Virus record (IMG/VR): IMGVR_UViG_3300016649_000397
Coordinates: 1 to 52,192 of that record
Length of the DNA: 52,192 bases
Reading direction: 5' to 3' (one strand)
Source: a virus
Taxonomy: Duplodnaviria; Caudoviricetes
The notes below the pieces were generated by a model, which saw nothing but the letters and a program-made list of their open reading frames with translations, was not told where the DNA came from and did no database searches. Shown here piece by piece: positions 1-52,192 of the stretch. Positions within the stretch are counted from its first letter, which is position 1. Each line of letters begins with the position of its first letter. Both the position numbers and the translations under genes were made by a program.

Positions 1-50
1 TTTACCTCATACCTATAGTAACCCAGATGTCTTTATAAGACATAGTTGTT

Positions 51-302
51 TTATTCCCCGCCGACTGATGGGGACACGAACTCGTCTTTTTCTGCGTCGT
101 ATGTGTCGCCAATGCCAGCATATTTGCCGCGAAAATTTCCGTTATAAGAAGTTTGTTTCCACGTGCCGCTCAATCCGATTGAGGCGATGAACGCCTGACC
201 AACCGACTCGCTTGCTGGGAACTCTCCGCCGCCGCAATCGCCGTTGGCAATCACGATGACTTCTCTCACGGTGTCGTTTTCGACTCTCGCAAAATGTGCC
301 AT
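51..302 (-). CDS. Small phage protein typically found beside glycine-rich fibre genes
   Basis: MAHFA...WKQTSYNGNFRGKYAGIG pattern; AGGAGG RBS upstream. Confidence 0.7.
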   Translation of the reverse strand: MAHFARVENDTVREVIVIANGDCGGGEFPASESVGQAFIASIGLSGTWKQTSYNGNFRGKYAGIGDTYDAEKDEFVSPSVGGE

Positions 303-348
303 ATGTTTTATACCTCCTGAATGTTTGATTGTATTAGAGATTTCATCG

Positions 349-2064
349 TCAGACCTTGAACCTTACGAGAACGATACCGCCACCGCCGTTGTAGCCCGAA
401 GTAGTCGTACCTGAACTCGTGCTACGACCACCACCGCCTGCGCCCGTATTTGTGCCGCCAGCAGTCCCAGCGACGGTATTGCTTGAACCGTTGCCACCAC
501 CGCCCACGCCGCCTGTTCCGCCTGTCGTCACACCGCCACCGCCACCGCCGCCTGCGTAGCGTGTCGTGGCTACGCTTTCGCCTCTGAATGTTGAAGCGTC
601 GTACCCTGCGCCACCTGCGCCACCCGTGTTGGCCGTACCAGCCGACCCGACTGCCGTGAAACCGCCGCCGCCGCCACGACCTGTTCGGTCTGAATGTGCC
701 GCACCGCCTGCGTAACCCGTCACCGTAGAGATGTACGGCAAGGTCGTCGTGTCGGCGGTGTTGAAAAGACCCGCACCAGATGCGCCATTTGAGTAGGAGT
801 TGCGACTGCTACCGCTGAAATGACCTGAGCCACCGCCCATAGACAACATCACGAGACTTGTGCCGATGTAAGACGGCGAACCTTGTGCGATGTTCTCAGT
901 CGCCGCTGTTGCAGATGCGCCACCGCCGACGACGATTTGAGTATTCGTGTCAAGATAAACAGTCGTCTGCGTCACTTGTCCTGCGCCGCCGCCACTACCA
1001 ACTTCATTGTTGGCGGAACTCCCACCAGCACCGCCGCCACCGACACACATAATGTCAAACAGACCAGCCTTCGTCACCGTCAAAGTACCCGATGCGGTGA
1101 ACTGCAAGATTCTGTAGTTCTGTCCGTTGATTGCCACTGGGTCGGCTATCACCGTTCCGCCAGTGGCGGTTCCATAAAATCCCGCCGTATCGGTCACCGA
1201 TGTGGTTCCCGCAACGACGAAACTTCCCGACGAGGTGAATGTGTGAACGGTGTAAAGAGGTGTTCCTGCTGGTGCGACTTCTTTTGTGCCGCCAGTTACG
1301 CTCAGACCTGTTGCGTCACTGGTCAGGTATCTGATAACGACGATGCCCGAGCCGCCGTTGCCTGCTAAACCATCATAGTTGGGACCTCCACCGCCGCCAC
1401 CTGTATTATTGCCACCGTTGCCGCCTGCACTATTATTAGCACCACCTGAACCGCCGCCCCCAGCACCACCAGCACCACCACTGCTGTAACCACCACCACC
1501 GCCGCCGCCCGCGTAAGTCACCGATGAGCCTGTGTACGAGTTCGCCGTTCCTGCGCCACCGTTGCCGCCTGCGTTCACACCCCCGTTGCTGCCCGCAGAC
1601 GATGCACCACCACCCCCACCACCGCTTCTTGTGCCTGCTGCGCCACCGTTATTTCCCTCGCCAGAAATGGCAGTGCCACCAGCCCCCGAATAAGAACCGC
1701 CGCCGCCACCAGACGAGCCGTTTCCACCTCTTGTTGGACCCTCCGTTCCAAAACCCTTTCCACCGAAGCCCCCACCGTTGGCAGACGAAATAAAAGATGA
1801 CGCACTGCCGTTGAAACCCACTCCTGACTGACCAGAACCCTGTGTCCCACGAGAACCGCCAGCACCGACCTTTACCGTGTAAGTCGCCTTGCCGATAATG
1901 CCGCTACCCGTGACGAACCCGCCCGCACCGCCACCGCCCGAAGAATAATCCGTATTGGCATAACTGGTTCCAGCACCGCCGCCGCCACCGACGAGCAGAT
2001 ACTCGACGGCAAGAGTGTTGCGTTCCCTCAACACCTTTGGTCTACGTGCATTAGAGACGCTCAT
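349..2064 (-). CDS. Glycine-rich tail fibre/virion protein with two repeat domains
   Basis: Two (V/D)xxxVGGGGxG...GGxGIVxxR domains; adjacent to structural genes. Confidence 0.75.
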   Translation of the reverse strand: MSVSNARRPKVLRERNTLAVEYLLVGGGGGAGTSYANTDYSSGGGGAGGFVTGSGIIGKATYTVKVGAGGSRGTQGSGQSGVGFNGSASSFISSANGGGFGGKGFGTEGPTRGGNGSSGGGGGSYSGAGGTAISGEGNNGGAAGTRSGGGGGGASSAGSNGGVNAGGNGGAGTANSYTGSSVTYAGGGGGGGYSSGGAGGAGGGGSGGANNSAGGNGGNNTGGGGGGPNYDGLAGNGGSGIVVIRYLTSDATGLSVTGGTKEVAPAGTPLYTVHTFTSSGSFVVAGTTSVTDTAGFYGTATGGTVIADPVAINGQNYRILQFTASGTLTVTKAGLFDIMCVGGGGAGGSSANNEVGSGGGAGQVTQTTVYLDTNTQIVVGGGASATAATENIAQGSPSYIGTSLVMLSMGGGSGHFSGSSRNSYSNGASGAGLFNTADTTTLPYISTVTGYAGGAAHSDRTGRGGGGGFTAVGSAGTANTGGAGGAGYDASTFRGESVATTRYAGGGGGGGVTTGGTGGVGGGGNGSSNTVAGTAGGTNTGAGGGGRSTSSGTTTSGYNGGGGIVLVRFKV

Positions 2065-2897
2065 TATGAAACCGTCAAACTTCCCGAACTATTGAAAACA
2101 AAATATGAATAGCCGCCGCCTGCGTCGGTCGGTGTCGCTGATGTTGCGCCGCTTGCGCTCACCGTCAAACCTGTTGCGTTCGCAGTCAGGTATCTGATGA
2201 CGACACGACCCGAACCGCCTGCGCCTGATGTGAATGACGCACCGCCACCGCCGCCACCTGTGTTCGCCGTGCCAGCCGTACCGTTGTTGCCACCAGCACC
2301 GCCGCCACCCGAACCGCCTGTGGTCGCCGCATCACCACCACCGCCGCCACCGCCCGAATAAGTCACCGATGAACCTGTGTAAGAGTTGGAAGAACCTGCG
2401 CCGCCGTTGCCTGAAACACCGTTGCTAGCGTTGCCACCAGCACCACCAGCACCGCCACCGCCGCCTGCGCCGTTCGGCTTATCGTAAAGCGAAATCGTTG
2501 CTGAGTTGCCGCCTGCGTTGCCCTCACCGCTTACCGCCGTACCGCCGTTGTAGGCAGCGCCGAATGCACCTGCGCCGCCGCCTGAGCCGCCGCTACCGCC
2601 GTCACGGGGACTACCTGCGCCGCCACCGTTAGCCGATGAAATAAACGATGACGCTGAACCGTTATTACCTGTGAAAGTTCCCGACGCACCACCAGCACCG
2701 ACCTTCACCGTGTAAGTCGCTTTGCCGATTATCCCTGAGCCTGTGACGAACCCGCCGCCACCGCCACCGCCACCGCCGCCTGCGCCAGCACCAGCGTTAT
2801 AAACGCCGCCCGAACCGCCGCCACCGACGAGCAAGTAGTCGACGCTCAACGTTTGAGGACCAAGCCTTGTGGCTCCATAGACGGATTCAATACCCAT
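2064..2897 (-). CDS. Glycine-rich tail fibre/virion protein, paralog of 349..2064
   Basis: Shares VxYLLVGGGG and GGFVTGSGIIGKATYTVKVGAGG with the neighbouring gene. Confidence 0.75.
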   Translation of the reverse strand: MGIESVYGATRLGPQTLSVDYLLVGGGGSGGVYNAGAGAGGGGGGGGGGFVTGSGIIGKATYTVKVGAGGASGTFTGNNGSASSFISSANGGGAGSPRDGGSGGSGGGAGAFGAAYNGGTAVSGEGNAGGNSATISLYDKPNGAGGGGGAGGAGGNASNGVSGNGGAGSSNSYTGSSVTYSGGGGGGGDAATTGGSGGGGAGGNNGTAGTANTGGGGGGASFTSGAGGSGRVVIRYLTANATGLTVSASGATSATPTDAGGGYSYFVFNSSGSLTVS

Positions 2898-2902
2898 CTA
2901 AA

Positions 2903-3241
2903 TCACGCAACCTCTTTTTCCCACCCGACAACCGTGACATTGACGACGCTGGCGGCATCCGCCAAACCCTGGAGAGTCTCCCCAGCCGTCAATACAAGCG
3001 CGGTATCAAACACCATCACATCGTTCGCGCCAATCGGCAACGCCGAAAGAAGCCTGTTGGCAGCCGTCGCCGCCGAACCGATGGAAAGCGTCACGGCTCT
3101 ATCCACCGTGTCGGTATTGCAGATGATGATCTGTTTAATAACCTCGACTCTTGAAGCCGCCACCGTCGCAATCGTCGTGGTGGTCGTGCCCAACTGTGTC
3201 GGACCGCCGAGCCTTTGTTCTGTTCTGTCTCCTACTGCCAT
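2903..3241 (-). CDS. Small beta-rich virion-associated protein, paralog of 4857..5195
   Basis: IKxIxxCNT motif and terminal GxE shared with 4857..5195; AGGAG RBS. Confidence 0.65.
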   Translation of the reverse strand: MAVGDRTEQRLGGPTQLGTTTTTIATVAASRVEVIKQIIICNTDTVDRAVTLSIGSAATAANRLLSALPIGANDVMVFDTALVLTAGETLQGLADAASVVNVTVVGWEKEVA

Positions 3242-3272
3242 GATCTATGCACTCCTTTTATATTATACACTA

Positions 3273-3656
3273 TTATACCCCAATATCCATAATCATAATT
3301 GCTCCTTCTGTCGATGTTGATAACCCGCCAGATGGAGGAATCGCTGCCCATTTCAAGCCGGTTGCTGTTGATGAGTCAACCATTAAAACATAATTTGCGA
3401 CAGCACCGACTGCCAATCGAGCAACCGTATTATCGGCCGTGCCAACCAACAAATCACCTTTGGCATCAATTATATTTGTGTTAATTGCATTTGATGGTAG
3501 CGATGAATAAGAAAGGCTTGCCCATGCAGTTGAGCCATTACCAATTTTATATCTTGCAGTATCGGTTTCTAAACCAAGTTCACCTTCTGCCAAAACAGGA
3601 TTGGCAGAAGTCCAGTTGGCAGCAGTATCACGTCTGAATTGAATTTGCACAGCCAT
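3273..3656 (-). CDS. Tail fibre-associated protein (hyaluronidase/Mtd-type N-terminal domain)
   Basis: IQFRRDTAANWTSANPVLAEGELGLETDT motif. Confidence 0.7.
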   Translation of the reverse strand: MAVQIQFRRDTAANWTSANPVLAEGELGLETDTARYKIGNGSTAWASLSYSSLPSNAINTNIIDAKGDLLVGTADNTVARLAVGAVANYVLMVDSSTATGLKWAAIPPSGGLSTSTEGAIMIMDIGV

Positions 3657-4864
3657 TATGCAGAACCTCCAGTGACAGCAAGTATGCCTCCGTATACAGA
3701 GTTAGCGTGTCCTCCATCCATATTAGTTGAATTCACTTCTCCATTTGATACAGCACCAATTTCAACCCAATAATTATCATAATAAATATAAGTTCTTCCG
3801 GTATCAGATTCATACCAAAGATCTCCAGCTGCTGGTGATGCTGGGGCTGAAGGGGAAATAGATACCCCACCAGCACCAGCACCAAACTCTGTATAATTTG
3901 TACCATCAGTTGTAAATTCCCATTTATCCGTTGTCTCATTCCAACGAATGGCAACATTCGGAGATGTTCCTCTTTCAACTTCAAGCCCTGCATTTAAGTT
4001 TGGTGATGCTGTAACTCCAGAGTTAAGAAGAATAAAGTTATCTTCAACATTTAGGTTAGCAGTGTTTAATGTTGTTGTGTTTCCACTTACTGTAAGATCG
4101 CCTGTAACCGTAAGATTGTTTGCAATAACGACATTCGCCGGCAATCCAATAGTGACGCTTGCACCTTCGCTTCCTGAACCGGAAACACTAATTTCATTAG
4201 CCGTACCAGTAATGCCGGCAACATAATTGCCACTTGTATCCGTACCCAGATCAATTACATCATTAATCCATATAGTTCCGTTAAACTTTAAAAATTCACC
4301 AGCAGCAACTGTATTTGATATGGCAACATTGTGAAGTTCATCAATCTCATAACCATTTTGTGTTGCAACATAGATAATACCATTATTTGTTGCACGAACA
4401 ACAACACCGATAAATACAAGATGATTTGGAGCAGTAGTTTTTGTTTTTGTAAATTGACCATTTGTTCCCAACCAAAGAATATCACCAACAGAATATCCAG
4501 CAGAAAGATCTATACCATCAATATAACCTCTAGTAATAACTGGACCATTTTGTGATGCAGCAATATTTGCACCGACAAGTCCAACTGTTTTTGAAGAAGT
4601 AGTATCAGATGTATAGTCTGCTCTTTTAACAGATGCATGATCGCCTGTTCCGCCGAACAAATAAACAACTGTTCCGGTTGTTAAAGTATTAGCCTCAGCA
4701 TTCCGGACATAGGAAACAACTGGTGCGTACCCATTAACCCAACCAGTTCCATCATAAACTAGATTTTGAAATTCTTCTGGGGTAGTAATTGTTACGTCGG
4801 TTAATCCACCGAGTGTATCTGCATTCTCGCCTTCAGAAAGTAATGAGCGATTAAGATCAGGCAT
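3656..4864 (-). CDS. Tail fibre-like structural protein
   Basis: Mosaic fibre motifs (GDLTVSGNTTTLNT, AGLEVERG, GDLWYESDTG). Confidence 0.7.
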   Translation of the reverse strand: MPDLNRSLLSEGENADTLGGLTDVTITTPEEFQNLVYDGTGWVNGYAPVVSYVRNAEANTLTTGTVVYLFGGTGDHASVKRADYTSDTTSSKTVGLVGANIAASQNGPVITRGYIDGIDLSAGYSVGDILWLGTNGQFTKTKTTAPNHLVFIGVVVRATNNGIIYVATQNGYEIDELHNVAISNTVAAGEFLKFNGTIWINDVIDLGTDTSGNYVAGITGTANEISVSGSGSEGASVTIGLPANVVIANNLTVTGDLTVSGNTTTLNTANLNVEDNFILLNSGVTASPNLNAGLEVERGTSPNVAIRWNETTDKWEFTTDGTNYTEFGAGAGGVSISPSAPASPAAGDLWYESDTGRTYIYYDNYWVEIGAVSNGEVNSTNMDGGHANSVYGGILAVTGGSA

Positions 4865-5195
4865 ATTCTACTCCACTGATTGCAAATGTTATAGCATTTG
4901 CTGTTACCTGCGTAACATGAATACTGCTGTTAGCGGGTATGACTATAGATGTATTATAGAATACAACATTATTTGATAGAACACTAACATTGCTTACAAT
5001 TTTATTTGAATTAGCAACAGTTGCACCATTCACAAGCAAGTGAATACTGCAAACGGCATTGGATGCTGTTGTGTTGCACAAATTAATGTTTTTAATTATT
5101 GAATAATTACCAGCTGTATTTGCAACAGTATAAACATTTGCGCCGGCCCCAACGTCTGATCCAACGTAGAAACTCTTGGGTGTTAAACTTGCCAT
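4857..5195 (-). CDS. Small virion-associated protein
   Basis: Tightly packed in the structural operon; paralog of 2903..3241. Confidence 0.65.
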   Translation of the reverse strand: MASLTPKSFYVGSDVGAGANVYTVANTAGNYSIIKNINLCNTTASNAVCSIHLLVNGATVANSNKIVSNVSVLSNNVVFYNTSIVIPANSSIHVTQVTANAITFAISGVEYA

Positions 5196-5537
5196 TTAGA
5201 CCCCCATCCAAACTAAAACTTCATTATCATATGTTGTTTCATTCATGTCTTGAATAACCGTTGCATCAAGAACATGGTCAACATAAGCACCAGAAGTATG
5301 TGAATTGGCTGTTGAGCCATCATAGCCTCTGTTTGAAGCAGTAAATGTATTTCCGGCTCTGGATGAAATTAATATTTTTTCTTCCGCCGCATTTCCTCTA
5401 TCAATAACAATTACGAAAGGGTGAGCCCCGGTGGGAAATGTTGATGCGTCTACAACAGAAAAAGAACTTGCAGAATTATTAATATTTGCAGAAAGTGTTG
5501 TCCGCAATACGCCGCCACTAAATTCTCTTCTTAACAT
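5196..5537 (-). CDS. Putative virion structural protein
   Basis: TTLSANI...EEKI...RGYDGSTANSH motif; AGGAG RBS. Confidence 0.65.
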   Translation of the reverse strand: MLRREFSGGVLRTTLSANINNSASSFSVVDASTFPTGAHPFVIVIDRGNAAEEKILISSRAGNTFTASNRGYDGSTANSHTSGAYVDHVLDATVIQDMNETTYDNEVLVWMGV

Positions 5538-5546
5538 GAGCTCTCC

Positions 5547-5930
5547 TTAGTCAATGCTGATATCAAGATCGCCCGTAGCAATTCTTAATGTATCTCCTGC
5601 ATCTGTTGTTTTATTGGCTGTAAGAGTGCCCCACAACAGCAAATTGCCGGATGTTAAAGCATCGTGAATACCAATAGCAACAACCGTTACTGCTGGCATA
5701 TTTGTAAAATCAATATTTGCATCATTGGATGTAGCACCACCAGATGATGCTGTAAAAGTAGCAGATTGACGAGCGTAAGACCCGCCTGCTATTTCTGTTC
5801 CGCCACCTGCATCGCTAGGTGCAACGCTGTAGAGTGCAACATAAACAGCCGAAGGCTTTGTGTATGTTGTTGTACCAAGAAAATGGTCAATCAACTTATC
5901 TTCAAGGTAGTTAGAAAGATTACCAGCCAT
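5547..5930 (-). CDS. Putative virion structural protein
   Basis: SNYLEDKLIDH...GSYARQ...DALTSGNLL pattern common after capsid genes; GGAGG RBS. Confidence 0.7.
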   Translation of the reverse strand: MAGNLSNYLEDKLIDHFLGTTTYTKPSAVYVALYSVAPSDAGGGTEIAGGSYARQSATFTASSGGATSNDANIDFTNMPAVTVVAIGIHDALTSGNLLLWGTLTANKTTDAGDTLRIATGDLDISID

Positions 5931-5934
5931 TTAT

Positions 5935-6216
5935 TTACGCCTCCAAACTATTATAGTACATTTGCTTTTCTTCGTCATTCGGTAATCTAAAATTGTCTAA
6001 AGCCAACAATCTTTTAGCTTCATCGGCTGGCAATTCTAGCATTCTATTCTCTTGTGTAAATGTAAAGCCATTTGGAAGAGAATACGCAAATCCGCTTTCA
6101 AAGCAAACAACAATTTTATCCCCAGCGGGGACTTCCTTATTCTCTACTTTTTTTGGTTTTGATTGCTTTGTCTTCTTTGGGGCAACATTTTCACTTGTAA
6201 CAACATTCTCTGACAT
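5935..6216 (-). CDS. Hypothetical protein after the major capsid gene
   Basis: Start re-called at MSENVV with a GGGAG RBS. Confidence 0.6.
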   Translation of the reverse strand: MSENVVTSENVAPKKTKQSKPKKVENKEVPAGDKIVVCFESGFAYSLPNGFTFTQENRMLELPADEAKRLLALDNFRLPNDEEKQMYYNSLEA

Positions 6217-6235
6217 AAAACTCCCTAATGTGATT

Positions 6236-6266
6236 ATGGCGGGGGGAGCAAGCTCCACCCCGCCAC
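6236..6266 (-). terminator. GC-rich hairpin after the capsid gene
   Basis: TGGCGGGGTGGAGC-TT-GCTCCCCCCGCCA on the minus strand; no clear U-tract. Confidence 0.5.
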
Positions 6267-6285
6267 GATCAATGACTAGCGACGA

Positions 6286-7317
6286 TCAGAGCGAACGCAG
6301 CTTGACATTCTTTGCAATCACATAAGAACCACCGTTCTCAATGTTGCTTGCAAGTCTGACAAACTGTGTGTACTCAATGGTGTCGGTCTTCGGCTGGAAC
6401 TGACGGTACACAGTAATATCTCTGTGGATACCAACAATTCTGTTGTTCGGGAATGTCAATTCGACATAACCATGCGAACCAGCAGCGCCCGAGTAGTCAC
6501 CAGAAACCGTTTCCGGCATCAGCGGGATTTCCACCAGCGGAATGCCATACGGTGCGAGACCTGTTGCGCCAGGACCACCATTTGCACGAACAGCACCATT
6601 CATGAATGCCTGCTCACCAAATGTCGAACCAGGGGCCGGAGCACCAGCGGTTGCGGCAGTTGCCGAGTTGGGATTCTGAAGGCTGAACGATGTGTCCTGC
6701 ACCAAGCCGGGACCCGAGAAGAAACGCAGTTCATTGCGCTTCTGCAGGTACTTTGTCGGCATGTTGCGAAGGATTCTGTCGTATGTTGCACGAGAGATGT
6801 TATTTCCACCCTCATCAACAGTCGTACCACCAGCAAGAGCAAGCTTGACGAAACCATCAAGTGCCTTGAGCAGTGCGTTGCCCGACGATGTATTGCCATT
6901 GATGAGCAAGTCATCCATGTCATTGGCTGTCTGACGAGCCATGACTTGGGCGATGTGATCTTCTAACGAAGCGCCCTCAATGTTGTCCTCAAGCGACTCT
7001 GTGCTGAGCTCCCAGTCCAAGCGCAACTTGACGCTCGAGAGCGAGACCTTTGAGAAGGTCACGGGAGCGTTTGCGCCTGTGTCTGTTGCCTCAGTTGCCT
7101 TTGCAAGCAAGCGAGTACCAATCGACAACTTGTCGATTTCCATCTGCGGGGTACGCATGCGAATAACGCGAGCGTTACGCATCAGGTTGGACTGATCCAC
7201 CACGAAATCAATAAAACGGTTAGACTGCTCAGGCTTGAGCAGACCACCCGATGCATTACCGACGACGCTCGTAGTAACCTCGTCAGCCTTTGCAAGAATT
7301 TCTTCTTGTGTTGCCAT
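6286..7317 (-). CDS. Major capsid protein (HK97 fold)
   Basis: 343 aa; GGLLKPEQSNRFID...SLEDNIEG...DGFVK motifs; follows protease/scaffold; AGGAGG RBS. Confidence 0.9.
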   Translation of the reverse strand: MATQEEILAKADEVTTSVVGNASGGLLKPEQSNRFIDFVVDQSNLMRNARVIRMRTPQMEIDKLSIGTRLLAKATEATDTGANAPVTFSKVSLSSVKLRLDWELSTESLEDNIEGASLEDHIAQVMARQTANDMDDLLINGNTSSGNALLKALDGFVKLALAGGTTVDEGGNNISRATYDRILRNMPTKYLQKRNELRFFSGPGLVQDTSFSLQNPNSATAATAGAPAPGSTFGEQAFMNGAVRANGGPGATGLAPYGIPLVEIPLMPETVSGDYSGAAGSHGYVELTFPNNRIVGIHRDITVYRQFQPKTDTIEYTQFVRLASNIENGGSYVIAKNVKLRSL

Positions 7318-7336
7318 AATGATTATTCCTCCTTAA

Positions 7337-8971
7337 TTATGACTTATATCCCAAAGACTCAATTAGAGTCTGCGGGAGATAGATGTTGTTCCAGACCGAC
7401 TTGGGAGTAGACTTAATGATTGCCTCCTCTTCTTCGTTATCCTCGGGGTCAACACTCTTTTTAACAGCGCCAGCGTTTGCGATTTCCTCAACTTTGGCAG
7501 TCTGCTCTTCCAGAGCCTTCTCAGTTGCTTCTAGCTTCTGAGTAAGTTCTGTCTTCTGATCTTCGAATCCCTTTGCAACCTCATCAATCTTAGCAGCAAC
7601 ATTTGCTTCAACTTCAGCCTTAAGCGAAGTGGCAAAGTCGTTAAGCTTCTGATCAATGACGGAGCCAAGAGCTTCTTTCAGAACATCAATATCCATTTCT
7701 TGTTCCTCCATTTGTTCAGTATTTACTGCTGCCTCGGATGAGACTTCAGCATCGTCAAGCTTTTCAAGCTCAACATCGCTTGGTTCCGAACTTAACCAAG
7801 CGACAAACTTTTTAACTAGTGACAGTTTCTTTTCATCACCATCAATAAAATTATCCATAGGTTTCACCTTATCATATTCTACATCATTTTGCAATTCAAA
7901 ATGACTACTTTCTTCACTTTCTTCTTCGGAGTCAAGATCTTTGCCTTCGAAGTAAATCCTACCCTGTTCAATAACATCTTCTAAATCCTCATAAACTGTA
8001 TCTAATAGAATATCCATTAAAACATCTTGATTTTCTAAGTCAAAGTTAATATCATTTTCGTTAATTTGGTCTAATAGGGCCACTTGAAGATCTTCTGCCT
8101 CAAAAGACTTTTTTGCTTCTTTTGCTCTTCTATACCTTTCAAGCATACGACGACCTTTAGCTGCAAGTCTTGCAGCATCAGACCTATCCTGAGGGACAGG
8201 TTCGCCCCATGCGGCAGCAGAAAGAGCCAATCTTGTTGGCTTACCATTTGGCTTTTTCATGGGACCAGAAGGGTTGCTGAAGAAGCGAACAAGGAAAGAT
8301 CCCTTGCGCCGCATTTTTTCAGGAGTATTTGCCGGTCCTTTAACACCGGGCTTAAGGTTTGCACCCTCAGTCTGCTTAAAGTGTCTTCTGCCAGCAGCAG
8401 TCAATCCACCTTTTGGATCCTTAAGAGGCTGCTTTGCTTTTTCAAACTCTTCTTCGATAATTTCAAGAACATACTTCAAATCACCATCATCATTCTTTTT
8501 GACTAGATCAATTGTAGCAATTGCATTTGCTGGATTATCAACCAAGCTTAATTCACCAAGATTATATTCCTTGATGACAGAAACCGGCCTGCCATTGTAC
8601 GACTTGCCCTGCATCATTTCCTTTTTCAGAATTTTTCCGCCAATGGAAAATGCTCTCAATGTGCCATCAAGAACTTTTTGCCATGTGCTCTCTGCACCTT
8701 TAGAAATATATGCTTCAACTTGAATAGCATTATACTCTTGACCATCTACACCTTTAACTTTAATTGGCTTATAGCTAATTGCTTTACCAACAGCAATTGG
8801 TGCATGCATTTCTCTAATATTACCTTGCCAATTTTTGAATGCATCAAGCGATGCATTGAAATCAACAAGATCTCCAACTTTATCAACATTATCAGCGGTT
8901 GCAATACCACTAACAATTCGTTGTTCTTTCTTCACCATGTCAATGGGGAAAGTAAGATTAAAATCTGTCAT
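7337..8971 (-). CDS. Prohead protease fused to a scaffold-like acidic coiled coil
   Basis: IVSGIAT..VDKVGD, IREMH, FSIGG, ELSLVDNPAN motifs; lies between portal and capsid genes. Confidence 0.85.
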   Translation of the reverse strand: MTDFNLTFPIDMVKKEQRIVSGIATADNVDKVGDLVDFNASLDAFKNWQGNIREMHAPIAVGKAISYKPIKVKGVDGQEYNAIQVEAYISKGAESTWQKVLDGTLRAFSIGGKILKKEMMQGKSYNGRPVSVIKEYNLGELSLVDNPANAIATIDLVKKNDDGDLKYVLEIIEEEFEKAKQPLKDPKGGLTAAGRRHFKQTEGANLKPGVKGPANTPEKMRRKGSFLVRFFSNPSGPMKKPNGKPTRLALSAAAWGEPVPQDRSDAARLAAKGRRMLERYRRAKEAKKSFEAEDLQVALLDQINENDINFDLENQDVLMDILLDTVYEDLEDVIEQGRIYFEGKDLDSEEESEESSHFELQNDVEYDKVKPMDNFIDGDEKKLSLVKKFVAWLSSEPSDVELEKLDDAEVSSEAAVNTEQMEEQEMDIDVLKEALGSVIDQKLNDFATSLKAEVEANVAAKIDEVAKGFEDQKTELTQKLEATEKALEEQTAKVEEIANAGAVKKSVDPEDNEEEEAIIKSTPKSVWNNIYLPQTLIESLGYKS

Positions 8972-9017
8972 AAAGATATACTCCTAAGTGTATGCTATTT
9001 ATGTATTATATAGCAAA

Positions 9018-9275
9018 TCACCCAATGGCATAAACTGCAAGAGTAACCCCTGCTGTCATGACTTGGAACTTGGTATAGTCACCCTCAACCTCAACATAGT
9101 TTTTACCTGCTGGGATTAAAACTTGGTGGGGACCACCGTTCAGCTTAACAATTGCATTTGTAGAGCTATGAGTATTAATAAAATGAACACAAGTTGTGTG
9201 ACCATTGATTGAAACCTCATTAGCGGCACTTGTAACTGCTGTATTGGAATAAATAATTCCCATTCCGTAACTCAT
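9018..9275 (-). CDS. Hypothetical protein
   Basis: Overlaps the portal stop codon; AGGAGG RBS. Confidence 0.6.
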   Translation of the reverse strand: MSYGMGIIYSNTAVTSAANEVSINGHTTCVHFINTHSSTNAIVKLNGGPHQVLIPAGKNYVEVEGDYTKFQVMTAGVTLAVYAIG

Positions 9276-10882
9276 TCTGTACCTCCTGAATTATCTTGGT
9301 TTTGACCTCTTTCCGCCTGATCACCAGATTGTCTTGGATCAGAAGCACCTTCTGGTGTATCTGCTCTGGCATTTCTAGGCTGTGAGGATTGATTATTAGA
9401 ATTTCCTACTGGAGCACCCGGACCAGTCTGCTCCTTTTTAATTTTTGTCGGGAAAGGAAGCACTTCATCACCATCTGCTCTTTCTGGGAGACCCAGTGCA
9501 GATCTGACTTCGTTGGGTGCAATCACTTCTGTTCTCAGATATCTATCGTTAATTCTAGACTGAATATCTTCATCAATTAGGTCAATCTTCTTAAATCTCA
9601 TTGTGAAGAGATCTGTAAACTCCATCATAACTCTATTAATTCTTTTTTCAATAACTGACTGATCTGGACCGACAACTTGCATCTTAAATGTCTTGTCTGA
9701 GTCGCGTGAGACTGCAAGGTTTGCATTGTCATAAACACCAACCTTTGGAGCAGGAACTCTGTTAGCAACAAGAATTTCATCCCTGTTTGCTTTTCTATAT
9801 TTATCAAATGATGCGTCTTGAACACCAGCTTCTAACTTTTCAAACTTGATATCGCTATCAGCGCCAATAGAGGCAGGAATTGGAATAACAAGAGTACCAT
9901 GATTGCGACCTTTTACTTCTTTCCTAAAATAATTAATAAGTTCTTGCTTTGATTGATTACTTAATTTTGCACCCTTGACTATAACCGCATACCGAGGAAT
10001 AGCTTTATTTTCAAAATAATCAATGTTATATTCTTTTGCAAACTTATCGCCAACAATTGCAGCAGCAGCAGAAACTGAAGAAGGAACACCGTAATATGTA
10101 TTCTTAGGAGAGTAAATCTTAAAGTGAATGATCTCATTCGGTCTTGGATCTGAATTAATTGGGTCTTCTGTTTCTTGATCTCCGTAGTTTCTGAAGAAGA
10201 CCGCCGAGATTTTATTACTTCTTGCGATTTGGACAAAGCCATCTCTCTTCCTCCTTACCCGAACTAGTGTTCCGGGGATATGACCAATGTAACCAATTTG
10301 ACCAGAATTATTTCTACCTATTTCCAAATAGCCATTTCCAATTGTCAAAACATCTTGCCAAACCTTAATCATCGTCTCAATAAAAGTCTCTTCAAGGTTT
10401 ACATTTTCAAAAATTTCATCAAGTCTTTCTTTTTCATCTTGAAGCATTTTGCGAACACGACCAACTTTTTCTGGGTCGCCCATTGCTTTTTCAATTTTTC
10501 TCTTCGCCTTGGTTGTCTCTTCAAATTCAAAACCAACACCAACAGTATTCATCACTCTTGCCATTACGGAAGCATTGTGAATAGAGCTGGAATCAAATAA
10601 CCCAGCAAGAGTATCTAGATCATATGGTGGATTAACAATATCGTAAAGTGAATATCCATCAAGAGTTTCTGGATCAATATATTTTGTGCCAGTGCCATCT
10701 GTACCTTCAAACTTTTTGGACAACTTCATTGCCCGCCTCTTCATTCTTGGCGAGAGGGTAGAAAAAGATACTTTTGTAAATGGGTCATCAATAACCTGTT
10801 TGCTCTCTAAAGCAAGATATTCAATATCATCAATCTCTTGGACAGCATTACTATCTTCAATATGAACCATTTTTTTATCCAT
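9272..10882 (-). CDS. Portal protein
   Basis: GNGYLEIGRN, NEIIHFKIYSP..YYGVP, YFENKAIPRY, PNEVRSALGLP motifs. Confidence 0.9.
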   Translation of the reverse strand: MDKKMVHIEDSNAVQEIDDIEYLALESKQVIDDPFTKVSFSTLSPRMKRRAMKLSKKFEGTDGTGTKYIDPETLDGYSLYDIVNPPYDLDTLAGLFDSSSIHNASVMARVMNTVGVGFEFEETTKAKRKIEKAMGDPEKVGRVRKMLQDEKERLDEIFENVNLEETFIETMIKVWQDVLTIGNGYLEIGRNNSGQIGYIGHIPGTLVRVRRKRDGFVQIARSNKISAVFFRNYGDQETEDPINSDPRPNEIIHFKIYSPKNTYYGVPSSVSAAAAIVGDKFAKEYNIDYFENKAIPRYAVIVKGAKLSNQSKQELINYFRKEVKGRNHGTLVIPIPASIGADSDIKFEKLEAGVQDASFDKYRKANRDEILVANRVPAPKVGVYDNANLAVSRDSDKTFKMQVVGPDQSVIEKRINRVMMEFTDLFTMRFKKIDLIDEDIQSRINDRYLRTEVIAPNEVRSALGLPERADGDEVLPFPTKIKKEQTGPGAPVGNSNNQSSQPRNARADTPEGASDPRQSGDQAERGQNQDNSGGTE

Positions 10883-10884
10883 GA

Positions 10885-11205
10885 TTACCTCAGATTATCA
10901 AAAATATCCTCATATGGATCTGGAATCAGACCATCATTCAATCTTTCGGCTTGATCGTCTCGCTCACTTGCTGTAATCTTTCTTGCACCATGAACCCAAG
11001 CGACCTCACCTTCATCACTACCGGTCCAATATTTGGCTGCTTGGGTTACTCTTTTCTCAATATTTTCGTCACCAACAAAACCCTCAGCAGATAATACGCC
11101 ATCCCCGTCACTAAGAGGGCGACCATCTGGCATAATCCAAATACAGACTCCATAAGTCCTTGGCGGAACCCAGAGTTTTTTGTTTTTGACAATATCATGA
11201 CTCAT
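10885..11205 (-). CDS. Hypothetical protein upstream of portal
   Basis: Start MSHDIV lies just after a TACAAT -10 box. Confidence 0.6.
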   Translation of the reverse strand: MSHDIVKNKKLWVPPRTYGVCIWIMPDGRPLSDGDGVLSAEGFVGDENIEKRVTQAAKYWTGSDEGEVAWVHGARKITASERDDQAERLNDGLIPDPYEDIFDNLR

Positions 11206-11304
11206 TTGAATATATTGTACACCATTTTTATTAAAAAAAGAACAAAAATGACGAGTAGAGGTACAACTTTTCCCAGTTCCAATCAAATAATAGCATCTAA
11301 GAAC

Positions 11305-13233
11305 CTATTTTATCGGACAAGCGCCGGTTGAGCAGTTATCAAGAGCCAATTCATCCATGTTAGAACCAGCATTCAACTGAACAGAGAAGTCAATTCCTTT
11401 CAGAATCTTATTGTATTCGTCTTCTGAAATCTCCTCATAAGGAGGAAGTGGGAAATTGTGGTCAACATGGAGCAAAAACGACACAGACTTCACTGAATTA
11501 TCATAATTCTCTGCCAGCCATTTCTTCATTTCTGGCAATTCTTCTTTACGATAGTAAACAGTGACTGAAACAGCATTGTCTGCCCAGACAGTTTGCATCT
11601 TCTTAACCCATTCAAGCTGCTCAATGGCTGTCATCTCACTTGCAAGCACCGAGTTTTCTGGAGACTTGCAAGGAAATTCAACAACATAGCGAGTATGGTC
11701 TTCTCTTCCATCAAGACCAACATCCCAAACCACTTTGTATCCACGCTTTCTGCATGCTTCAACTAGTGGATCAGCAGAACCAAAACGAACTCTTCTAATA
11801 TAATACTTAGCAAAGGCAGGGTGAATACCAGGAGTTACTCCAGGAAGCAAAGACAGAGTGCCAGATGGCTGAACTGTTGTTAGTCTAACAGATGTAGGCC
11901 ATCCTTTTTCCTTGCTATACTCCTTATCAAACTTTCTAAGATTTTCATACACATCAGACAGCCACCCAATTTTTTCTTTAGAGCACTGAAGGATGCCTGT
12001 AATAGACTGGCCTAAGCGAGCATTCTTATGTACGATCTTATTTGTCTTATCATATGGATAGCTTAGTCTGGTAACTTGCTTTTGAATCTTATAAAGCAGA
12101 ACTGAAATTTGCTTGAACTGCTCGAGCGATTCAACATTGGGCAAGAAAATAGTTGCGAGGTTGCAAGACTCTCCATCAGCAAGAGCAATCTCTGCACATG
12201 GATTGAATCCTTCAATAGAAGGATCACTTGCATGTTCACCAAGTCTTCCAACAGATCTAGCAAGCTTTCTGTTCACAAGACCATATGGCTCACCAGAGCC
12301 ATCATAACCCTTCCAAAGCTCCGGCATAATTTGATCAAAGGCATCAGCGTAGATTGAATTATTACTATTTGCTCTCCAAGCAGGCACTGAGCCAGATGAC
12401 CAGTTCTTTGCTCGCAAGAAAAGAACATCGTCTGGATCACCGATTGCAATTTGTGCAGAACGACGAGACGAACCAGAGACAACAATTCGACCAATAATAT
12501 TGCAAATATCAAGCACATCTACTGAACGCAGTTTCTTACCGATACGATTGTTCAATACCTTGCAAATATCATCAATACCATCAACGAGCGCGCCAGGACC
12601 AGATGCGGTTCCACCAAATGTCTTCAATGGAGCGCCAAACTCACGAATAAGAACAGTTGAATATGTAAAACTCTTACCAGTGATAAAGTAAGATTCAAGA
12701 ACTTTGTGAAGTAACTCTCTCCAGCCCTGACGAGAATCTGGGACAATAAAATCGGAATCATTGCTCCGCTCTGCCTTGATTGATTTGACTTCCTTAACTT
12801 TCGGCAAGTCATGAATCTTTGATCTTTCAACAGAGAATCCAACTCCTCCACCAAGCATCAAATAATCAAACAGTAATTCAAAATCTTCAATCTTCTCAAT
12901 ATTTGTGAAGAAGCAATTATTTAGCGATGTGCCAGAAAATTTTGATACAAGCGGAGTGCCAAGTTGCCACAATGCTCGGCCGGCAACTGTGCAGCGCAAA
13001 TTATACATGTGATCAAACAATTGCTCTGCTTCTTTTTCTGTGAACGGAACGCCAATCTCAATTGCTCCGTCAATGATACGTTTAATGGTTTCAGTCCAAG
13101 TCTCTGTTCTGTCAAGACCATCAATCTTGCGACTATATGTTCGCAGGTAAACAATTTCACCCAATCCTCCAAAACCCCAAGGCGGAGTCTGATTGTTGTA
13201 CGAATTAATAAATTCCTGTGACAGGATTGACAT
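11305..13233 (-). CDS. nrdJ: Class II (B12-dependent) ribonucleotide reductase
   Basis: YLRTYSR, LNNC, GGGVGFS, RRSAQIA, NPCAEI, VQPSGT motifs; C-terminal CSTGACPIK. Confidence 0.92.
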   Translation of the reverse strand: MSILSQEFINSYNNQTPPWGFGGLGEIVYLRTYSRKIDGLDRTETWTETIKRIIDGAIEIGVPFTEKEAEQLFDHMYNLRCTVAGRALWQLGTPLVSKFSGTSLNNCFFTNIEKIEDFELLFDYLMLGGGVGFSVERSKIHDLPKVKEVKSIKAERSNDSDFIVPDSRQGWRELLHKVLESYFITGKSFTYSTVLIREFGAPLKTFGGTASGPGALVDGIDDICKVLNNRIGKKLRSVDVLDICNIIGRIVVSGSSRRSAQIAIGDPDDVLFLRAKNWSSGSVPAWRANSNNSIYADAFDQIMPELWKGYDGSGEPYGLVNRKLARSVGRLGEHASDPSIEGFNPCAEIALADGESCNLATIFLPNVESLEQFKQISVLLYKIQKQVTRLSYPYDKTNKIVHKNARLGQSITGILQCSKEKIGWLSDVYENLRKFDKEYSKEKGWPTSVRLTTVQPSGTLSLLPGVTPGIHPAFAKYYIRRVRFGSADPLVEACRKRGYKVVWDVGLDGREDHTRYVVEFPCKSPENSVLASEMTAIEQLEWVKKMQTVWADNAVSVTVYYRKEELPEMKKWLAENYDNSVKSVSFLLHVDHNFPLPPYEEISEDEYNKILKGIDFSVQLNAGSNMDELALDNCSTGACPIK

Positions 13234-13304
13234 AACACCTCCAAAAAGATAGAAATACAATTTTATTAGACGACTTGCGTAAAGTCAAAAAATAATACTA
13301 AGGA

Positions 13305-14318
13305 CTACGAAAAAGATTTTTCGTAAAATTCCAAACGCTCGAGAATCTTAGCAGCGGTAGAGTCCCAAGACCACTCAGAGTGAAGAATTTTTGCCGACTT
13401 GACAAAAAATTTTTTAACATCATCATATTCGCTGACAACATTTTCCATAAGATCAACAAGTTCATCAAAATCTGGACTTGCCCACTCGCCAGTATCTGTT
13501 GCATATAGTTGATCATTCCACATTGCCTTATCCAAATTTGCACTTAATGGAATTGCGTAATGTGCAAAATCCGCACAACCAGTAAGATTTGTTACAATTG
13601 TTGGAAGTCCAGTTGCAATTGCCTCAAAGGGAATCATTCCAAAACCTTCACCCATTGTTGGATAAATTAAACAATGCGCCTTGTGATAAAGAGCAACCAG
13701 GTCATCAAGGCCTAGGCTTTCTGGAATCGCTACAATTTGTGGATGCAATGACGCCGGCAATAAACGACCGTTGATATATACTTCAGCAAGACAAAATTTA
13801 TCATATTTCAAAATAAGTCTAAAATCCTTATTGCCTTCATATAACTCAAGAAATGCATCAACTGCCATTTGAGCATTTTTTCGTTTTGAATCTCCGCCAA
13901 TATGCAAAAAATTAAATGTTGATGTTAATTCCCTTTCAACGATTTTAAAATCTTCTGATATACCATGGGGAATAACATGAATGTTTGCATTAACATTATG
14001 AGATTCGTAAACACTTTTTACAAAATTTGATGTTGTCCAAATCTCATCACAGCGCCGCATGTTTTCTAACCAATGTGAAGGAATTTTTGTAGATTCCCAT
14101 GGCGTATATCCAACTGTGTATTTTGAATTAAATTGATAATAAGTTGCTGGACAAAAATTAATATGATAATTAATATCTGGTCGATTATAAAAAACAGCAC
14201 ATTGTTTTTTCTGTAGGGCCTTAATGGTTAATAGCGCAGCATTAACATATCCAGGACTAAACCAATTCTCGCCAGATGCGTCTTGACGATTCAAACTAAA
14301 CCAACTAATTTTTTTCAT
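13305..14318 (-). CDS. GT-B fold glycosyltransferase (GT4-like)
   Basis: YTPWES, IPHG, RKN, EGFGMIPFEAIATGLP motifs. Confidence 0.85.
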   Translation of the reverse strand: MKKISWFSLNRQDASGENWFSPGYVNAALLTIKALQKKQCAVFYNRPDINYHINFCPATYYQFNSKYTVGYTPWESTKIPSHWLENMRRCDEIWTTSNFVKSVYESHNVNANIHVIPHGISEDFKIVERELTSTFNFLHIGGDSKRKNAQMAVDAFLELYEGNKDFRLILKYDKFCLAEVYINGRLLPASLHPQIVAIPESLGLDDLVALYHKAHCLIYPTMGEGFGMIPFEAIATGLPTIVTNLTGCADFAHYAIPLSANLDKAMWNDQLYATDTGEWASPDFDELVDLMENVVSEYDDVKKFFVKSAKILHSEWSWDSTAAKILERLEFYEKSFS

Positions 14319-14329
14319 TGTGCTTCCTT

Positions 14330-14569
14330 TTATAGAGAGTTTTCGGTCAGGGAGGAAACATTTATACATTTAACTCCCTTTCTGATTAAAGCACTTGCCG
14401 TGCCTCCGGAAATTTCACAACTAATAGGTTGGTTAGTAAAAACACATCTTGCAGCCGCTAGAAAAAAACTATCTACCCGGATAATACTAATATGTTCCGG
14501 ATCAAGAATAACCGCAGGTCCGTAATCATCTGATTCAACTACTGCGACGATCTGCATAACATCTACCAT
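14330..14569 (-). CDS. Hypothetical protein
   Basis: First gene of the leftward unit; ORF only. Confidence 0.5.
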   Translation of the reverse strand: MVDVMQIVAVVESDDYGPAVILDPEHISIIRVDSFFLAAARCVFTNQPISCEISGGTASALIRKGVKCINVSSLTENSL

Positions 14570-14616
14570 AGCATTGTTTTTTTTATTTTCATACCTTTTG
14601 TGTTTTTTTTGAAAAA

Positions 14617-14732
14617 GTCTGTATGCTTAGTTATACTAAGTATGTATAGTATACTAGTTATATATTAAGTATATTAAGTATACTTGATATACTTAGTATA
14701 CTTAGCATGCTATGCATGCGTAAGCATATCAG
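14617..14732. repeat. AT-rich cluster of AGTATACT-type palindromes (possible origin)
   Basis: TAGTATACTA 14647, AAGTATACTT 14677, AGTATACT 14695; flanked by TATGCTTA/TAAGCATA inverted repeat; between divergent units. Confidence 0.6.
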
Positions 14733-14793
14733 ATTTTTTCACTTCACGTGACAAATTTGCAATTTTTCTGGTATGCTCTCGCCAGGAGGTTAT

Positions 14794-14964
14794 ATGAGTA
14801 AAATTATAACAGCAATTCTCTGGCTAGTGATTACATCTTTAATCTTAAGATATTCTTTGATTTTTGGTTTTGATCATGATACCGGAATTATTGGATCGTC
14901 TTTATTGTCTTTTTTGGTCTTATGGCTTTATGCTTTTTTTAAGACACCGACTAGAGGCAAGTAA
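14794..14964 (+). CDS. Small protein with two predicted transmembrane segments
   Basis: AGGAGG RBS before MSKII; two hydrophobic stretches. Confidence 0.6.
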   Translation: MSKIITAILWLVITSLILRYSLIFGFDHDTGIIGSSLLSFLVLWLYAFFKTPTRGK

Positions 14965-15287
14965 TGCGTATTGTAAATTACGATGAAGATATTGAGTATG
15001 AAGATATCCCTTCTCTTCAGGTTGTAATAAAAGCCGTTCCTTTTGAAAACAACTACATACCTTCATTGATAATTATGTCTCCAGATCAAGAATACCCAAT
15101 GTCAATTGATGAACTTAATGCTTTAATGGATGGCATAGAAATTGCAAAAAATAAAATAGATGAAATAATTTCTTATATTTTAAAATCAAAAATTTTTGAT
15201 AAAAATGGAAACGATATGTATCAGTTTAACTTAGAAGACGCAGAAGATCTTGACGAGGTAGAAATTGAAGAGGAGGATGATGAATAA
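14964..15287 (+). CDS. Acidic hypothetical protein
   Basis: TAATG stop/start coupling. Confidence 0.6.
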   Translation: MRIVNYDEDIEYEDIPSLQVVIKAVPFENNYIPSLIIMSPDQEYPMSIDELNALMDGIEIAKNKIDEIISYILKSKIFDKNGNDMYQFNLEDAEDLDEVEIEEEDDE

Positions 15288-15583
15288 TGCAAGTTCATAT
15301 CCTTGGTGGAAAAATTAAAGATTTTCCCTACCCCGACAGATCATGTCCATTTTGTAATAAAGTTTTATATGTTGTAAATGCTATTCATGTACAGGAAGAT
15401 AAATTTCAATATAAAGCGTTATATTTTTGCACAAATCCAAACTGTAGCGCATATGATGAAGGTGCTAGAAAAGCTTATGCCAGAATAGTATATTCTTCAG
15501 AAGATGCATTTCAGGCTTTTCACAGAATAGAAATACCGGTCCAAAGATGGTCAAAAGAAGATTTGGTTAGCTATTATCAATAA
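15287..15583 (+). CDS. Zinc-ribbon protein
   Basis: CPFC and CTNPNC pairs. Confidence 0.6.
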   Translation: MQVHILGGKIKDFPYPDRSCPFCNKVLYVVNAIHVQEDKFQYKALYFCTNPNCSAYDEGARKAYARIVYSSEDAFQAFHRIEIPVQRWSKEDLVSYYQ

Positions 15584-15604
15584 ATAATGGTATTATATAT
15601 AATT

Positions 15605-16504
15605 ATGCCAGTTGAGTCATGTTCCTTTGAAGGTAAGCCCGGTTTTAGATGGGGCAACCAAGGTAAGTGCTATACGTACACAGCCGGAAGCGAATCATCT
15701 ATGGAAAATGCAAGACGCTCTGCTCAAAAACAAGGTTTGGCAGCAAGATTGTCTGGTTACATGGAAAAGGAAAATGAAGTAACTACTCAATCAATGGGCT
15801 CTGGAATTAAAAACCCGCAACAGGGATACCCACAACCCAAAAAGAAAAAAAAGAAGAATGTTATTCTTGATGACATTGTAAAAAATCTTGATACTTGGTT
15901 TAGGGAGCGATGGGTTGATATTTCAAGACCAAAGCCGGGTGGCGGTTTTGAACCTTGTGGTAGATCAGACGCAAGCACTGGCAAATATCCCAAATGCGTT
16001 CCGGCAGCAAGAGCTGCAAGGATGTCCCCCGAGCAAATCAGATCAGCTGTGCAGAGGAAGCGCCGCGCAGAATCTACCCAGACAAGGGAAGATAAAAAAC
16101 CAATTTATGTCTCAACAGAAAAACGAGAAGTTTCTACTCAGGAAAGAGAGAGATTGGCTAGCCGTGGTGCAGCAATGCCTGACGGATCTTACCCAATAGC
16201 AACTGTTCAAGATTTAAGAAATGCAATACAGTCTTTTGGTCGTGCAAAGAATCCAGCAGCTGTTAAAAGGCATATTATTCGCCGCGCAAGAGCGCTTGGC
16301 GCAATTAAAGAACTTCCAGAGTCTTGGACAGGTGGGGAAATGCAAAAAGCATCAAGAAATGTCCCCACAAACCCATCCCTTTATGCTAGAGTAAAAGCAG
16401 AAGCGAAAAGGAAGTTTGATGTTTATCCATCAGCATATGCAAATGCTTGGCTTGTCAGAGAATACAAGCGTCGTGGTGGAGGATACAGGGCGGTTTCAAA
16501 ATGA
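15605..16504 (+). CDS. Basic mosaic protein of small phage head-associated domains (DUF5872-like)
   Basis: WFRERWVDI..CGR..YPKCVP; MPDGSYPI..DLRNAI; YPSAYANAWLVREYKRRGG motifs. Confidence 0.6.
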   Translation: MPVESCSFEGKPGFRWGNQGKCYTYTAGSESSMENARRSAQKQGLAARLSGYMEKENEVTTQSMGSGIKNPQQGYPQPKKKKKKNVILDDIVKNLDTWFRERWVDISRPKPGGGFEPCGRSDASTGKYPKCVPAARAARMSPEQIRSAVQRKRRAESTQTREDKKPIYVSTEKREVSTQERERLASRGAAMPDGSYPIATVQDLRNAIQSFGRAKNPAAVKRHIIRRARALGAIKELPESWTGGEMQKASRNVPTNPSLYARVKAEAKRKFDVYPSAYANAWLVREYKRRGGGYRAVSK

Positions 16505-17163
16505 ATGCTATTAATAAAATAGCAGAAGATCTTGATGAGCAGGAAGCAGTCCTTGCTGACTTGCTTATTGCAATAACTCAACGATACGGTAAGTTTAATG
16601 AGGATAGTGTTGGCGTTTGGGCCGGTTATGATTCCGCAGAAGAGAATGATGTTGCAGATATTGGTGTTAAGTGCGCTAATTGCGTTCTTTATGAAGGCGA
16701 AGGTGTTTGTAAGATTGTTGCTCATGCCGTTGAGCCAGAAGGTAAGTGCAGATTTGCCATTATTCCAGATGGAGTTGTTCAGTTAGAAGAGGATGAGACA
16801 ATGGGCAACGAAATGAAAGATGAAAATGAAATGGAAGAGGACGAGGAAGAAGAAAAGAATGGTGAAGAAGAAGAGGAAGACGAAGAGTTAGAACCAAGTC
16901 TAAAGCTCCGCCAACAAATGCATTATGAAGTTCTAGAATCCATTGCTGAAAAATACGGCAAATGGGATCAGAGTGCCGGAGCTAATGGAGCCCACTACGC
17001 TCCGGCAGAAGTAAACCCCTTTAAAGAGCAGGGCATGATTTGTGCCAACTGTATATTCTATGAAGGTGGTCAGGTTTGTGAAATAGTTTCTGGTACAATT
17101 GAACCCGAAGCAATTTGCAAGCTTTGGATTATAGATGAGTCTCTTTTGAGACAGTCTGAATAA
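16501..17163 (+). CDS. Acidic protein with two HiPIP-like 4-Cys repeats
   Basis: CANCVLYEG..VCKIV...EPEGKC and CANCIFYEG..VCEIV...EPEAIC. Confidence 0.6.
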   Translation: MNAINKIAEDLDEQEAVLADLLIAITQRYGKFNEDSVGVWAGYDSAEENDVADIGVKCANCVLYEGEGVCKIVAHAVEPEGKCRFAIIPDGVVQLEEDETMGNEMKDENEMEEDEEEEKNGEEEEEDEELEPSLKLRQQMHYEVLESIAEKYGKWDQSAGANGAHYAPAEVNPFKEQGMICANCIFYEGGQVCEIVSGTIEPEAICKLWIIDESLLRQSE

Positions 17164-17174
17164 TAGGAGGAAAA

Positions 17175-17543
17175 ATGAAATTTATTAATATTCCGGTTGA
17201 TAACGCGGAAAAAATGGTTGAGCAGCACAAGTTTCTTTTAAAAGAAGCTCTTCGTGCAGCAGCATATCATCAAGATCAAATTGATGCTCTTTCTAAGGCT
17301 GTTAAAGATGTTACTTTTATGCTGACGGAAACAAAACAAACAGTATCTGGTTCTGATACAGGCAGTACAGATGTTGGCGATACAAATCCGGTTCCAGCCC
17401 CAATTACAAATCATAATGACGATGGCGCAGTTGAGGTTGTGAAGAAAAACGATCTGATTGAATTAATCAAGCAGTATGAAGAAAAGCATGGTAAGTTTGA
17501 CATTGATGCAGACATCATTGCAAGCTTTCTTTTAACAAAGTAA
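17175..17543 (+). CDS. Hypothetical protein
   Basis: AGGAGG RBS. Confidence 0.6.
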   Translation: MKFINIPVDNAEKMVEQHKFLLKEALRAAAYHQDQIDALSKAVKDVTFMLTETKQTVSGSDTGSTDVGDTNPVPAPITNHNDDGAVEVVKKNDLIELIKQYEEKHGKFDIDADIIASFLLTK

Positions 17544-17547
17544 AACA

Positions 17548-17778
17548 ATGGAAGCGGTATTAGTTGCAGTTATTACTGCCGTTGGTGGTGTGCTGGCTGT
17601 ATTAGTTCAAAAAAGTAGAGAAGAGAATAAAGAAGATCATGGTAAGGTAATGGAAAAACTTATTGATCTTCATAAAGACGTTCATCATGTTGAAATTAAA
17701 ATGGATCATGTTGAAGAAAAACTTGACTCTCATCTTTTAGACCATTCAAAAGAAAAAGTTAAAACAAAGAAAAAATAA
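17548..17778 (+). CDS. Small membrane protein with a coiled-coil tail (holin-like size)
   Basis: N-terminal transmembrane segment followed by a charged helix. Confidence 0.55.
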   Translation: MEAVLVAVITAVGGVLAVLVQKSREENKEDHGKVMEKLIDLHKDVHHVEIKMDHVEEKLDSHLLDHSKEKVKTKKK

Positions 17779-17858
17779 GTCGCTGGGCGACAATTCTGGG
17801 TTTGAAGTATTCTGCAAGGTTATTTCAGGCGTATAGGATTGCTCGCCCACTTATTTTT
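17771..17858 (+). ncRNA. Long interrupted hairpin (structured RNA or extended terminator)
   Basis: Four nested stems ending in a loop that contains GCAA. Confidence 0.45.
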
Positions 17859-17912
17859 AAAATAACTTTACAAACGCCATTTTAATTTTATTTTGTATGC
17901 TAGTATGTGTTC

Positions 17913-18401
17913 ATGAGCGACACATCAGAAACCCCAAAGCAAGAAGAATCTAATCAATGGAAGATCCCATTCTCTGAAGTTGAAAAACGTTATGAGCAAG
18001 CGATGCAGCAACTTGGCGATATTTATAAAAAGGCGGAAAGGGAAGTCTCCAGTGTTTTTTATGGTTACTACAAAGGCTGGAATATTCCAAAAATTGTAAG
18101 ACATTATTCTGTTCCGGTAGACTTGGCAAAAGAAGTTTGGAATAAATTAGGATTTGGTGAGCAAGGGGGTGAAGTTAAAGTGACAAGAACGCGGTCAAAG
18201 CAAGAAACAATTGTTGGATTTTTAAAATCGAATGTTGGCAAAGTTGTTACACCGGCAGAAGTTTCTAGCAATTTGAATATTTCTCTTCCGACTTTCTATA
18301 ACTTTTATAATGCAAATAGACATTTCTTTAGAAAAGTTAAGAGGGGTACATTTGAGATTCTTAATCCAGATGTTGAAAGAGCCAATAAAGAAAATCAATA
18401 A
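17913..18401 (+). CDS. Putative (winged) HTH DNA-binding protein
   Basis: TPAEVSSNLNISLPTFYNF...VKRGTFEI; TGCTAGTAT -10 lies 6 nt before the ATG. Confidence 0.55.
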   Translation: MSDTSETPKQEESNQWKIPFSEVEKRYEQAMQQLGDIYKKAEREVSSVFYGYYKGWNIPKIVRHYSVPVDLAKEVWNKLGFGEQGGEVKVTRTRSKQETIVGFLKSNVGKVVTPAEVSSNLNISLPTFYNFYNANRHFFRKVKRGTFEILNPDVERANKENQ

Positions 18402-18421
18402 AACACAGCTTGCTCCCATCC

Positions 18422-19009
18422 ATGACAGTAATTAAGACCTCATACTCTACAAATGAAAACATGACGTGGGAGCAAGCTGCTTTTCAAGCAGCAGAACAAA
18501 TCTGGCATCGCCATACAACATATAAAAATTTCAGCATACCGCCTTTTCTTAATGCTTTTGAATCTGAAATTTCTAATTTAAGAAATGCAATTGACTATTA
18601 TATTAAATCAGATTTATATTTGGAAAAAATAGAATGTTCGGTTGAAAATAGAAAAGACCGCGATGAGCACAAATATCTTTGGTGCGTCATGGCATCTAAT
18701 GCAATTAAAGGAATAGGAGCACTTTTTCCAGAACAAAAAATACAAATGTTAGATGTTCTTCTTGTTGTTATTAATAAACAAAAAGATTATGGTCATAACA
18801 ATGTTGCAATGTTTGGAATAACCGGATTGGTAATTAGGCTTCATGATAAAATTGCAAGAGCAGAAAATCTTATGGATAATCGAAAAATGAAAAACGCTGT
18901 TCAAGGCGAAAGCCTGTATGATACTTTCTTAGATATAATTGGCTATTCAATTATTGCATTAATGTGGTTAAATAACACTTTTATGTATGAGTTGGGAGAT
19001 TCTAAATGA
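18422..19009 (+). CDS. DUF1599/nucleotide-modification-associated domain protein
   Basis: KQKDYG...IRLHDKIAR...ESLYDTFLDIIGYSII; start uncertain. Confidence 0.7.
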   Translation: MTVIKTSYSTNENMTWEQAAFQAAEQIWHRHTTYKNFSIPPFLNAFESEISNLRNAIDYYIKSDLYLEKIECSVENRKDRDEHKYLWCVMASNAIKGIGALFPEQKIQMLDVLLVVINKQKDYGHNNVAMFGITGLVIRLHDKIARAENLMDNRKMKNAVQGESLYDTFLDIIGYSIIALMWLNNTFMYELGDSK

Positions 19010-19452
19010 AAAAAATTTTGCATAAGCATCTGATGATTAGAGGTCTTGCACAAAGACCACCAATGGATGCAGAAATTACGCACTATTGGCTAAAAAGTTT
19101 GGTTGAAAAAATCAATATGAAAATTATTCGTGGGCCATTTGTTTCTTATGTTGACGCACCAGGAAACAGGGGAACTACAGCTATTGTTATGATTGAAACT
19201 TCACATATTGCATTTCATGTTTGGGATGAAAAAGATCCAGCGTTGGTTCAGTTTGATCTCTACACCTGTTCAGAACTAAATATAGAAATTGTTCTTAAAG
19301 AAGTTGAAAATTTCTTTAAAATGAAAGACTATAAGTATTTGCTTTTTGACAGAGAAAATGATTTTATTCTCACCGATGGTTCTTTTTTAATTGAGACAAG
19401 CAATGACTTGGGCAAGATTATTTCTGATAAAATTTCAGATTATGACATCTAG
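19006..19452 (+). CDS. speD: S-adenosylmethionine decarboxylase-like proenzyme
   Basis: HKHLMI...GTTAIVMIETSHIAFHVW...FDLYTC. Confidence 0.75.
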   Translation: MKKILHKHLMIRGLAQRPPMDAEITHYWLKSLVEKINMKIIRGPFVSYVDAPGNRGTTAIVMIETSHIAFHVWDEKDPALVQFDLYTCSELNIEIVLKEVENFFKMKDYKYLLFDRENDFILTDGSFLIETSNDLGKIISDKISDYDI

Positions 19453-19460
19453 GAAATAAA

Positions 19461-19922
19461 ATGCAAAAAACTAATATCCACATTGAGCCATGGATTAATT
19501 CGTATATTCAAATTGTTAGAAGGAAAATAAATTTAACAGAATGGAAAATTGATTTAGCAAAAAAACCATGTCCTAGCGATTCTCTTGGCGAATGCGATAT
19601 TGTCTATGGGCAACATATTGCCACAATTTCTTTAAACAAGGGATATAAGAAAGAAAAACCAGATATATTAAGAAATACTGTTGTTCATGAATTACTCCAT
19701 TGCTATCTTGCTCCGGTTACAGAAGCAGCAAGTCAGGTTATGGAACCATTTGAGGAAGACATTCATGGTAGAAAAATAGTTCAAGCTACAGCCAATGCAA
19801 TAGAATATCAAATAGAAAGAGTTATTGACAGGCTTGCAGAAATTATTTCCCCAAGTATGCCGTTACCAAAAATGCCAAATCCAAAAAAAAGAAAAGTAAA
19901 GAAAAAAAATAAAAGGAGATAA
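19461..19922 (+). CDS. HEXXH metallopeptidase-like protein
   Basis: TVVHELLHC motif plus a downstream E; basic tail. Confidence 0.55.
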   Translation: MQKTNIHIEPWINSYIQIVRRKINLTEWKIDLAKKPCPSDSLGECDIVYGQHIATISLNKGYKKEKPDILRNTVVHELLHCYLAPVTEAASQVMEPFEEDIHGRKIVQATANAIEYQIERVIDRLAEIISPSMPLPKMPNPKKRKVKKKNKRR

Positions 19923-19983
19923 CCTCTTATAGCGAAATTGTCATGCATTAACTAATACATATAGAGATAAAAATATAAAAAAT

Positions 19984-20065
19984 GGGCTAGTGTCGAAATA
20001 GGCAGACGAGACTCGCTTAAAACGAGTTGCCAACAGGCGTGTGGGTTCGATTCCCTCCTAGCCCA
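19984..20065 (+). tRNA. tRNA-Leu(TAA)
   Basis: GGGCTAG/CTAGCCC acceptor stem; ACTCG-CTTAAAA-CGAGT anticodon arm; long variable arm; GTTCGA T-loop. Confidence 0.9.
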
Positions 20066-20073
20066 CAATTATT

Positions 20074-20146
20074 GCCCCTGAAGCATATTTGGCTATGCAC
20101 TTCACTTGTAATGAAGAGATAGTGAGTTCGAATCTCACCTGGGGCT
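20074..20146 (+). tRNA. tRNA-Thr(TGT)
   Basis: CTTCA-CTTGTAA-TGAAG anticodon arm; GTTCGAATC T-loop; one acceptor-stem mismatch. Confidence 0.85.
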
Positions 20147-20187
20147 CAAATAATAGTCGGTCGCTGGGCTGTTATTATAAGATAAAT

Positions 20188-20227
20188 TAATGAGGTGGTC
20201 GCAGGTTCAAGTCCTGCATCGGGCTCA
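20188..20227 (+). pseudogene. Orphan 3' half of a tRNA
   Basis: GGTCGCAGGTTCAAGTCCTGC T-arm plus a 3' acceptor-like strand; no matching 5' half upstream. Confidence 0.55.
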
Positions 20228-20237
20228 AAGGAGGTAT

Positions 20238-20834
20238 ATGTTTATTCCAGATAATATGGCTAGTCATATTCAAAAAATTTTTGCTGGTGAATATGAAGTT
20301 CCATTTGCTACACCCAATCCTGTAATTTTTGATGTCGGCGCAAATATTGGTGGTTTTACCAGATGGGCTAATGCAAGATGGGCAAATGCACAAATTGTTT
20401 GTTTTGAACCGATCAAGTCAAACTTTGAAATGCTAAAGAAAAATACTTCTGATATGAATAATGTTCAGCTATTTAATGTAGGACTTGGCTCCAGTGATAG
20501 AAAGCAAAAAATGTATTATGGTAAAAATAATATTGGTGAAGCAAGTCTATTTAAAACAAATGAGCAAATTGATGATGGAGAAGAAGTTGATATTGTTTCA
20601 GCAGCACAATTGCCACAATGCCATATTATGAAGATTGATACAGAGGGGGCTGAAATTGAAATCCTTGAAATATATGAACATAATCCAGCAGTGTATCTGA
20701 TTGAATACCATTCAGAAGAAAATCGGTTAAAGATTGCCAATTTACTAAAAGATAAATATATCCTTGTCGGTATAAAAGCCGACAAGCCAAATTATGGTAT
20801 TGTAAAATACGCACTTAGAGAATTGGTGAAATAA
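20238..20834 (+). CDS. FkbM-family SAM methyltransferase
   Basis: IFDVGANIG, CFEP, MKIDTEGAE; AAGGAGG RBS before MFIP. Confidence 0.85.
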   Translation: MFIPDNMASHIQKIFAGEYEVPFATPNPVIFDVGANIGGFTRWANARWANAQIVCFEPIKSNFEMLKKNTSDMNNVQLFNVGLGSSDRKQKMYYGKNNIGEASLFKTNEQIDDGEEVDIVSAAQLPQCHIMKIDTEGAEIEILEIYEHNPAVYLIEYHSEENRLKIANLLKDKYILVGIKADKPNYGIVKYALRELVK

Positions 20835-20838
20835 CTAT

Positions 20839-20914
20839 TGGCGAGTAGCTCAGTTGGCAGAGCAAGGGACTGTTAATCCCTGTGTCGCAGGTTCGAGCCC
20901 TGCCTCGCCAGCCA
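20839..20914 (+). tRNA. tRNA-Asn(GTT)
   Basis: AGGGA-CTGTTAA-TCCCT anticodon arm; encoded CCA. Confidence 0.92.
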
Positions 20915-20915
20915 A

Positions 20916-20988
20916 GCGCCTTTAGCTCAGTGGTTAGAGCAAAATGCTTATAATATTTAGGTCGCGGGTTCAATTCCCGTAGGGCGCA
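20916..20988 (+). tRNA. tRNA-Ile(TAT)
   Basis: AAATG-CTTATAA-TATTT anticodon arm; canonical D and T arms. Confidence 0.85.
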
Positions 20989-21006
20989 CTGTGATATAAT
21001 TATTTT

Positions 21007-21411
21007 ATGTACGAGTACCGTGTGAAAAAATTATATAAAGTTGTTGATGGAGACACCATTGATGTTGATATTGATCTGGGGTTTGATATCTCCCTGTTTC
21101 AAAGGGTTCGTTTGGCTGGAATTGACACACCAGAGTCAAGAACTAAAGATGTTTATGAAAAGAAGCTTGGTCTTGAAGTAAAAGAAAAATTGAATGATCT
21201 TTTAAAGAATGCAACCAAGATTGTTATCAAAACAGAAAAACCAGATTCAACAGAAAAATATGGCAGAATTTTGGGCTGGCTGTTTGTGGATGATGGCAAA
21301 TTATCAATTAATGAACAATTGATAAAAGAGGGTTACGCTTGGGAATATATGGGCGAGACAAAAGTTAAAAATTTTGAACTTTTAGAGAAACGCCGAAAAA
21401 AGAATGCCTGA
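21007..21411 (+). CDS. Thermonuclease (SNase-like)
   Basis: VVDGDTI, VRLAGIDTPE, KYGRILG motifs. Confidence 0.88.
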   Translation: MYEYRVKKLYKVVDGDTIDVDIDLGFDISLFQRVRLAGIDTPESRTKDVYEKKLGLEVKEKLNDLLKNATKIVIKTEKPDSTEKYGRILGWLFVDDGKLSINEQLIKEGYAWEYMGETKVKNFELLEKRRKKNA

Positions 21412-22180
21412 GCTAAACGCTTCTATCCCACCCATTGAATGCTATGTGCGTGGCAACTTTCTAAGAAATCAAGTAGATAGTCACAATTTGAAATTTCCGT
21501 GCGTAATATTCGGTGTGGCTTCCATCCCCGACAGAACGCCCGCATTTCATTTTCTAATGGAAGATGGCGGGGTTTGGTGGAGAGCACCTATAAATGCGTT
21601 CTGCGCCCGCCCAGACGCGCCTGAGGTTGATTTAAAAGATCTGGTCATGTGGAACAGTTTCTCATCCCACATCACCGTCACCGTTTTTGAGCACATGCGG
21701 GGCATGGCAATGACATACATTGATCGGCATAAACAGAAAGTTAATGGCAAATATATGTTTACCCTCGATTGGCACACTCCAGATATTAATATCCTTGATA
21801 CCGGGTATTCGGTAAATCCGGGGCAGCATAAATGTGGGCATGTAATCGAGCGGGAAGATGGTAACTATGCCATACAGCCAAATAATCGGATTAGATTATG
21901 GGATCCTTCATATACCACAAAGAAGGGTGAGAATCTTATTGATAGATTAATCAATGAAACATTATGGGATGTTGAAGATGGTGACAAATGGCTTACCTCA
22001 GATGACAACAGATATGATTACGAAGTGGTGGCCAAAAAAGATACTAACAAACCCACAGAACCCACAGGATTCACACAGTCCACAGAAGCCCTTGTGGTTG
22101 AATCAAACATTACCTATAATCAACCATTCCATGGAGCGTTTTATGATCAAGAGAGAACTAATGAGTGGTACTGGAAATAA
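21404..22180 (+). CDS. Phage hypothetical protein
   Basis: 258-aa ORF overlapping the nuclease stop codon. Confidence 0.7.
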   Translation: MPELNASIPPIECYVRGNFLRNQVDSHNLKFPCVIFGVASIPDRTPAFHFLMEDGGVWWRAPINAFCARPDAPEVDLKDLVMWNSFSSHITVTVFEHMRGMAMTYIDRHKQKVNGKYMFTLDWHTPDINILDTGYSVNPGQHKCGHVIEREDGNYAIQPNNRIRLWDPSYTTKKGENLIDRLINETLWDVEDGDKWLTSDDNRYDYEVVAKKDTNKPTEPTGFTQSTEALVVESNITYNQPFHGAFYDQERTNEWYWK

Positions 22181-22376
22181 ATATAATCCCGGAATTTATA
22201 TTAATGGGCATTATATTAATCCAAGGTATTTATTGTCTGCGACAACTGAAGAAAATTTAAAACCCGGATTTTTAGATAAAAGTTGTGATACAATGGAATT
22301 GGCTGATCCTGAGTGATCACGCTACTTGGGACCGTTATAGTTGCATTTGCCCAAGGGGTCGATATTTAAGACCCGG

Positions 22377-22415
22377 CCTGTCTTGTCACCCCGATTTTTG
22401 ACAAGGCAGGTTTTT
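22377..22415 (+). terminator. Intrinsic terminator ending the rightward operon
   Basis: CCTGTCTTGTCA...TGACAAGGCAGG followed by TTTTT. Confidence 0.7.
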
Positions 22416-22487
22416 ATTCTGACCCGATTATGTGAAAAATTTGAGTAAATATTTGTAGAGGGTTATGCATCATTTCAGGGGTGGGGG

Positions 22488-22501
22488 CGAACGTGTGTTC
22501 G
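22488..22501. promoter_or_regulatory. LexA (SOS) box, Gram-positive/actinobacterial type
   Basis: Perfect CGAAC-GTGT-GTTCG. Confidence 0.65.
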
Positions 22502-22592
22502 GGGGGGTCAATAGGGGTAGGTAAGCCATTTCGTCAGATTATGGGCTAGCGAAACCCTTATGGAATAAGGGTTTTAGGGTAGTTTCGTTGAC

Positions 22593-22621
22593 TTGCGGTA
22601 ATCTTGCGGGGTTGCTAGTGT
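22593..22621 (+). promoter_or_regulatory. Sigma70-type promoter
   Basis: TTGCGG-17 nt-TAGTGT with TGn extension. Confidence 0.55.
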
Positions 22622-22667
22622 CTTGGGCGGTGGCAATACCGCCACCCCAACCAAGTGAGGTAATCCA

Positions 22668-23096
22668 ATGAGTAAGAAGCCAACAGCCACCAAGCGCAAG
22701 GGTTCGGGTACGCCCGAAGCCAAGCGAATGACGGCAGTAGTCAAGGCGAAGCAAGAAGCCAACGGTAAGGCGAGGGTCAAGAAGCACTATCTGACCCCCT
22801 ACTTGCTAGAAGCGGTGGCGAAGGTTCTCACCCTGCCCCGCATTACCAAGCCCGAAGCCCGCAACAGCGATAGCGTCGTCGTTATTGACGCTCGCAAGGT
22901 TGTGCGGACAGTCAAGCCGTCGCTAGTCATCCGCCCAGACAATACCGTTCGGGCTCGCCTCATCTCGCTAGCGGGCATCAAGGGAATGAGCAAGGTTGGC
23001 GAGGTTGGATACCTTCGCCTTCTGCCGAATAATCACCCCGACATTGCTAAGGGTACGGATGAGGCGTACCAAGTGATACTGTTCCACGCCAAGTAA
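22668..23096 (+). CDS. Basic protein, family A copy 1
   Basis: RPDNTVRAR motif; GAGG RBS; own promoter and terminator. Confidence 0.8.
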   Translation: MSKKPTATKRKGSGTPEAKRMTAVVKAKQEANGKARVKKHYLTPYLLEAVAKVLTLPRITKPEARNSDSVVVIDARKVVRTVKPSLVIRPDNTVRARLISLAGIKGMSKVGEVGYLRLLPNNHPDIAKGTDEAYQVILFHAK

Positions 23097-23115
23097 TCCC
23101 CCCCCAACCCCCCCG

Positions 23116-23150
23116 CCCCCCGCCCGCCCGCAAGGGTAGGCGGGGGGTTC
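23116..23150 (+). terminator. GC hairpin with GCAA tetraloop
   Basis: CCCCCCGCCCGCCC-GCAA-GGGTAGGCGGGGGG. Confidence 0.6.
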
Positions 23151-23325
23151 GGCGTTATGGGGCAAGTCGATCGGCAGCTCGCCCCGGTCGCCCAACACGC
23201 CCAGCGTAACATTACAGATTATGGTCTCATTTTTAGTGTGTGTAATATTACGACACCAAACTCTACAACGTCTCTGAGTGTCTCATTTTTAACACGTAAT
23301 ATTACTAACCCTTTCACTTTATGAC

Positions 23326-23354
23326 TTGCAATCCCCGTGTAAGTTTAGTAGGCT
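23326..23354 (+). promoter_or_regulatory. Sigma70-type promoter
   Basis: TTGCAA-17 nt-TAGGCT. Confidence 0.6.
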
Positions 23355-23388
23355 GGTAGTAGGGTAATCAACAAGAAAGGACAGCCCT

Positions 23389-23586
23389 ATGATAAAAGAA
23401 AGTGCAATTATCCCGATGAAAGGCTCACTTCGTGGAATTGTTGTAACAGGCAACATTCTGCAACTCTGGTACTCGTCACCAACAGGTGATAGTTCGGATG
23501 TTTGCATTCACGAATTGACCTGCATCAACAACGCCCAAGCCAATACAATTGGCGAAATGCACCTGCGAGTCTGGAATCTCATCTAG
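23389..23586 (+). CDS. Small hypothetical protein
   Basis: AGAAAGG RBS; upstream promoter. Confidence 0.6.
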   Translation: MIKESAIIPMKGSLRGIVVTGNILQLWYSSPTGDSSDVCIHELTCINNAQANTIGEMHLRVWNLI

Positions 23587-23629
23587 ACTCTCAACGACCC
23601 CAACAACCTCACCCAAGAAAGGGGGAAAA

Positions 23630-23731
23630 ATGGAACTCACCATCAACATAAGCGAGTATGTCTCTTACTCGCTCATTGTTGCCAGCGTGGTGATAGTTAG
23701 TCTTATCGCCGTGCTTCGCAACCGTAAGTAA
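23630..23731 (+). CDS. 33-aa single-TM peptide
   Basis: AGAAAGGGGG RBS; MELTINISEYVSYSLIVASVVIVSLIAVLRNRK; terminator follows. Confidence 0.55.
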   Translation: MELTINISEYVSYSLIVASVVIVSLIAVLRNRK

Positions 23732-23735
23732 TTCT

Positions 23736-23782
23736 AGAAACCCCGACACTTGTTATTTTGAGTGCCGGGGTTTCTTATTGTT
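23736..23782 (+). terminator. Intrinsic terminator
   Basis: AGAAACCCCGACACTT...GAGTGCCGGGGTTTCT then TATTGTT. Confidence 0.65.
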
Positions 23783-23945
23783 ACGTATGTGTAATTTTAC
23801 AAGATCTAACCCTTTATGCTGTAATATTACCGCGGGTGGAGCTGCCCAGTTTACGTAGCAGACGCACCCGTTAGAATAAAAGTCCTATCTCTAGACATTT
23901 AGTACGCGCGCTGTAATCTTACGCGGTGTACCATAAATGGGATAG

Positions 23946-23974
23946 TTGGTAATCTTTCGTGGCGGTGCTACACT
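23946..23974 (+). promoter_or_regulatory. Sigma70-type promoter overlapping a degenerate GTAATCTTTC box
   Basis: TTGGTA-17 nt-TACACT with TGn extension. Confidence 0.6.
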
Positions 23975-24022
23975 CGTAGCAACGAATCGCAACCCGCGAT
24001 TCACTCACAGAAAGATACAACG

Positions 24023-24502
24023 ATGGCAAAGAGCAACGGAAAGAAAGAGTGGCTGAATCTCATTCAGTCAGCCATTCAGAAAGTGAATCGCGTGCGCGCG
24101 AGTCAGCGCGCAAAGCAGATATACCTGAACCGTCACCTACTGAGCGCGATGGCGGTTGCGCTCTTTGAGCGACCCGCAATCGACGCGAGCGAGACAGATA
24201 CGCGCTCGTGGTGCTTTGCGAATCGTGCGGTGACTGTCTCGGTGGATTCACTCGTTCACCCGAATCACGCGAAGAAAGTCAGCATCGCTCGCCCCGATAA
24301 CACCGTGCGCGCGCGAATCGGTACTTTCGTCGAACTCGTGAGCGACAAAGCGGCAACGAAAGACCTGAACGCTCGCGAGCGCAAAGCACTCGCGATGATT
24401 CAGACTCTCACCTACTGCCGATTCATTCAGAACGGCTCGCCGGCGGCAAGTGACGAGAGCAACGCCGACGCAAAGAAAGTGTTCGTGATTCGCGTCAAGT
24501 AA
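24023..24502 (+). CDS. Basic protein, family A copy 2
   Basis: RPDNTVRAR motif; AGAAAG RBS. Confidence 0.8.
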   Translation: MAKSNGKKEWLNLIQSAIQKVNRVRASQRAKQIYLNRHLLSAMAVALFERPAIDASETDTRSWCFANRAVTVSVDSLVHPNHAKKVSIARPDNTVRARIGTFVELVSDKAATKDLNARERKALAMIQTLTYCRFIQNGSPAASDESNADAKKVFVIRVK

Positions 24503-24517
24503 TCACGCGCGCTCGGT

Positions 24518-24560
24518 AAGAGCCGCGGCACTCGCGAGAGTGTCGCGGCTCTTTCTCTTT
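24518..24560 (+). terminator. Intrinsic terminator with GNRA loop
   Basis: AAGAGCCGCGGCACTC-GCGA-GAGTGTCGCGGCTCTT then TCTCTTT. Confidence 0.75.
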
Positions 24561-24816
24561 GTACCGTCTTTCTCTTTCTGCCGCCGATCGACGTAGCACC
24601 GGGACACTTACCTATTCGCAAGTGTGTACCATTATTGCCCCGTACCATTAATGTCCCGCTATACGTAATATTACCAAGCGGTTCATAAGTTACAGGCAGG
24701 TAAGTTTAGTGTGCGTATCTCTTTATGGAGATCTATCTGGGATGTTTTTGCTGGAGTAATATTACATGGTCTCATTTCTTTAGTATGTAAGTTTACAAAG
24801 GCCCGAACTTTATGAC

Positions 24817-24845
24817 TTGTAATCGTTATTCATATCCGATATACT
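24817..24845 (+). promoter_or_regulatory. Sigma70-type promoter
   Basis: TTGTAA-17 nt-TATACT. Confidence 0.65.
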
Positions 24846-24883
24846 GAGCCTTGCCATATCCACCACCTACCGAAGGGATCCAT

Positions 24884-25060
24884 ATGAATGACTACCTAGT
24901 TCAGATACGCGAACCGCACAAGCGTTATCGCACCGTGCTACGAACGACTAGCGAAGCGCAGGCGCTGTTATATTACAGCGCTTACAATGTCGCTTACGGC
25001 GTTGCCAAGCGCATTATTCGTGGCAACGGCAAACTCGTCACTCGACTAGTCACTCACTGA
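24884..25060 (+). CDS. Small basic hypothetical protein (58 aa)
   Basis: GAAGGG RBS; promoter upstream; hairpin at 25071-25113 downstream. Confidence 0.6.
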   Translation: MNDYLVQIREPHKRYRTVLRTTSEAQALLYYSAYNVAYGVAKRIIRGNGKLVTRLVTH

Positions 25061-25259
25061 TTACACAGCAGTAAAGTTACACCGGGGAACCCCCTGCCCC
25101 GGTGTAGCTTTACAAGATACAGGTGTAATATTACCGCGGGCGTGTGGGGTCGCTACGCTGAGGAACACGCCCGTACCATTAATGGTACACATACGAAAAA
25201 GTTTAGTAAGCATTTGTAATCTTACACAAGTGTACCTTTTATGGTACATAAACAAATAC

Positions 25260-25298
25260 AAAAAAAATGCGGGGCATTTCTGCCCCGCACCTTTTTTG
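25260..25298 (-). terminator. Intrinsic terminator, possibly bidirectional
   Basis: TGCGGGGCA-TTTC-TGCCCCGCA flanked by A and T tracts. Confidence 0.75.
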
Positions 25299-25305
25299 GT
25301 ACTGC

Positions 25306-25728
25306 CTACACTCGGTACAAATACACCTTGTAGGCGTTTTCATTTGTCGGGTCGTTTGCGTCTGTCGTGCCATTCACTAGGTAGCGACAGTAGGCGACCT
25401 TTGCCACCTTGCCATTTACCTTACGCAAGGTCGCTAGACGCTGGCGTACGAAGTTTTCGGGTCGCAAGCACGACACTTTGCCCTTTTTGTTTTCGTGTGC
25501 GATTTTGCGAATGTCTACGATAGGCGCACCATTTGTGGCACACCACTCGCGAGCGTTTTTATCCGCTGGCATTTTCGACATTTCTAGTGCCTCACCGATA
25601 GCGAGGTTTAGCACCTTGCTATCGTAAATCGGTTTAGCACGAAGTTTTTTTAGTACCTTATTTGTCTTAGCGATACCACCGCTAAGCACCTTTGCGAAGG
25701 CTTGCGCCTTCTTTTTGTTTGTTGCCAT
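25306..25728 (-). CDS. Basic protein, family A copy 3
   Basis: RPENFVRQRL motif; GAAAGG RBS before MATNKK; promoter TTGCGT-17 nt-TATGAT. Confidence 0.8.
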   Translation of the reverse strand: MATNKKKAQAFAKVLSGGIAKTNKVLKKLRAKPIYDSKVLNLAIGEALEMSKMPADKNAREWCATNGAPIVDIRKIAHENKKGKVSCLRPENFVRQRLATLRKVNGKVAKVAYCRYLVNGTTDANDPTNENAYKVYLYRV

Positions 25729-25935
25729 TTTCGTTTGCCTTTCGTGAAGGTTCGCCCGTTGCGAACCGTTGCCTTCATCATAGCGTGTCGAAATCTTACA
25801 CGCAACCATACCATAAACGGTACACTGTAATTTTACACCTAAACATTTTTTTCACGTAATATTACCAAGCGGACTAATCTTACCTGCTTGTAATTTTTAG
25901 TAGATTTACTCTTTATGGAGAGTAAGTTTACTAAC

Positions 25936-26064
25936 TTACTCTTCGTCTGTCTTGCGCCACAACTCGTCGTAGAACTCATTACGGCGGTCGTGCCATTTTA
26001 GGTAGTAAGGATACACAAGATGAACGATTAGAACAGATGCGATAATAATGGCTATGTTTGTCAT
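25936..26064 (-). CDS. 42-aa leaderless single-TM peptide (not in the ORF track)
   Basis: MTNIAIIIASVLIVHLVYPYYLKWHDRRNEFYDELWRKTDEE; TTGTAA-17 nt-TAGAAT ends 6 nt before the ATG. Confidence 0.55.
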   Translation of the reverse strand: MTNIAIIIASVLIVHLVYPYYLKWHDRRNEFYDELWRKTDEE

Positions 26065-26315
26065 ACGTCCATTCTACTAAAATTACACAAGCATTACAAC
26101 CATCATTTGTAATCTTACATGATGGTGGGTGTAAGATTTACTTTTCTGGAAATCTTACACCCACAGGGTAATGTTACATGATAGGTCTAGATTGAATACG
26201 TAATTTTACACGGCCCATTTCTTTATGATGTGTGAACCTAATCTAATGCTGATAGACTGTCTCTAATGCCAACGTGGCAGGCAACCAATAGGTTGTAAAG
26301 TTACAGGAGACAACG

Positions 26316-26657
26316 ATGACAACATTCAGCGAACTAATGGAAGACACGACGCAGATGGTGAGTAGTCTTACGACACACTTCATCATCGCGCAACGCGCAT
26401 CGGGCATTGAGCGCGCAGAAGTATTACACACGGATAAGATTACGTCCGCGCTGGAATACCTGAGCAATCACGATGCCCCGACAGTATCCAACGCCGACGC
26501 GATGGAATACTTGGCAGAAATGATGACGCTGGTGAAGTGTGAGCGCGAAGCGGTGCGTAACTTTACCGCGATGGATGATACGCACGTCCGCGAGTTTCAG
26601 GAATGGTGCGACATCGTTATCGTCGGAATGCGACTGCTCGCCATAGTCGAAGAATAA
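26316..26657 (+). CDS. Acidic helical hypothetical protein
   Basis: AGGAG RBS; hairpin at 26665-26710 downstream. Confidence 0.7.
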   Translation: MTTFSELMEDTTQMVSSLTTHFIIAQRASGIERAEVLHTDKITSALEYLSNHDAPTVSNADAMEYLAEMMTLVKCEREAVRNFTAMDDTHVREFQEWCDIVIVGMRLLAIVEE

Positions 26658-26849
26658 CACGGCAGTAAACTTACGTCGAGGCTAGATGATTAGCCCCGGC
26701 GTAACTTTACACTATACCCGTGTAAGATTACGCGGGCGTAACTTTTGGGGGGTTGAAAAGTTACGCCCGCTGTAATGTTACGCAAATGTAAGGAAAATTT
26801 AGTACTCATTTGTAATTTTACAACAAAGAAAGTTTATGAAAGGGAAAAC

Positions 26850-26878
26850 CAAACACTTGTTCGCAAAACACACGTTCG
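26850..26878. promoter_or_regulatory. Two tandem near-consensus LexA boxes
   Basis: CAAACACTTGTTCG and AAAACACACGTTCG. Confidence 0.5.
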
Positions 26879-27105
26879 CCCTCAACCGTGTAATTTATCT
26901 AGTCTGACTAAAATTACGCGATGTAATTTTTCTAATTCGGTGTGTCTCCCGTCACACCCTCAAAAAGCCCCGATTCTATTGACTTTTTTGAGTGTCTATG
27001 AAGACTAGAATTACACAAAGCACTAGCGAAGTCTCCCTACCGCCACTAAGGTGATTACTAGTGAAGTCCGAACCCCAAGTAGGGCTCACTAGAAAGGCAA
27101 TTACA

Positions 27106-27387
27106 ATGGCAACCGACGACTTTGAGGTGGTAAGTGAAGATTCACTTACCTTCGCTAAGCGAGGTAGAAAGTCACAAGTGAGCCCCGCACTTGTGAAAAG
27201 CATCGGGGCACTCACCAAAGGCAAGGCGCTCGTCGTCAAGTCAATGGCAGTGAACCCGAACAGCCCAAAGGCAAAGACGGAAAAGGCAAAGTATTCCGCC
27301 ACACTCCGCCAAGCGGGCAAGCAAGCGGGCAAAAAGGTGCGAATTGGCTGGTCGCCTGCGGGGATTCCGCAAGTGACGCTAGCCTAA
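27106..27387 (+). CDS. Small basic protein, family B copy 1
   Basis: FEVVSEDSLTFAKRGRKS; AGAAAGG RBS. Confidence 0.8.
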   Translation: MATDDFEVVSEDSLTFAKRGRKSQVSPALVKSIGALTKGKALVVKSMAVNPNSPKAKTEKAKYSATLRQAGKQAGKKVRIGWSPAGIPQVTLA

Positions 27388-27397
27388 ACTAGCACCG

Positions 27398-27454
27398 AAG
27401 TAGTTTTACAGGCGCTCACTCCCCCCGCGCCTGTAAAATTACTTTTTTCTTTTT
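27398..27454 (+). terminator. Intrinsic terminator built from GTAAnnTTAC-type boxes
   Basis: AAGTAGTTTTACAGGCGC...GCGCCTGTAAAATTACTT followed by a T tract. Confidence 0.7.
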
Positions 27455-27692
27455 CACGTAATATTACGCGGGCGTAATCTTACTGTCAGATAAGATTACG
27501 CCCGCAGTAACATTACACAAATGTAAGATTACTTGAGTACGCATTTCTAACGTAACATTACCCGGCCGAAACTTTTATGAGATCTAATGTAACTTTACCG
27601 GCCCGCTACTTTACGGCTGAGTTGCCGGCTATTGTCGATCATTATTCTTGATCTATTCTTGACCTATTCACTCAACTATTATGGATAGTTTG

Positions 27693-27739
27693 CGAACACA
27701 CGTTCGCTAGTTGTAATCCGATCTCGACCCTGCTAGTAT
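27693..27739 (+). promoter_or_regulatory. Perfect LexA box abutting a sigma70-type promoter
   Basis: CGAACACACGTTCG 27693-27706; TTGTAA 27711, 17 nt, TAGTAT 27734 with TGn extension. Confidence 0.7.
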
Positions 27740-27745
27740 GTCTCT

Positions 27746-27985
27746 TGCCATCTTGACCCGTACTCAGGTCACCTAGTAGGCGGGCGGTAATTTTACCGCC
27801 GAGCATCGGCTAGGTCTGAGTGTGTATGGCGCGAGCGTCGCTCGCAAGTTTGGGATACTAGGCAGACAGCGAAACCTAGCGCGCGTGTAAGGTAACGAAC
27901 ACGGCAGACAAAACTTACAGCAAGGGTCACGAGTGATTATCGTGACCGTATCCCACTAGTAGCGTTACTCACACGAAAGGTTACA
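27746..27985 (+). ncRNA. Candidate structured leader RNA (about 240 nt)
   Basis: Multiple nested stems and a possible pseudoknot next to the RBS. Confidence 0.55.
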
Positions 27986-27988
27986 CAG

Positions 27989-28285
27989 ATGTCCAAATCT
28001 GATGACCACGAGTTTGAGTTCGTGAACGAAAGCGAACTCAGGTTCGCAAAGCGCGGTCGCAAGTCTCAGGTCAACCCTGAGATCGTCGCGCAGATCAAGA
28101 AACTTACCGTAGGTAAGTGTCTGACGATCAAGAGCCTGAGAGTTGACCCCAAAGACAAGAGCCGTAAGGCTACTGTCTCGGCTCAACTACGCTCAAGCGC
28201 AAAGGTTGCCGGCGTTGAGGTGGACATTCAGTTCACCATCGACGGCGTGCCGACCGTGCGCTTGCGTTCACGCTCAAAAGCGTGA
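27989..28285 (+). CDS. Small basic protein, family B copy 2
   Basis: FEFVNESELRFAKRGRKS; GAAAGG RBS. Confidence 0.8.
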   Translation: MSKSDDHEFEFVNESELRFAKRGRKSQVNPEIVAQIKKLTVGKCLTIKSLRVDPKDKSRKATVSAQLRSSAKVAGVEVDIQFTIDGVPTVRLRSRSKA

Positions 28286-28373
28286 GCTCTGACGAACCTG
28301 TAATCTAACGGATTACGGCTCTAACTACTAATCGGCTTGGCAAGCCGAGATAGCGTATGGGTGGCAACAGCAG

Positions 28374-28447
28374 GCAGACTAGCGGGCGCGTAATGTTTCA
28401 GGGACTCATCAACCTGAACCTACGCGCTCGCTAGTCTGTTTTTTTTT
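28374..28447 (+). terminator. Long terminator hairpin
   Basis: CAGACTAGCGGGCGCGTA...TACGCGCTCGCTAGTCTG followed by a T9 tract. Confidence 0.75.
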
Positions 28448-28934
28448 GTCTTGTCGATGTACCATAAATGCCCCATACCGCAAATGCCCCGGTCGATCGC
28501 CACGTCGGCCGCGTTCCCTTACACGGTCGTAAAGTTACGTCCGTGCTATTTTTTTGGGCGAACTACGGTAATATTACCAACGGTAATATTACATGTAACT
28601 TTGAGAATTTGAATAATCTTATTTTTTATATATAATATTACCTTTATGACTACCTTTATGTAATCTTACGGCGGGTGTAATATTACGGCATCTTAATATT
28701 ACACCCGAGGTAATATTACACCGGCTCTCAACAATTGAGTAAGCCTATTCCTAATCCGTTTCTTTACGGCCGACAAAACCTTTATGTAATCCGTAATCAT
28801 ACAGCTAATCTTTATGGCCGGTAATATTACCGCTTTGTAATCTTACAGCCGGGGAAGATAAAAAAAAACATCGACTTTTAGCTAATCCTTTACTGAAATG
28901 GTTTAGCCTTTGATCGACGTGATACAAAAGAAAA

Positions 28935-28958
28935 TGGGTGGGGTTTTATCCCCACCCA
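28935..28958 (-). terminator. Terminator for 29007..29342
   Basis: TGGGTGGGG/CCCCACCCA stem with an A tract on its left. Confidence 0.65.
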
Positions 28959-29006
28959 AATCCTTATTCTTTTCGTTTTCGGTAGCGTTGGGAAACGCTT
29001 AGTCAA

Positions 29007-29342
29007 TTATTTCTTGGTTGCCTTAGCGAATTTCGCGGCTGGAATTTTACCTTCGTGCCAACGAATTTCGACAGTCATTCCCAAACGCTTTGCGATTTGG
29101 CGAATGTTTGCCGAAACTGTTGCCTTGTGATTTCGGATTGACTTTGCGTCAGTCATTCCCGAAGGAATTGCCTTGCCGTGAAAAAGAACCCATTTGTCTG
29201 GGTTTTTTTCGACCTGAACGCGAACCGTTTCCACTTCCTTTTCGGAAATGTTTGATTTGCGCCCACGCTTGGCGAAAACCAAATCGTTTTCGGATACGAT
29301 TTGGAAATCACCTTCTTTCGGTGTTTCGTTTTCTTTTGCCAT
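29007..29342 (-). CDS. Small basic protein, family B copy 3
   Basis: FQIVSENDLVFAKRGRKS; AAAGGA RBS; promoter TTGGTT-17 nt-TAGCGT. Confidence 0.8.
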   Translation of the reverse strand: MAKENETPKEGDFQIVSENDLVFAKRGRKSNISEKEVETVRVQVEKNPDKWVLFHGKAIPSGMTDAKSIRNHKATVSANIRQIAKRLGMTVEIRWHEGKIPAAKFAKATKK

Positions 29343-30008
29343 GTTGGTTTTTTTCCTTTGTGTGTTGTTTTTGTTTTTTGTTTTTTTAGCGTTTCCCAAC
29401 GCTGGGGACAACGCTACCAGCCAACGTAAAAAAAACCAACCTCAAACTAAAAAAAACATTATTTCATGCCTTTTCCCGTCGGCCGGGTTTTGGCGTTTCT
29501 TTCATAGATTTTCCGGCACAATAGTCGATCAATAGCTTTATAGGTCGTCGCAGGCTAGTGTAATATTACGGTTGGTAATATTACACCGTTGTAATGTTAC
29601 ATGGAGTACATAAAAAAAATCAACTCATTCTTTATCTAATGTTTTAGATAAAGTAATACCTTTATGGGACAATCATTTCCCCAATTACAATCTGAGCAGT
29701 TAGGCAACCCTAACGCTGGGGATTACATAGGTGTAATTTCCATCTAATGGCTTAGCACTTAGACATAATAAGTTCCGGGTTGTTTGATAAATCTTCTCAG
29801 ATGTATAACTATCTATAGAGAGACTAATACTATCAGTTATTCAATCATTTATCTTTCCCGGACCTTTACGCTAGGATAAATCGGTCTCTTTATAGGGTGC
29901 TTGTGCAAAAGTGAAGGTTTTTCACTGTTTTTGATAGGTTTTTGCCCATTATTTTACAATACACCATAGAAATTATTAATTTTATACGCATTTTAGAGCG
30001 TTTTCCGC

Positions 30009-30073
30009 CTCATTTCTGTAGGACGTATGTTTATCTGTAGGACATATGTAACTCATTTCTGTAGGATGTATCT
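30009..30073. repeat. Three tandem TCTGTAGGAYRTATST units
   Basis: Direct repeats seen in non-coding DNA. Confidence 0.7.
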
Positions 30074-30250
30074 AAGAGACGTAACCCCTCTGAAAAGAAT
30101 ATCCCATCTATTCATCTTCTTCAGAATCAAACTCCCATTCATATCTCTTGATCATTCCATTGATAATCATATCCCACATCTTTTCAATAGCGTCATCTTC
30201 ATTCCCGGCCTCGATTATTTCCGAATACCAAGCATTTACCTTATACTTTT

Positions 30251-30532
30251 TCATTTCTTTACCTTAGTGCTTTTGGGCTTTGATTTCTTAGCTTTTTTTG
30301 CCACCGCTTTTTTTGCATTTGCCGTCTTTGATTTCCGCGGTCTACTCTTTGGCGATTTCGTAGCCTCAAGCAGATAGATTATATAATCTACCCCTTCCAA
30401 ATACCCATCCCAAAAGCTAAACTCTTTATCCCCGGTTTGTTCAGCGTATTGCTTTTGCTTAAAGGCGTCATTTCTGACCTCTTTAATTCGAGCAAAAAGC
30501 ATGCTTCTTTTGATTCTCTCATCCTTATCCAT
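30251..30532 (-). CDS. Hypothetical protein with a Lys/Ala-rich histone-like tail
   Basis: GGAGG RBS before MDKDER. Confidence 0.6.
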   Translation of the reverse strand: MDKDERIKRSMLFARIKEVRNDAFKQKQYAEQTGDKEFSFWDGYLEGVDYIIYLLEATKSPKSRPRKSKTANAKKAVAKKAKKSKPKSTKVKK

Positions 30533-30779
30533 TATCGCCTCCATTTTTCTTGTAGTAAGCTTCAATTGCTTCCGCAATAGTATCCCAAATCATTCCGCTG
30601 GGAATTTCAAACTGTTCAAATTCTAGTTCGTCTAAAACATCTGACCACACCTTTTCTGATACTGTATGTTCAAGATATGGCAAATTTCTATCCCACCACA
30701 TTGCAATGATCTTATCGTCTGGATTATACATATCCTGTAGTGCTTTAATTATTTCCGATACCTTATGCATTTCTTTCAT
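30525..30779 (-). CDS. Hypothetical protein
   Basis: Operon packing; AGGAGG RBS. Confidence 0.55.
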   Translation of the reverse strand: MKEMHKVSEIIKALQDMYNPDDKIIAMWWDRNLPYLEHTVSEKVWSDVLDELEFEQFEIPSGMIWDTIAEAIEAYYKKNGGDNG

Positions 30780-31032
30780 ATTTCCTCCTTAGGTGTTTGT
30801 AGTATCTTTTTTGGACTTTTTTGTAGAGCCAACCCCTTCTAAAAAGCCTACGAGAACGCTCAGGAGACTCCACAATCTCTTCTAAATCTATTTCCCCGTC
30901 CTCGCCCATATTTTCACTTATAAAATGCGTGATCTGTTGTACAGTATCACTAAAGGCAAATTGCCCGAGTCGTTCCCTAACCTCTTTGGGAAGCAAATCC
31001 CATTCTTCTTTTGTCTCTGGTATTTTGTTCAT
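30763..31032 (-). CDS. Hypothetical protein
   Basis: GGAG RBS before MNKIPE. Confidence 0.55.
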   Translation of the reverse strand: MNKIPETKEEWDLLPKEVRERLGQFAFSDTVQQITHFISENMGEDGEIDLEEIVESPERSRRLFRRGWLYKKVQKRYYKHLRRKYERNA

Positions 31033-31040
31033 TTGTTCTC

Positions 31041-31054
31041 CAAACGTGTGTTCG
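31041..31054. promoter_or_regulatory. Near-consensus LexA box
   Basis: CAAACGTGTGTTCG directly upstream of the RBS of 30763..31032. Confidence 0.45.
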
Positions 31055-31093
31055 TTTTGCATTATTATTCCTTATGATTAGATACCCAAAATA

Positions 31094-31312
31094 TTAGGAT
31101 TGTTGTTCTACTATAATTTTGTTGTTAACCGAGTATATTTTGTCAGCCAATTGATTGAGATATAAATGAACTTCGTTGTAATCCCCCATTGGAAGCTTGA
31201 TGCTATCGTCTTGCATTTGGAAAAAAATTTCTTGAATAAATCTAATTTTTTCTAGGCTATCCATACCCTGCCTAGCAGACGCATACCATTTGTGAAGTTC
31301 TTCTTCATTCAT
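31094..31312 (-). CDS. Hypothetical protein
   Basis: Operon packing. Confidence 0.55.
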   Translation of the reverse strand: MNEEELHKWYASARQGMDSLEKIRFIQEIFFQMQDDSIKLPMGDYNEVHLYLNQLADKIYSVNNKIIVEQQS

Positions 31313-31562
31313 ATTTAACCTCTATTTCTTGACCTGTTTCCCAAGGGAATGTTGTTACAATGTATGCCAATCTGTTGACAAAATACTTACCATTAACAAT
31401 ATATTTATTGTCAAGCATTGTCCAAATTTTTAGAGGATCTACAGTATTTACAAGACTTAAATCTTCCCCATATGTTTCGTAATACTTGATCTGATCATTC
31501 TCGCAATATGGCTGATATTTATCAAACCAATGGTCATATGCCATCTCAATTACTTCATTCAT
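31305..31562 (-). CDS. Hypothetical protein
   Basis: YETYGEDL..V...KIWT...IVNGKYFVNRLAY pattern; operon packing. Confidence 0.6.
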   Translation of the reverse strand: MNEVIEMAYDHWFDKYQPYCENDQIKYYETYGEDLSLVNTVDPLKIWTMLDNKYIVNGKYFVNRLAYIVTTFPWETGQEIEVKYE

Positions 31563-32004
31563 TGTTGCTCCTCATTTGTATTAGTAAATCTCTAGCAACA
31601 GGAAAGCCTTCTTGTATCACATCAAAATGAACACTATCAAGCCATTCATCGCCTAAATACATATCAAACCAAGGATTCATAGCCCAATTATCTATGTCAA
31701 TCTTAGCTAAATCCTTGTCTGTATTGATATTGTGATCAAATAAATCACCGCAATGATTAAGTCTATGAGTATCGGCTTCACTATCAACATAGTTAATTCT
31801 CATTTCTCCATCGCAGTAAATGTTAATCGTATTCCCGTTAGTATTGTCAGTAATTGATGCAACATAAGTATGTCCATATCCCTCACAATAAAACGCAGGA
31901 TCAGATTGATTCTTTACCAATTGGCCGGGATCAATTTTAAACTCACTCCCGAACTCTTTTTGCAGATTTTTAATTTCCTCTGAATCAACTGTTAGCGACT
32001 CCAC
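31555..32004 (-). CDS. Hypothetical protein
   Basis: Operon packing. Confidence 0.6.
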   Translation of the reverse strand: MESLTVDSEEIKNLQKEFGSEFKIDPGQLVKNQSDPAFYCEGYGHTYVASITDNTNGNTINIYCDGEMRINYVDSEADTHRLNHCGDLFDHNINTDKDLAKIDIDNWAMNPWFDMYLGDEWLDSVHFDVIQEGFPVARDLLIQMRSNNE

Positions 32005-32544
32005 ATCCCCTACTTTTCGTTTTCCGATTTGTCAAGAACCCAATAAATCCAATCATAGTAACTTTCTTTTTCTTCATCGGGCGCGTGTTCATATTGATCG
32101 TTTAGCATTATCAATAACCCCTGAACAAGTTTTAGTTCATTTTCAAAATATAGATATTGTTTATCGGTCATACACTTTAGCCTCCAATTCACTAACTCTC
32201 TTGTTTAGAATGGTAATGATTTCCGCTATTGACTCTAATGATTTCATCGTTAGAGAATGATTGGTATCATTAAGCTCTTCCATTTCCATCAACTTTCCCA
32301 TTATCATATCGTGTGTATCTCTGTTAGTCATATGTTCACTCACAATCGTGTCCGTAACTTGCTTCTTCCATTGTTAATTTCTTTCCGCATTCTACGCATT
32401 TTTTTACATAGATTGTATTGTCTTTGCCGACAAGTACTTTTACCTTGTCGACAAAGACAAAACTTTCTTCATTAGTCTCGTCTTGCATATTTCCTCAATG
32501 CTACATACAATCCGGCAATAATTACTGCCCAAATTAAATAATAT

Positions 32545-33363
32545 TTACTGTCCTGCATTTGGCATCAACTCTCTTTCTGGTTTATTTGCTTTAGCCAAAT
32601 CAACAAGATCCAAGAAATTCATTGCGCTTGCATCAGCAGTTTGTTGATTTTCGGCATCAAGAATATTCAGGCCAATTGCTTTTTGATCAAAGCAACTTTT
32701 ATCCATAGATTGAATTGCATTTGAAATACGAGATACAATCGTACCATTATGTTTTGGAATTTTGAGTGAAATGCCAAGTTCTTCAAAATCAACAAAAAAT
32801 TCTTTTCCATCTTCGTCTGTTTCATCATCATCACTAAACGGAGAAGCCACATCAAAAAGTTTTTCTTTGTCAATCGGATAACCACTTTCATCCTTAATAA
32901 CATATGTCGGTTGGAATTTTCCGTCTGCGTCAAAGAGATATGACATATTTAGGAAAATGTTTTTCCAATCATATTCATTAATGTTGTCGTGAATTCTTTG
33001 CATGATGCTAAGCATCACCCAAGATTCTTTAGTAAATTGCCAGTTTGAATTTGACAAAATTACTACTTCTAATGGTGCTTTTTCTGCAATCCCTGAGCCT
33101 TCAATTTCAGCAGAGAATTCATTTTGATAATTAACGAAAATATTTGGATTCATAATAAATCCAACAGCACATCTTAGATTCGTGTCTGTTGTATTATCAT
33201 AACCAAAATACTGACAGGTATCACCTGCTTCATATTTATCCAATTCTTCGTCATACCACTGCTCTTGGGATTTCTGTCCTTGTTTTACCATTTTATCGGT
33301 AATAAAGTTAAAAATATCTCTGTCTGTTACTTTTTCTGCTTCTAGTATTTTATTGGTTTCCAT
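32545..33363 (-). CDS. Hypothetical protein, CxYxG..CAVG family
   Basis: N-terminal half similar to 37392..37793. Confidence 0.65.
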   Translation of the reverse strand: METNKILEAEKVTDRDIFNFITDKMVKQGQKSQEQWYDEELDKYEAGDTCQYFGYDNTTDTNLRCAVGFIMNPNIFVNYQNEFSAEIEGSGIAEKAPLEVVILSNSNWQFTKESWVMLSIMQRIHDNINEYDWKNIFLNMSYLFDADGKFQPTYVIKDESGYPIDKEKLFDVASPFSDDDETDEDGKEFFVDFEELGISLKIPKHNGTIVSRISNAIQSMDKSCFDQKAIGLNILDAENQQTADASAMNFLDLVDLAKANKPERELMPNAGQ

Positions 33364-34177
33364 TGTTATCTCCTGTTTGTTTTGTTATTTGTTTACTTTT
33401 GATTTTTTTAACAATTTTCTTTGCATATACTGGATTATAACTATTTGATTGCTCTAGCTTTATCTCACCATCTTTAATTCTTGTTAACACATCTACTGCA
33501 TATTTATGATGAATTGAATTTAACATAACTGTTCCACTATAAAAATCCCATTCTGGGTCATACGGACTTGCTTTTGGAACTGTGCGATAGTCATATTTTT
33601 CATTTCTTTCTGCCCACTGTATTTGTGAATAGTTTTGCGGTTCAAATAATCGAACAAATGACCAAACGGAAGACTCAGAGCCGTAGAAAATTTTTCTACC
33701 AGCCTCTATCGGAATATTTAGCCAATTACAAGCTATATTTTCAAAAAAATCAACATGATTTCTTGAATCATCTGTTAGCCATTTTGGCTGTTTCCAATCA
33801 AGAGCATTTGCAGTAGCAAATCCAGCAATACATCCAACGCTATCACAATTGAAAGATTGCGTAGTTTTGCTAAATGAATTTTTGCTTTTTTCATTCCCTC
33901 TTAAGCCAATTTCAAATTCATGAACTTGTAAAGATGGATTATTTTCAAGGTAGTTGCTAATTTTTGCAATGAATGTTGTCATGTTAAAATTAACAATACC
34001 ATTTGCTTCAATTGATTCAATCAATATTTTAAAATTCTTTTGATTGTAATCTTTTTGTTTGGCTGATTGCAGCGATATGTCATTTTTTTGACATACCCGA
34101 TTCCATTCGTCTTGAGTCTTGTCATCAACTACCGCTGAATATGTTTTAACCAATTTTGTTAATGATGGCTTTGTCAT
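33350..34177 (-). CDS. Hypothetical protein, FNCxxxGCIAGFA family copy 1
   Basis: Motifs shared with 34451 and 36130. Confidence 0.7.
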   Translation of the reverse strand: MTKPSLTKLVKTYSAVVDDKTQDEWNRVCQKNDISLQSAKQKDYNQKNFKILIESIEANGIVNFNMTTFIAKISNYLENNPSLQVHEFEIGLRGNEKSKNSFSKTTQSFNCDSVGCIAGFATANALDWKQPKWLTDDSRNHVDFFENIACNWLNIPIEAGRKIFYGSESSVWSFVRLFEPQNYSQIQWAERNEKYDYRTVPKASPYDPEWDFYSGTVMLNSIHHKYAVDVLTRIKDGEIKLEQSNSYNPVYAKKIVKKIKSKQITKQTGDNNGNQ

Positions 34178-34189
34178 TTTTCCTCGCTT

Positions 34190-34435
34190 TTATTTTTTAT
34201 CAGTTTTTGGAATATCAAGATAAATACCCTGATCACCTTGTTTACCAAATAATACACCCGGTCCATTACCTTCCCAATCTGCTGATGGATAAAGTATTGT
34301 CCCATCTGAAAACACAAGAACTATCGTGCTTTCAGGTTGAGAAAAATCCCAACCCTCTTCATTTAGTTCTTGTTTTGTCATATTTCTAATACCTGTAACT
34401 GTTGCTCCAAGTATTGTATTTTTTCCTGAATTCAT
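34190..34435 (-). CDS. Hypothetical protein
   Basis: AGGAG RBS; YPSADWEGNGPG motif. Confidence 0.6.
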   Translation of the reverse strand: MNSGKNTILGATVTGIRNMTKQELNEEGWDFSQPESTIVLVFSDGTILYPSADWEGNGPGVLFGKQGDQGIYLDIPKTDKK

Positions 34436-34450
34436 ACACTATCTCCTTTG

Positions 34451-35215
34451 TTATTGTTGCTTATATTGTGGAATAAATTCGTCTGAAAAGATAATTTCTC
34501 CGCTTGCAATTCTACGCAAAACATCTACTGCGACTTTGTAATCAATTGACGATAATTCAATAGATTCCTCTGTCCAATCAAAGTCATCATATTCATCATC
34601 TTCCCAATTAGACCACTCCAGATTTTGATAGTTTTCTCTTTCGTGATATGCAACAAAAGCCCAAACACTGGCCTCATCACCATAGAAAATTTTTCTGCCG
34701 ACCTGAATTGGAATGTTGAGATAATTGCACGCAATATTTTCAAACGAATGCATATAATTTCTTGAATCTTCAGTTAGCCAATCGGGTTGCTTCCAATCCA
34801 TAGCTATTGCCATTGCAAACCCAGCAATACAACCAACGCTATTGCAATTGAATGCACTAGTGTATTGATCTAGAGTATTTGCGCCTTTTGAAGTTTCTTC
34901 ATAGTGAAGAGATAGAGAATGAATTGGCATATCAAGACTGTTGCCAAGATTTCTTTCAATACCCTCTGCAATTTTTCCCCAAAATGTAGTCATATTGAAA
35001 CTAGTAATACCGTTTAGTTCAATTGCAGAAATCAATTCTTTAAATGATTTTTGATCATAGTCTTTGTGAGTCATTAACTCAAGACTACTTTTATTTCTAT
35101 TTTCTATCAAAGTGAGATTATCATATCTTTCAATTTGTCTTTGATCATCTTTTACTTGTCTCTGCCTATAGTAATCCCCATAAGCATTAATAAGTACTGA
35201 TAGTTTTGGTTTCAT
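34451..35215 (-). CDS. Hypothetical protein, FNCxxxGCIAGFA family copy 2
   Basis: Shared motifs; AGGAG RBS before MKPKLS. Confidence 0.7.
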   Translation of the reverse strand: MKPKLSVLINAYGDYYRQRQVKDDQRQIERYDNLTLIENRNKSSLELMTHKDYDQKSFKELISAIELNGITSFNMTTFWGKIAEGIERNLGNSLDMPIHSLSLHYEETSKGANTLDQYTSAFNCNSVGCIAGFAMAIAMDWKQPDWLTEDSRNYMHSFENIACNYLNIPIQVGRKIFYGDEASVWAFVAYHERENYQNLEWSNWEDDEYDDFDWTEESIELSSIDYKVAVDVLRRIASGEIIFSDEFIPQYKQQ

Positions 35216-35216
35216 T

Positions 35217-35546
35217 TTATTCTCCTTGCTTTGTTTTGTTTTGTTTGTAATTAATCCATGACTGATTATACGAATTCCCAAATTGTTCAGTCCAAGCAAA
35301 ATCTTTATCTAATTTTTGCTCCAGTCCGTAACTAATAAGTCTATCAAGAAAGTCGCAGTATTCTTGCGAATTAACTTTCAATTTAGCATTATTACCAGTT
35401 TGGGGATCTTTGATAAAAATCACAGTATCATCTTTTACTGGGATAATCAATGAGTATTGTGAGTTGATGTAGGACTGAATTTTTAATTCAAATTCAGACT
35501 TAGCATCTTTCTTTTGCTCAACCTTTTTCTGCTGTTTCAATGGCAT
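35217..35546 (-). CDS. Hypothetical protein
   Basis: GGAGG RBS; operon packing. Confidence 0.55.
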   Translation of the reverse strand: MPLKQQKKVEQKKDAKSEFELKIQSYINSQYSLIIPVKDDTVIFIKDPQTGNNAKLKVNSQEYCDFLDRLISYGLEQKLDKDFAWTEQFGNSYNQSWINYKQNKTKQGE

Positions 35547-35808
35547 CTTGTACCTCCATAATTACTTTCTCTGCTGATTTATCCATATTTAACTTTTCCC
35601 ATATTTCATCACAAAACTCTTGATCAAGATTACTATTTTGCATAGGGCCCCATTGACCAATTTTATTATTCCAAACTACGCCTTCTGAAAATCTAGAAGA
35701 ACAAGTGTCGTGATCAAATATATAATATTTATTGCCATCTTCATCTTGCCAAGCCTTGATGACATAATAATATTCTTTTCTATCAATATCTCCGTGTCTT
35801 TCAGTCAT
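35518..35808 (-). CDS. Hypothetical protein
   Basis: Operon packing. Confidence 0.55.
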   Translation of the reverse strand: MTERHGDIDRKEYYYVIKAWQDEDGNKYYIFDHDTCSSRFSEGVVWNNKIGQWGPMQNSNLDQEFCDEIWEKLNMDKSAEKVIMEVQDAIETAEKG

Positions 35809-36130
35809 TCAGTTTACCTTCTTTCCATAGCTTTATTCTTGATTGAGTTGCCTGTAACCAAATTTCCATTTCATAAACAAGTTCATCAAATGACATTTGA
35901 AAAGGGTAACGGGTATGTTCAGTAATTTCTGGCTCAATTGTTTGCGGAAGTATCTCCCATTGAAGCATTAAATTCCTTGCTGAATAGACGAATTGAATCA
36001 GAGCATATTCGTAAGCCGCTACCTGATATGATTCCTTGCGTAAATCCTCAATCAAAGATGATATGTTTTCTATAGTTTTAGAAACAGATTCAACTTTATG
36101 AAATGAATTTTCAAGTACATTTTTTTCCAT
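35801..36130 (-). CDS. Hypothetical protein
   Basis: Stop/start coupling. Confidence 0.55.
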   Translation of the reverse strand: MEKNVLENSFHKVESVSKTIENISSLIEDLRKESYQVAAYEYALIQFVYSARNLMLQWEILPQTIEPEITEHTRYPFQMSFDELVYEMEIWLQATQSRIKLWKEGKLND

Positions 36131-37029
36131 TATTCATTCTCCAATTCTTGAATTTGCTTATATTTGTAATCTACTGAAATGTATGGTCTATTTTTACTAT
36201 CAACTTGAAAATAACCGCACTTAACAAATTCTAATAGTACAGCGGCCATTTCATGATTGATTGATGACAAATCTATATCTTGATAATTTCCCCTGACACA
36301 ATCTTCATACGGATTGACGGCAAGACCTTTAAAGACATCTATACCCTCATCATCTTCAAAATATTCTAATTCTCCGTAAACCATAGCCCAAAAGCTATCG
36401 CTATCGCCATAAAACATTTTAGTACCAACTGATACTGGTATATTCAAAAAATTGCAAGCAATTTGTTCAAATAAATCTTTTTGGTTATGAGAATGAAAAT
36501 AATTTCCTCTAGAGTCTCTTACTAAATCATCTCGCCAATTGACTGCATTTGCAACAGCAAATCCCGCAATACACCCAATTGTATCACAATTAAAAGCTTT
36601 TGTTGTTTTGAGAAATGGAGTATAGTCTTTCATAAGTGGATCTAAATAGTCATTATGTAAGCCGTGAACTGTATCAGAATTACCATAAGCTCTATCCTGA
36701 AGTTCTGCGTCATAAAGATGCTTTTCCAAATCTGGAACCATTCCCATGAACATTGACATATTGAAATGCTTCTTACCATTCAGCAGAATTGATGCAATAA
36801 GCATATCAAAATGTTTTTGATTATAATCTTTTACATCCATACAGGACAAATATTTTGTATTTTGTTCTATAATGTCATTCCAAGGCTGATAGTGATACAC
36901 TCCGGCATCCAAAGATTTTTCTAAGGCCTGATTATAAACAGAGATAATTTCTTCAATTGTTGGCTTGATTAGAACCAGCTTTTCTCTTGTGTCTTTGCTT
37001 GTTTCAATGTGTTCGATAATATCTGTCAT
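36130..37029 (-). CDS. Hypothetical protein, FNCxxxGCIAGFA family copy 3
   Basis: Shared motifs. Confidence 0.7.
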   Translation of the reverse strand: MTDIIEHIETSKDTREKLVLIKPTIEEIISVYNQALEKSLDAGVYHYQPWNDIIEQNTKYLSCMDVKDYNQKHFDMLIASILLNGKKHFNMSMFMGMVPDLEKHLYDAELQDRAYGNSDTVHGLHNDYLDPLMKDYTPFLKTTKAFNCDTIGCIAGFAVANAVNWRDDLVRDSRGNYFHSHNQKDLFEQIACNFLNIPVSVGTKMFYGDSDSFWAMVYGELEYFEDDEGIDVFKGLAVNPYEDCVRGNYQDIDLSSINHEMAAVLLEFVKCGYFQVDSKNRPYISVDYKYKQIQELENE

Positions 37030-37057
37030 TGCTTTTCTCCAGTTTGTTTTGTTTTTG

Positions 37058-37390
37058 TTACTGAACTAATTGCTTCATTGCTTTATCTGTTGCCCATCGG
37101 AAAGCATCATCTTCAGATGTTTCTCCGAAGAATGATTCAAACCACATTTGACCAGATGCTGCATCTACTACTTCAGCATATGCATACATTCCGCCATATG
37201 TGGACTGATTCCTTTCATCAAAACCAGAAGATCCCCAAATGTATATGCTCATACATTTTGAATCTTGAGAATCTTGAAATGGAAAGTTATTTTCTGTTTT
37301 TTGGAAGTTATAGACAAGTTTCCAACTTACTGGACTAAATTGATAATTTGAATTTTTAAATGATCTAAATTTGTTTGTGTTACTTGACAT
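37058..37390 (-). CDS. Hypothetical protein
   Basis: AAAGGA RBS before MSSNTN. Confidence 0.55.
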   Translation of the reverse strand: MSSNTNKFRSFKNSNYQFSPVSWKLVYNFQKTENNFPFQDSQDSKCMSIYIWGSSGFDERNQSTYGGMYAYAEVVDAASGQMWFESFFGETSEDDAFRWATDKAMKQLVQ

Positions 37391-37391
37391 A

Positions 37392-37793
37392 CTATCCTTT
37401 TCCATTAGTTGTGAATGCTTTTGAGCCAAGAAATTTTTCAAATCTCCCATCCTGAGAGAATTGAAATAATGCAAATTGTGATTTCCAATTATGAGTAGAG
37501 TGTTTATCATGAACATATTGCATATAATTTAAAAAGTCTTCATTAATTTCATAACTTGGCAATGATTGCATAATTGCTTTTTGTACATTAGCATCATACA
37601 CTGTGCAATTTTCAAGCGTATGGTGATAAAACTGATCATCAATTACGCATCCGATAGCACATTTCATACCTTTCAACCCACGATACGCGCAAGCATACTC
37701 ATCTGTTATAGATATGTCATTCTGATTGTACAGAAATGAAGTGGCGTAATCAAATACGTCTTTATCTGTTTTCAAGTTGCTTAGTGTTGTCAT
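37392..37793 (-). CDS. Hypothetical protein, CAYRG..KCAIG family
   Basis: CAYRGLKGMKCAIGCVI...MQYVHD; paralog of 32545. Confidence 0.65.
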   Translation of the reverse strand: MTTLSNLKTDKDVFDYATSFLYNQNDISITDEYACAYRGLKGMKCAIGCVIDDQFYHHTLENCTVYDANVQKAIMQSLPSYEINEDFLNYMQYVHDKHSTHNWKSQFALFQFSQDGRFEKFLGSKAFTTNGKG

Positions 37794-38253
37794 TATTTTT
37801 CTCCCATTTTTCATATTGATACTTGTGATAATTAACTATAGCTCTTACAGTTTTTGCGTCAGGAGAAATTGTTTTGTTATTCTCAACAAAGTTTTTACTC
37901 CATTCTGTCAAATTTCTCATACCGTGATTAGTGGAAAGTCTAATATGATTTTTAACATCTTGCATAGTCATATAAACTTCAGAAATCTCCCACTCATCAT
38001 TTTCGTCTTTAACCCATTTTTGCATAAAACCTTGGCCGCTAATTTCTTCAATCGCTTTTGAACGACCATAGTATTCTGATGCATTTTCACTTGAAATCCA
38101 ACCCATAGCAACAGCCCCACCCCAAAAAATAAAATGTTTTGTGATCGGAACTAAATCAAATGTTTTCTGACCATGCTCTTCTCTTTCGTAATAGGCTTTA
38201 TTGATATCATCTTTGTACATTTCAATTTCGCCAATATTCCACGTTAGTGGCAT
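37762..38253 (-). CDS. Hypothetical protein
   Basis: AGGAG RBS. Confidence 0.6.
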   Translation of the reverse strand: MPLTWNIGEIEMYKDDINKAYYEREEHGQKTFDLVPITKHFIFWGGAVAMGWISSENASEYYGRSKAIEEISGQGFMQKWVKDENDEWEISEVYMTMQDVKNHIRLSTNHGMRNLTEWSKNFVENNKTISPDAKTVRAIVNYHKYQYEKWEKNNDNTKQLENR

Positions 38254-38349
38254 TATTTATCTCCTTTTGTGTACGATTTAAATGCTACGCCGAAAAGTAA
38301 TCCGGCAAGAGTTAATACAATTAAAGTTAATATTGCATCAAACATTAGA

Positions 38350-38586
38350 TTACTCACTTTCCTGTAATTTTGAAATCATTTGCTCTAAGGTCATATCGCT
38401 CCAATTTAAATCTTGATTTTGTTTAAATACTCTTTCCATTCGGGATTGCTCTTCATCAAAGGGTAGTCTCATTTCTTTAATGATTGAGATTATTGTATCA
38501 ATGACTTCACCATCGGGATACAATTCTCCCGGCAAAGCAAGAATCTCCATAATTTCCAATAACGCCATAGTTTCACTTTTACTCAT
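38350..38586 (-). CDS. Hypothetical protein
   Basis: AGAAAGGG RBS. Confidence 0.55.
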   Translation of the reverse strand: MSKSETMALLEIMEILALPGELYPDGEVIDTIISIIKEMRLPFDEEQSRMERVFKQNQDLNWSDMTLEQMISKLQESE

Positions 38587-38606
38587 AATTCCCTTTCTAG
38601 GTGTAA

Positions 38607-38796
38607 TGGTTTAGTTAGAGATGGGCGGAAATCGTTTACAACCCAACGTATGATTTGCTTAATATTATTGATGTGTTTTACCACGGGGAATGGGTTTCCA
38701 AAGTATAACAACCAAATACTTTGAATACACTAATCAATAACACACAATTTCCTTAAGGCTGAAAGGAGTGCCATAGCCCACCCCTAACCAAAACTA
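38607..38796 (-). ncRNA. Candidate intergenic structured RNA
   Basis: Closing stem GTTAGGGGTGGGC/GCCCATCTCTAAC enclosing TTATTGAT/ATCAATAA and CAAAGTAT/ATACTTTG stems. Confidence 0.45.
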
Positions 38797-38800
38797 TTTT

Positions 38801-39295
38801 TTATTCAGCAGACAATGTTACTTCTTTGGAAATTTTCCAATTAATTTCTGAGGAGAACAAATACATCTTTTTATTTATGTAGACGTATTTCCACATTTCA
38901 CCATCTTCTCCTCTCCATATAATATAACTATCATTTTTAACACAAGGCGCAATTACTGCTAAGAAATAGGATTCATCACCAATTTTATTAGAATAATAAA
39001 GACCAGTGATGTTTCCTTCATCATCGACAGTTACATTAAATCCTAATTCTTCAAGAATACTTTGTGCTGTTTTGCATTTTGATGGATAATCAGCATCCAT
39101 CCAACTAAACCATTTTGCTGGATGATAATTTAATCCTTCTGGCCTTGGGTCAGATCCTTTCAAATCTTTACTCCAACCACCACCGGATTTCAATTCATCT
39201 CTTTGATTTAAAGAGCACATCAATTCATAAGCCTTATCCAACTCTTCTTTTGGCAAGAAAAAATCGGAATCGGAAATATCAATATAATAACCCAT
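38801..39295 (-). CDS. Hypothetical protein
   Basis: MGYY...WFSWMD...YIIWRGEDGEMWKY pattern. Confidence 0.65.
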   Translation of the reverse strand: MGYYIDISDSDFFLPKEELDKAYELMCSLNQRDELKSGGGWSKDLKGSDPRPEGLNYHPAKWFSWMDADYPSKCKTAQSILEELGFNVTVDDEGNITGLYYSNKIGDESYFLAVIAPCVKNDSYIIWRGEDGEMWKYVYINKKMYLFSSEINWKISKEVTLSAE

Positions 39296-39324
39296 TGCTA
39301 TCTTCTTTCTACTAAGTGTTTATA

Positions 39325-39852
39325 TTACATTGACCAATGACCGGCCCCACCGTTATCATAAAGATATTTAGCAACCTTTAGATTACAGTCAGGCTTAAAT
39401 AATCCATCAAGACCTGTCCCACAAATTTCTTTTGTGACAGTTTTCCAAGTTGAATTAATCTGTAGCAAACCACGATCTTCAGATTTATCGCGATTTAAAG
39501 TCTTATTGTGAGCATTCGGGATACAACGACTTTCTCTCCACATAATATAAGAAAACAATTTTACAGGGAAACCCCTACGTTTTAATTCATTTTCCCATTG
39601 CGGACATCTTTTCGTTAAATCAGCAGGAATTTTGTTATCAATTTCTACCGATATCTTAGGCTCTTCTATTGGTTTTATCTCAACAGGAGAAGCTACCGAT
39701 ACAATGACTTTTTCTACAACATATTCAGTAATAATTTCTGGCTCTATGGATTCGTAATGGTCTTTTGTAATTGTATGACTAATTACTGAACCTGCTAGAG
39801 CACCGTATATTAAACCAATAGTGCCAAGTATTGGTGATGATTTTATTTTCAT
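39325..39852 (-). CDS. Lytic transglycosylase (SLT-like) with N-terminal membrane anchor
   Basis: IMWRESRC...NAHN...DRGLLQINS...CNLKVAKYLY...GHW. Confidence 0.8.
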   Translation of the reverse strand: MKIKSSPILGTIGLIYGALAGSVISHTITKDHYESIEPEIITEYVVEKVIVSVASPVEIKPIEEPKISVEIDNKIPADLTKRCPQWENELKRRGFPVKLFSYIMWRESRCIPNAHNKTLNRDKSEDRGLLQINSTWKTVTKEICGTGLDGLFKPDCNLKVAKYLYDNGGAGHWSM

Positions 39853-40087
39853 TTTTCCTCCAAAAGTTTAGGTTTTGCGTTGTAACGCATTAGCATAGGC
39901 ATTTAGAAAAAACCGAAAGCAAATCAACAACTTCACTTTCGCTTTCTTAGTTTAGATATATAGAAATCACTCTCCTTTTAATAATGAACACGCCAATTGT
40001 CTACCTTTGTCATACCATTCTATTAAGTCTTCTTCGTAGTGCTTTGTCACACTTAACTTATATTCTTTAACCCCGCAAATAAATGCT

Positions 40088-40474
40088 TTAATCTTGTTCA
40101 TCATCGTTTAAAAATTTTCGCGAGAGTTCATCTGCAATTTTAGGATGTAGAATAGGTATTAGTGACATCTTTTGTCGAATGCCAGTATTGTAATCATTTA
40201 GATAATTACTCCAAGCTTCTGCAATACTTATACCCTGTTCAGTTGCCATTTTGCTGAGCAGAGTAGTAATATGCAACATAAAGCCAAATAAAATACCGGG
40301 CATACCGCTTTCGTTATCATTAATATCATCCGCTATGCTTTCACATATAGACGAAATAATCTTGGTGTTGCTTGTAAACCAAGCAGAAACTAATTGAGCA
40401 ACGATATCTGTATACAGAGTATCATTCTCATTAAGATCCTTTTCACTTGGCTCATAATCCAAAAAATCATTCAT
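40088..40474 (-). CDS. Hypothetical protein
   Basis: Operon packing. Confidence 0.55.
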   Translation of the reverse strand: MNDFLDYEPSEKDLNENDTLYTDIVAQLVSAWFTSNTKIISSICESIADDINDNESGMPGILFGFMLHITTLLSKMATEQGISIAEAWSNYLNDYNTGIRQKMSLIPILHPKIADELSRKFLNDDEQD

Positions 40475-40617
40475 AATAAAATCCTATCAGTTGATGTTCG
40501 TTGTTTAGTATTGCTCGTGTGTATTCTGCACGATTGTTATCCAACCATTCTACTAGATCAAACTTGTTTTGTCTAGTCAATAAATTTCTTACCTTTTTGT
40601 AATCGTGTATATCCTCC

Positions 40618-40956
40618 CTATTGTTCTCCATTTGTAATATCGCCTCTAATAATTCTTTTTTCAAATTCCTCAATTGACATTCCTTTCTGAACTATGTCGT
40701 TGAAATAACTTACATTTTTTGTCAACTCTCTGTAATTTGAAGAATTTGGATTGTAGAAATATTCTTTTAGATGACCAATTGTGTTTTGGCCGGTTGAATA
40801 CTCAAACACTCTTGCGTTCCAATTATCTGGTTTAAAACCAAATTCGTTTTCACACATTTGTTTTGCTCTACTAACTGCTTCTTGAACGGATTGAATAGAA
40901 TCTACTTTAATTGGCAGTCTGAATTCTACAATATAGTACTGATCAAACTTAGGCAT
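40618..40956 (-). CDS. Hypothetical protein
   Basis: Start re-called at MPKFDQ. Confidence 0.55.
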   Translation of the reverse strand: MPKFDQYYIVEFRLPIKVDSIQSVQEAVSRAKQMCENEFGFKPDNWNARVFEYSTGQNTIGHLKEYFYNPNSSNYRELTKNVSYFNDIVQKGMSIEEFEKRIIRGDITNGEQ

Positions 40957-40957
40957 A

Positions 40958-41095
40958 CTAAACCAATATGTAAGCAATAACTGCAATTAGTGCTATTGGT
41001 AAAATCATTAATGCTATTGGAATAAAAATTACTGCTCCTATTGAGAGCAATACTGCTATCCAACAACACCATAGAAAAAAACTGAATTTAGACAT
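40958..41095 (-). CDS. Small hydrophobic membrane protein
   Basis: 45 aa, almost entirely hydrophobic. Confidence 0.5.
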   Translation of the reverse strand: MSKFSFFLWCCWIAVLLSIGAVIFIPIALMILPIALIAVIAYILV

Positions 41096-41096
41096 A

Positions 41097-42719
41097 TTAA
41101 TGAATCCTTTGAATTTTGGAATTTGGGGCAATTTTGATGCGGAAACCGTCACCTGTTTCATCAACAGAACAGACACCAATTTCGTTGATCTGTGCGTCAG
41201 GTATTTCTAGTTTAAACATCAACTTACCAATACGAACTAAATGCCAACCAAAAGATGGCAAGTATTCTATGACGTAATTGAGAGTTTCAAACAAATGCAA
41301 ATCAGTTGTTTTAATTTTAATTTCATCTTTATGGATGGAAACAGGTGTATCCTTGTAATACTGATACATCAAGCTGCCCAATCTTTTGTCTGCCAAATTG
41401 CGGAACTCACGGTACATACTATCAGGCAATTCGCTCGTATAGTGATCATATTCGTGAATTATTGTTGAGACTAACTCTTTGATTGAGCCATCTTTTGCGT
41501 GATCTGAAGAAATTAGTATCCTTTTCTTTTCTACATCCGTCATATTAATTGTGATACCAAGAATATCATTTTCATTACTTGGTTTAAATACAGCAAGTGG
41601 GACAGTCATTTTGTCAAAATCTGGTTCAAAAAACGACACAATCTTCATTGCTTCAAGCAGCTTTGTATACTGACTAATATCTTCTTCAATATCAAATCTT
41701 GACTCTTGGCCGATAACATCTTCTGCTTTCTGAATTTTACAAGCGTTTGATAAGAATAGAAAAGCAGCATTTGTTTTGCAAAGAATTGGTTTTTTATTAG
41801 AGGACTTAATGACAGATATAAATCCAGAAATTAGTGACTGAGATGGTGAAACCAAAACTGCATTTTTACCATATTTCTTATGAAAGCATTCTCTCCAAAG
41901 AGGATTTTCTGATGCCAAAGACCAATGAATTTCGCTAATACTAGTCAACTCTGCTGGAGAATCATTAATGATTTTGTCTAACATATAATACTCAATTAGT
42001 TCTTGATCATTGCAGCGACTAATTGCTTTTGAAATCTTGATTCTCTCAGTTGATGTATATTTTAGAGCACGATCTTCATTCAATTCTGCATCTTCAATAT
42101 TGTAATCAAACATTGATTGATTATCTTCATCTTGAACTGAGTGAACCAAAACTGTTTTACAGTAAATTCTCTCAGACATATCACGTTTTTGAAGGAATGA
42201 AATGTTTGTGTAATCGCAGAAATATTTAACCTGTCTTGATTCTGAGAAATACATATCGTGATAATCGTATATTTTCTTCATACCAGAACTTGCGGTAATA
42301 TAAACAGCAAATTCTCCCGGAATTTGCTCAATATTATCTACAATACTTCTAGACCATTCTCCGTTGTCTTTGGCATTTGAAACAACTTCTCGGTAGATTT
42401 GCCACTCACTATCCCAACTCATAGTGCCAGCATCAGCAGTAAAAGAAGATTCTTTTGTATATGTTCCGTAATTGTAAACAATACAATTAATTCCATCTTC
42501 TTCTTTTGTGGTATATCTAAGTTGATAATCGCCCTTGTCGTCTGAGCCAACAAATACAAATTCTAATCCCATTCTCAAAGCTGAGATTGGGGCATACTTG
42601 ATACCTGAACCAAATTGACCAATTGTATCTGGGTCTGATCTTTTGGTTGAGAGACCAAGTTTTTCTAGATGGAGTCTATTTACTCCGTCTGATTTGTTTG
42701 CAACTTTGATATATTTCAT
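41097..42719 (-). CDS. GHKL-type ATPase domain plus HEXXH metallopeptidase domain
   Basis: STKR...IGQFGSGIKYA, REVVSNAKD, TIIHEYDH; AGAAAGG RBS. Confidence 0.7.
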   Translation of the reverse strand: MKYIKVANKSDGVNRLHLEKLGLSTKRSDPDTIGQFGSGIKYAPISALRMGLEFVFVGSDDKGDYQLRYTTKEEDGINCIVYNYGTYTKESSFTADAGTMSWDSEWQIYREVVSNAKDNGEWSRSIVDNIEQIPGEFAVYITASSGMKKIYDYHDMYFSESRQVKYFCDYTNISFLQKRDMSERIYCKTVLVHSVQDEDNQSMFDYNIEDAELNEDRALKYTSTERIKISKAISRCNDQELIEYYMLDKIINDSPAELTSISEIHWSLASENPLWRECFHKKYGKNAVLVSPSQSLISGFISVIKSSNKKPILCKTNAAFLFLSNACKIQKAEDVIGQESRFDIEEDISQYTKLLEAMKIVSFFEPDFDKMTVPLAVFKPSNENDILGITINMTDVEKKRILISSDHAKDGSIKELVSTIIHEYDHYTSELPDSMYREFRNLADKRLGSLMYQYYKDTPVSIHKDEIKIKTTDLHLFETLNYVIEYLPSFGWHLVRIGKLMFKLEIPDAQINEIGVCSVDETGDGFRIKIAPNSKIQRIH

Positions 42720-42729
42720 AATTGCCTTT

Positions 42730-43524
42730 CTACTTGTTGTTGTTAAACTGAACTGTTGTCTTATCAAACTCACTCAGAATTCTATTCTTAGTTTCTTGAA
42801 ACAAATCAAGGCCGTTAATAAATTTCTTAAACTGTTCAACTGTAATTGTTGGTTCATTCAATTTATCAGCAGTTTCTTGCATATACTCTTGCTTATTCTT
42901 AAGGTATTGTTCCTTTTCTTGATTCAAGCGAACTTCAATTCTCTCATCAATAAATTTAGTCAGTGCATTAGTAATTGTTTCTTTATAAACACTTGTAGCA
43001 CCTTGCTCTTCTCGCAGATGTGAAACCAAATCGTATCGAATGGTATCAATAATAATTGATGCAGCCATTTTAGCAGTTGAGCAATCAGTACCTACTGAAA
43101 AACTATCCATCATTGATTCAACTTCACTCTGAACTTTACTGCTCCAATCAAGTTCATATTCAAGATTAGAAGCAATATCTGAATAGTCAAGGCTGTCGTT
43201 TACAATTTCTCTAATGCTATCATCCAATTGATTTGCAATATCCGAAGCATTACCGCTAATATATTCCGAAATAGCGTCATCAGCTTTATCACTAAGAACT
43301 GATTCAACTGCGTTATCAAACTCGCTGTCTTGTGTAATGATATTAATCAAATTGCCATCTTTGATCATTTTGTGCAGCAATTCATTGACCGGAATACTGA
43401 TTGGAATAGTTGAGATATTGGATTCAGTATTTTGTTCTGTTTGCTCTGTCATATTTTTCTCCTGTTGATTTGTGTTTGAATTAATTGCATTCCCTGCTGT
43501 TTCTGTTCTTTCTATATACTCCAT
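42730..43524 (-). CDS. Acidic helical hypothetical protein
   Basis: Long ORF; true start may be the internal MTEQTE. Confidence 0.6.
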   Translation of the reverse strand: MEYIERTETAGNAINSNTNQQEKNMTEQTEQNTESNISTIPISIPVNELLHKMIKDGNLINIITQDSEFDNAVESVLSDKADDAISEYISGNASDIANQLDDSIREIVNDSLDYSDIASNLEYELDWSSKVQSEVESMMDSFSVGTDCSTAKMAASIIIDTIRYDLVSHLREEQGATSVYKETITNALTKFIDERIEVRLNQEKEQYLKNKQEYMQETADKLNEPTITVEQFKKFINGLDLFQETKNRILSEFDKTTVQFNNNK

Positions 43525-43532
43525 ATTTTTCC

Positions 43533-43994
43533 TTAGTTGAGATAAGTCATTTCTACAAAACGAGCAATGTATTCCATCATTGGATCATCATCTTTTACTT
43601 CAATTTGTGCCCCATCAAACCAGTCTTGATAATGATAAATTGCTTTAATTATAAATGCATCTTCATCAAGAAATACTTCAATGAAATCAGCTGGGCCACC
43701 CGTACTCAATTCAATTTTGATAACCGTCATTTTACTAAAACCTAAATGAAACTCATCAATACTTGTTTCATTATATTCTGAATTCTTGTAGTATTCTTCT
43801 ACAAATTTAGCAACTGCTTCTTCAGAAGGTTCTTCACCTTGAGTTTTTGTATATTCTTCAACAAAACGATCGGCTTCATCAGAAACCTGTTCGTCAAATT
43901 CTCCGTTTGCGTGCATTAACATTTTGCTAATATCATCATTGCGAGACTTATATCGCTCATCAATAATGTCTTTGCATTTTACTTTATCTTTCAT
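43533..43994 (-). CDS. Hypothetical protein
   Basis: LSTGGPADFI...YHYQDWFDGA motif; AGGAG RBS. Confidence 0.6.
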   Translation of the reverse strand: MKDKVKCKDIIDERYKSRNDDISKMLMHANGEFDEQVSDEADRFVEEYTKTQGEEPSEEAVAKFVEEYYKNSEYNETSIDEFHLGFSKMTVIKIELSTGGPADFIEVFLDEDAFIIKAIYHYQDWFDGAQIEVKDDDPMMEYIARFVEMTYLN

Positions 43995-44002
43995 AGTATC
44001 TC

Positions 44003-44206
44003 CTATATTTTGTTGATTAAATCTCTTTCAGCTATCTCTCTACCCTTGTTGTATTCTTCTATAATATTTACATTAAGGGTTTCTAAGTAATAGTCATTCA
44101 GTTCAGCAGAAGGTGGATTATCTATTTTGCTCATTCTGTCGTGATATCCACGAGCAAAATAATACTTTCTGCTGAACGGAACGCTATGTACTTTCTTTGC
44201 CGACAT
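44003..44206 (-). CDS. Hypothetical protein
   Basis: Operon packing. Confidence 0.5.
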   Translation of the reverse strand: MSAKKVHSVPFSRKYYFARGYHDRMSKIDNPPSAELNDYYLETLNVNIIEEYNKGREIAERDLINKI

Positions 44207-45172
44207 TTAGGCTTTAGCCCAAACCTGTTGTGGCAAGAGATTCATTGGGAAATCAGGAAGACGATTGTTCTTCAATTTCACATTGTATCTGCTAACAATC
44301 AGGAATGGCAAAGATGTGAATGTAATTGTTTGACCACTGCTCATCATTGCTTGAGCCTGAGCAATAACCAATGAAGGATTGCCAATCTTAGCCAATACTT
44401 CACTCAAACGTTTCTGATCAACTTTTTTGCCATAGCGATGATAAATGCAACCGATAGCAGAAATCATTTGATCACGATACATCTCTTTGTTATTCGGATA
44501 TGCATCTCTAAGCGTTTCCAAAGTCTTAGCCAAAACAGTTGGGCCGGCATTAGTGTATACTCTACGAACAGTAGCAACACATCTAATTACATTTGCGCCG
44601 GGGCCTTCATCAAACGAAGCACCAACTTTTGCTACAACATTAGCAATACCGACAGCGATTGAATCACCCGATACAATGCCAGCCTTAAAAATTTGCGAAG
44701 GTGTTGGCTTTGTGTGTTCTTTATTTGTCAAAGCAAAGATATGTGCTTCATCTTGAATTGACAAACCAAAATACACAAGCGCATTAACATTTGTATCTTT
44801 CATTCCCATCTGAATCAAAGCGTGATATCTATGGCTACCGTCAATGATTGCCAAAGTATTATCTTCACGCATTGAGCAGGTAATCACGCCAAGCAAATCC
44901 GGATTGAAATTCTTTACAATGCGGTTGATTTTTGCCGTAAGCGGTTTGCGTTGATATGTGTAATCAACGAACATTTCATTGACCTTGACATACGATGACA
45001 TTTTTGAGATATGTCCTATGTCAAAGTTTGCGCCAAGAGTTTCGCGATATGGACTAATTGCCACATTCACAGACTTCTTGATTTCTTTACTAGTTACAGT
45101 TTCAGCAGTGTTTATTTTTACCACAGCTTTCTCCTTTACCTTGGTCTTAAGTGTATTCTTTTTCTTCGGCAT
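44207..45172 (-). CDS. ParB/Srx-like N-terminal domain protein
   Basis: VDYTYQR...FNPDLLGVI...IIDGSHR...EAHIF..N; AGGAGG RBS. Confidence 0.7.
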   Translation of the reverse strand: MPKKKNTLKTKVKEKAVVKINTAETVTSKEIKKSVNVAISPYRETLGANFDIGHISKMSSYVKVNEMFVDYTYQRKPLTAKINRIVKNFNPDLLGVITCSMREDNTLAIIDGSHRYHALIQMGMKDTNVNALVYFGLSIQDEAHIFALTNKEHTKPTPSQIFKAGIVSGDSIAVGIANVVAKVGASFDEGPGANVIRCVATVRRVYTNAGPTVLAKTLETLRDAYPNNKEMYRDQMISAIGCIYHRYGKKVDQKRLSEVLAKIGNPSLVIAQAQAMMSSGQTITFTSLPFLIVSRYNVKLKNNRLPDFPMNLLPQQVWAKA

Positions 45173-45322
45173 ATAGCCTCCTATTTGTTGTTAACTAACT
45201 CGTGTATTTCACTACTGACTATTACTAAGTTGCCAAACAATGTATCATTCATTTCCCTTGCCAACATCATATCTGCTAATTGACAAGCTTCAGTATACGT
45301 TCTAGCAACTATTTCAGTCTCT

Positions 45323-45652
45323 TTAATTACTCTGAGACAATACTTCGTTTCCATACTTAATAACCAATCCCTTGGCTTCCTCCTTTGTCAAATTGATGAT
45401 TGATCGTGTAATTTTATTTCTTTCTCGTGGAGTAAAACCGCCCCAAACGCCAAATTTTTCTTTGTTTTGCACGGCAAAGATTAAGCATTCATCAGCGACA
45501 ACACAACGTTGACACGTACTTTTAGCCATTTTAATAGAATGTTTGTCTTCGCTGAAAAAATCAATTTGAGTTTTTGATATTTTACATAGAGCTTTTTGTC
45601 TCCAAGAATCGTTCATTCTTACTTCAACAAGTTGATAATCTTCATTCATCAT
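45323..45652 (-). CDS. whiB: WhiB-family Fe-S transcription factor
   Basis: W..KALC, FF, AKSTCQRCVVADECL, FGVWGGFTPRER. Confidence 0.9.
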   Translation of the reverse strand: MMNEDYQLVEVRMNDSWRQKALCKISKTQIDFFSEDKHSIKMAKSTCQRCVVADECLIFAVQNKEKFGVWGGFTPRERNKITRSIINLTKEEAKGLVIKYGNEVLSQSN

Positions 45653-46031
45653 CTACTCCAAAATCTGAATCATAGTAGGGTAAAGTTGTTGATTGTTTTT
45701 CTAGATCCGGAAGTGTTTCTTCAACACAGATTCTAAAATATTCATTTTTGTCTTCTGGATCCATATTACAAAATATTGTTTGAAGATGGTACATACAGCT
45801 AATCACAACACCATAAACTTTGTCTTGATCGATTGTATCTTCATCTTCGTGAAATAAATTAACTATACTCATAATTGCTACCATTCGACTTTCAGGATCT
45901 TCATAATCTGTATCCTTCAAAAGATTAGTAACAGATACTAACAATTGATGATAATCAGATGCATCTATAACTCCATCTGGTATCTCATCTGGTTTTTTAT
46001 TGACATTTTCAAAATCATTTGGATTGAACAT
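45642..46031 (-). CDS. Acidic hypothetical protein
   Basis: Operon packing. Confidence 0.55.
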   Translation of the reverse strand: MFNPNDFENVNKKPDEIPDGVIDASDYHQLLVSVTNLLKDTDYEDPESRMVAIMSIVNLFHEDEDTIDQDKVYGVVISCMYHLQTIFCNMDPEDKNEYFRICVEETLPDLEKQSTTLPYYDSDFGVDDE

Positions 46032-46049
46032 TTTTCTCTTTTCTATTAA

Positions 46050-46550
46050 TTAGTACCAAACGGATGAACCATCACAATGCTCAGCAGCAAATTTTAGCCA
46101 CCAAGTTGCGTATATCCAATCATTAATCAAGTCTTTTTCGTTACCTCCATTCTCTTCATTACAATAAGTTCTTGCCTGATGCGCAAATTTTTCTGTATTG
46201 TCTGCCATATATTCAGAGAGATGTAGGCAATAATCAACACTCATTCCCTCAGTATTTTCATCTATCCCTTCCCCGTAAAAATTAAGTTCACTATCAAAAT
46301 AACTATCAGGATTTCCTTCAAGCAATCTCAATAAGAAATTACCATATTTACCTCGATACCAACAATCAGTGCCAAGCATTCCATAAATTGGACGTGCTTC
46401 TTTTAGAAGAACTTCTTTTTCATATTCATTTTTCCAAGGACAATTACCTTTTGATTTAGTCAAATTGCAATCAATTCTTCCATCTTCATTCAATGAAGCA
46501 ATTCCTTGCTTTTGGCAAGGATAATTGTGAGGAATGTTATCAAGTCCCAT
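46050..46550 (-). CDS. Hypothetical protein
   Basis: MGLDN...CWYRGKY pattern. Confidence 0.6.
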   Translation of the reverse strand: MGLDNIPHNYPCQKQGIASLNEDGRIDCNLTKSKGNCPWKNEYEKEVLLKEARPIYGMLGTDCWYRGKYGNFLLRLLEGNPDSYFDSELNFYGEGIDENTEGMSVDYCLHLSEYMADNTEKFAHQARTYCNEENGGNEKDLINDWIYATWWLKFAAEHCDGSSVWY

Positions 46551-46556
46551 AATTTA

Positions 46557-47087
46557 TCACCATAAACTTTCTATATCTCGTGCAATAATATCTCTACATT
46601 CTTTGTATTCTGTCTTACCATTTCTTACAAATAAAGCACCTTCAAATCCCATTCCTTCTTCTCTATAGTTAAGAAAAAATGATAGATTATCTAATCCTTG
46701 AAAAATTTCTTCAAGGCAATCATCTCCCGGAGACCAAGCAGTTTGATAATGCAATACAAGATTGTATGTATCTGATTCATCTTCACTAAAAGGCTCTTCT
46801 GTTTCCCAATAAGAATCACAGCAACCCCATTTAGTTCCCCAAACACCAAGAGCCCAACTATACCAATCTCGATAACCAAACTTTTCAGTTAATGTTTTAG
46901 CCAATTCTTCATTATTATTTGGAGAAGTAACGCCTTTGTATTCTATTGGCATAGGGCGAAATGTATTAAAAAGACAAATATCTTTCTGATCTTTGTCTTC
47001 TTGCTGTGGTGTAATTTTTTGCTTGAAATCTTCAAGATCTTTTTTAGCACCACGTATTGTTAATGTATTTTCACACCAATTCGGCAT
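46557..47087 (-). CDS. DUF1281/YubB-like ferredoxin-fold protein
   Basis: MPNWCEN, DWYSW...WGTKW, YQTAWSP, YREEGMGF. Confidence 0.7.
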   Translation of the reverse strand: MPNWCENTLTIRGAKKDLEDFKQKITPQQEDKDQKDICLFNTFRPMPIEYKGVTSPNNNEELAKTLTEKFGYRDWYSWALGVWGTKWGCCDSYWETEEPFSEDESDTYNLVLHYQTAWSPGDDCLEEIFQGLDNLSFFLNYREEGMGFEGALFVRNGKTEYKECRDIIARDIESLW

Positions 47088-47430
47088 TTTTCTTTCTCGC
47101 TTTCTTTTCTTTTCTTTGTTGATCTACCATTCTAGCTTTTTCCATTGCTTTATAAAACTTTTCAGTTTTTCTAGTTTTGTCAACAATGAAAAAAGCATTA
47201 ATGTATTTATTATAAGCAGTACCTATTTCTCTATCACTTGAATTTAAAAATGCGTGAGCAAATCTTGCTTTAACATCTTTGAATTCATAAACAATTCCGG
47301 ATCTAAAATGTACTGTCATTCTTCCATCACCGCTTGTTTCAAAGTATTCATATTTAGCTTTTTCAATAATGATAGAATTGTATTTCTTTTCAATTACATT
47401 TGCATTTGCGTATTTCTTACGTCCTGGCAT
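47071..47430 (-). CDS. KTSC-like domain protein
   Basis: MTVHFRSGIVYEFKDV...FLNS...GTAYNKYI. Confidence 0.6.
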   Translation of the reverse strand: MPGRKKYANANVIEKKYNSIIIEKAKYEYFETSGDGRMTVHFRSGIVYEFKDVKARFAHAFLNSSDREIGTAYNKYINAFFIVDKTRKTEKFYKAMEKARMVDQQRKEKKARKKNAELV

Positions 47431-47431
47431 T

Positions 47432-48121
47432 TTAAAACAACCTTCCTTGATTTTTATTCCAATATGACATACTTTCTAAATCAAAAGGCGGTCGTTGAAG
47501 ATTGTTTTTATCAACCCAATCAAACCACTCTTGATGATATTTGGCATCCCAATACTTTAACTGATACGCAGCAGTTAGGATTTGATCAGACGTAGGACTA
47601 TCAGTTTCCGGATCCCAATCATATCCATTCTCATACATTTGTGAAACAATATTATCAGCCCAATCCGGTGCGGCTTTGTTAACTATTTTAGCACCATCAC
47701 AGTACGGTAAATCATCAATTCTTCTTTGATGTATTTTCTCAAAATAGTCATCTTCATTCGCAACAGGATAGGCAGCCAAATTGTCTAGCCATTCCATAGC
47801 TTTTCGGAAAGCATCAGTTATATTTTTATCTTCAATTTCACCTTTACGATGAAGTATCTGACAAACTAATCTTGTTAGCGATCCAACAGCCCAATGTCGA
47901 TAAGTTTCAACTCTAAAATGAGATGGAAATTCTTTTGTCAGTTCTTTAGATATGTAGTCAAAATTACTAACATCTAGAACAGATGAAGAATTGTTTTTGT
48001 CAATTCCACAAAAACCCCAAGTTTCAAACATATCTGTTGGCCCCCAATAACCAAAATCTGAAGGCTTTTTTAAGCCGTCAGTAGCGCATTTGATTATGTT
48101 TTTAGAATATGAAAAAGTCAT
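47432..48121 (-). CDS. Hypothetical protein
   Basis: SNF...HWAVG...LAAYPVANEDDY pattern. Confidence 0.6.
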   Translation of the reverse strand: MTFSYSKNIIKCATDGLKKPSDFGYWGPTDMFETWGFCGIDKNNSSSVLDVSNFDYISKELTKEFPSHFRVETYRHWAVGSLTRLVCQILHRKGEIEDKNITDAFRKAMEWLDNLAAYPVANEDDYFEKIHQRRIDDLPYCDGAKIVNKAAPDWADNIVSQMYENGYDWDPETDSPTSDQILTAAYQLKYWDAKYHQEWFDWVDKNNLQRPPFDLESMSYWNKNQGRLF

Positions 48122-48444
48122 ACAAGTAAGCCTAATTCAATTCTTGCTTCCATATCCCAATACAAAGGCAACTCTCTTTCTATCTTGTAGACAATATCTT
48201 CTTCTTCACTTTCTGGAAGATAATTAATTACAACTTCACCGTATGTTCCAAAATCGTGTGGAAACCATTTGATTGAAAATGATAAAGTTTTACTTTTTTC
48301 AACCTCAGGGAACTGTCTTTTTAGTTGATTTATATAAGCCTTCATTTCTTTTGGGGCTTCTAAATCAAATTCTGGACTTCCAACCTGAGCACATTCTTCG
48401 TGTGTTGGCGTTGGCCCTAACTCAATATATTCCATAATCACCAA
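48118..48444 (-). CDS. Hypothetical protein
   Basis: GPTPTHEECAQVG...FPHDFGTYGEV pattern. Confidence 0.6.
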   Translation of the reverse strand: MVIMEYIELGPTPTHEECAQVGSPEFDLEAPKEMKAYINQLKRQFPEVEKSKTLSFSIKWFPHDFGTYGEVVINYLPESEEEDIVYKIERELPLYWDMEARIELGLLV

Positions 48445-48902
48445 CCGATCCCGTTTAGAAATTCTTCAAATGTTTCTTGAAGAGCACCGCTACCATTACC
48501 TTCTCCGGAAGCATAAATGTATTCTGGATCTCCATCAAAAGCAATAATTGATGATGTTTGATTAGCAGTGTAACCAATTAGTGCTAATTTAACTCTTCTT
48601 CTTTCAGGGTGTTCAGAAGGTGCTACATTATCACTTTCATCATCCTTATTTGGCGCAGCCCAACCAGCAGTCAAAACTGCTACCAAATCATATTCTCCCA
48701 ACTTATCTGCGTGATGAGTTGATAGTTGAAGCATTTGATAAATATCACCATAATCTGTAATTTTTTCACAAGAAATAGAATTATCGTCTGCTAGTTTTAC
48801 ACCAATAAGTTGAGCTTTTTGTGTTGTTCTCATCTTATCAGTTGAGTCAAAGATATTTCTACTAATTAGTTCTAATTTGTCTGCTTCCATTACTTGTCTC
48901 AT
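48438..48902 (-). CDS. Hypothetical protein
   Basis: GWAAP...PSEHPERRRV pattern. Confidence 0.6.
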   Translation of the reverse strand: MRQVMEADKLELISRNIFDSTDKMRTTQKAQLIGVKLADDNSISCEKITDYGDIYQMLQLSTHHADKLGEYDLVAVLTAGWAAPNKDDESDNVAPSEHPERRRVKLALIGYTANQTSSIIAFDGDPEYIYASGEGNGSGALQETFEEFLNGIGW

Positions 48903-48952
48903 TTTTTTTCCTTTGTTATATCTTACTCTTTTGAGTAAGAAACTAATTTTTG

Positions 48953-49026
48953 CGTTGCCGATAGGACTTGAACCTATAACCTAAACATTAGAAGTGTTTT
49001 GCTCTATCCAATTGAGCTACGGCAAC
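48953..49026 (-). tRNA. tRNA-Arg(TCT)
   Basis: GTTGCCG/CGGCAAC acceptor stem; AAACA-CTTCTAA-TGTTT anticodon arm; GGTTCAAGTCC T-arm. Confidence 0.9.
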
Positions 49027-49032
49027 CGATCT

Positions 49033-49281
49033 CTATTTCTTATCGTCAAGTTCGTGTTGCCACAAACCAAAGTCTGGATTTGTTTCCAAATCCAATTGCC
49101 AATCGTATGGCTCAATTACTTCGTGAATTGCCAACACTTCTTTTGTAGTAGCATATTGCCAATTCTGCCAGTGTTTCTTTTTCATTGTTTTGCCTTTCCA
49201 TTTGATTTTTTCTGTTTGATTACTTTCATTAATAACACGTGCATATCTTTTAACAAGTTCTTCAATATTTTCTGGAATCAT
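49033..49281 (-). CDS. Hypothetical protein
   Basis: Operon packing; GGAGG RBS. Confidence 0.5.
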   Translation of the reverse strand: MIPENIEELVKRYARVINESNQTEKIKWKGKTMKKKHWQNWQYATTKEVLAIHEVIEPYDWQLDLETNPDFGLWQHELDDKK

Positions 49282-49632
49282 TTAGAAATAATCCTCCCAA
49301 CTTTTCCAGACTTTATTTCTATCTTGTATATTTAACATTGTTAAATCTTGAAGTTTGTCAAGCGTATTTGAATTGACTTTAAGCAATCCGAATTCAACAT
49401 AGCCTCCGTTTTCCTTAGTTAAGGCCAAATCAATTGCTGAATGTAGATCAACTTTACAAGGTGTAATAACAGTCAATCTTTTTTGATTATCAAGATCGAC
49501 AACTTCAAACGAATAAAACTGTTTATAGTTATCTGGATGACAATTTTCTACACGTTGATTATTTTTGTATTCTCTCCAATACTGAACCATTACATGCTTG
49601 TATTGGATTGTTTTTTCATCGTACTTCTTCAC
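49282..49632 (-). CDS. Hypothetical protein
   Basis: Operon packing. Confidence 0.5.
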   Translation of the reverse strand: MKKYDEKTIQYKHVMVQYWREYKNNQRVENCHPDNYKQFYSFEVVDLDNQKRLTVITPCKVDLHSAIDLALTKENGGYVEFGLLKVNSNTLDKLQDLTMLNIQDRNKVWKSWEDYF

Positions 49633-49975
49633 AAGAAATTTCCTTACTTGGTATTAGCCAACACCATTTACAACAAGGAGTGTTATCTGGATTAATTGTT
49701 GGATGACCACCTTTTTGTGTTAAGTTGGGATCAATAATTTCCATTACTTTTACTGAACAGTCGTGACAAAGAGCAACTTCTAATGGATTATCTCCATCAA
49801 CAGTATCAAAAAATTCACCATAACCGCCATAAATCTTGAAAAACAAACCATCATCAACTTGTTTCAGGCTAAACCCATTCCAATCGCTTGTTTTTCCCCA
49901 AAAGACTGGTTTTAGTGCTTCACCACAAGATGAACATTTGTACCAACCATTCATTTCACTTGTTTCCAACGTCAT
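49616..49975 (-). CDS. Cys-rich zinc-binding hypothetical protein
   Basis: CSSC, GGYGEFFD, LCHDC. Confidence 0.55.
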   Translation of the reverse strand: MTLETSEMNGWYKCSSCGEALKPVFWGKTSDWNGFSLKQVDDGLFFKIYGGYGEFFDTVDGDNPLEVALCHDCSVKVMEIIDPNLTQKGGHPTINPDNTPCCKWCWLIPSKEISCEEVR

Positions 49976-50199
49976 ACTTGATGCTCCAAATCTGCTCGTA
50001 CATTTAGTGTTTTCAATTCTGATTTCTTAATCCAAAAGTAATTTGACTTATGAAGTAAAGCTGGGACGTATTCTTTTCGGAATTCACGTTCTGTAATGTC
50101 AAGCCCTATTTTTTGGCAAGGGTCTGCCATACAATAGTCATAGCCAGCTTCTTTTCTTTCATCAGAATACTCTTGTTCACAATAAATACATTTAGCCAT
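49972..50199 (-). CDS. Small zinc-finger protein
   Basis: KCIYC...ERKEAGYDYC...C. Confidence 0.55.
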   Translation of the reverse strand: MAKCIYCEQEYSDERKEAGYDYCMADPCQKIGLDITEREFRKEYVPALLHKSNYFWIKKSELKTLNVRADLEHQV

Positions 50200-50404
50200 T
50201 GAATTTGCCTTCTTTCTTTGCTTCCCAAAGTTTAGCAATAATCATTGCCTTGTCGGAATCTGAACGACCACGAATTTTTTCAGCAATGGCATAACATTCA
50301 TTTGCTTCCTTATGTTTTCCGATAGAGTAATAATGATTGCCAAGCAATTCCCATTCTTTCCATTCTTTCTCATTTTCACTCATTTCAATTTTTCCCTTCT
50401 TCAA
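50192..50404 (-). CDS. Small TPR-like helical protein
   Basis: WELLGNHYYSIGKHKEANECYAIA. Confidence 0.5.
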   Translation of the reverse strand: MKKGKIEMSENEKEWKEWELLGNHYYSIGKHKEANECYAIAEKIRGRSDSDKAMIIAKLWEAKKEGKFNG

Positions 50405-50582
50405 GAAGTTTACAGATTTTCACAATTTTATCTAAATTCTTATGGCCGGCATTATTCACGCAAGCATTTGTCAATAACCAATTCGCATCTCTTTGTCGAT
50501 TAAAAGGAATATTCATACTTCTAGTTAGATTTTCTAACTCATTCAGAAGTTGCTGTTTTACTTTTTGATCTAGGTTTGACAT
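50385..50582 (-). CDS. Hypothetical protein
   Basis: AGAAAGG RBS. Confidence 0.5.
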   Translation of the reverse strand: MSNLDQKVKQQLLNELENLTRSMNIPFNRQRDANWLLTNACVNNAGHKNLDKIVKICKLLEEGKN

Positions 50583-50599
50583 TTTGCCTTTCTTTGCTG

Positions 50600-51046
50600 T
50601 TATTGATTGCTTTTTGCTCGTACTTCATCACCTTCATAGATGACGAAAAGAAAATCATTATCAAAGAGCCATTGGCAAAGCTCATTTGCTTCCTTATTCG
50701 GAAGCATACGGAATTCCACAATGTCATCTAATACTGGAACAATACCTTTCTTGTTTTTGCGACGTACTTTCATTCGCACAAGAGAAGCATAAAAATCCCA
50801 ATCAGCTTTTGTCCAACCATCTCGATGATGTGGATAATTAGTCAAATAAGTGCCGCCATCAAAGTATGGCTTTACTTTTGGCTTTTTCTTGCGGCCGGCA
50901 AAAACTAAATCTGACTCTTCGACAATTTCCATTCCCAAAGTATCAGAAGAAGATACATCATTTTGGAGAATGTTATCTCGTACTTGTTGTTCAGTCATTG
51001 TTTGCTCCTGTTGTTTGTCCGTTGTGTTTTCTTGTTGGTTTTCCAC
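50600..51046 (-). CDS. Hypothetical protein carrying the family-B N-terminal peptide
   Basis: MEIVEESDLVFAGRKKK resembles FQIVSENDLVFAKRGRKS. Confidence 0.6.
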   Translation of the reverse strand: MENQQENTTDKQQEQTMTEQQVRDNILQNDVSSSDTLGMEIVEESDLVFAGRKKKPKVKPYFDGGTYLTNYPHHRDGWTKADWDFYASLVRMKVRRKNKKGIVPVLDDIVEFRMLPNKEANELCQWLFDNDFLFVIYEGDEVRAKSNQ

Positions 51047-51060
51047 TGTTGTTTCCTTTT

Positions 51061-51402
51061 CTATTGAATGGGTGAAAATAAAAGATCTTTTTTAGTAATT
51101 CCAGCAATTGAATACATACCTGATTTGTATGGCCAAAGAATGTGATTTTCGTCAACCTTAGAGAATTTATCATAGTGAGCTGAAAACGCACTATCATTCC
51201 AAAGGTTTTCAAAAATTTCAATCATAAACAATTTGTCACCAATTGACAAATCCATAGCCTTGGCCGTATCAACTAATTCTTTTCGCTCATCTTCTCCGCT
51301 TTTCCAAACACGAAAATCATCTGAAAAAATATAAGTATGGTCAAACTCATAGATTTTCACGGCTAATTCTCCAATTGTAGTAATGTTCTTTTCCATTATC
51401 AT
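51061..51402 (-). CDS. Hypothetical protein
   Basis: FDHTYIFSDDFRVWKSG pattern. Confidence 0.55.
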   Translation of the reverse strand: MIMEKNITTIGELAVKIYEFDHTYIFSDDFRVWKSGEDERKELVDTAKAMDLSIGDKLFMIEIFENLWNDSAFSAHYDKFSKVDENHILWPYKSGMYSIAGITKKDLLFSPIQ

Positions 51403-51836
51403 TTTCCTTCCTGAATGTCTTTGATACGAATTTTAGTGCTTTCATTTGACGCAACGTGAGAAGTAATGTTTATCACTTCGTCACCAATTTGTGCGTTGTT
51501 GCTAATTCCGTTACCAATACCCAAAATCGTATGACGATTTATGCGATTACCAGAAAACACACGTTGAGCGTATTTGTGACCGTCAGGATAAGCAACAAGA
51601 ATAAATTTACCGTCATCTTTGCGACGAAGGAAAATCTTTTGTGATGCCAAAAGCTCAGACAAAAACTTGAGCGTAATCGCTTTGTTTTTGCCACTCTCAG
51701 TCAAAGACGAAAGCACAGCGTAAACATTTGTTTTACCGTCAGTCTCAACGGCAACAAATTTCACAACTTTGCCCCAATCTGTTTTTTTGTCTTTGATGGA
51801 TAACCCAACCAAAGCGTCAAAAATAGTCAAATCCAT
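51399..51836 (-). CDS. Hypothetical protein, first gene of the leftward operon
   Basis: AAGGAG RBS; TGCTAGTCT extended -10 upstream. Confidence 0.6.
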   Translation of the reverse strand: MDLTIFDALVGLSIKDKKTDWGKVVKFVAVETDGKTNVYAVLSSLTESGKNKAITLKFLSELLASQKIFLRRKDDGKFILVAYPDGHKYAQRVFSGNRINRHTILGIGNGISNNAQIGDEVINITSHVASNESTKIRIKDIQEGK

Positions 51837-52139
51837 TTCCTACTCCTTACCTTGATGTGTTTTTTTATCCGATAAATAACGCGACACAATAAACGACACA
51901 ATGCCACACACAATTTGTGAGTTATTGGGTAGATAATAGCACCGCATTTGTCTCAACAGACTAGCACCGCAACACGTCAAAAAAAACCTCAGAAAAAAGA
52001 TTTCTAAGATTTCTTTTGGGTCGGGAATTGGGTGCGAAAAATGGCTGAAACAAACGATCGGGGTATCCCAGCATTAACCTTTTAAATAATCTAAAGGTGG
52101 GCCACAAAAGTCGATCTAAAGCATTAGCTCAGGGGCCAC

Positions 52140-52165
52140 GTAAGATTACAGCCACGTAATATTAC
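52140..52165. repeat. Pair of GTAAnnTTAC boxes, 16 bp apart
   Basis: GTAAGATTAC 52140 and GTAATATTAC 52156. Confidence 0.85.
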
Positions 52166-52192
52166 GATTGGCGTTTAGCCAATTTTTTAGCA

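Follow-up and report, generated by a model that had tools for sequence, protein, structure and literature searches.

Promoter-early stem-loop (PeSL) cassettes punctuate the hyperplastic regions of T4-type phage genomes (PMC2839356; PMC4122927). There are about 50 per genome, with eight in about 5 kb, adjoining ORFans in variable regions (PMC2839356). The array described here resembles PeSLs: both are short composite regulatory repeats, dense in a variable region and placed beside small ORFans that each bear a stem-loop of their own, and in both, indels and replacements between related phages join in the repeats. A PeSL is a sigma-70-like promoter plus a terminator, however, whereas the dominant repeat of the array is a symmetric 10-bp palindrome in phased runs, joined by a CTTTATG box. 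PeSL phages are T4-like myoviruses; the array phage is a siphovirus.

The stoperators of cluster A mycobacteriophages are reported to be asymmetric sites for a monomeric immunity repressor, distributed genome-wide (PMC9283540). They are like the array in offering tens of copies of one short site between phage genes, but the array site is palindromic and 43 of its 44 copies in a 105.7-kb genome lie within 7.8 kb. Cluster A mycobacteriophages are temperate, whereas no integrase (PF00589) was found in five phage records. The conserved inverted repeats (CIRs) of phiC31, a temperate Streptomyces phage with a known repressor, are likewise intergenic, lie near promoters and terminators, and are operators for one phage protein. 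They are 17 bp long and occupy about 18 loci; the array site is 10 bp long, occurs in 40-66 copies, is often phased, and has a putative binder.

Other systems share single traits with the array. Operons controlled by Aca proteins couple a strong promoter for small accessory genes to damping by a small regulator from the same locus that binds inverted repeats within that promoter. Small accessory genes under a proposed regulator of that kind are found here too, but Aca proteins are helix-turn-helix proteins acting at one or two operators per anti-CRISPR operon, whereas the array locus has tens of sites, no detectable helix-turn-helix, and no gene known to counter a defence system. ParB/parS and KorB also use many palindromic sites for one dimeric protein; those sites measure 13-16 bp rather than 10 bp, and the window's ParB-like gene is missing from two complete array-bearing genomes. 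Inverted repeats mark cassette boundaries in attC sites as well, but no tyrosine recombinase was found in five phage records.

The motif itself has a cellular precedent. GlyR2, a LacI-type regulator of Clostridium thermocellum, has a GTAAnnTTAC core, with GTAATATTAC as a bound example (PMC8457756). This core is identical to the array palindrome, a match missed by an earlier note on this DNA, which did not recognise the motif as a known operator. In that report GlyR2 acts on a cellular sugar regulon through single sites upstream of operons, whereas a LacI-type domain was detected in 0 of 5 phage records. C. thermocellum and the phage host are unrelated as far as can be told.

Here we analyse the array in a 52,192-nt viral stretch (the window). 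On balance, we favour a reading in which the palindrome is the operator of a dimeric regulator and forms part of repeated regulatory cassettes in a lineage-wide variable locus.

The palindrome array

The window holds 46 exact copies of GTAAnnTTAC (GTAANNTTAC). In 100 dinucleotide-preserving shuffles the mean was 0.87 (sd 0.93, largest 4) and none reached 46; read backwards, the pattern occurs once. Forty-four copies fall at 23206-29600, two at 52140/52156 and none elsewhere. These counts bear out the earlier note, which gave about 44 copies in 6.4 kb against fewer than one expected (0.87 is the expectation for the whole window) and none elsewhere save at the right end. Its many one-mismatch variants number 43 in the window, 28 of them in 23-30 kb. 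It had also placed nearly all copies between genes, and 43 of the 44 are indeed intergenic, the sole copy within a called gene being 26557, although coding sequence fills 2764 of the 6395 nt of the array span (43%). The spacings it listed recur as eight neighbouring pairs at 15-17 bp and seven at 29-33 bp. Table 1 lists the features.

Table 1. Features of the array locus and of the site pair near the right end (window positions)
Feature	Position	Strand	Remarks
Family A copy 1	22668..23096	+	142 aa, pI 10.5, GC3 0.69
Array	23206..29600	.	44 exact GTAAnnTTAC and 28 one-mismatch variants (motif counts)
Module	23296..23323	+	Palindrome, 11 nt, CTTTATG; 71 nt before orf65 start; palindrome end is left breakpoint of cassette missing in other strains
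orf65	23389..23586	+	Accessory cassette gene; missing from L068 and from run X5 and X8 strains; homologues in L076, L050
33-aa hydrophobic peptide ORF	23630..23731	+	In orf65's accessory cassette; internal Met of ORF 23549-23731; putative gene
Module	23791..23830	+	Palindrome, 11 nt, CTTTATG, second palindrome; right breakpoint of missing cassette
Family A copy 2	24023..24502	+	159 aa; AlphaFold model pLDDT 92.7, no structural match
Module	24787..24814	+	Before orf58; CTTTATG end at 24814 is left breakpoint of cassette replacement in run X8
orf58	24884..25060	+	Accessory cassette gene, pI 10.3; replaced by 405 other letters in one run X8 contig
Hairpin	25071..25113	+	After orf58; outer stem is palindrome copies
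Module	25216..25243	+	Palindrome, spacer, TTTATG
Family A copy 3	25306..25728	-	140 aa
Module	25812..25836	-	Palindrome, 9 nt, TTTATG; upstream of A3
42-aa hydrophobic peptide ORF	25936..26064	-	Putative gene
Module	26200..26227	+	94 nt before orf113
orf113	26316..26657	+	Acidic, pI 4.5; contains palindrome 26557; weak relative in G003, possible ones in L068 (three cassettes) by eye
Module	26812..26838	+	Upstream of B1; TTTATG begins 273 nt before start codon
Family B copy 1	27106..27387	+	93 aa
B1 terminator	27398..27444	+	Two palindrome copies form stem base; T-run after
Phased run, five sites	27458..27532	.	27458, 27474, 27490 (variant), 27507, 27523; 16-17 bp; middle is perfect 15-nt inverted repeat (27468-27505); run conserved in L068
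Module	27552..27579	+	Upstream of B2; TTTATG begins 415 nt before start codon; leader conserved
Family B copy 2	27989..28285	+	98 aa; invariant R-G-R; model pLDDT 78
Site pair	28568..28592	.	15 bp apart
Phased run, four sites	28660..28719	.	28660, 28677, 28693 (variant), 28710; in 27-nt inverted repeat
Site pair	28821..28846	.	16 bp apart
Family B copy 3	29007..29342	-	111 aa; divergent reverse-oriented type found in every array
Three-site run	29560..29600	.	15-16 bp apart; upstream of B3
Boundary element	29632..29700	+	Hairpin TTATCTAA..TTAGATAA then CCTTTATGG; same array end in L068, L038, L118, L076, G002
Site pair	52140..52165	.	16 bp apart; ~300 nt upstream of leftward operon starting 51836

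A fixed locus in a siphovirus lineage

The region is not an assembly artefact, a concern that the earlier note had raised. With 22000-30500 divided into 30 bins, independent contigs from four runs of four studies each fill 27-30 of them, and related records share its architecture. The same array sits in the same genomic slot in a lineage of uncultivated freshwater siphoviruses of about 105 kb, a whole-locus conservation absent from the earlier note. There is one array per genome, where two convergent gene blocks meet, and in two complete genomes 43 of 44 and 38 of 43 copies are clustered. The locus is a 6-8 kb variable region at a fixed place in this lineage. The phage encodes a 3067-aa tape measure protein, its capsid protein has its nearest cultured relatives in Streptomyces phages of about 133 kb, and no sigma factor is encoded. 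A search for PF00589, the integrase or tyrosine recombinase domain, came up empty in all five records, two complete genomes included, while its control succeeded in 14 of 14 reference genomes.

Eleven small genes lie in the locus, among them, as first noticed from the sequence, two triplicated basic families, A (pI 10.1-10.5) and B (pI 10.0-10.4). Co-occurrence of the motif with their homologues, a point raised earlier, extends to other phages: all eight loci fetched through a B protein carry 12-41 palindromes (control pattern 0), and an iterated profile search recovered 17 A and 21 B ORFs, in array-bearing loci only. Relative G003 carries its three A genes and its three B genes within the array. 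In G002 the array likewise encloses both A genes and the three clear B genes, while one weak B-like ORF falls outside (E 5.4e-5). Pfam and PHROGs gave nothing for the locus proteins, including no recognisable DNA-binding domain; no solved relative was found by sequence, and the best fold matches reached Z 6.0 for B and Z 3.7 for A.

Regulatory cassettes and their exchange

A second box, CTTTATG, is strand-biased (11:0, 19:1 and 0:8 in arrays) and often lies 10-12 nt downstream of a palindrome; neither the box nor its fixed spacing was in the earlier note. TTTATG peaks at that distance (41 of 500 oriented sites), and 44 palindrome-TTTATG modules were found in 10 sources. Among 87 CTTTATG boxes, 44 have a palindrome at the fixed distance (35 exact, 9 one-mismatch) and 38 do not. 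By our own reading, about half of the window's 11 plus-strand boxes have no plus-strand gene within about 450 nt downstream. Modules stand 139-409 nt before B genes, which is long for a promoter, and TTTATG is a poor match to a -10 element; the case for the boxes as promoters is weak. The earlier note had given most genes their own promoter and terminator. Only the terminators stood up: terminator-like hairpins are enriched (18 against 7.9 expected), whereas sigma-70-like promoters are not (15 against 11.0 expected). Since palindromes are found both near CTTTATG and within the stems of terminators, we count them as parts of repeated regulatory cassettes.

The earlier note also did not mention that cassettes are lost and replaced between strains and that the breakpoints fall on the motifs, much as for PeSLs. 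In contigs from other studies we found five large joints, and 7 of their 10 endpoints abut a palindrome or CTTTATG. In the window a cassette of about 500 bp lies between two modules; at the corresponding place L068 has only one. There and in run X8 the joint falls inside the stretch from palindrome to TTTATG, which is what homologous exchange between repeats should produce. Most likely the palindromes mark where gene cassettes are swapped between strains.

Probable protein recognition of the sites

Are the sites bound by a protein? Three lines point to a dimeric binder: half-site symmetry, 16-bp phasing, and conservation of the fixed positions above that of other intergenic bases. Among 195 one-mismatch variants from eight arrays, mismatches at mirror positions were 46/57 (0/9), 18/19 (1/8), 7/7 (2/7) and 27/14 (3/6). 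Mismatches are thus about equal across half-sites, a symmetric constraint of the kind that a dimeric DNA-binding protein would impose. Runs phased at 16-18 bp recur in all eight arrays examined. Between the window and L068, identity is 115 of 128 columns at the fixed positions, 28 of 29 for TTTATG and 772 of 1158 for other intergenic bases. GTAAnnTTAC persists in G002 and G003 although their intergenic DNA does not align to the window, and relatives show an extended palindrome, TGTAAnnTTACA, at 31 of the 44 copies in G002. Around the A and B genes of relatives it occurs twice in 13,122 nt of coding sequence, 121 times in 17,000 nt upstream and 117 times in 9,914 nt downstream, the flanking windows overlapping between neighbouring genes. 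Several sites form hairpin stems, and some of their conservation could for that reason reflect RNA or cruciform structure.

Sites also occur far from the array. The pair near the right end is present together with the leftward-operon gene in G003, L052, L017, L085 and L086; G002 has neither. In L052, a TATAAT is found 13 nt ahead of the terminase start, and three sites spaced 16 bp apart stop 6 nt short of it. This triple and the right-end pair have what looks like classical operator placement. Of the earlier note's interpretation, the dimeric, cooperatively binding protein gains support from symmetry, phasing, conservation and these pairs and triples at operon starts.

Discussion

What has to be explained is a set of symmetric, phased and conserved sites, where they lie, why they occur together with A and B, and why cassette breakpoints fall on the motifs. 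Judged from sequence, the sites are most likely docking sites for a regulator protein. We propose that the palindrome is an operator for a sequence-specific dimeric DNA-binding regulator, and that cassettes carrying it would separate the small genes. A typical cassette would open with a terminator hairpin, continue with one to five palindromes phased at 16 bp, and close with a palindrome 10-12 nt before a directional CTTTATG. The small genes are probably expressed very highly and may be early, perhaps with the part in host takeover that the earlier note supposed; the regulator, presumably a repressor, would most likely limit or time transcription from the cassettes, and might also act at a few other operon starts bearing site pairs or triples. 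Since the cassettes are near-identical repeats, they could double as recombination joints at which the genes between them are deleted, inserted or swapped. For the binder, A and B are the strongest candidates, though unproven. Several findings tell against this reading: no locus protein shows a recognisable DNA-binding domain, the promoter role of the boxes is weak, 38 of 87 boxes have no palindrome at the usual gap, and hairpin structure may account for some of the conservation.

Could the cassettes instead be purely cis-acting, as in PeSLs? The palindrome would then be a promoter or terminator signal for host RNA polymerase with no dedicated binder: TTGTAA or TTACA would supply a -35-like element on either strand, palindromes would build terminator stems, and repeat recombination would shuffle the genes. 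The hairpin enrichment and the breakpoints at motifs suit this idea, and so do two or more terminator-type hairpins whose stems have palindromes at the base and the density of PeSLs beside ORFans in variable regions (PMC2839356). A half-site also serves as -35 in TTGTAA-17-TATACT (24817-24845), listed by the sigma-70-like scan, and in ATTACA-16-TATAAA, read by eye on the minus strand after the three-site run and before B3. We nevertheless consider it unlikely. An asymmetric -35 would not need equally constrained half-sites, a plain promoter has no use for runs of three to five sites at 16-bp phasing, there is no enrichment of sigma-70-like promoters, and a 10-12 nt gap to TTTATG is unlike -35/-10 spacing. 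It is quite improbable that the phage exploits operators of a host regulator, for instance a LacI-type protein, the locus then following host physiology. The match to the reported GlyR2 core of C. thermocellum (PMC8457756) and the lack of known DNA-binding domains in phage proteins (Pfam, PHROGs) speak for it; but the phage comes from freshwater metagenomes, not a thermophilic clostridium, and phages with B proteins no more than about 40-50% identical still retain the motif, along with lineage-specific A and B. A phage-encoded partner is the simplest explanation of that retention.

A structural role, in which abundant basic A and B coat a nucleoprotein platform rather than work a transcription switch, seems to us equally doubtful. 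Variants include a centromere-like array, an ejection-stop or first-entry region, and a collapsed long terminal repeat of a linear genome (T5, SPO1). One array per genome at the junction of convergent gene blocks, constant CTTTATG polarity throughout an array, and A and B that are small, basic, in three copies each and biased in codon use like abundant proteins would fit. So would the several contigs that start or stop in or beside the array, although breaks are expected anyway in a repeat-rich, strain-variable region, and the capsid's kinship to the 133-kb Streptomyces phages, which have long terminal repeats. Against a platform stand the site pairs and triples located right at operon starts a long way from the array, and the constant gap between sites and a directional box ahead of genes. 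Neither complete array-bearing genome encodes a homologue of the ParB-like protein (44207-45172), which is not needed; a role for it is not supported, nor is the segregation function suggested earlier. Least credible is an integron-like system in which a dedicated recombinase would cut the palindrome-flanked hairpins as attC-like sites and move the cassettes. The hairpins do have conserved inverted ends and variable GC-rich middles, and cassettes are gained, lost and replaced at the motifs, but PF00589 is missing from all five records, many sites lie outside hairpins, and the L068 and run X8 joints fall inside the module, as for homologous exchange.

Two minor observations bear on the favoured operator reading. 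In three genomes GC3 is highest in the A and B genes, mostly 0.45-0.74 against genome medians of 0.27-0.29 (the divergent B3-type copy has 0.25 in G002 and 0.36 in G003), and high values are likewise seen for the capsid gene (0.40-0.55, two genomes computed). This codon bias may be a hint of high expression, but could also stem from biased gene conversion at a recombination hot spot. Finally, bearing on a contribution from RNA or cruciform structure, 13 of 44 site pairs 15-18 bp apart have complementary central dinucleotides, where 7.6 are expected; 55 of 2000 shuffles reach this count.

A palindrome array confined to one locus

Within the 52,192-base window, a linear IMG/VR virus record taken at its full length and with an estimated completeness of 50%, the pattern GTAANNTTAC was counted 46 times. 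In 100 dinucleotide-preserving shuffles the mean count was 0.87 and the maximum 4; the backward-read control pattern occurs once. Forty-four copies lie at 23206-29600, two more at 52140/52156, and the rest of the window has none. One-mismatch palindromes number 43, of which 28 fall at 23-30 kb. Only one of the 44 array palindromes lies inside a called gene, though 43% of the array span is coding. Neighbouring sites are spaced by 15-17 bp in eight cases and by 29-33 bp in seven, and when one-mismatch copies are included phased runs appear: five sites at 27458-27532, four at 28660-28719 and three at 29560-29600.

The earlier note had described about 44 exact copies where fewer than one was expected, nearly all intergenic and absent elsewhere except at the window's right end, with these same recurrent spacings and 11 small genes between the clusters. 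The genes are real ORFs and include two basic protein families, A and B, of three copies each. Counts, placement, spacings and genes are thus all borne out, and the observation is confirmed. The claim that the genes mostly have their own promoter and terminator stands for the terminators, with 18 terminator-like hairpins where 7.9 were expected. The promoters are unproven: a consensus scan found 15 sigma-70-like sites against 11.0 expected (sd 3.2), with a consensus that may not be the host's.

Could the array be an artefact of assembly, as the earlier note had allowed? Contigs from four sequencing runs of four studies each span 27-30 of the 30 bins laid across 22000-30500, and this independent support (the run comparisons rest on contigs) disposes of that concern. 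The window's DNA is present in freshwater metagenomes from several studies. In two complete relatives, G002 (105,669 bp) and G003 (105,121 bp), the palindromes are again concentrated, 43 of 44 at 82477-90319 and 38 of 43 at 85334-91113, respectively. The window and G002 are syntenic, and the array occupies the same slot in both: a phrog_3704 gene precedes it and a long block of leftward genes follows. Scanning viral contigs for site pairs 5-7 bp apart returned at least 117 stretches; among the matches listed most were single chance pairs, and dense arrays in other viral records were also found there. Counted over whole records, palindromes number 66, 44, 43, 36 and 19, and matches to the control pattern 1-2. 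The array is real, conserved and functional. Among GenBank phages, the array DNA found no match and neither A nor B had a tblastn match.

Seven loci were rejected as arrays. In L029, L058, L062, L063, L075 and L108 the motif lies within repetitive coding sequence (GGTAAYATTACTGG-type repeats), and in L083 within a 16-bp tandem repeat; these loci encode neither A nor B. The GGTAAYATTACTGG-type repeat genes, found in unrelated viral contigs, probably encode fibre-like proteins. Such repetitive coding copies of the 10-mer produce false positives in motif scans.

The window also carries head genes, a portal, ribonucleotide reductase and five tRNA genes (Leu-taa, Thr-tgt, Asn-gtt, Ile-tat and Arg-tct; 19984-20989 and 48952-49026), all five outside the array. 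Four of them sit just upstream of the array-side gene block. Across 22000-30500, an Rfam search at E<=1 gave four rows, all at chance level. At 349-2897, two adjacent genes, paralogous to each other (phrog_2295, a family of unknown function), have a G+C content of 60-62%, against about 33% for the genome, and their coding strand is strongly richer in G than in C.

The palindrome as a probable symmetric binding site

One-mismatch variants are distributed symmetrically across the two half-sites. In 195 such variants from eight arrays, mismatches at the paired positions 0/9, 1/8, 2/7 and 3/6 number 46/57, 18/19, 7/7 and 27/14. In relatives the symmetry extends to TGTAAnnTTACA, and spacings of 16-18 bp are present in each of the eight arrays. 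Conservation follows the motif as well. The array DNA of L068, a locus in another viral contig, is about 70% identical to that of the window overall; in two long intergenic regions the two agree at 115 of 128 fixed palindrome columns, 23 of 32 central columns and 772 of 1158 other intergenic columns. In G002 and G003 the palindrome is kept although the intergenic DNA can no longer be aligned.

Judged as an operator of a phage-encoded dimeric regulator, the palindrome has the symmetry, the conservation and the operator-like placement. The central dinucleotides of neighbouring sites 19-45 bp apart are complementary at chance level (13 of 77, 12.5 expected); at 15-18 bp spacing there is a modest excess over chance. 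On balance we lean towards reading the array as an operator array for a putative dimeric regulator, built into repeated regulatory cassettes. The operator sites would form part of these cassettes in a dedicated variable locus, and the cassettes double as recombination joints.

A directional box and composite cassettes

Base composition predicts 0.54 copies of CTTTATG, a second motif, in the array; there are 11. It is directional: its strand ratio is 11:0 in the window array, 19:1 in that of G002 and 0:8 in that of G003, and outside the arrays there is no bias. In all eight loci fetched through protein B its orientation is that of the B1/B2-type genes. The core TTTATG peaks 10-12 nt past the palindrome (41 of 500 oriented sites in eight arrays), and 44 such palindrome-TTTATG modules were found across 10 sources. 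For 87 CTTTATG boxes, the palindrome at module distance is exact in 35, has one mismatch in nine and is missing in 38. For roughly half of the boxes in the window there is no gene on the plus strand downstream; these boxes may drive transcription of short non-coding or antisense RNAs, or be an independent binding site. A third box, TTAGTA, tends to sit about 17 nt past the palindrome, with a weaker signal. A single -35/-10 grammar for palindrome, TTTATG and TTAGTA, fitted by eye, yielded no consistent rule.

Boxes, border element and large joints of the window array. X4, X5 and X8 are sequencing runs of other studies.
Feature	Position in window	Detail	Run
CTTTATG copies, + strand	23317, 23812, 24721, 24808, 25911, 26221, 28642, 28654, 28780, 28810, 29660		
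Array-border element	29632-29700	hairpin TTATCTAA..TTAGATAA, then TAATACCTTTATGG; conserved	
Joint	23305->23820	514 nt skipped	X8
Joint	23304->23949		X5
Joint	24814->25070	405 other letters in place	X8
Joint	25057->25125	117 letters in place	X5
Joint	22588->22714	122 letters in place	X4

The array contains 20 inverted-repeat pairs, several with palindromes in the stem, and in several hairpins, the B1 terminator included, palindrome copies make up the base of the stem. The border element recurs at the same array end in L068, L038, L118, L076 and G002; the approximately 400 nt past it have no convincing ORF. The leader of B2 (about 400 nt, 27600-27988) contains blocks that are near-identical in L068, such as 27735-27830 and 27860-27935. 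These include small hairpins, of which one (27779-27804) is tipped by a palindrome. The region may act as a structured leader or as a small RNA; it has no Rfam match.

A C-rich/G-rich tract after A1, at 23097-23152, folds as a hairpin. The record behind L068 stops exactly there, and contigs of other runs break or pile up at the same place; the tract is probably difficult to sequence or assemble.

Families A and B as candidate binders

Which protein would read these sites? By association, families A and B are the best candidates. Both are basic, and both (17 ORFs of A, 21 of B) are found only in array-bearing loci. In G003 the three A and three B genes all lie within the array, as do both A genes and the three clear B genes in G002. 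Eight of eight loci encoding a B relative contain 12-41 palindromes and no control matches, and these loci were fetched from a single B protein, not from the motif. Co-occurrence of motif and A/B homologues in other phages, a check that the earlier note had proposed, is established. Around the A/B genes of all arrays there are two palindromes in 13,122 nt of coding sequence, against 121 in the upstream windows (17,000 nt) and 117 in the downstream ones (9,914 nt); windows of neighbouring genes overlap.

One search gave 203 relatives of B and another 122 cluster representatives among 1.84 billion proteins, all unnamed; A has 37 relatives. Ten distant B relatives had no Pfam match above cut-off, and a sequence search of solved structures in the PDB gave no significant match to A or B. 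The predicted model of A is confident, at a pLDDT of 92.7, with a best Foldseek E of 0.98 and a best VIA-align Z of 3.7; that of B has a pLDDT of 78 and weak matches, the best with Z 6.0. Neither model matched the PDB in Foldseek at E<=0.001. We set aside the VIA-align rows for B (a PUS7 insert at Z 6.0, SpoVS at Z 5.3, and R3H and IF3-like rows) and the best row for A, all below the tool's trust level, and ESM Atlas gave no usable lead. Family B does have an invariant R-G-R within its N-terminal arm.

In the locus L052, a 108-aa protein is encoded at 3182-3508, flanked by the terminase gene and the site pair. Compared with the family B profile it gives a weak match that includes an RxGRxS arm (hhalign probability 38%, E 3.3e-4). 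G002 has one weak B-like ORF outside its array (L122, 2973-3365, E 5.4e-5), in the region equivalent to that of the 108-aa gene; the two do not align together. These genes may represent a fourth B-type gene, distantly related and located away from the array.

Cassette exchange and alternative explanations

Contigs from other studies reveal five large joints within the array (see table), and seven of their ten endpoints adjoin either a palindrome, exact or with one mismatch, or the end of a CTTTATG box. Where the window has two palindrome-TTTATG modules around the roughly 500-bp cassette of the accessory gene orf65, L068 has one module. L068 also carries different or extra cassettes between the common A and B genes, and accessory genes vary among the window, L068 and other strains. 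That the cassette repeats act as recombination joints rests on direct observation. Contigs of three runs also link B1 and B2 (26992->28043, and 28087 back to 27211); these joints are either paralogue recombinants or cross-alignment, and because cross-alignment is possible we excluded them from the breakpoint count.

At 7880-9807 L068 has three consecutive cassettes encoding proteins of about 141-149 aa, two of them with CDCDxC motifs, in the place of the window's single acidic orf113. Judged by eye, these proteins and orf113 may form a third, copy-number-variable family.

Several known systems invite comparison. The exchange behaviour matches that of the promoter-early stem-loop (PeSL) cassettes of T4-type phages, as described in PMC2839356 and PMC4122927. 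Shared features are stem-loop terminators in the repeats, indel or replacement joints in the repeats, and a variable region beside small ORFans, none of the nine array proteins scanned having a Pfam or PHROGs match. PeSL repeats each carry a strong sigma-70-like early promoter as well; the corresponding count here is the 15 sites against 11.0 expected. The genome is not that of a T4-type myovirus: G002 encodes a tape measure protein of 3067 aa and a DnaE-like polymerase, and the capsid protein has its closest counterparts, at 50% identity, in Streptomyces phages of about 133 kb, which are siphoviruses. Mycobacteriophage stoperators are asymmetric, oriented and spread genome-wide, whereas the site studied here is a palindrome under symmetric constraint and in each complete relative is concentrated in one region of 6-8 kb. 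An integron would pair its attC sites with an element-encoded tyrosine recombinase, IntI. PF00589 was found in none of five records, two of them complete, while the control search recovered it in 14 of 14 reference genomes; an integron-like mechanism is therefore unlikely. What is new is the motif pair together with its two protein families; PeSL cassettes and multi-operator phage regulons are known kinds.

Other readers of the palindrome were weighed against A and B. The earlier note had proposed a role for the ParB-like protein. This protein (44207-45172; phrog_1033, DUF6551, also DndB-like) is encoded in the window and in L017, but a ParB/parS system would keep ParB alongside its sites, and tblastn at E<=1e-3 found no homologue in the array-bearing relatives G002 and G003, which argues against such a role. 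Sigma factors (PF04542) and LacI-type regulators (PF00356) were each found in none of the five phage records. A host factor may instead read the palindromes, and the same GTAAnnTTAC core is reported as the site of the LacI-type regulator GlyR2 of Clostridium thermocellum (PMC8457756), so a dimeric helix-turn-helix protein is able to read a palindrome as compact as this. Among the papers listed by full-text searches of the literature for the motif strings there was no phage paper.

Base composition and a wider reading

The array has a G+C content of 0.44-0.51, its flanks about 0.33. The difference does not point to a foreign origin. The A/B genes have the highest GC3 in three genomes, mostly 0.45-0.74 against genome medians of 0.27-0.29; the divergent B3-type copy is the exception (0.25 in G002, 0.36 in G003). 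The capsid gene, computed for the window (0.55) and G002 (0.40), is also near the top. We infer that the GC3 of A and B reflects codon usage shaped by very high expression; the alternative is that a recombination hot spot has undergone biased gene conversion.

A more ambitious reading joins these elements into a dedicated, integrase-free cassette platform of lytic phages in which A and B each read one motif. Taken as a whole it seems to us improbable. Recognition would be split between A and B, with the symmetric palindrome read by one family and the directional CTTTATG by the other; together they would form a nucleoprotein array that insulates genes of very strong expression and controls their timing; and the protein-marked repeats would set the joints for cassette exchange between co-infecting lake phages.

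Phage variable regions with many small unknown genes hold much host-specific equipment, and a detailed picture of the regulation and reshuffling of such regions exists, to our knowledge, for only a few model phages. Freshwater phages that are abundant and uncultivated here provide a clean natural case, a locus with a fixed place in the genome, two sharply defined motifs, two array-restricted families and strains that differ by whole motif-cut cassettes. The pairing of motif and protein is directly testable, the elements might supply regulatory parts that are compact and orthogonal, and they offer a means of recognizing such cassette loci in metagenomes by sequence alone.

Palindromes beyond the array

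At the right end of the window, the site pair lies about 300 nt upstream of the gene that opens a long leftward operon. Pair and gene occur together in G003, L052, L017, L085 and L086, and both are absent from G002. L052, with 80-90% protein identity to the window's right-hand operon, therefore shows the sequence past the window's end. In L052, a run of three sites spaced 16 bp apart stops 6 nt short of a TATAAT, which itself lies 13 nt before the terminase start codon: a classical operator position.
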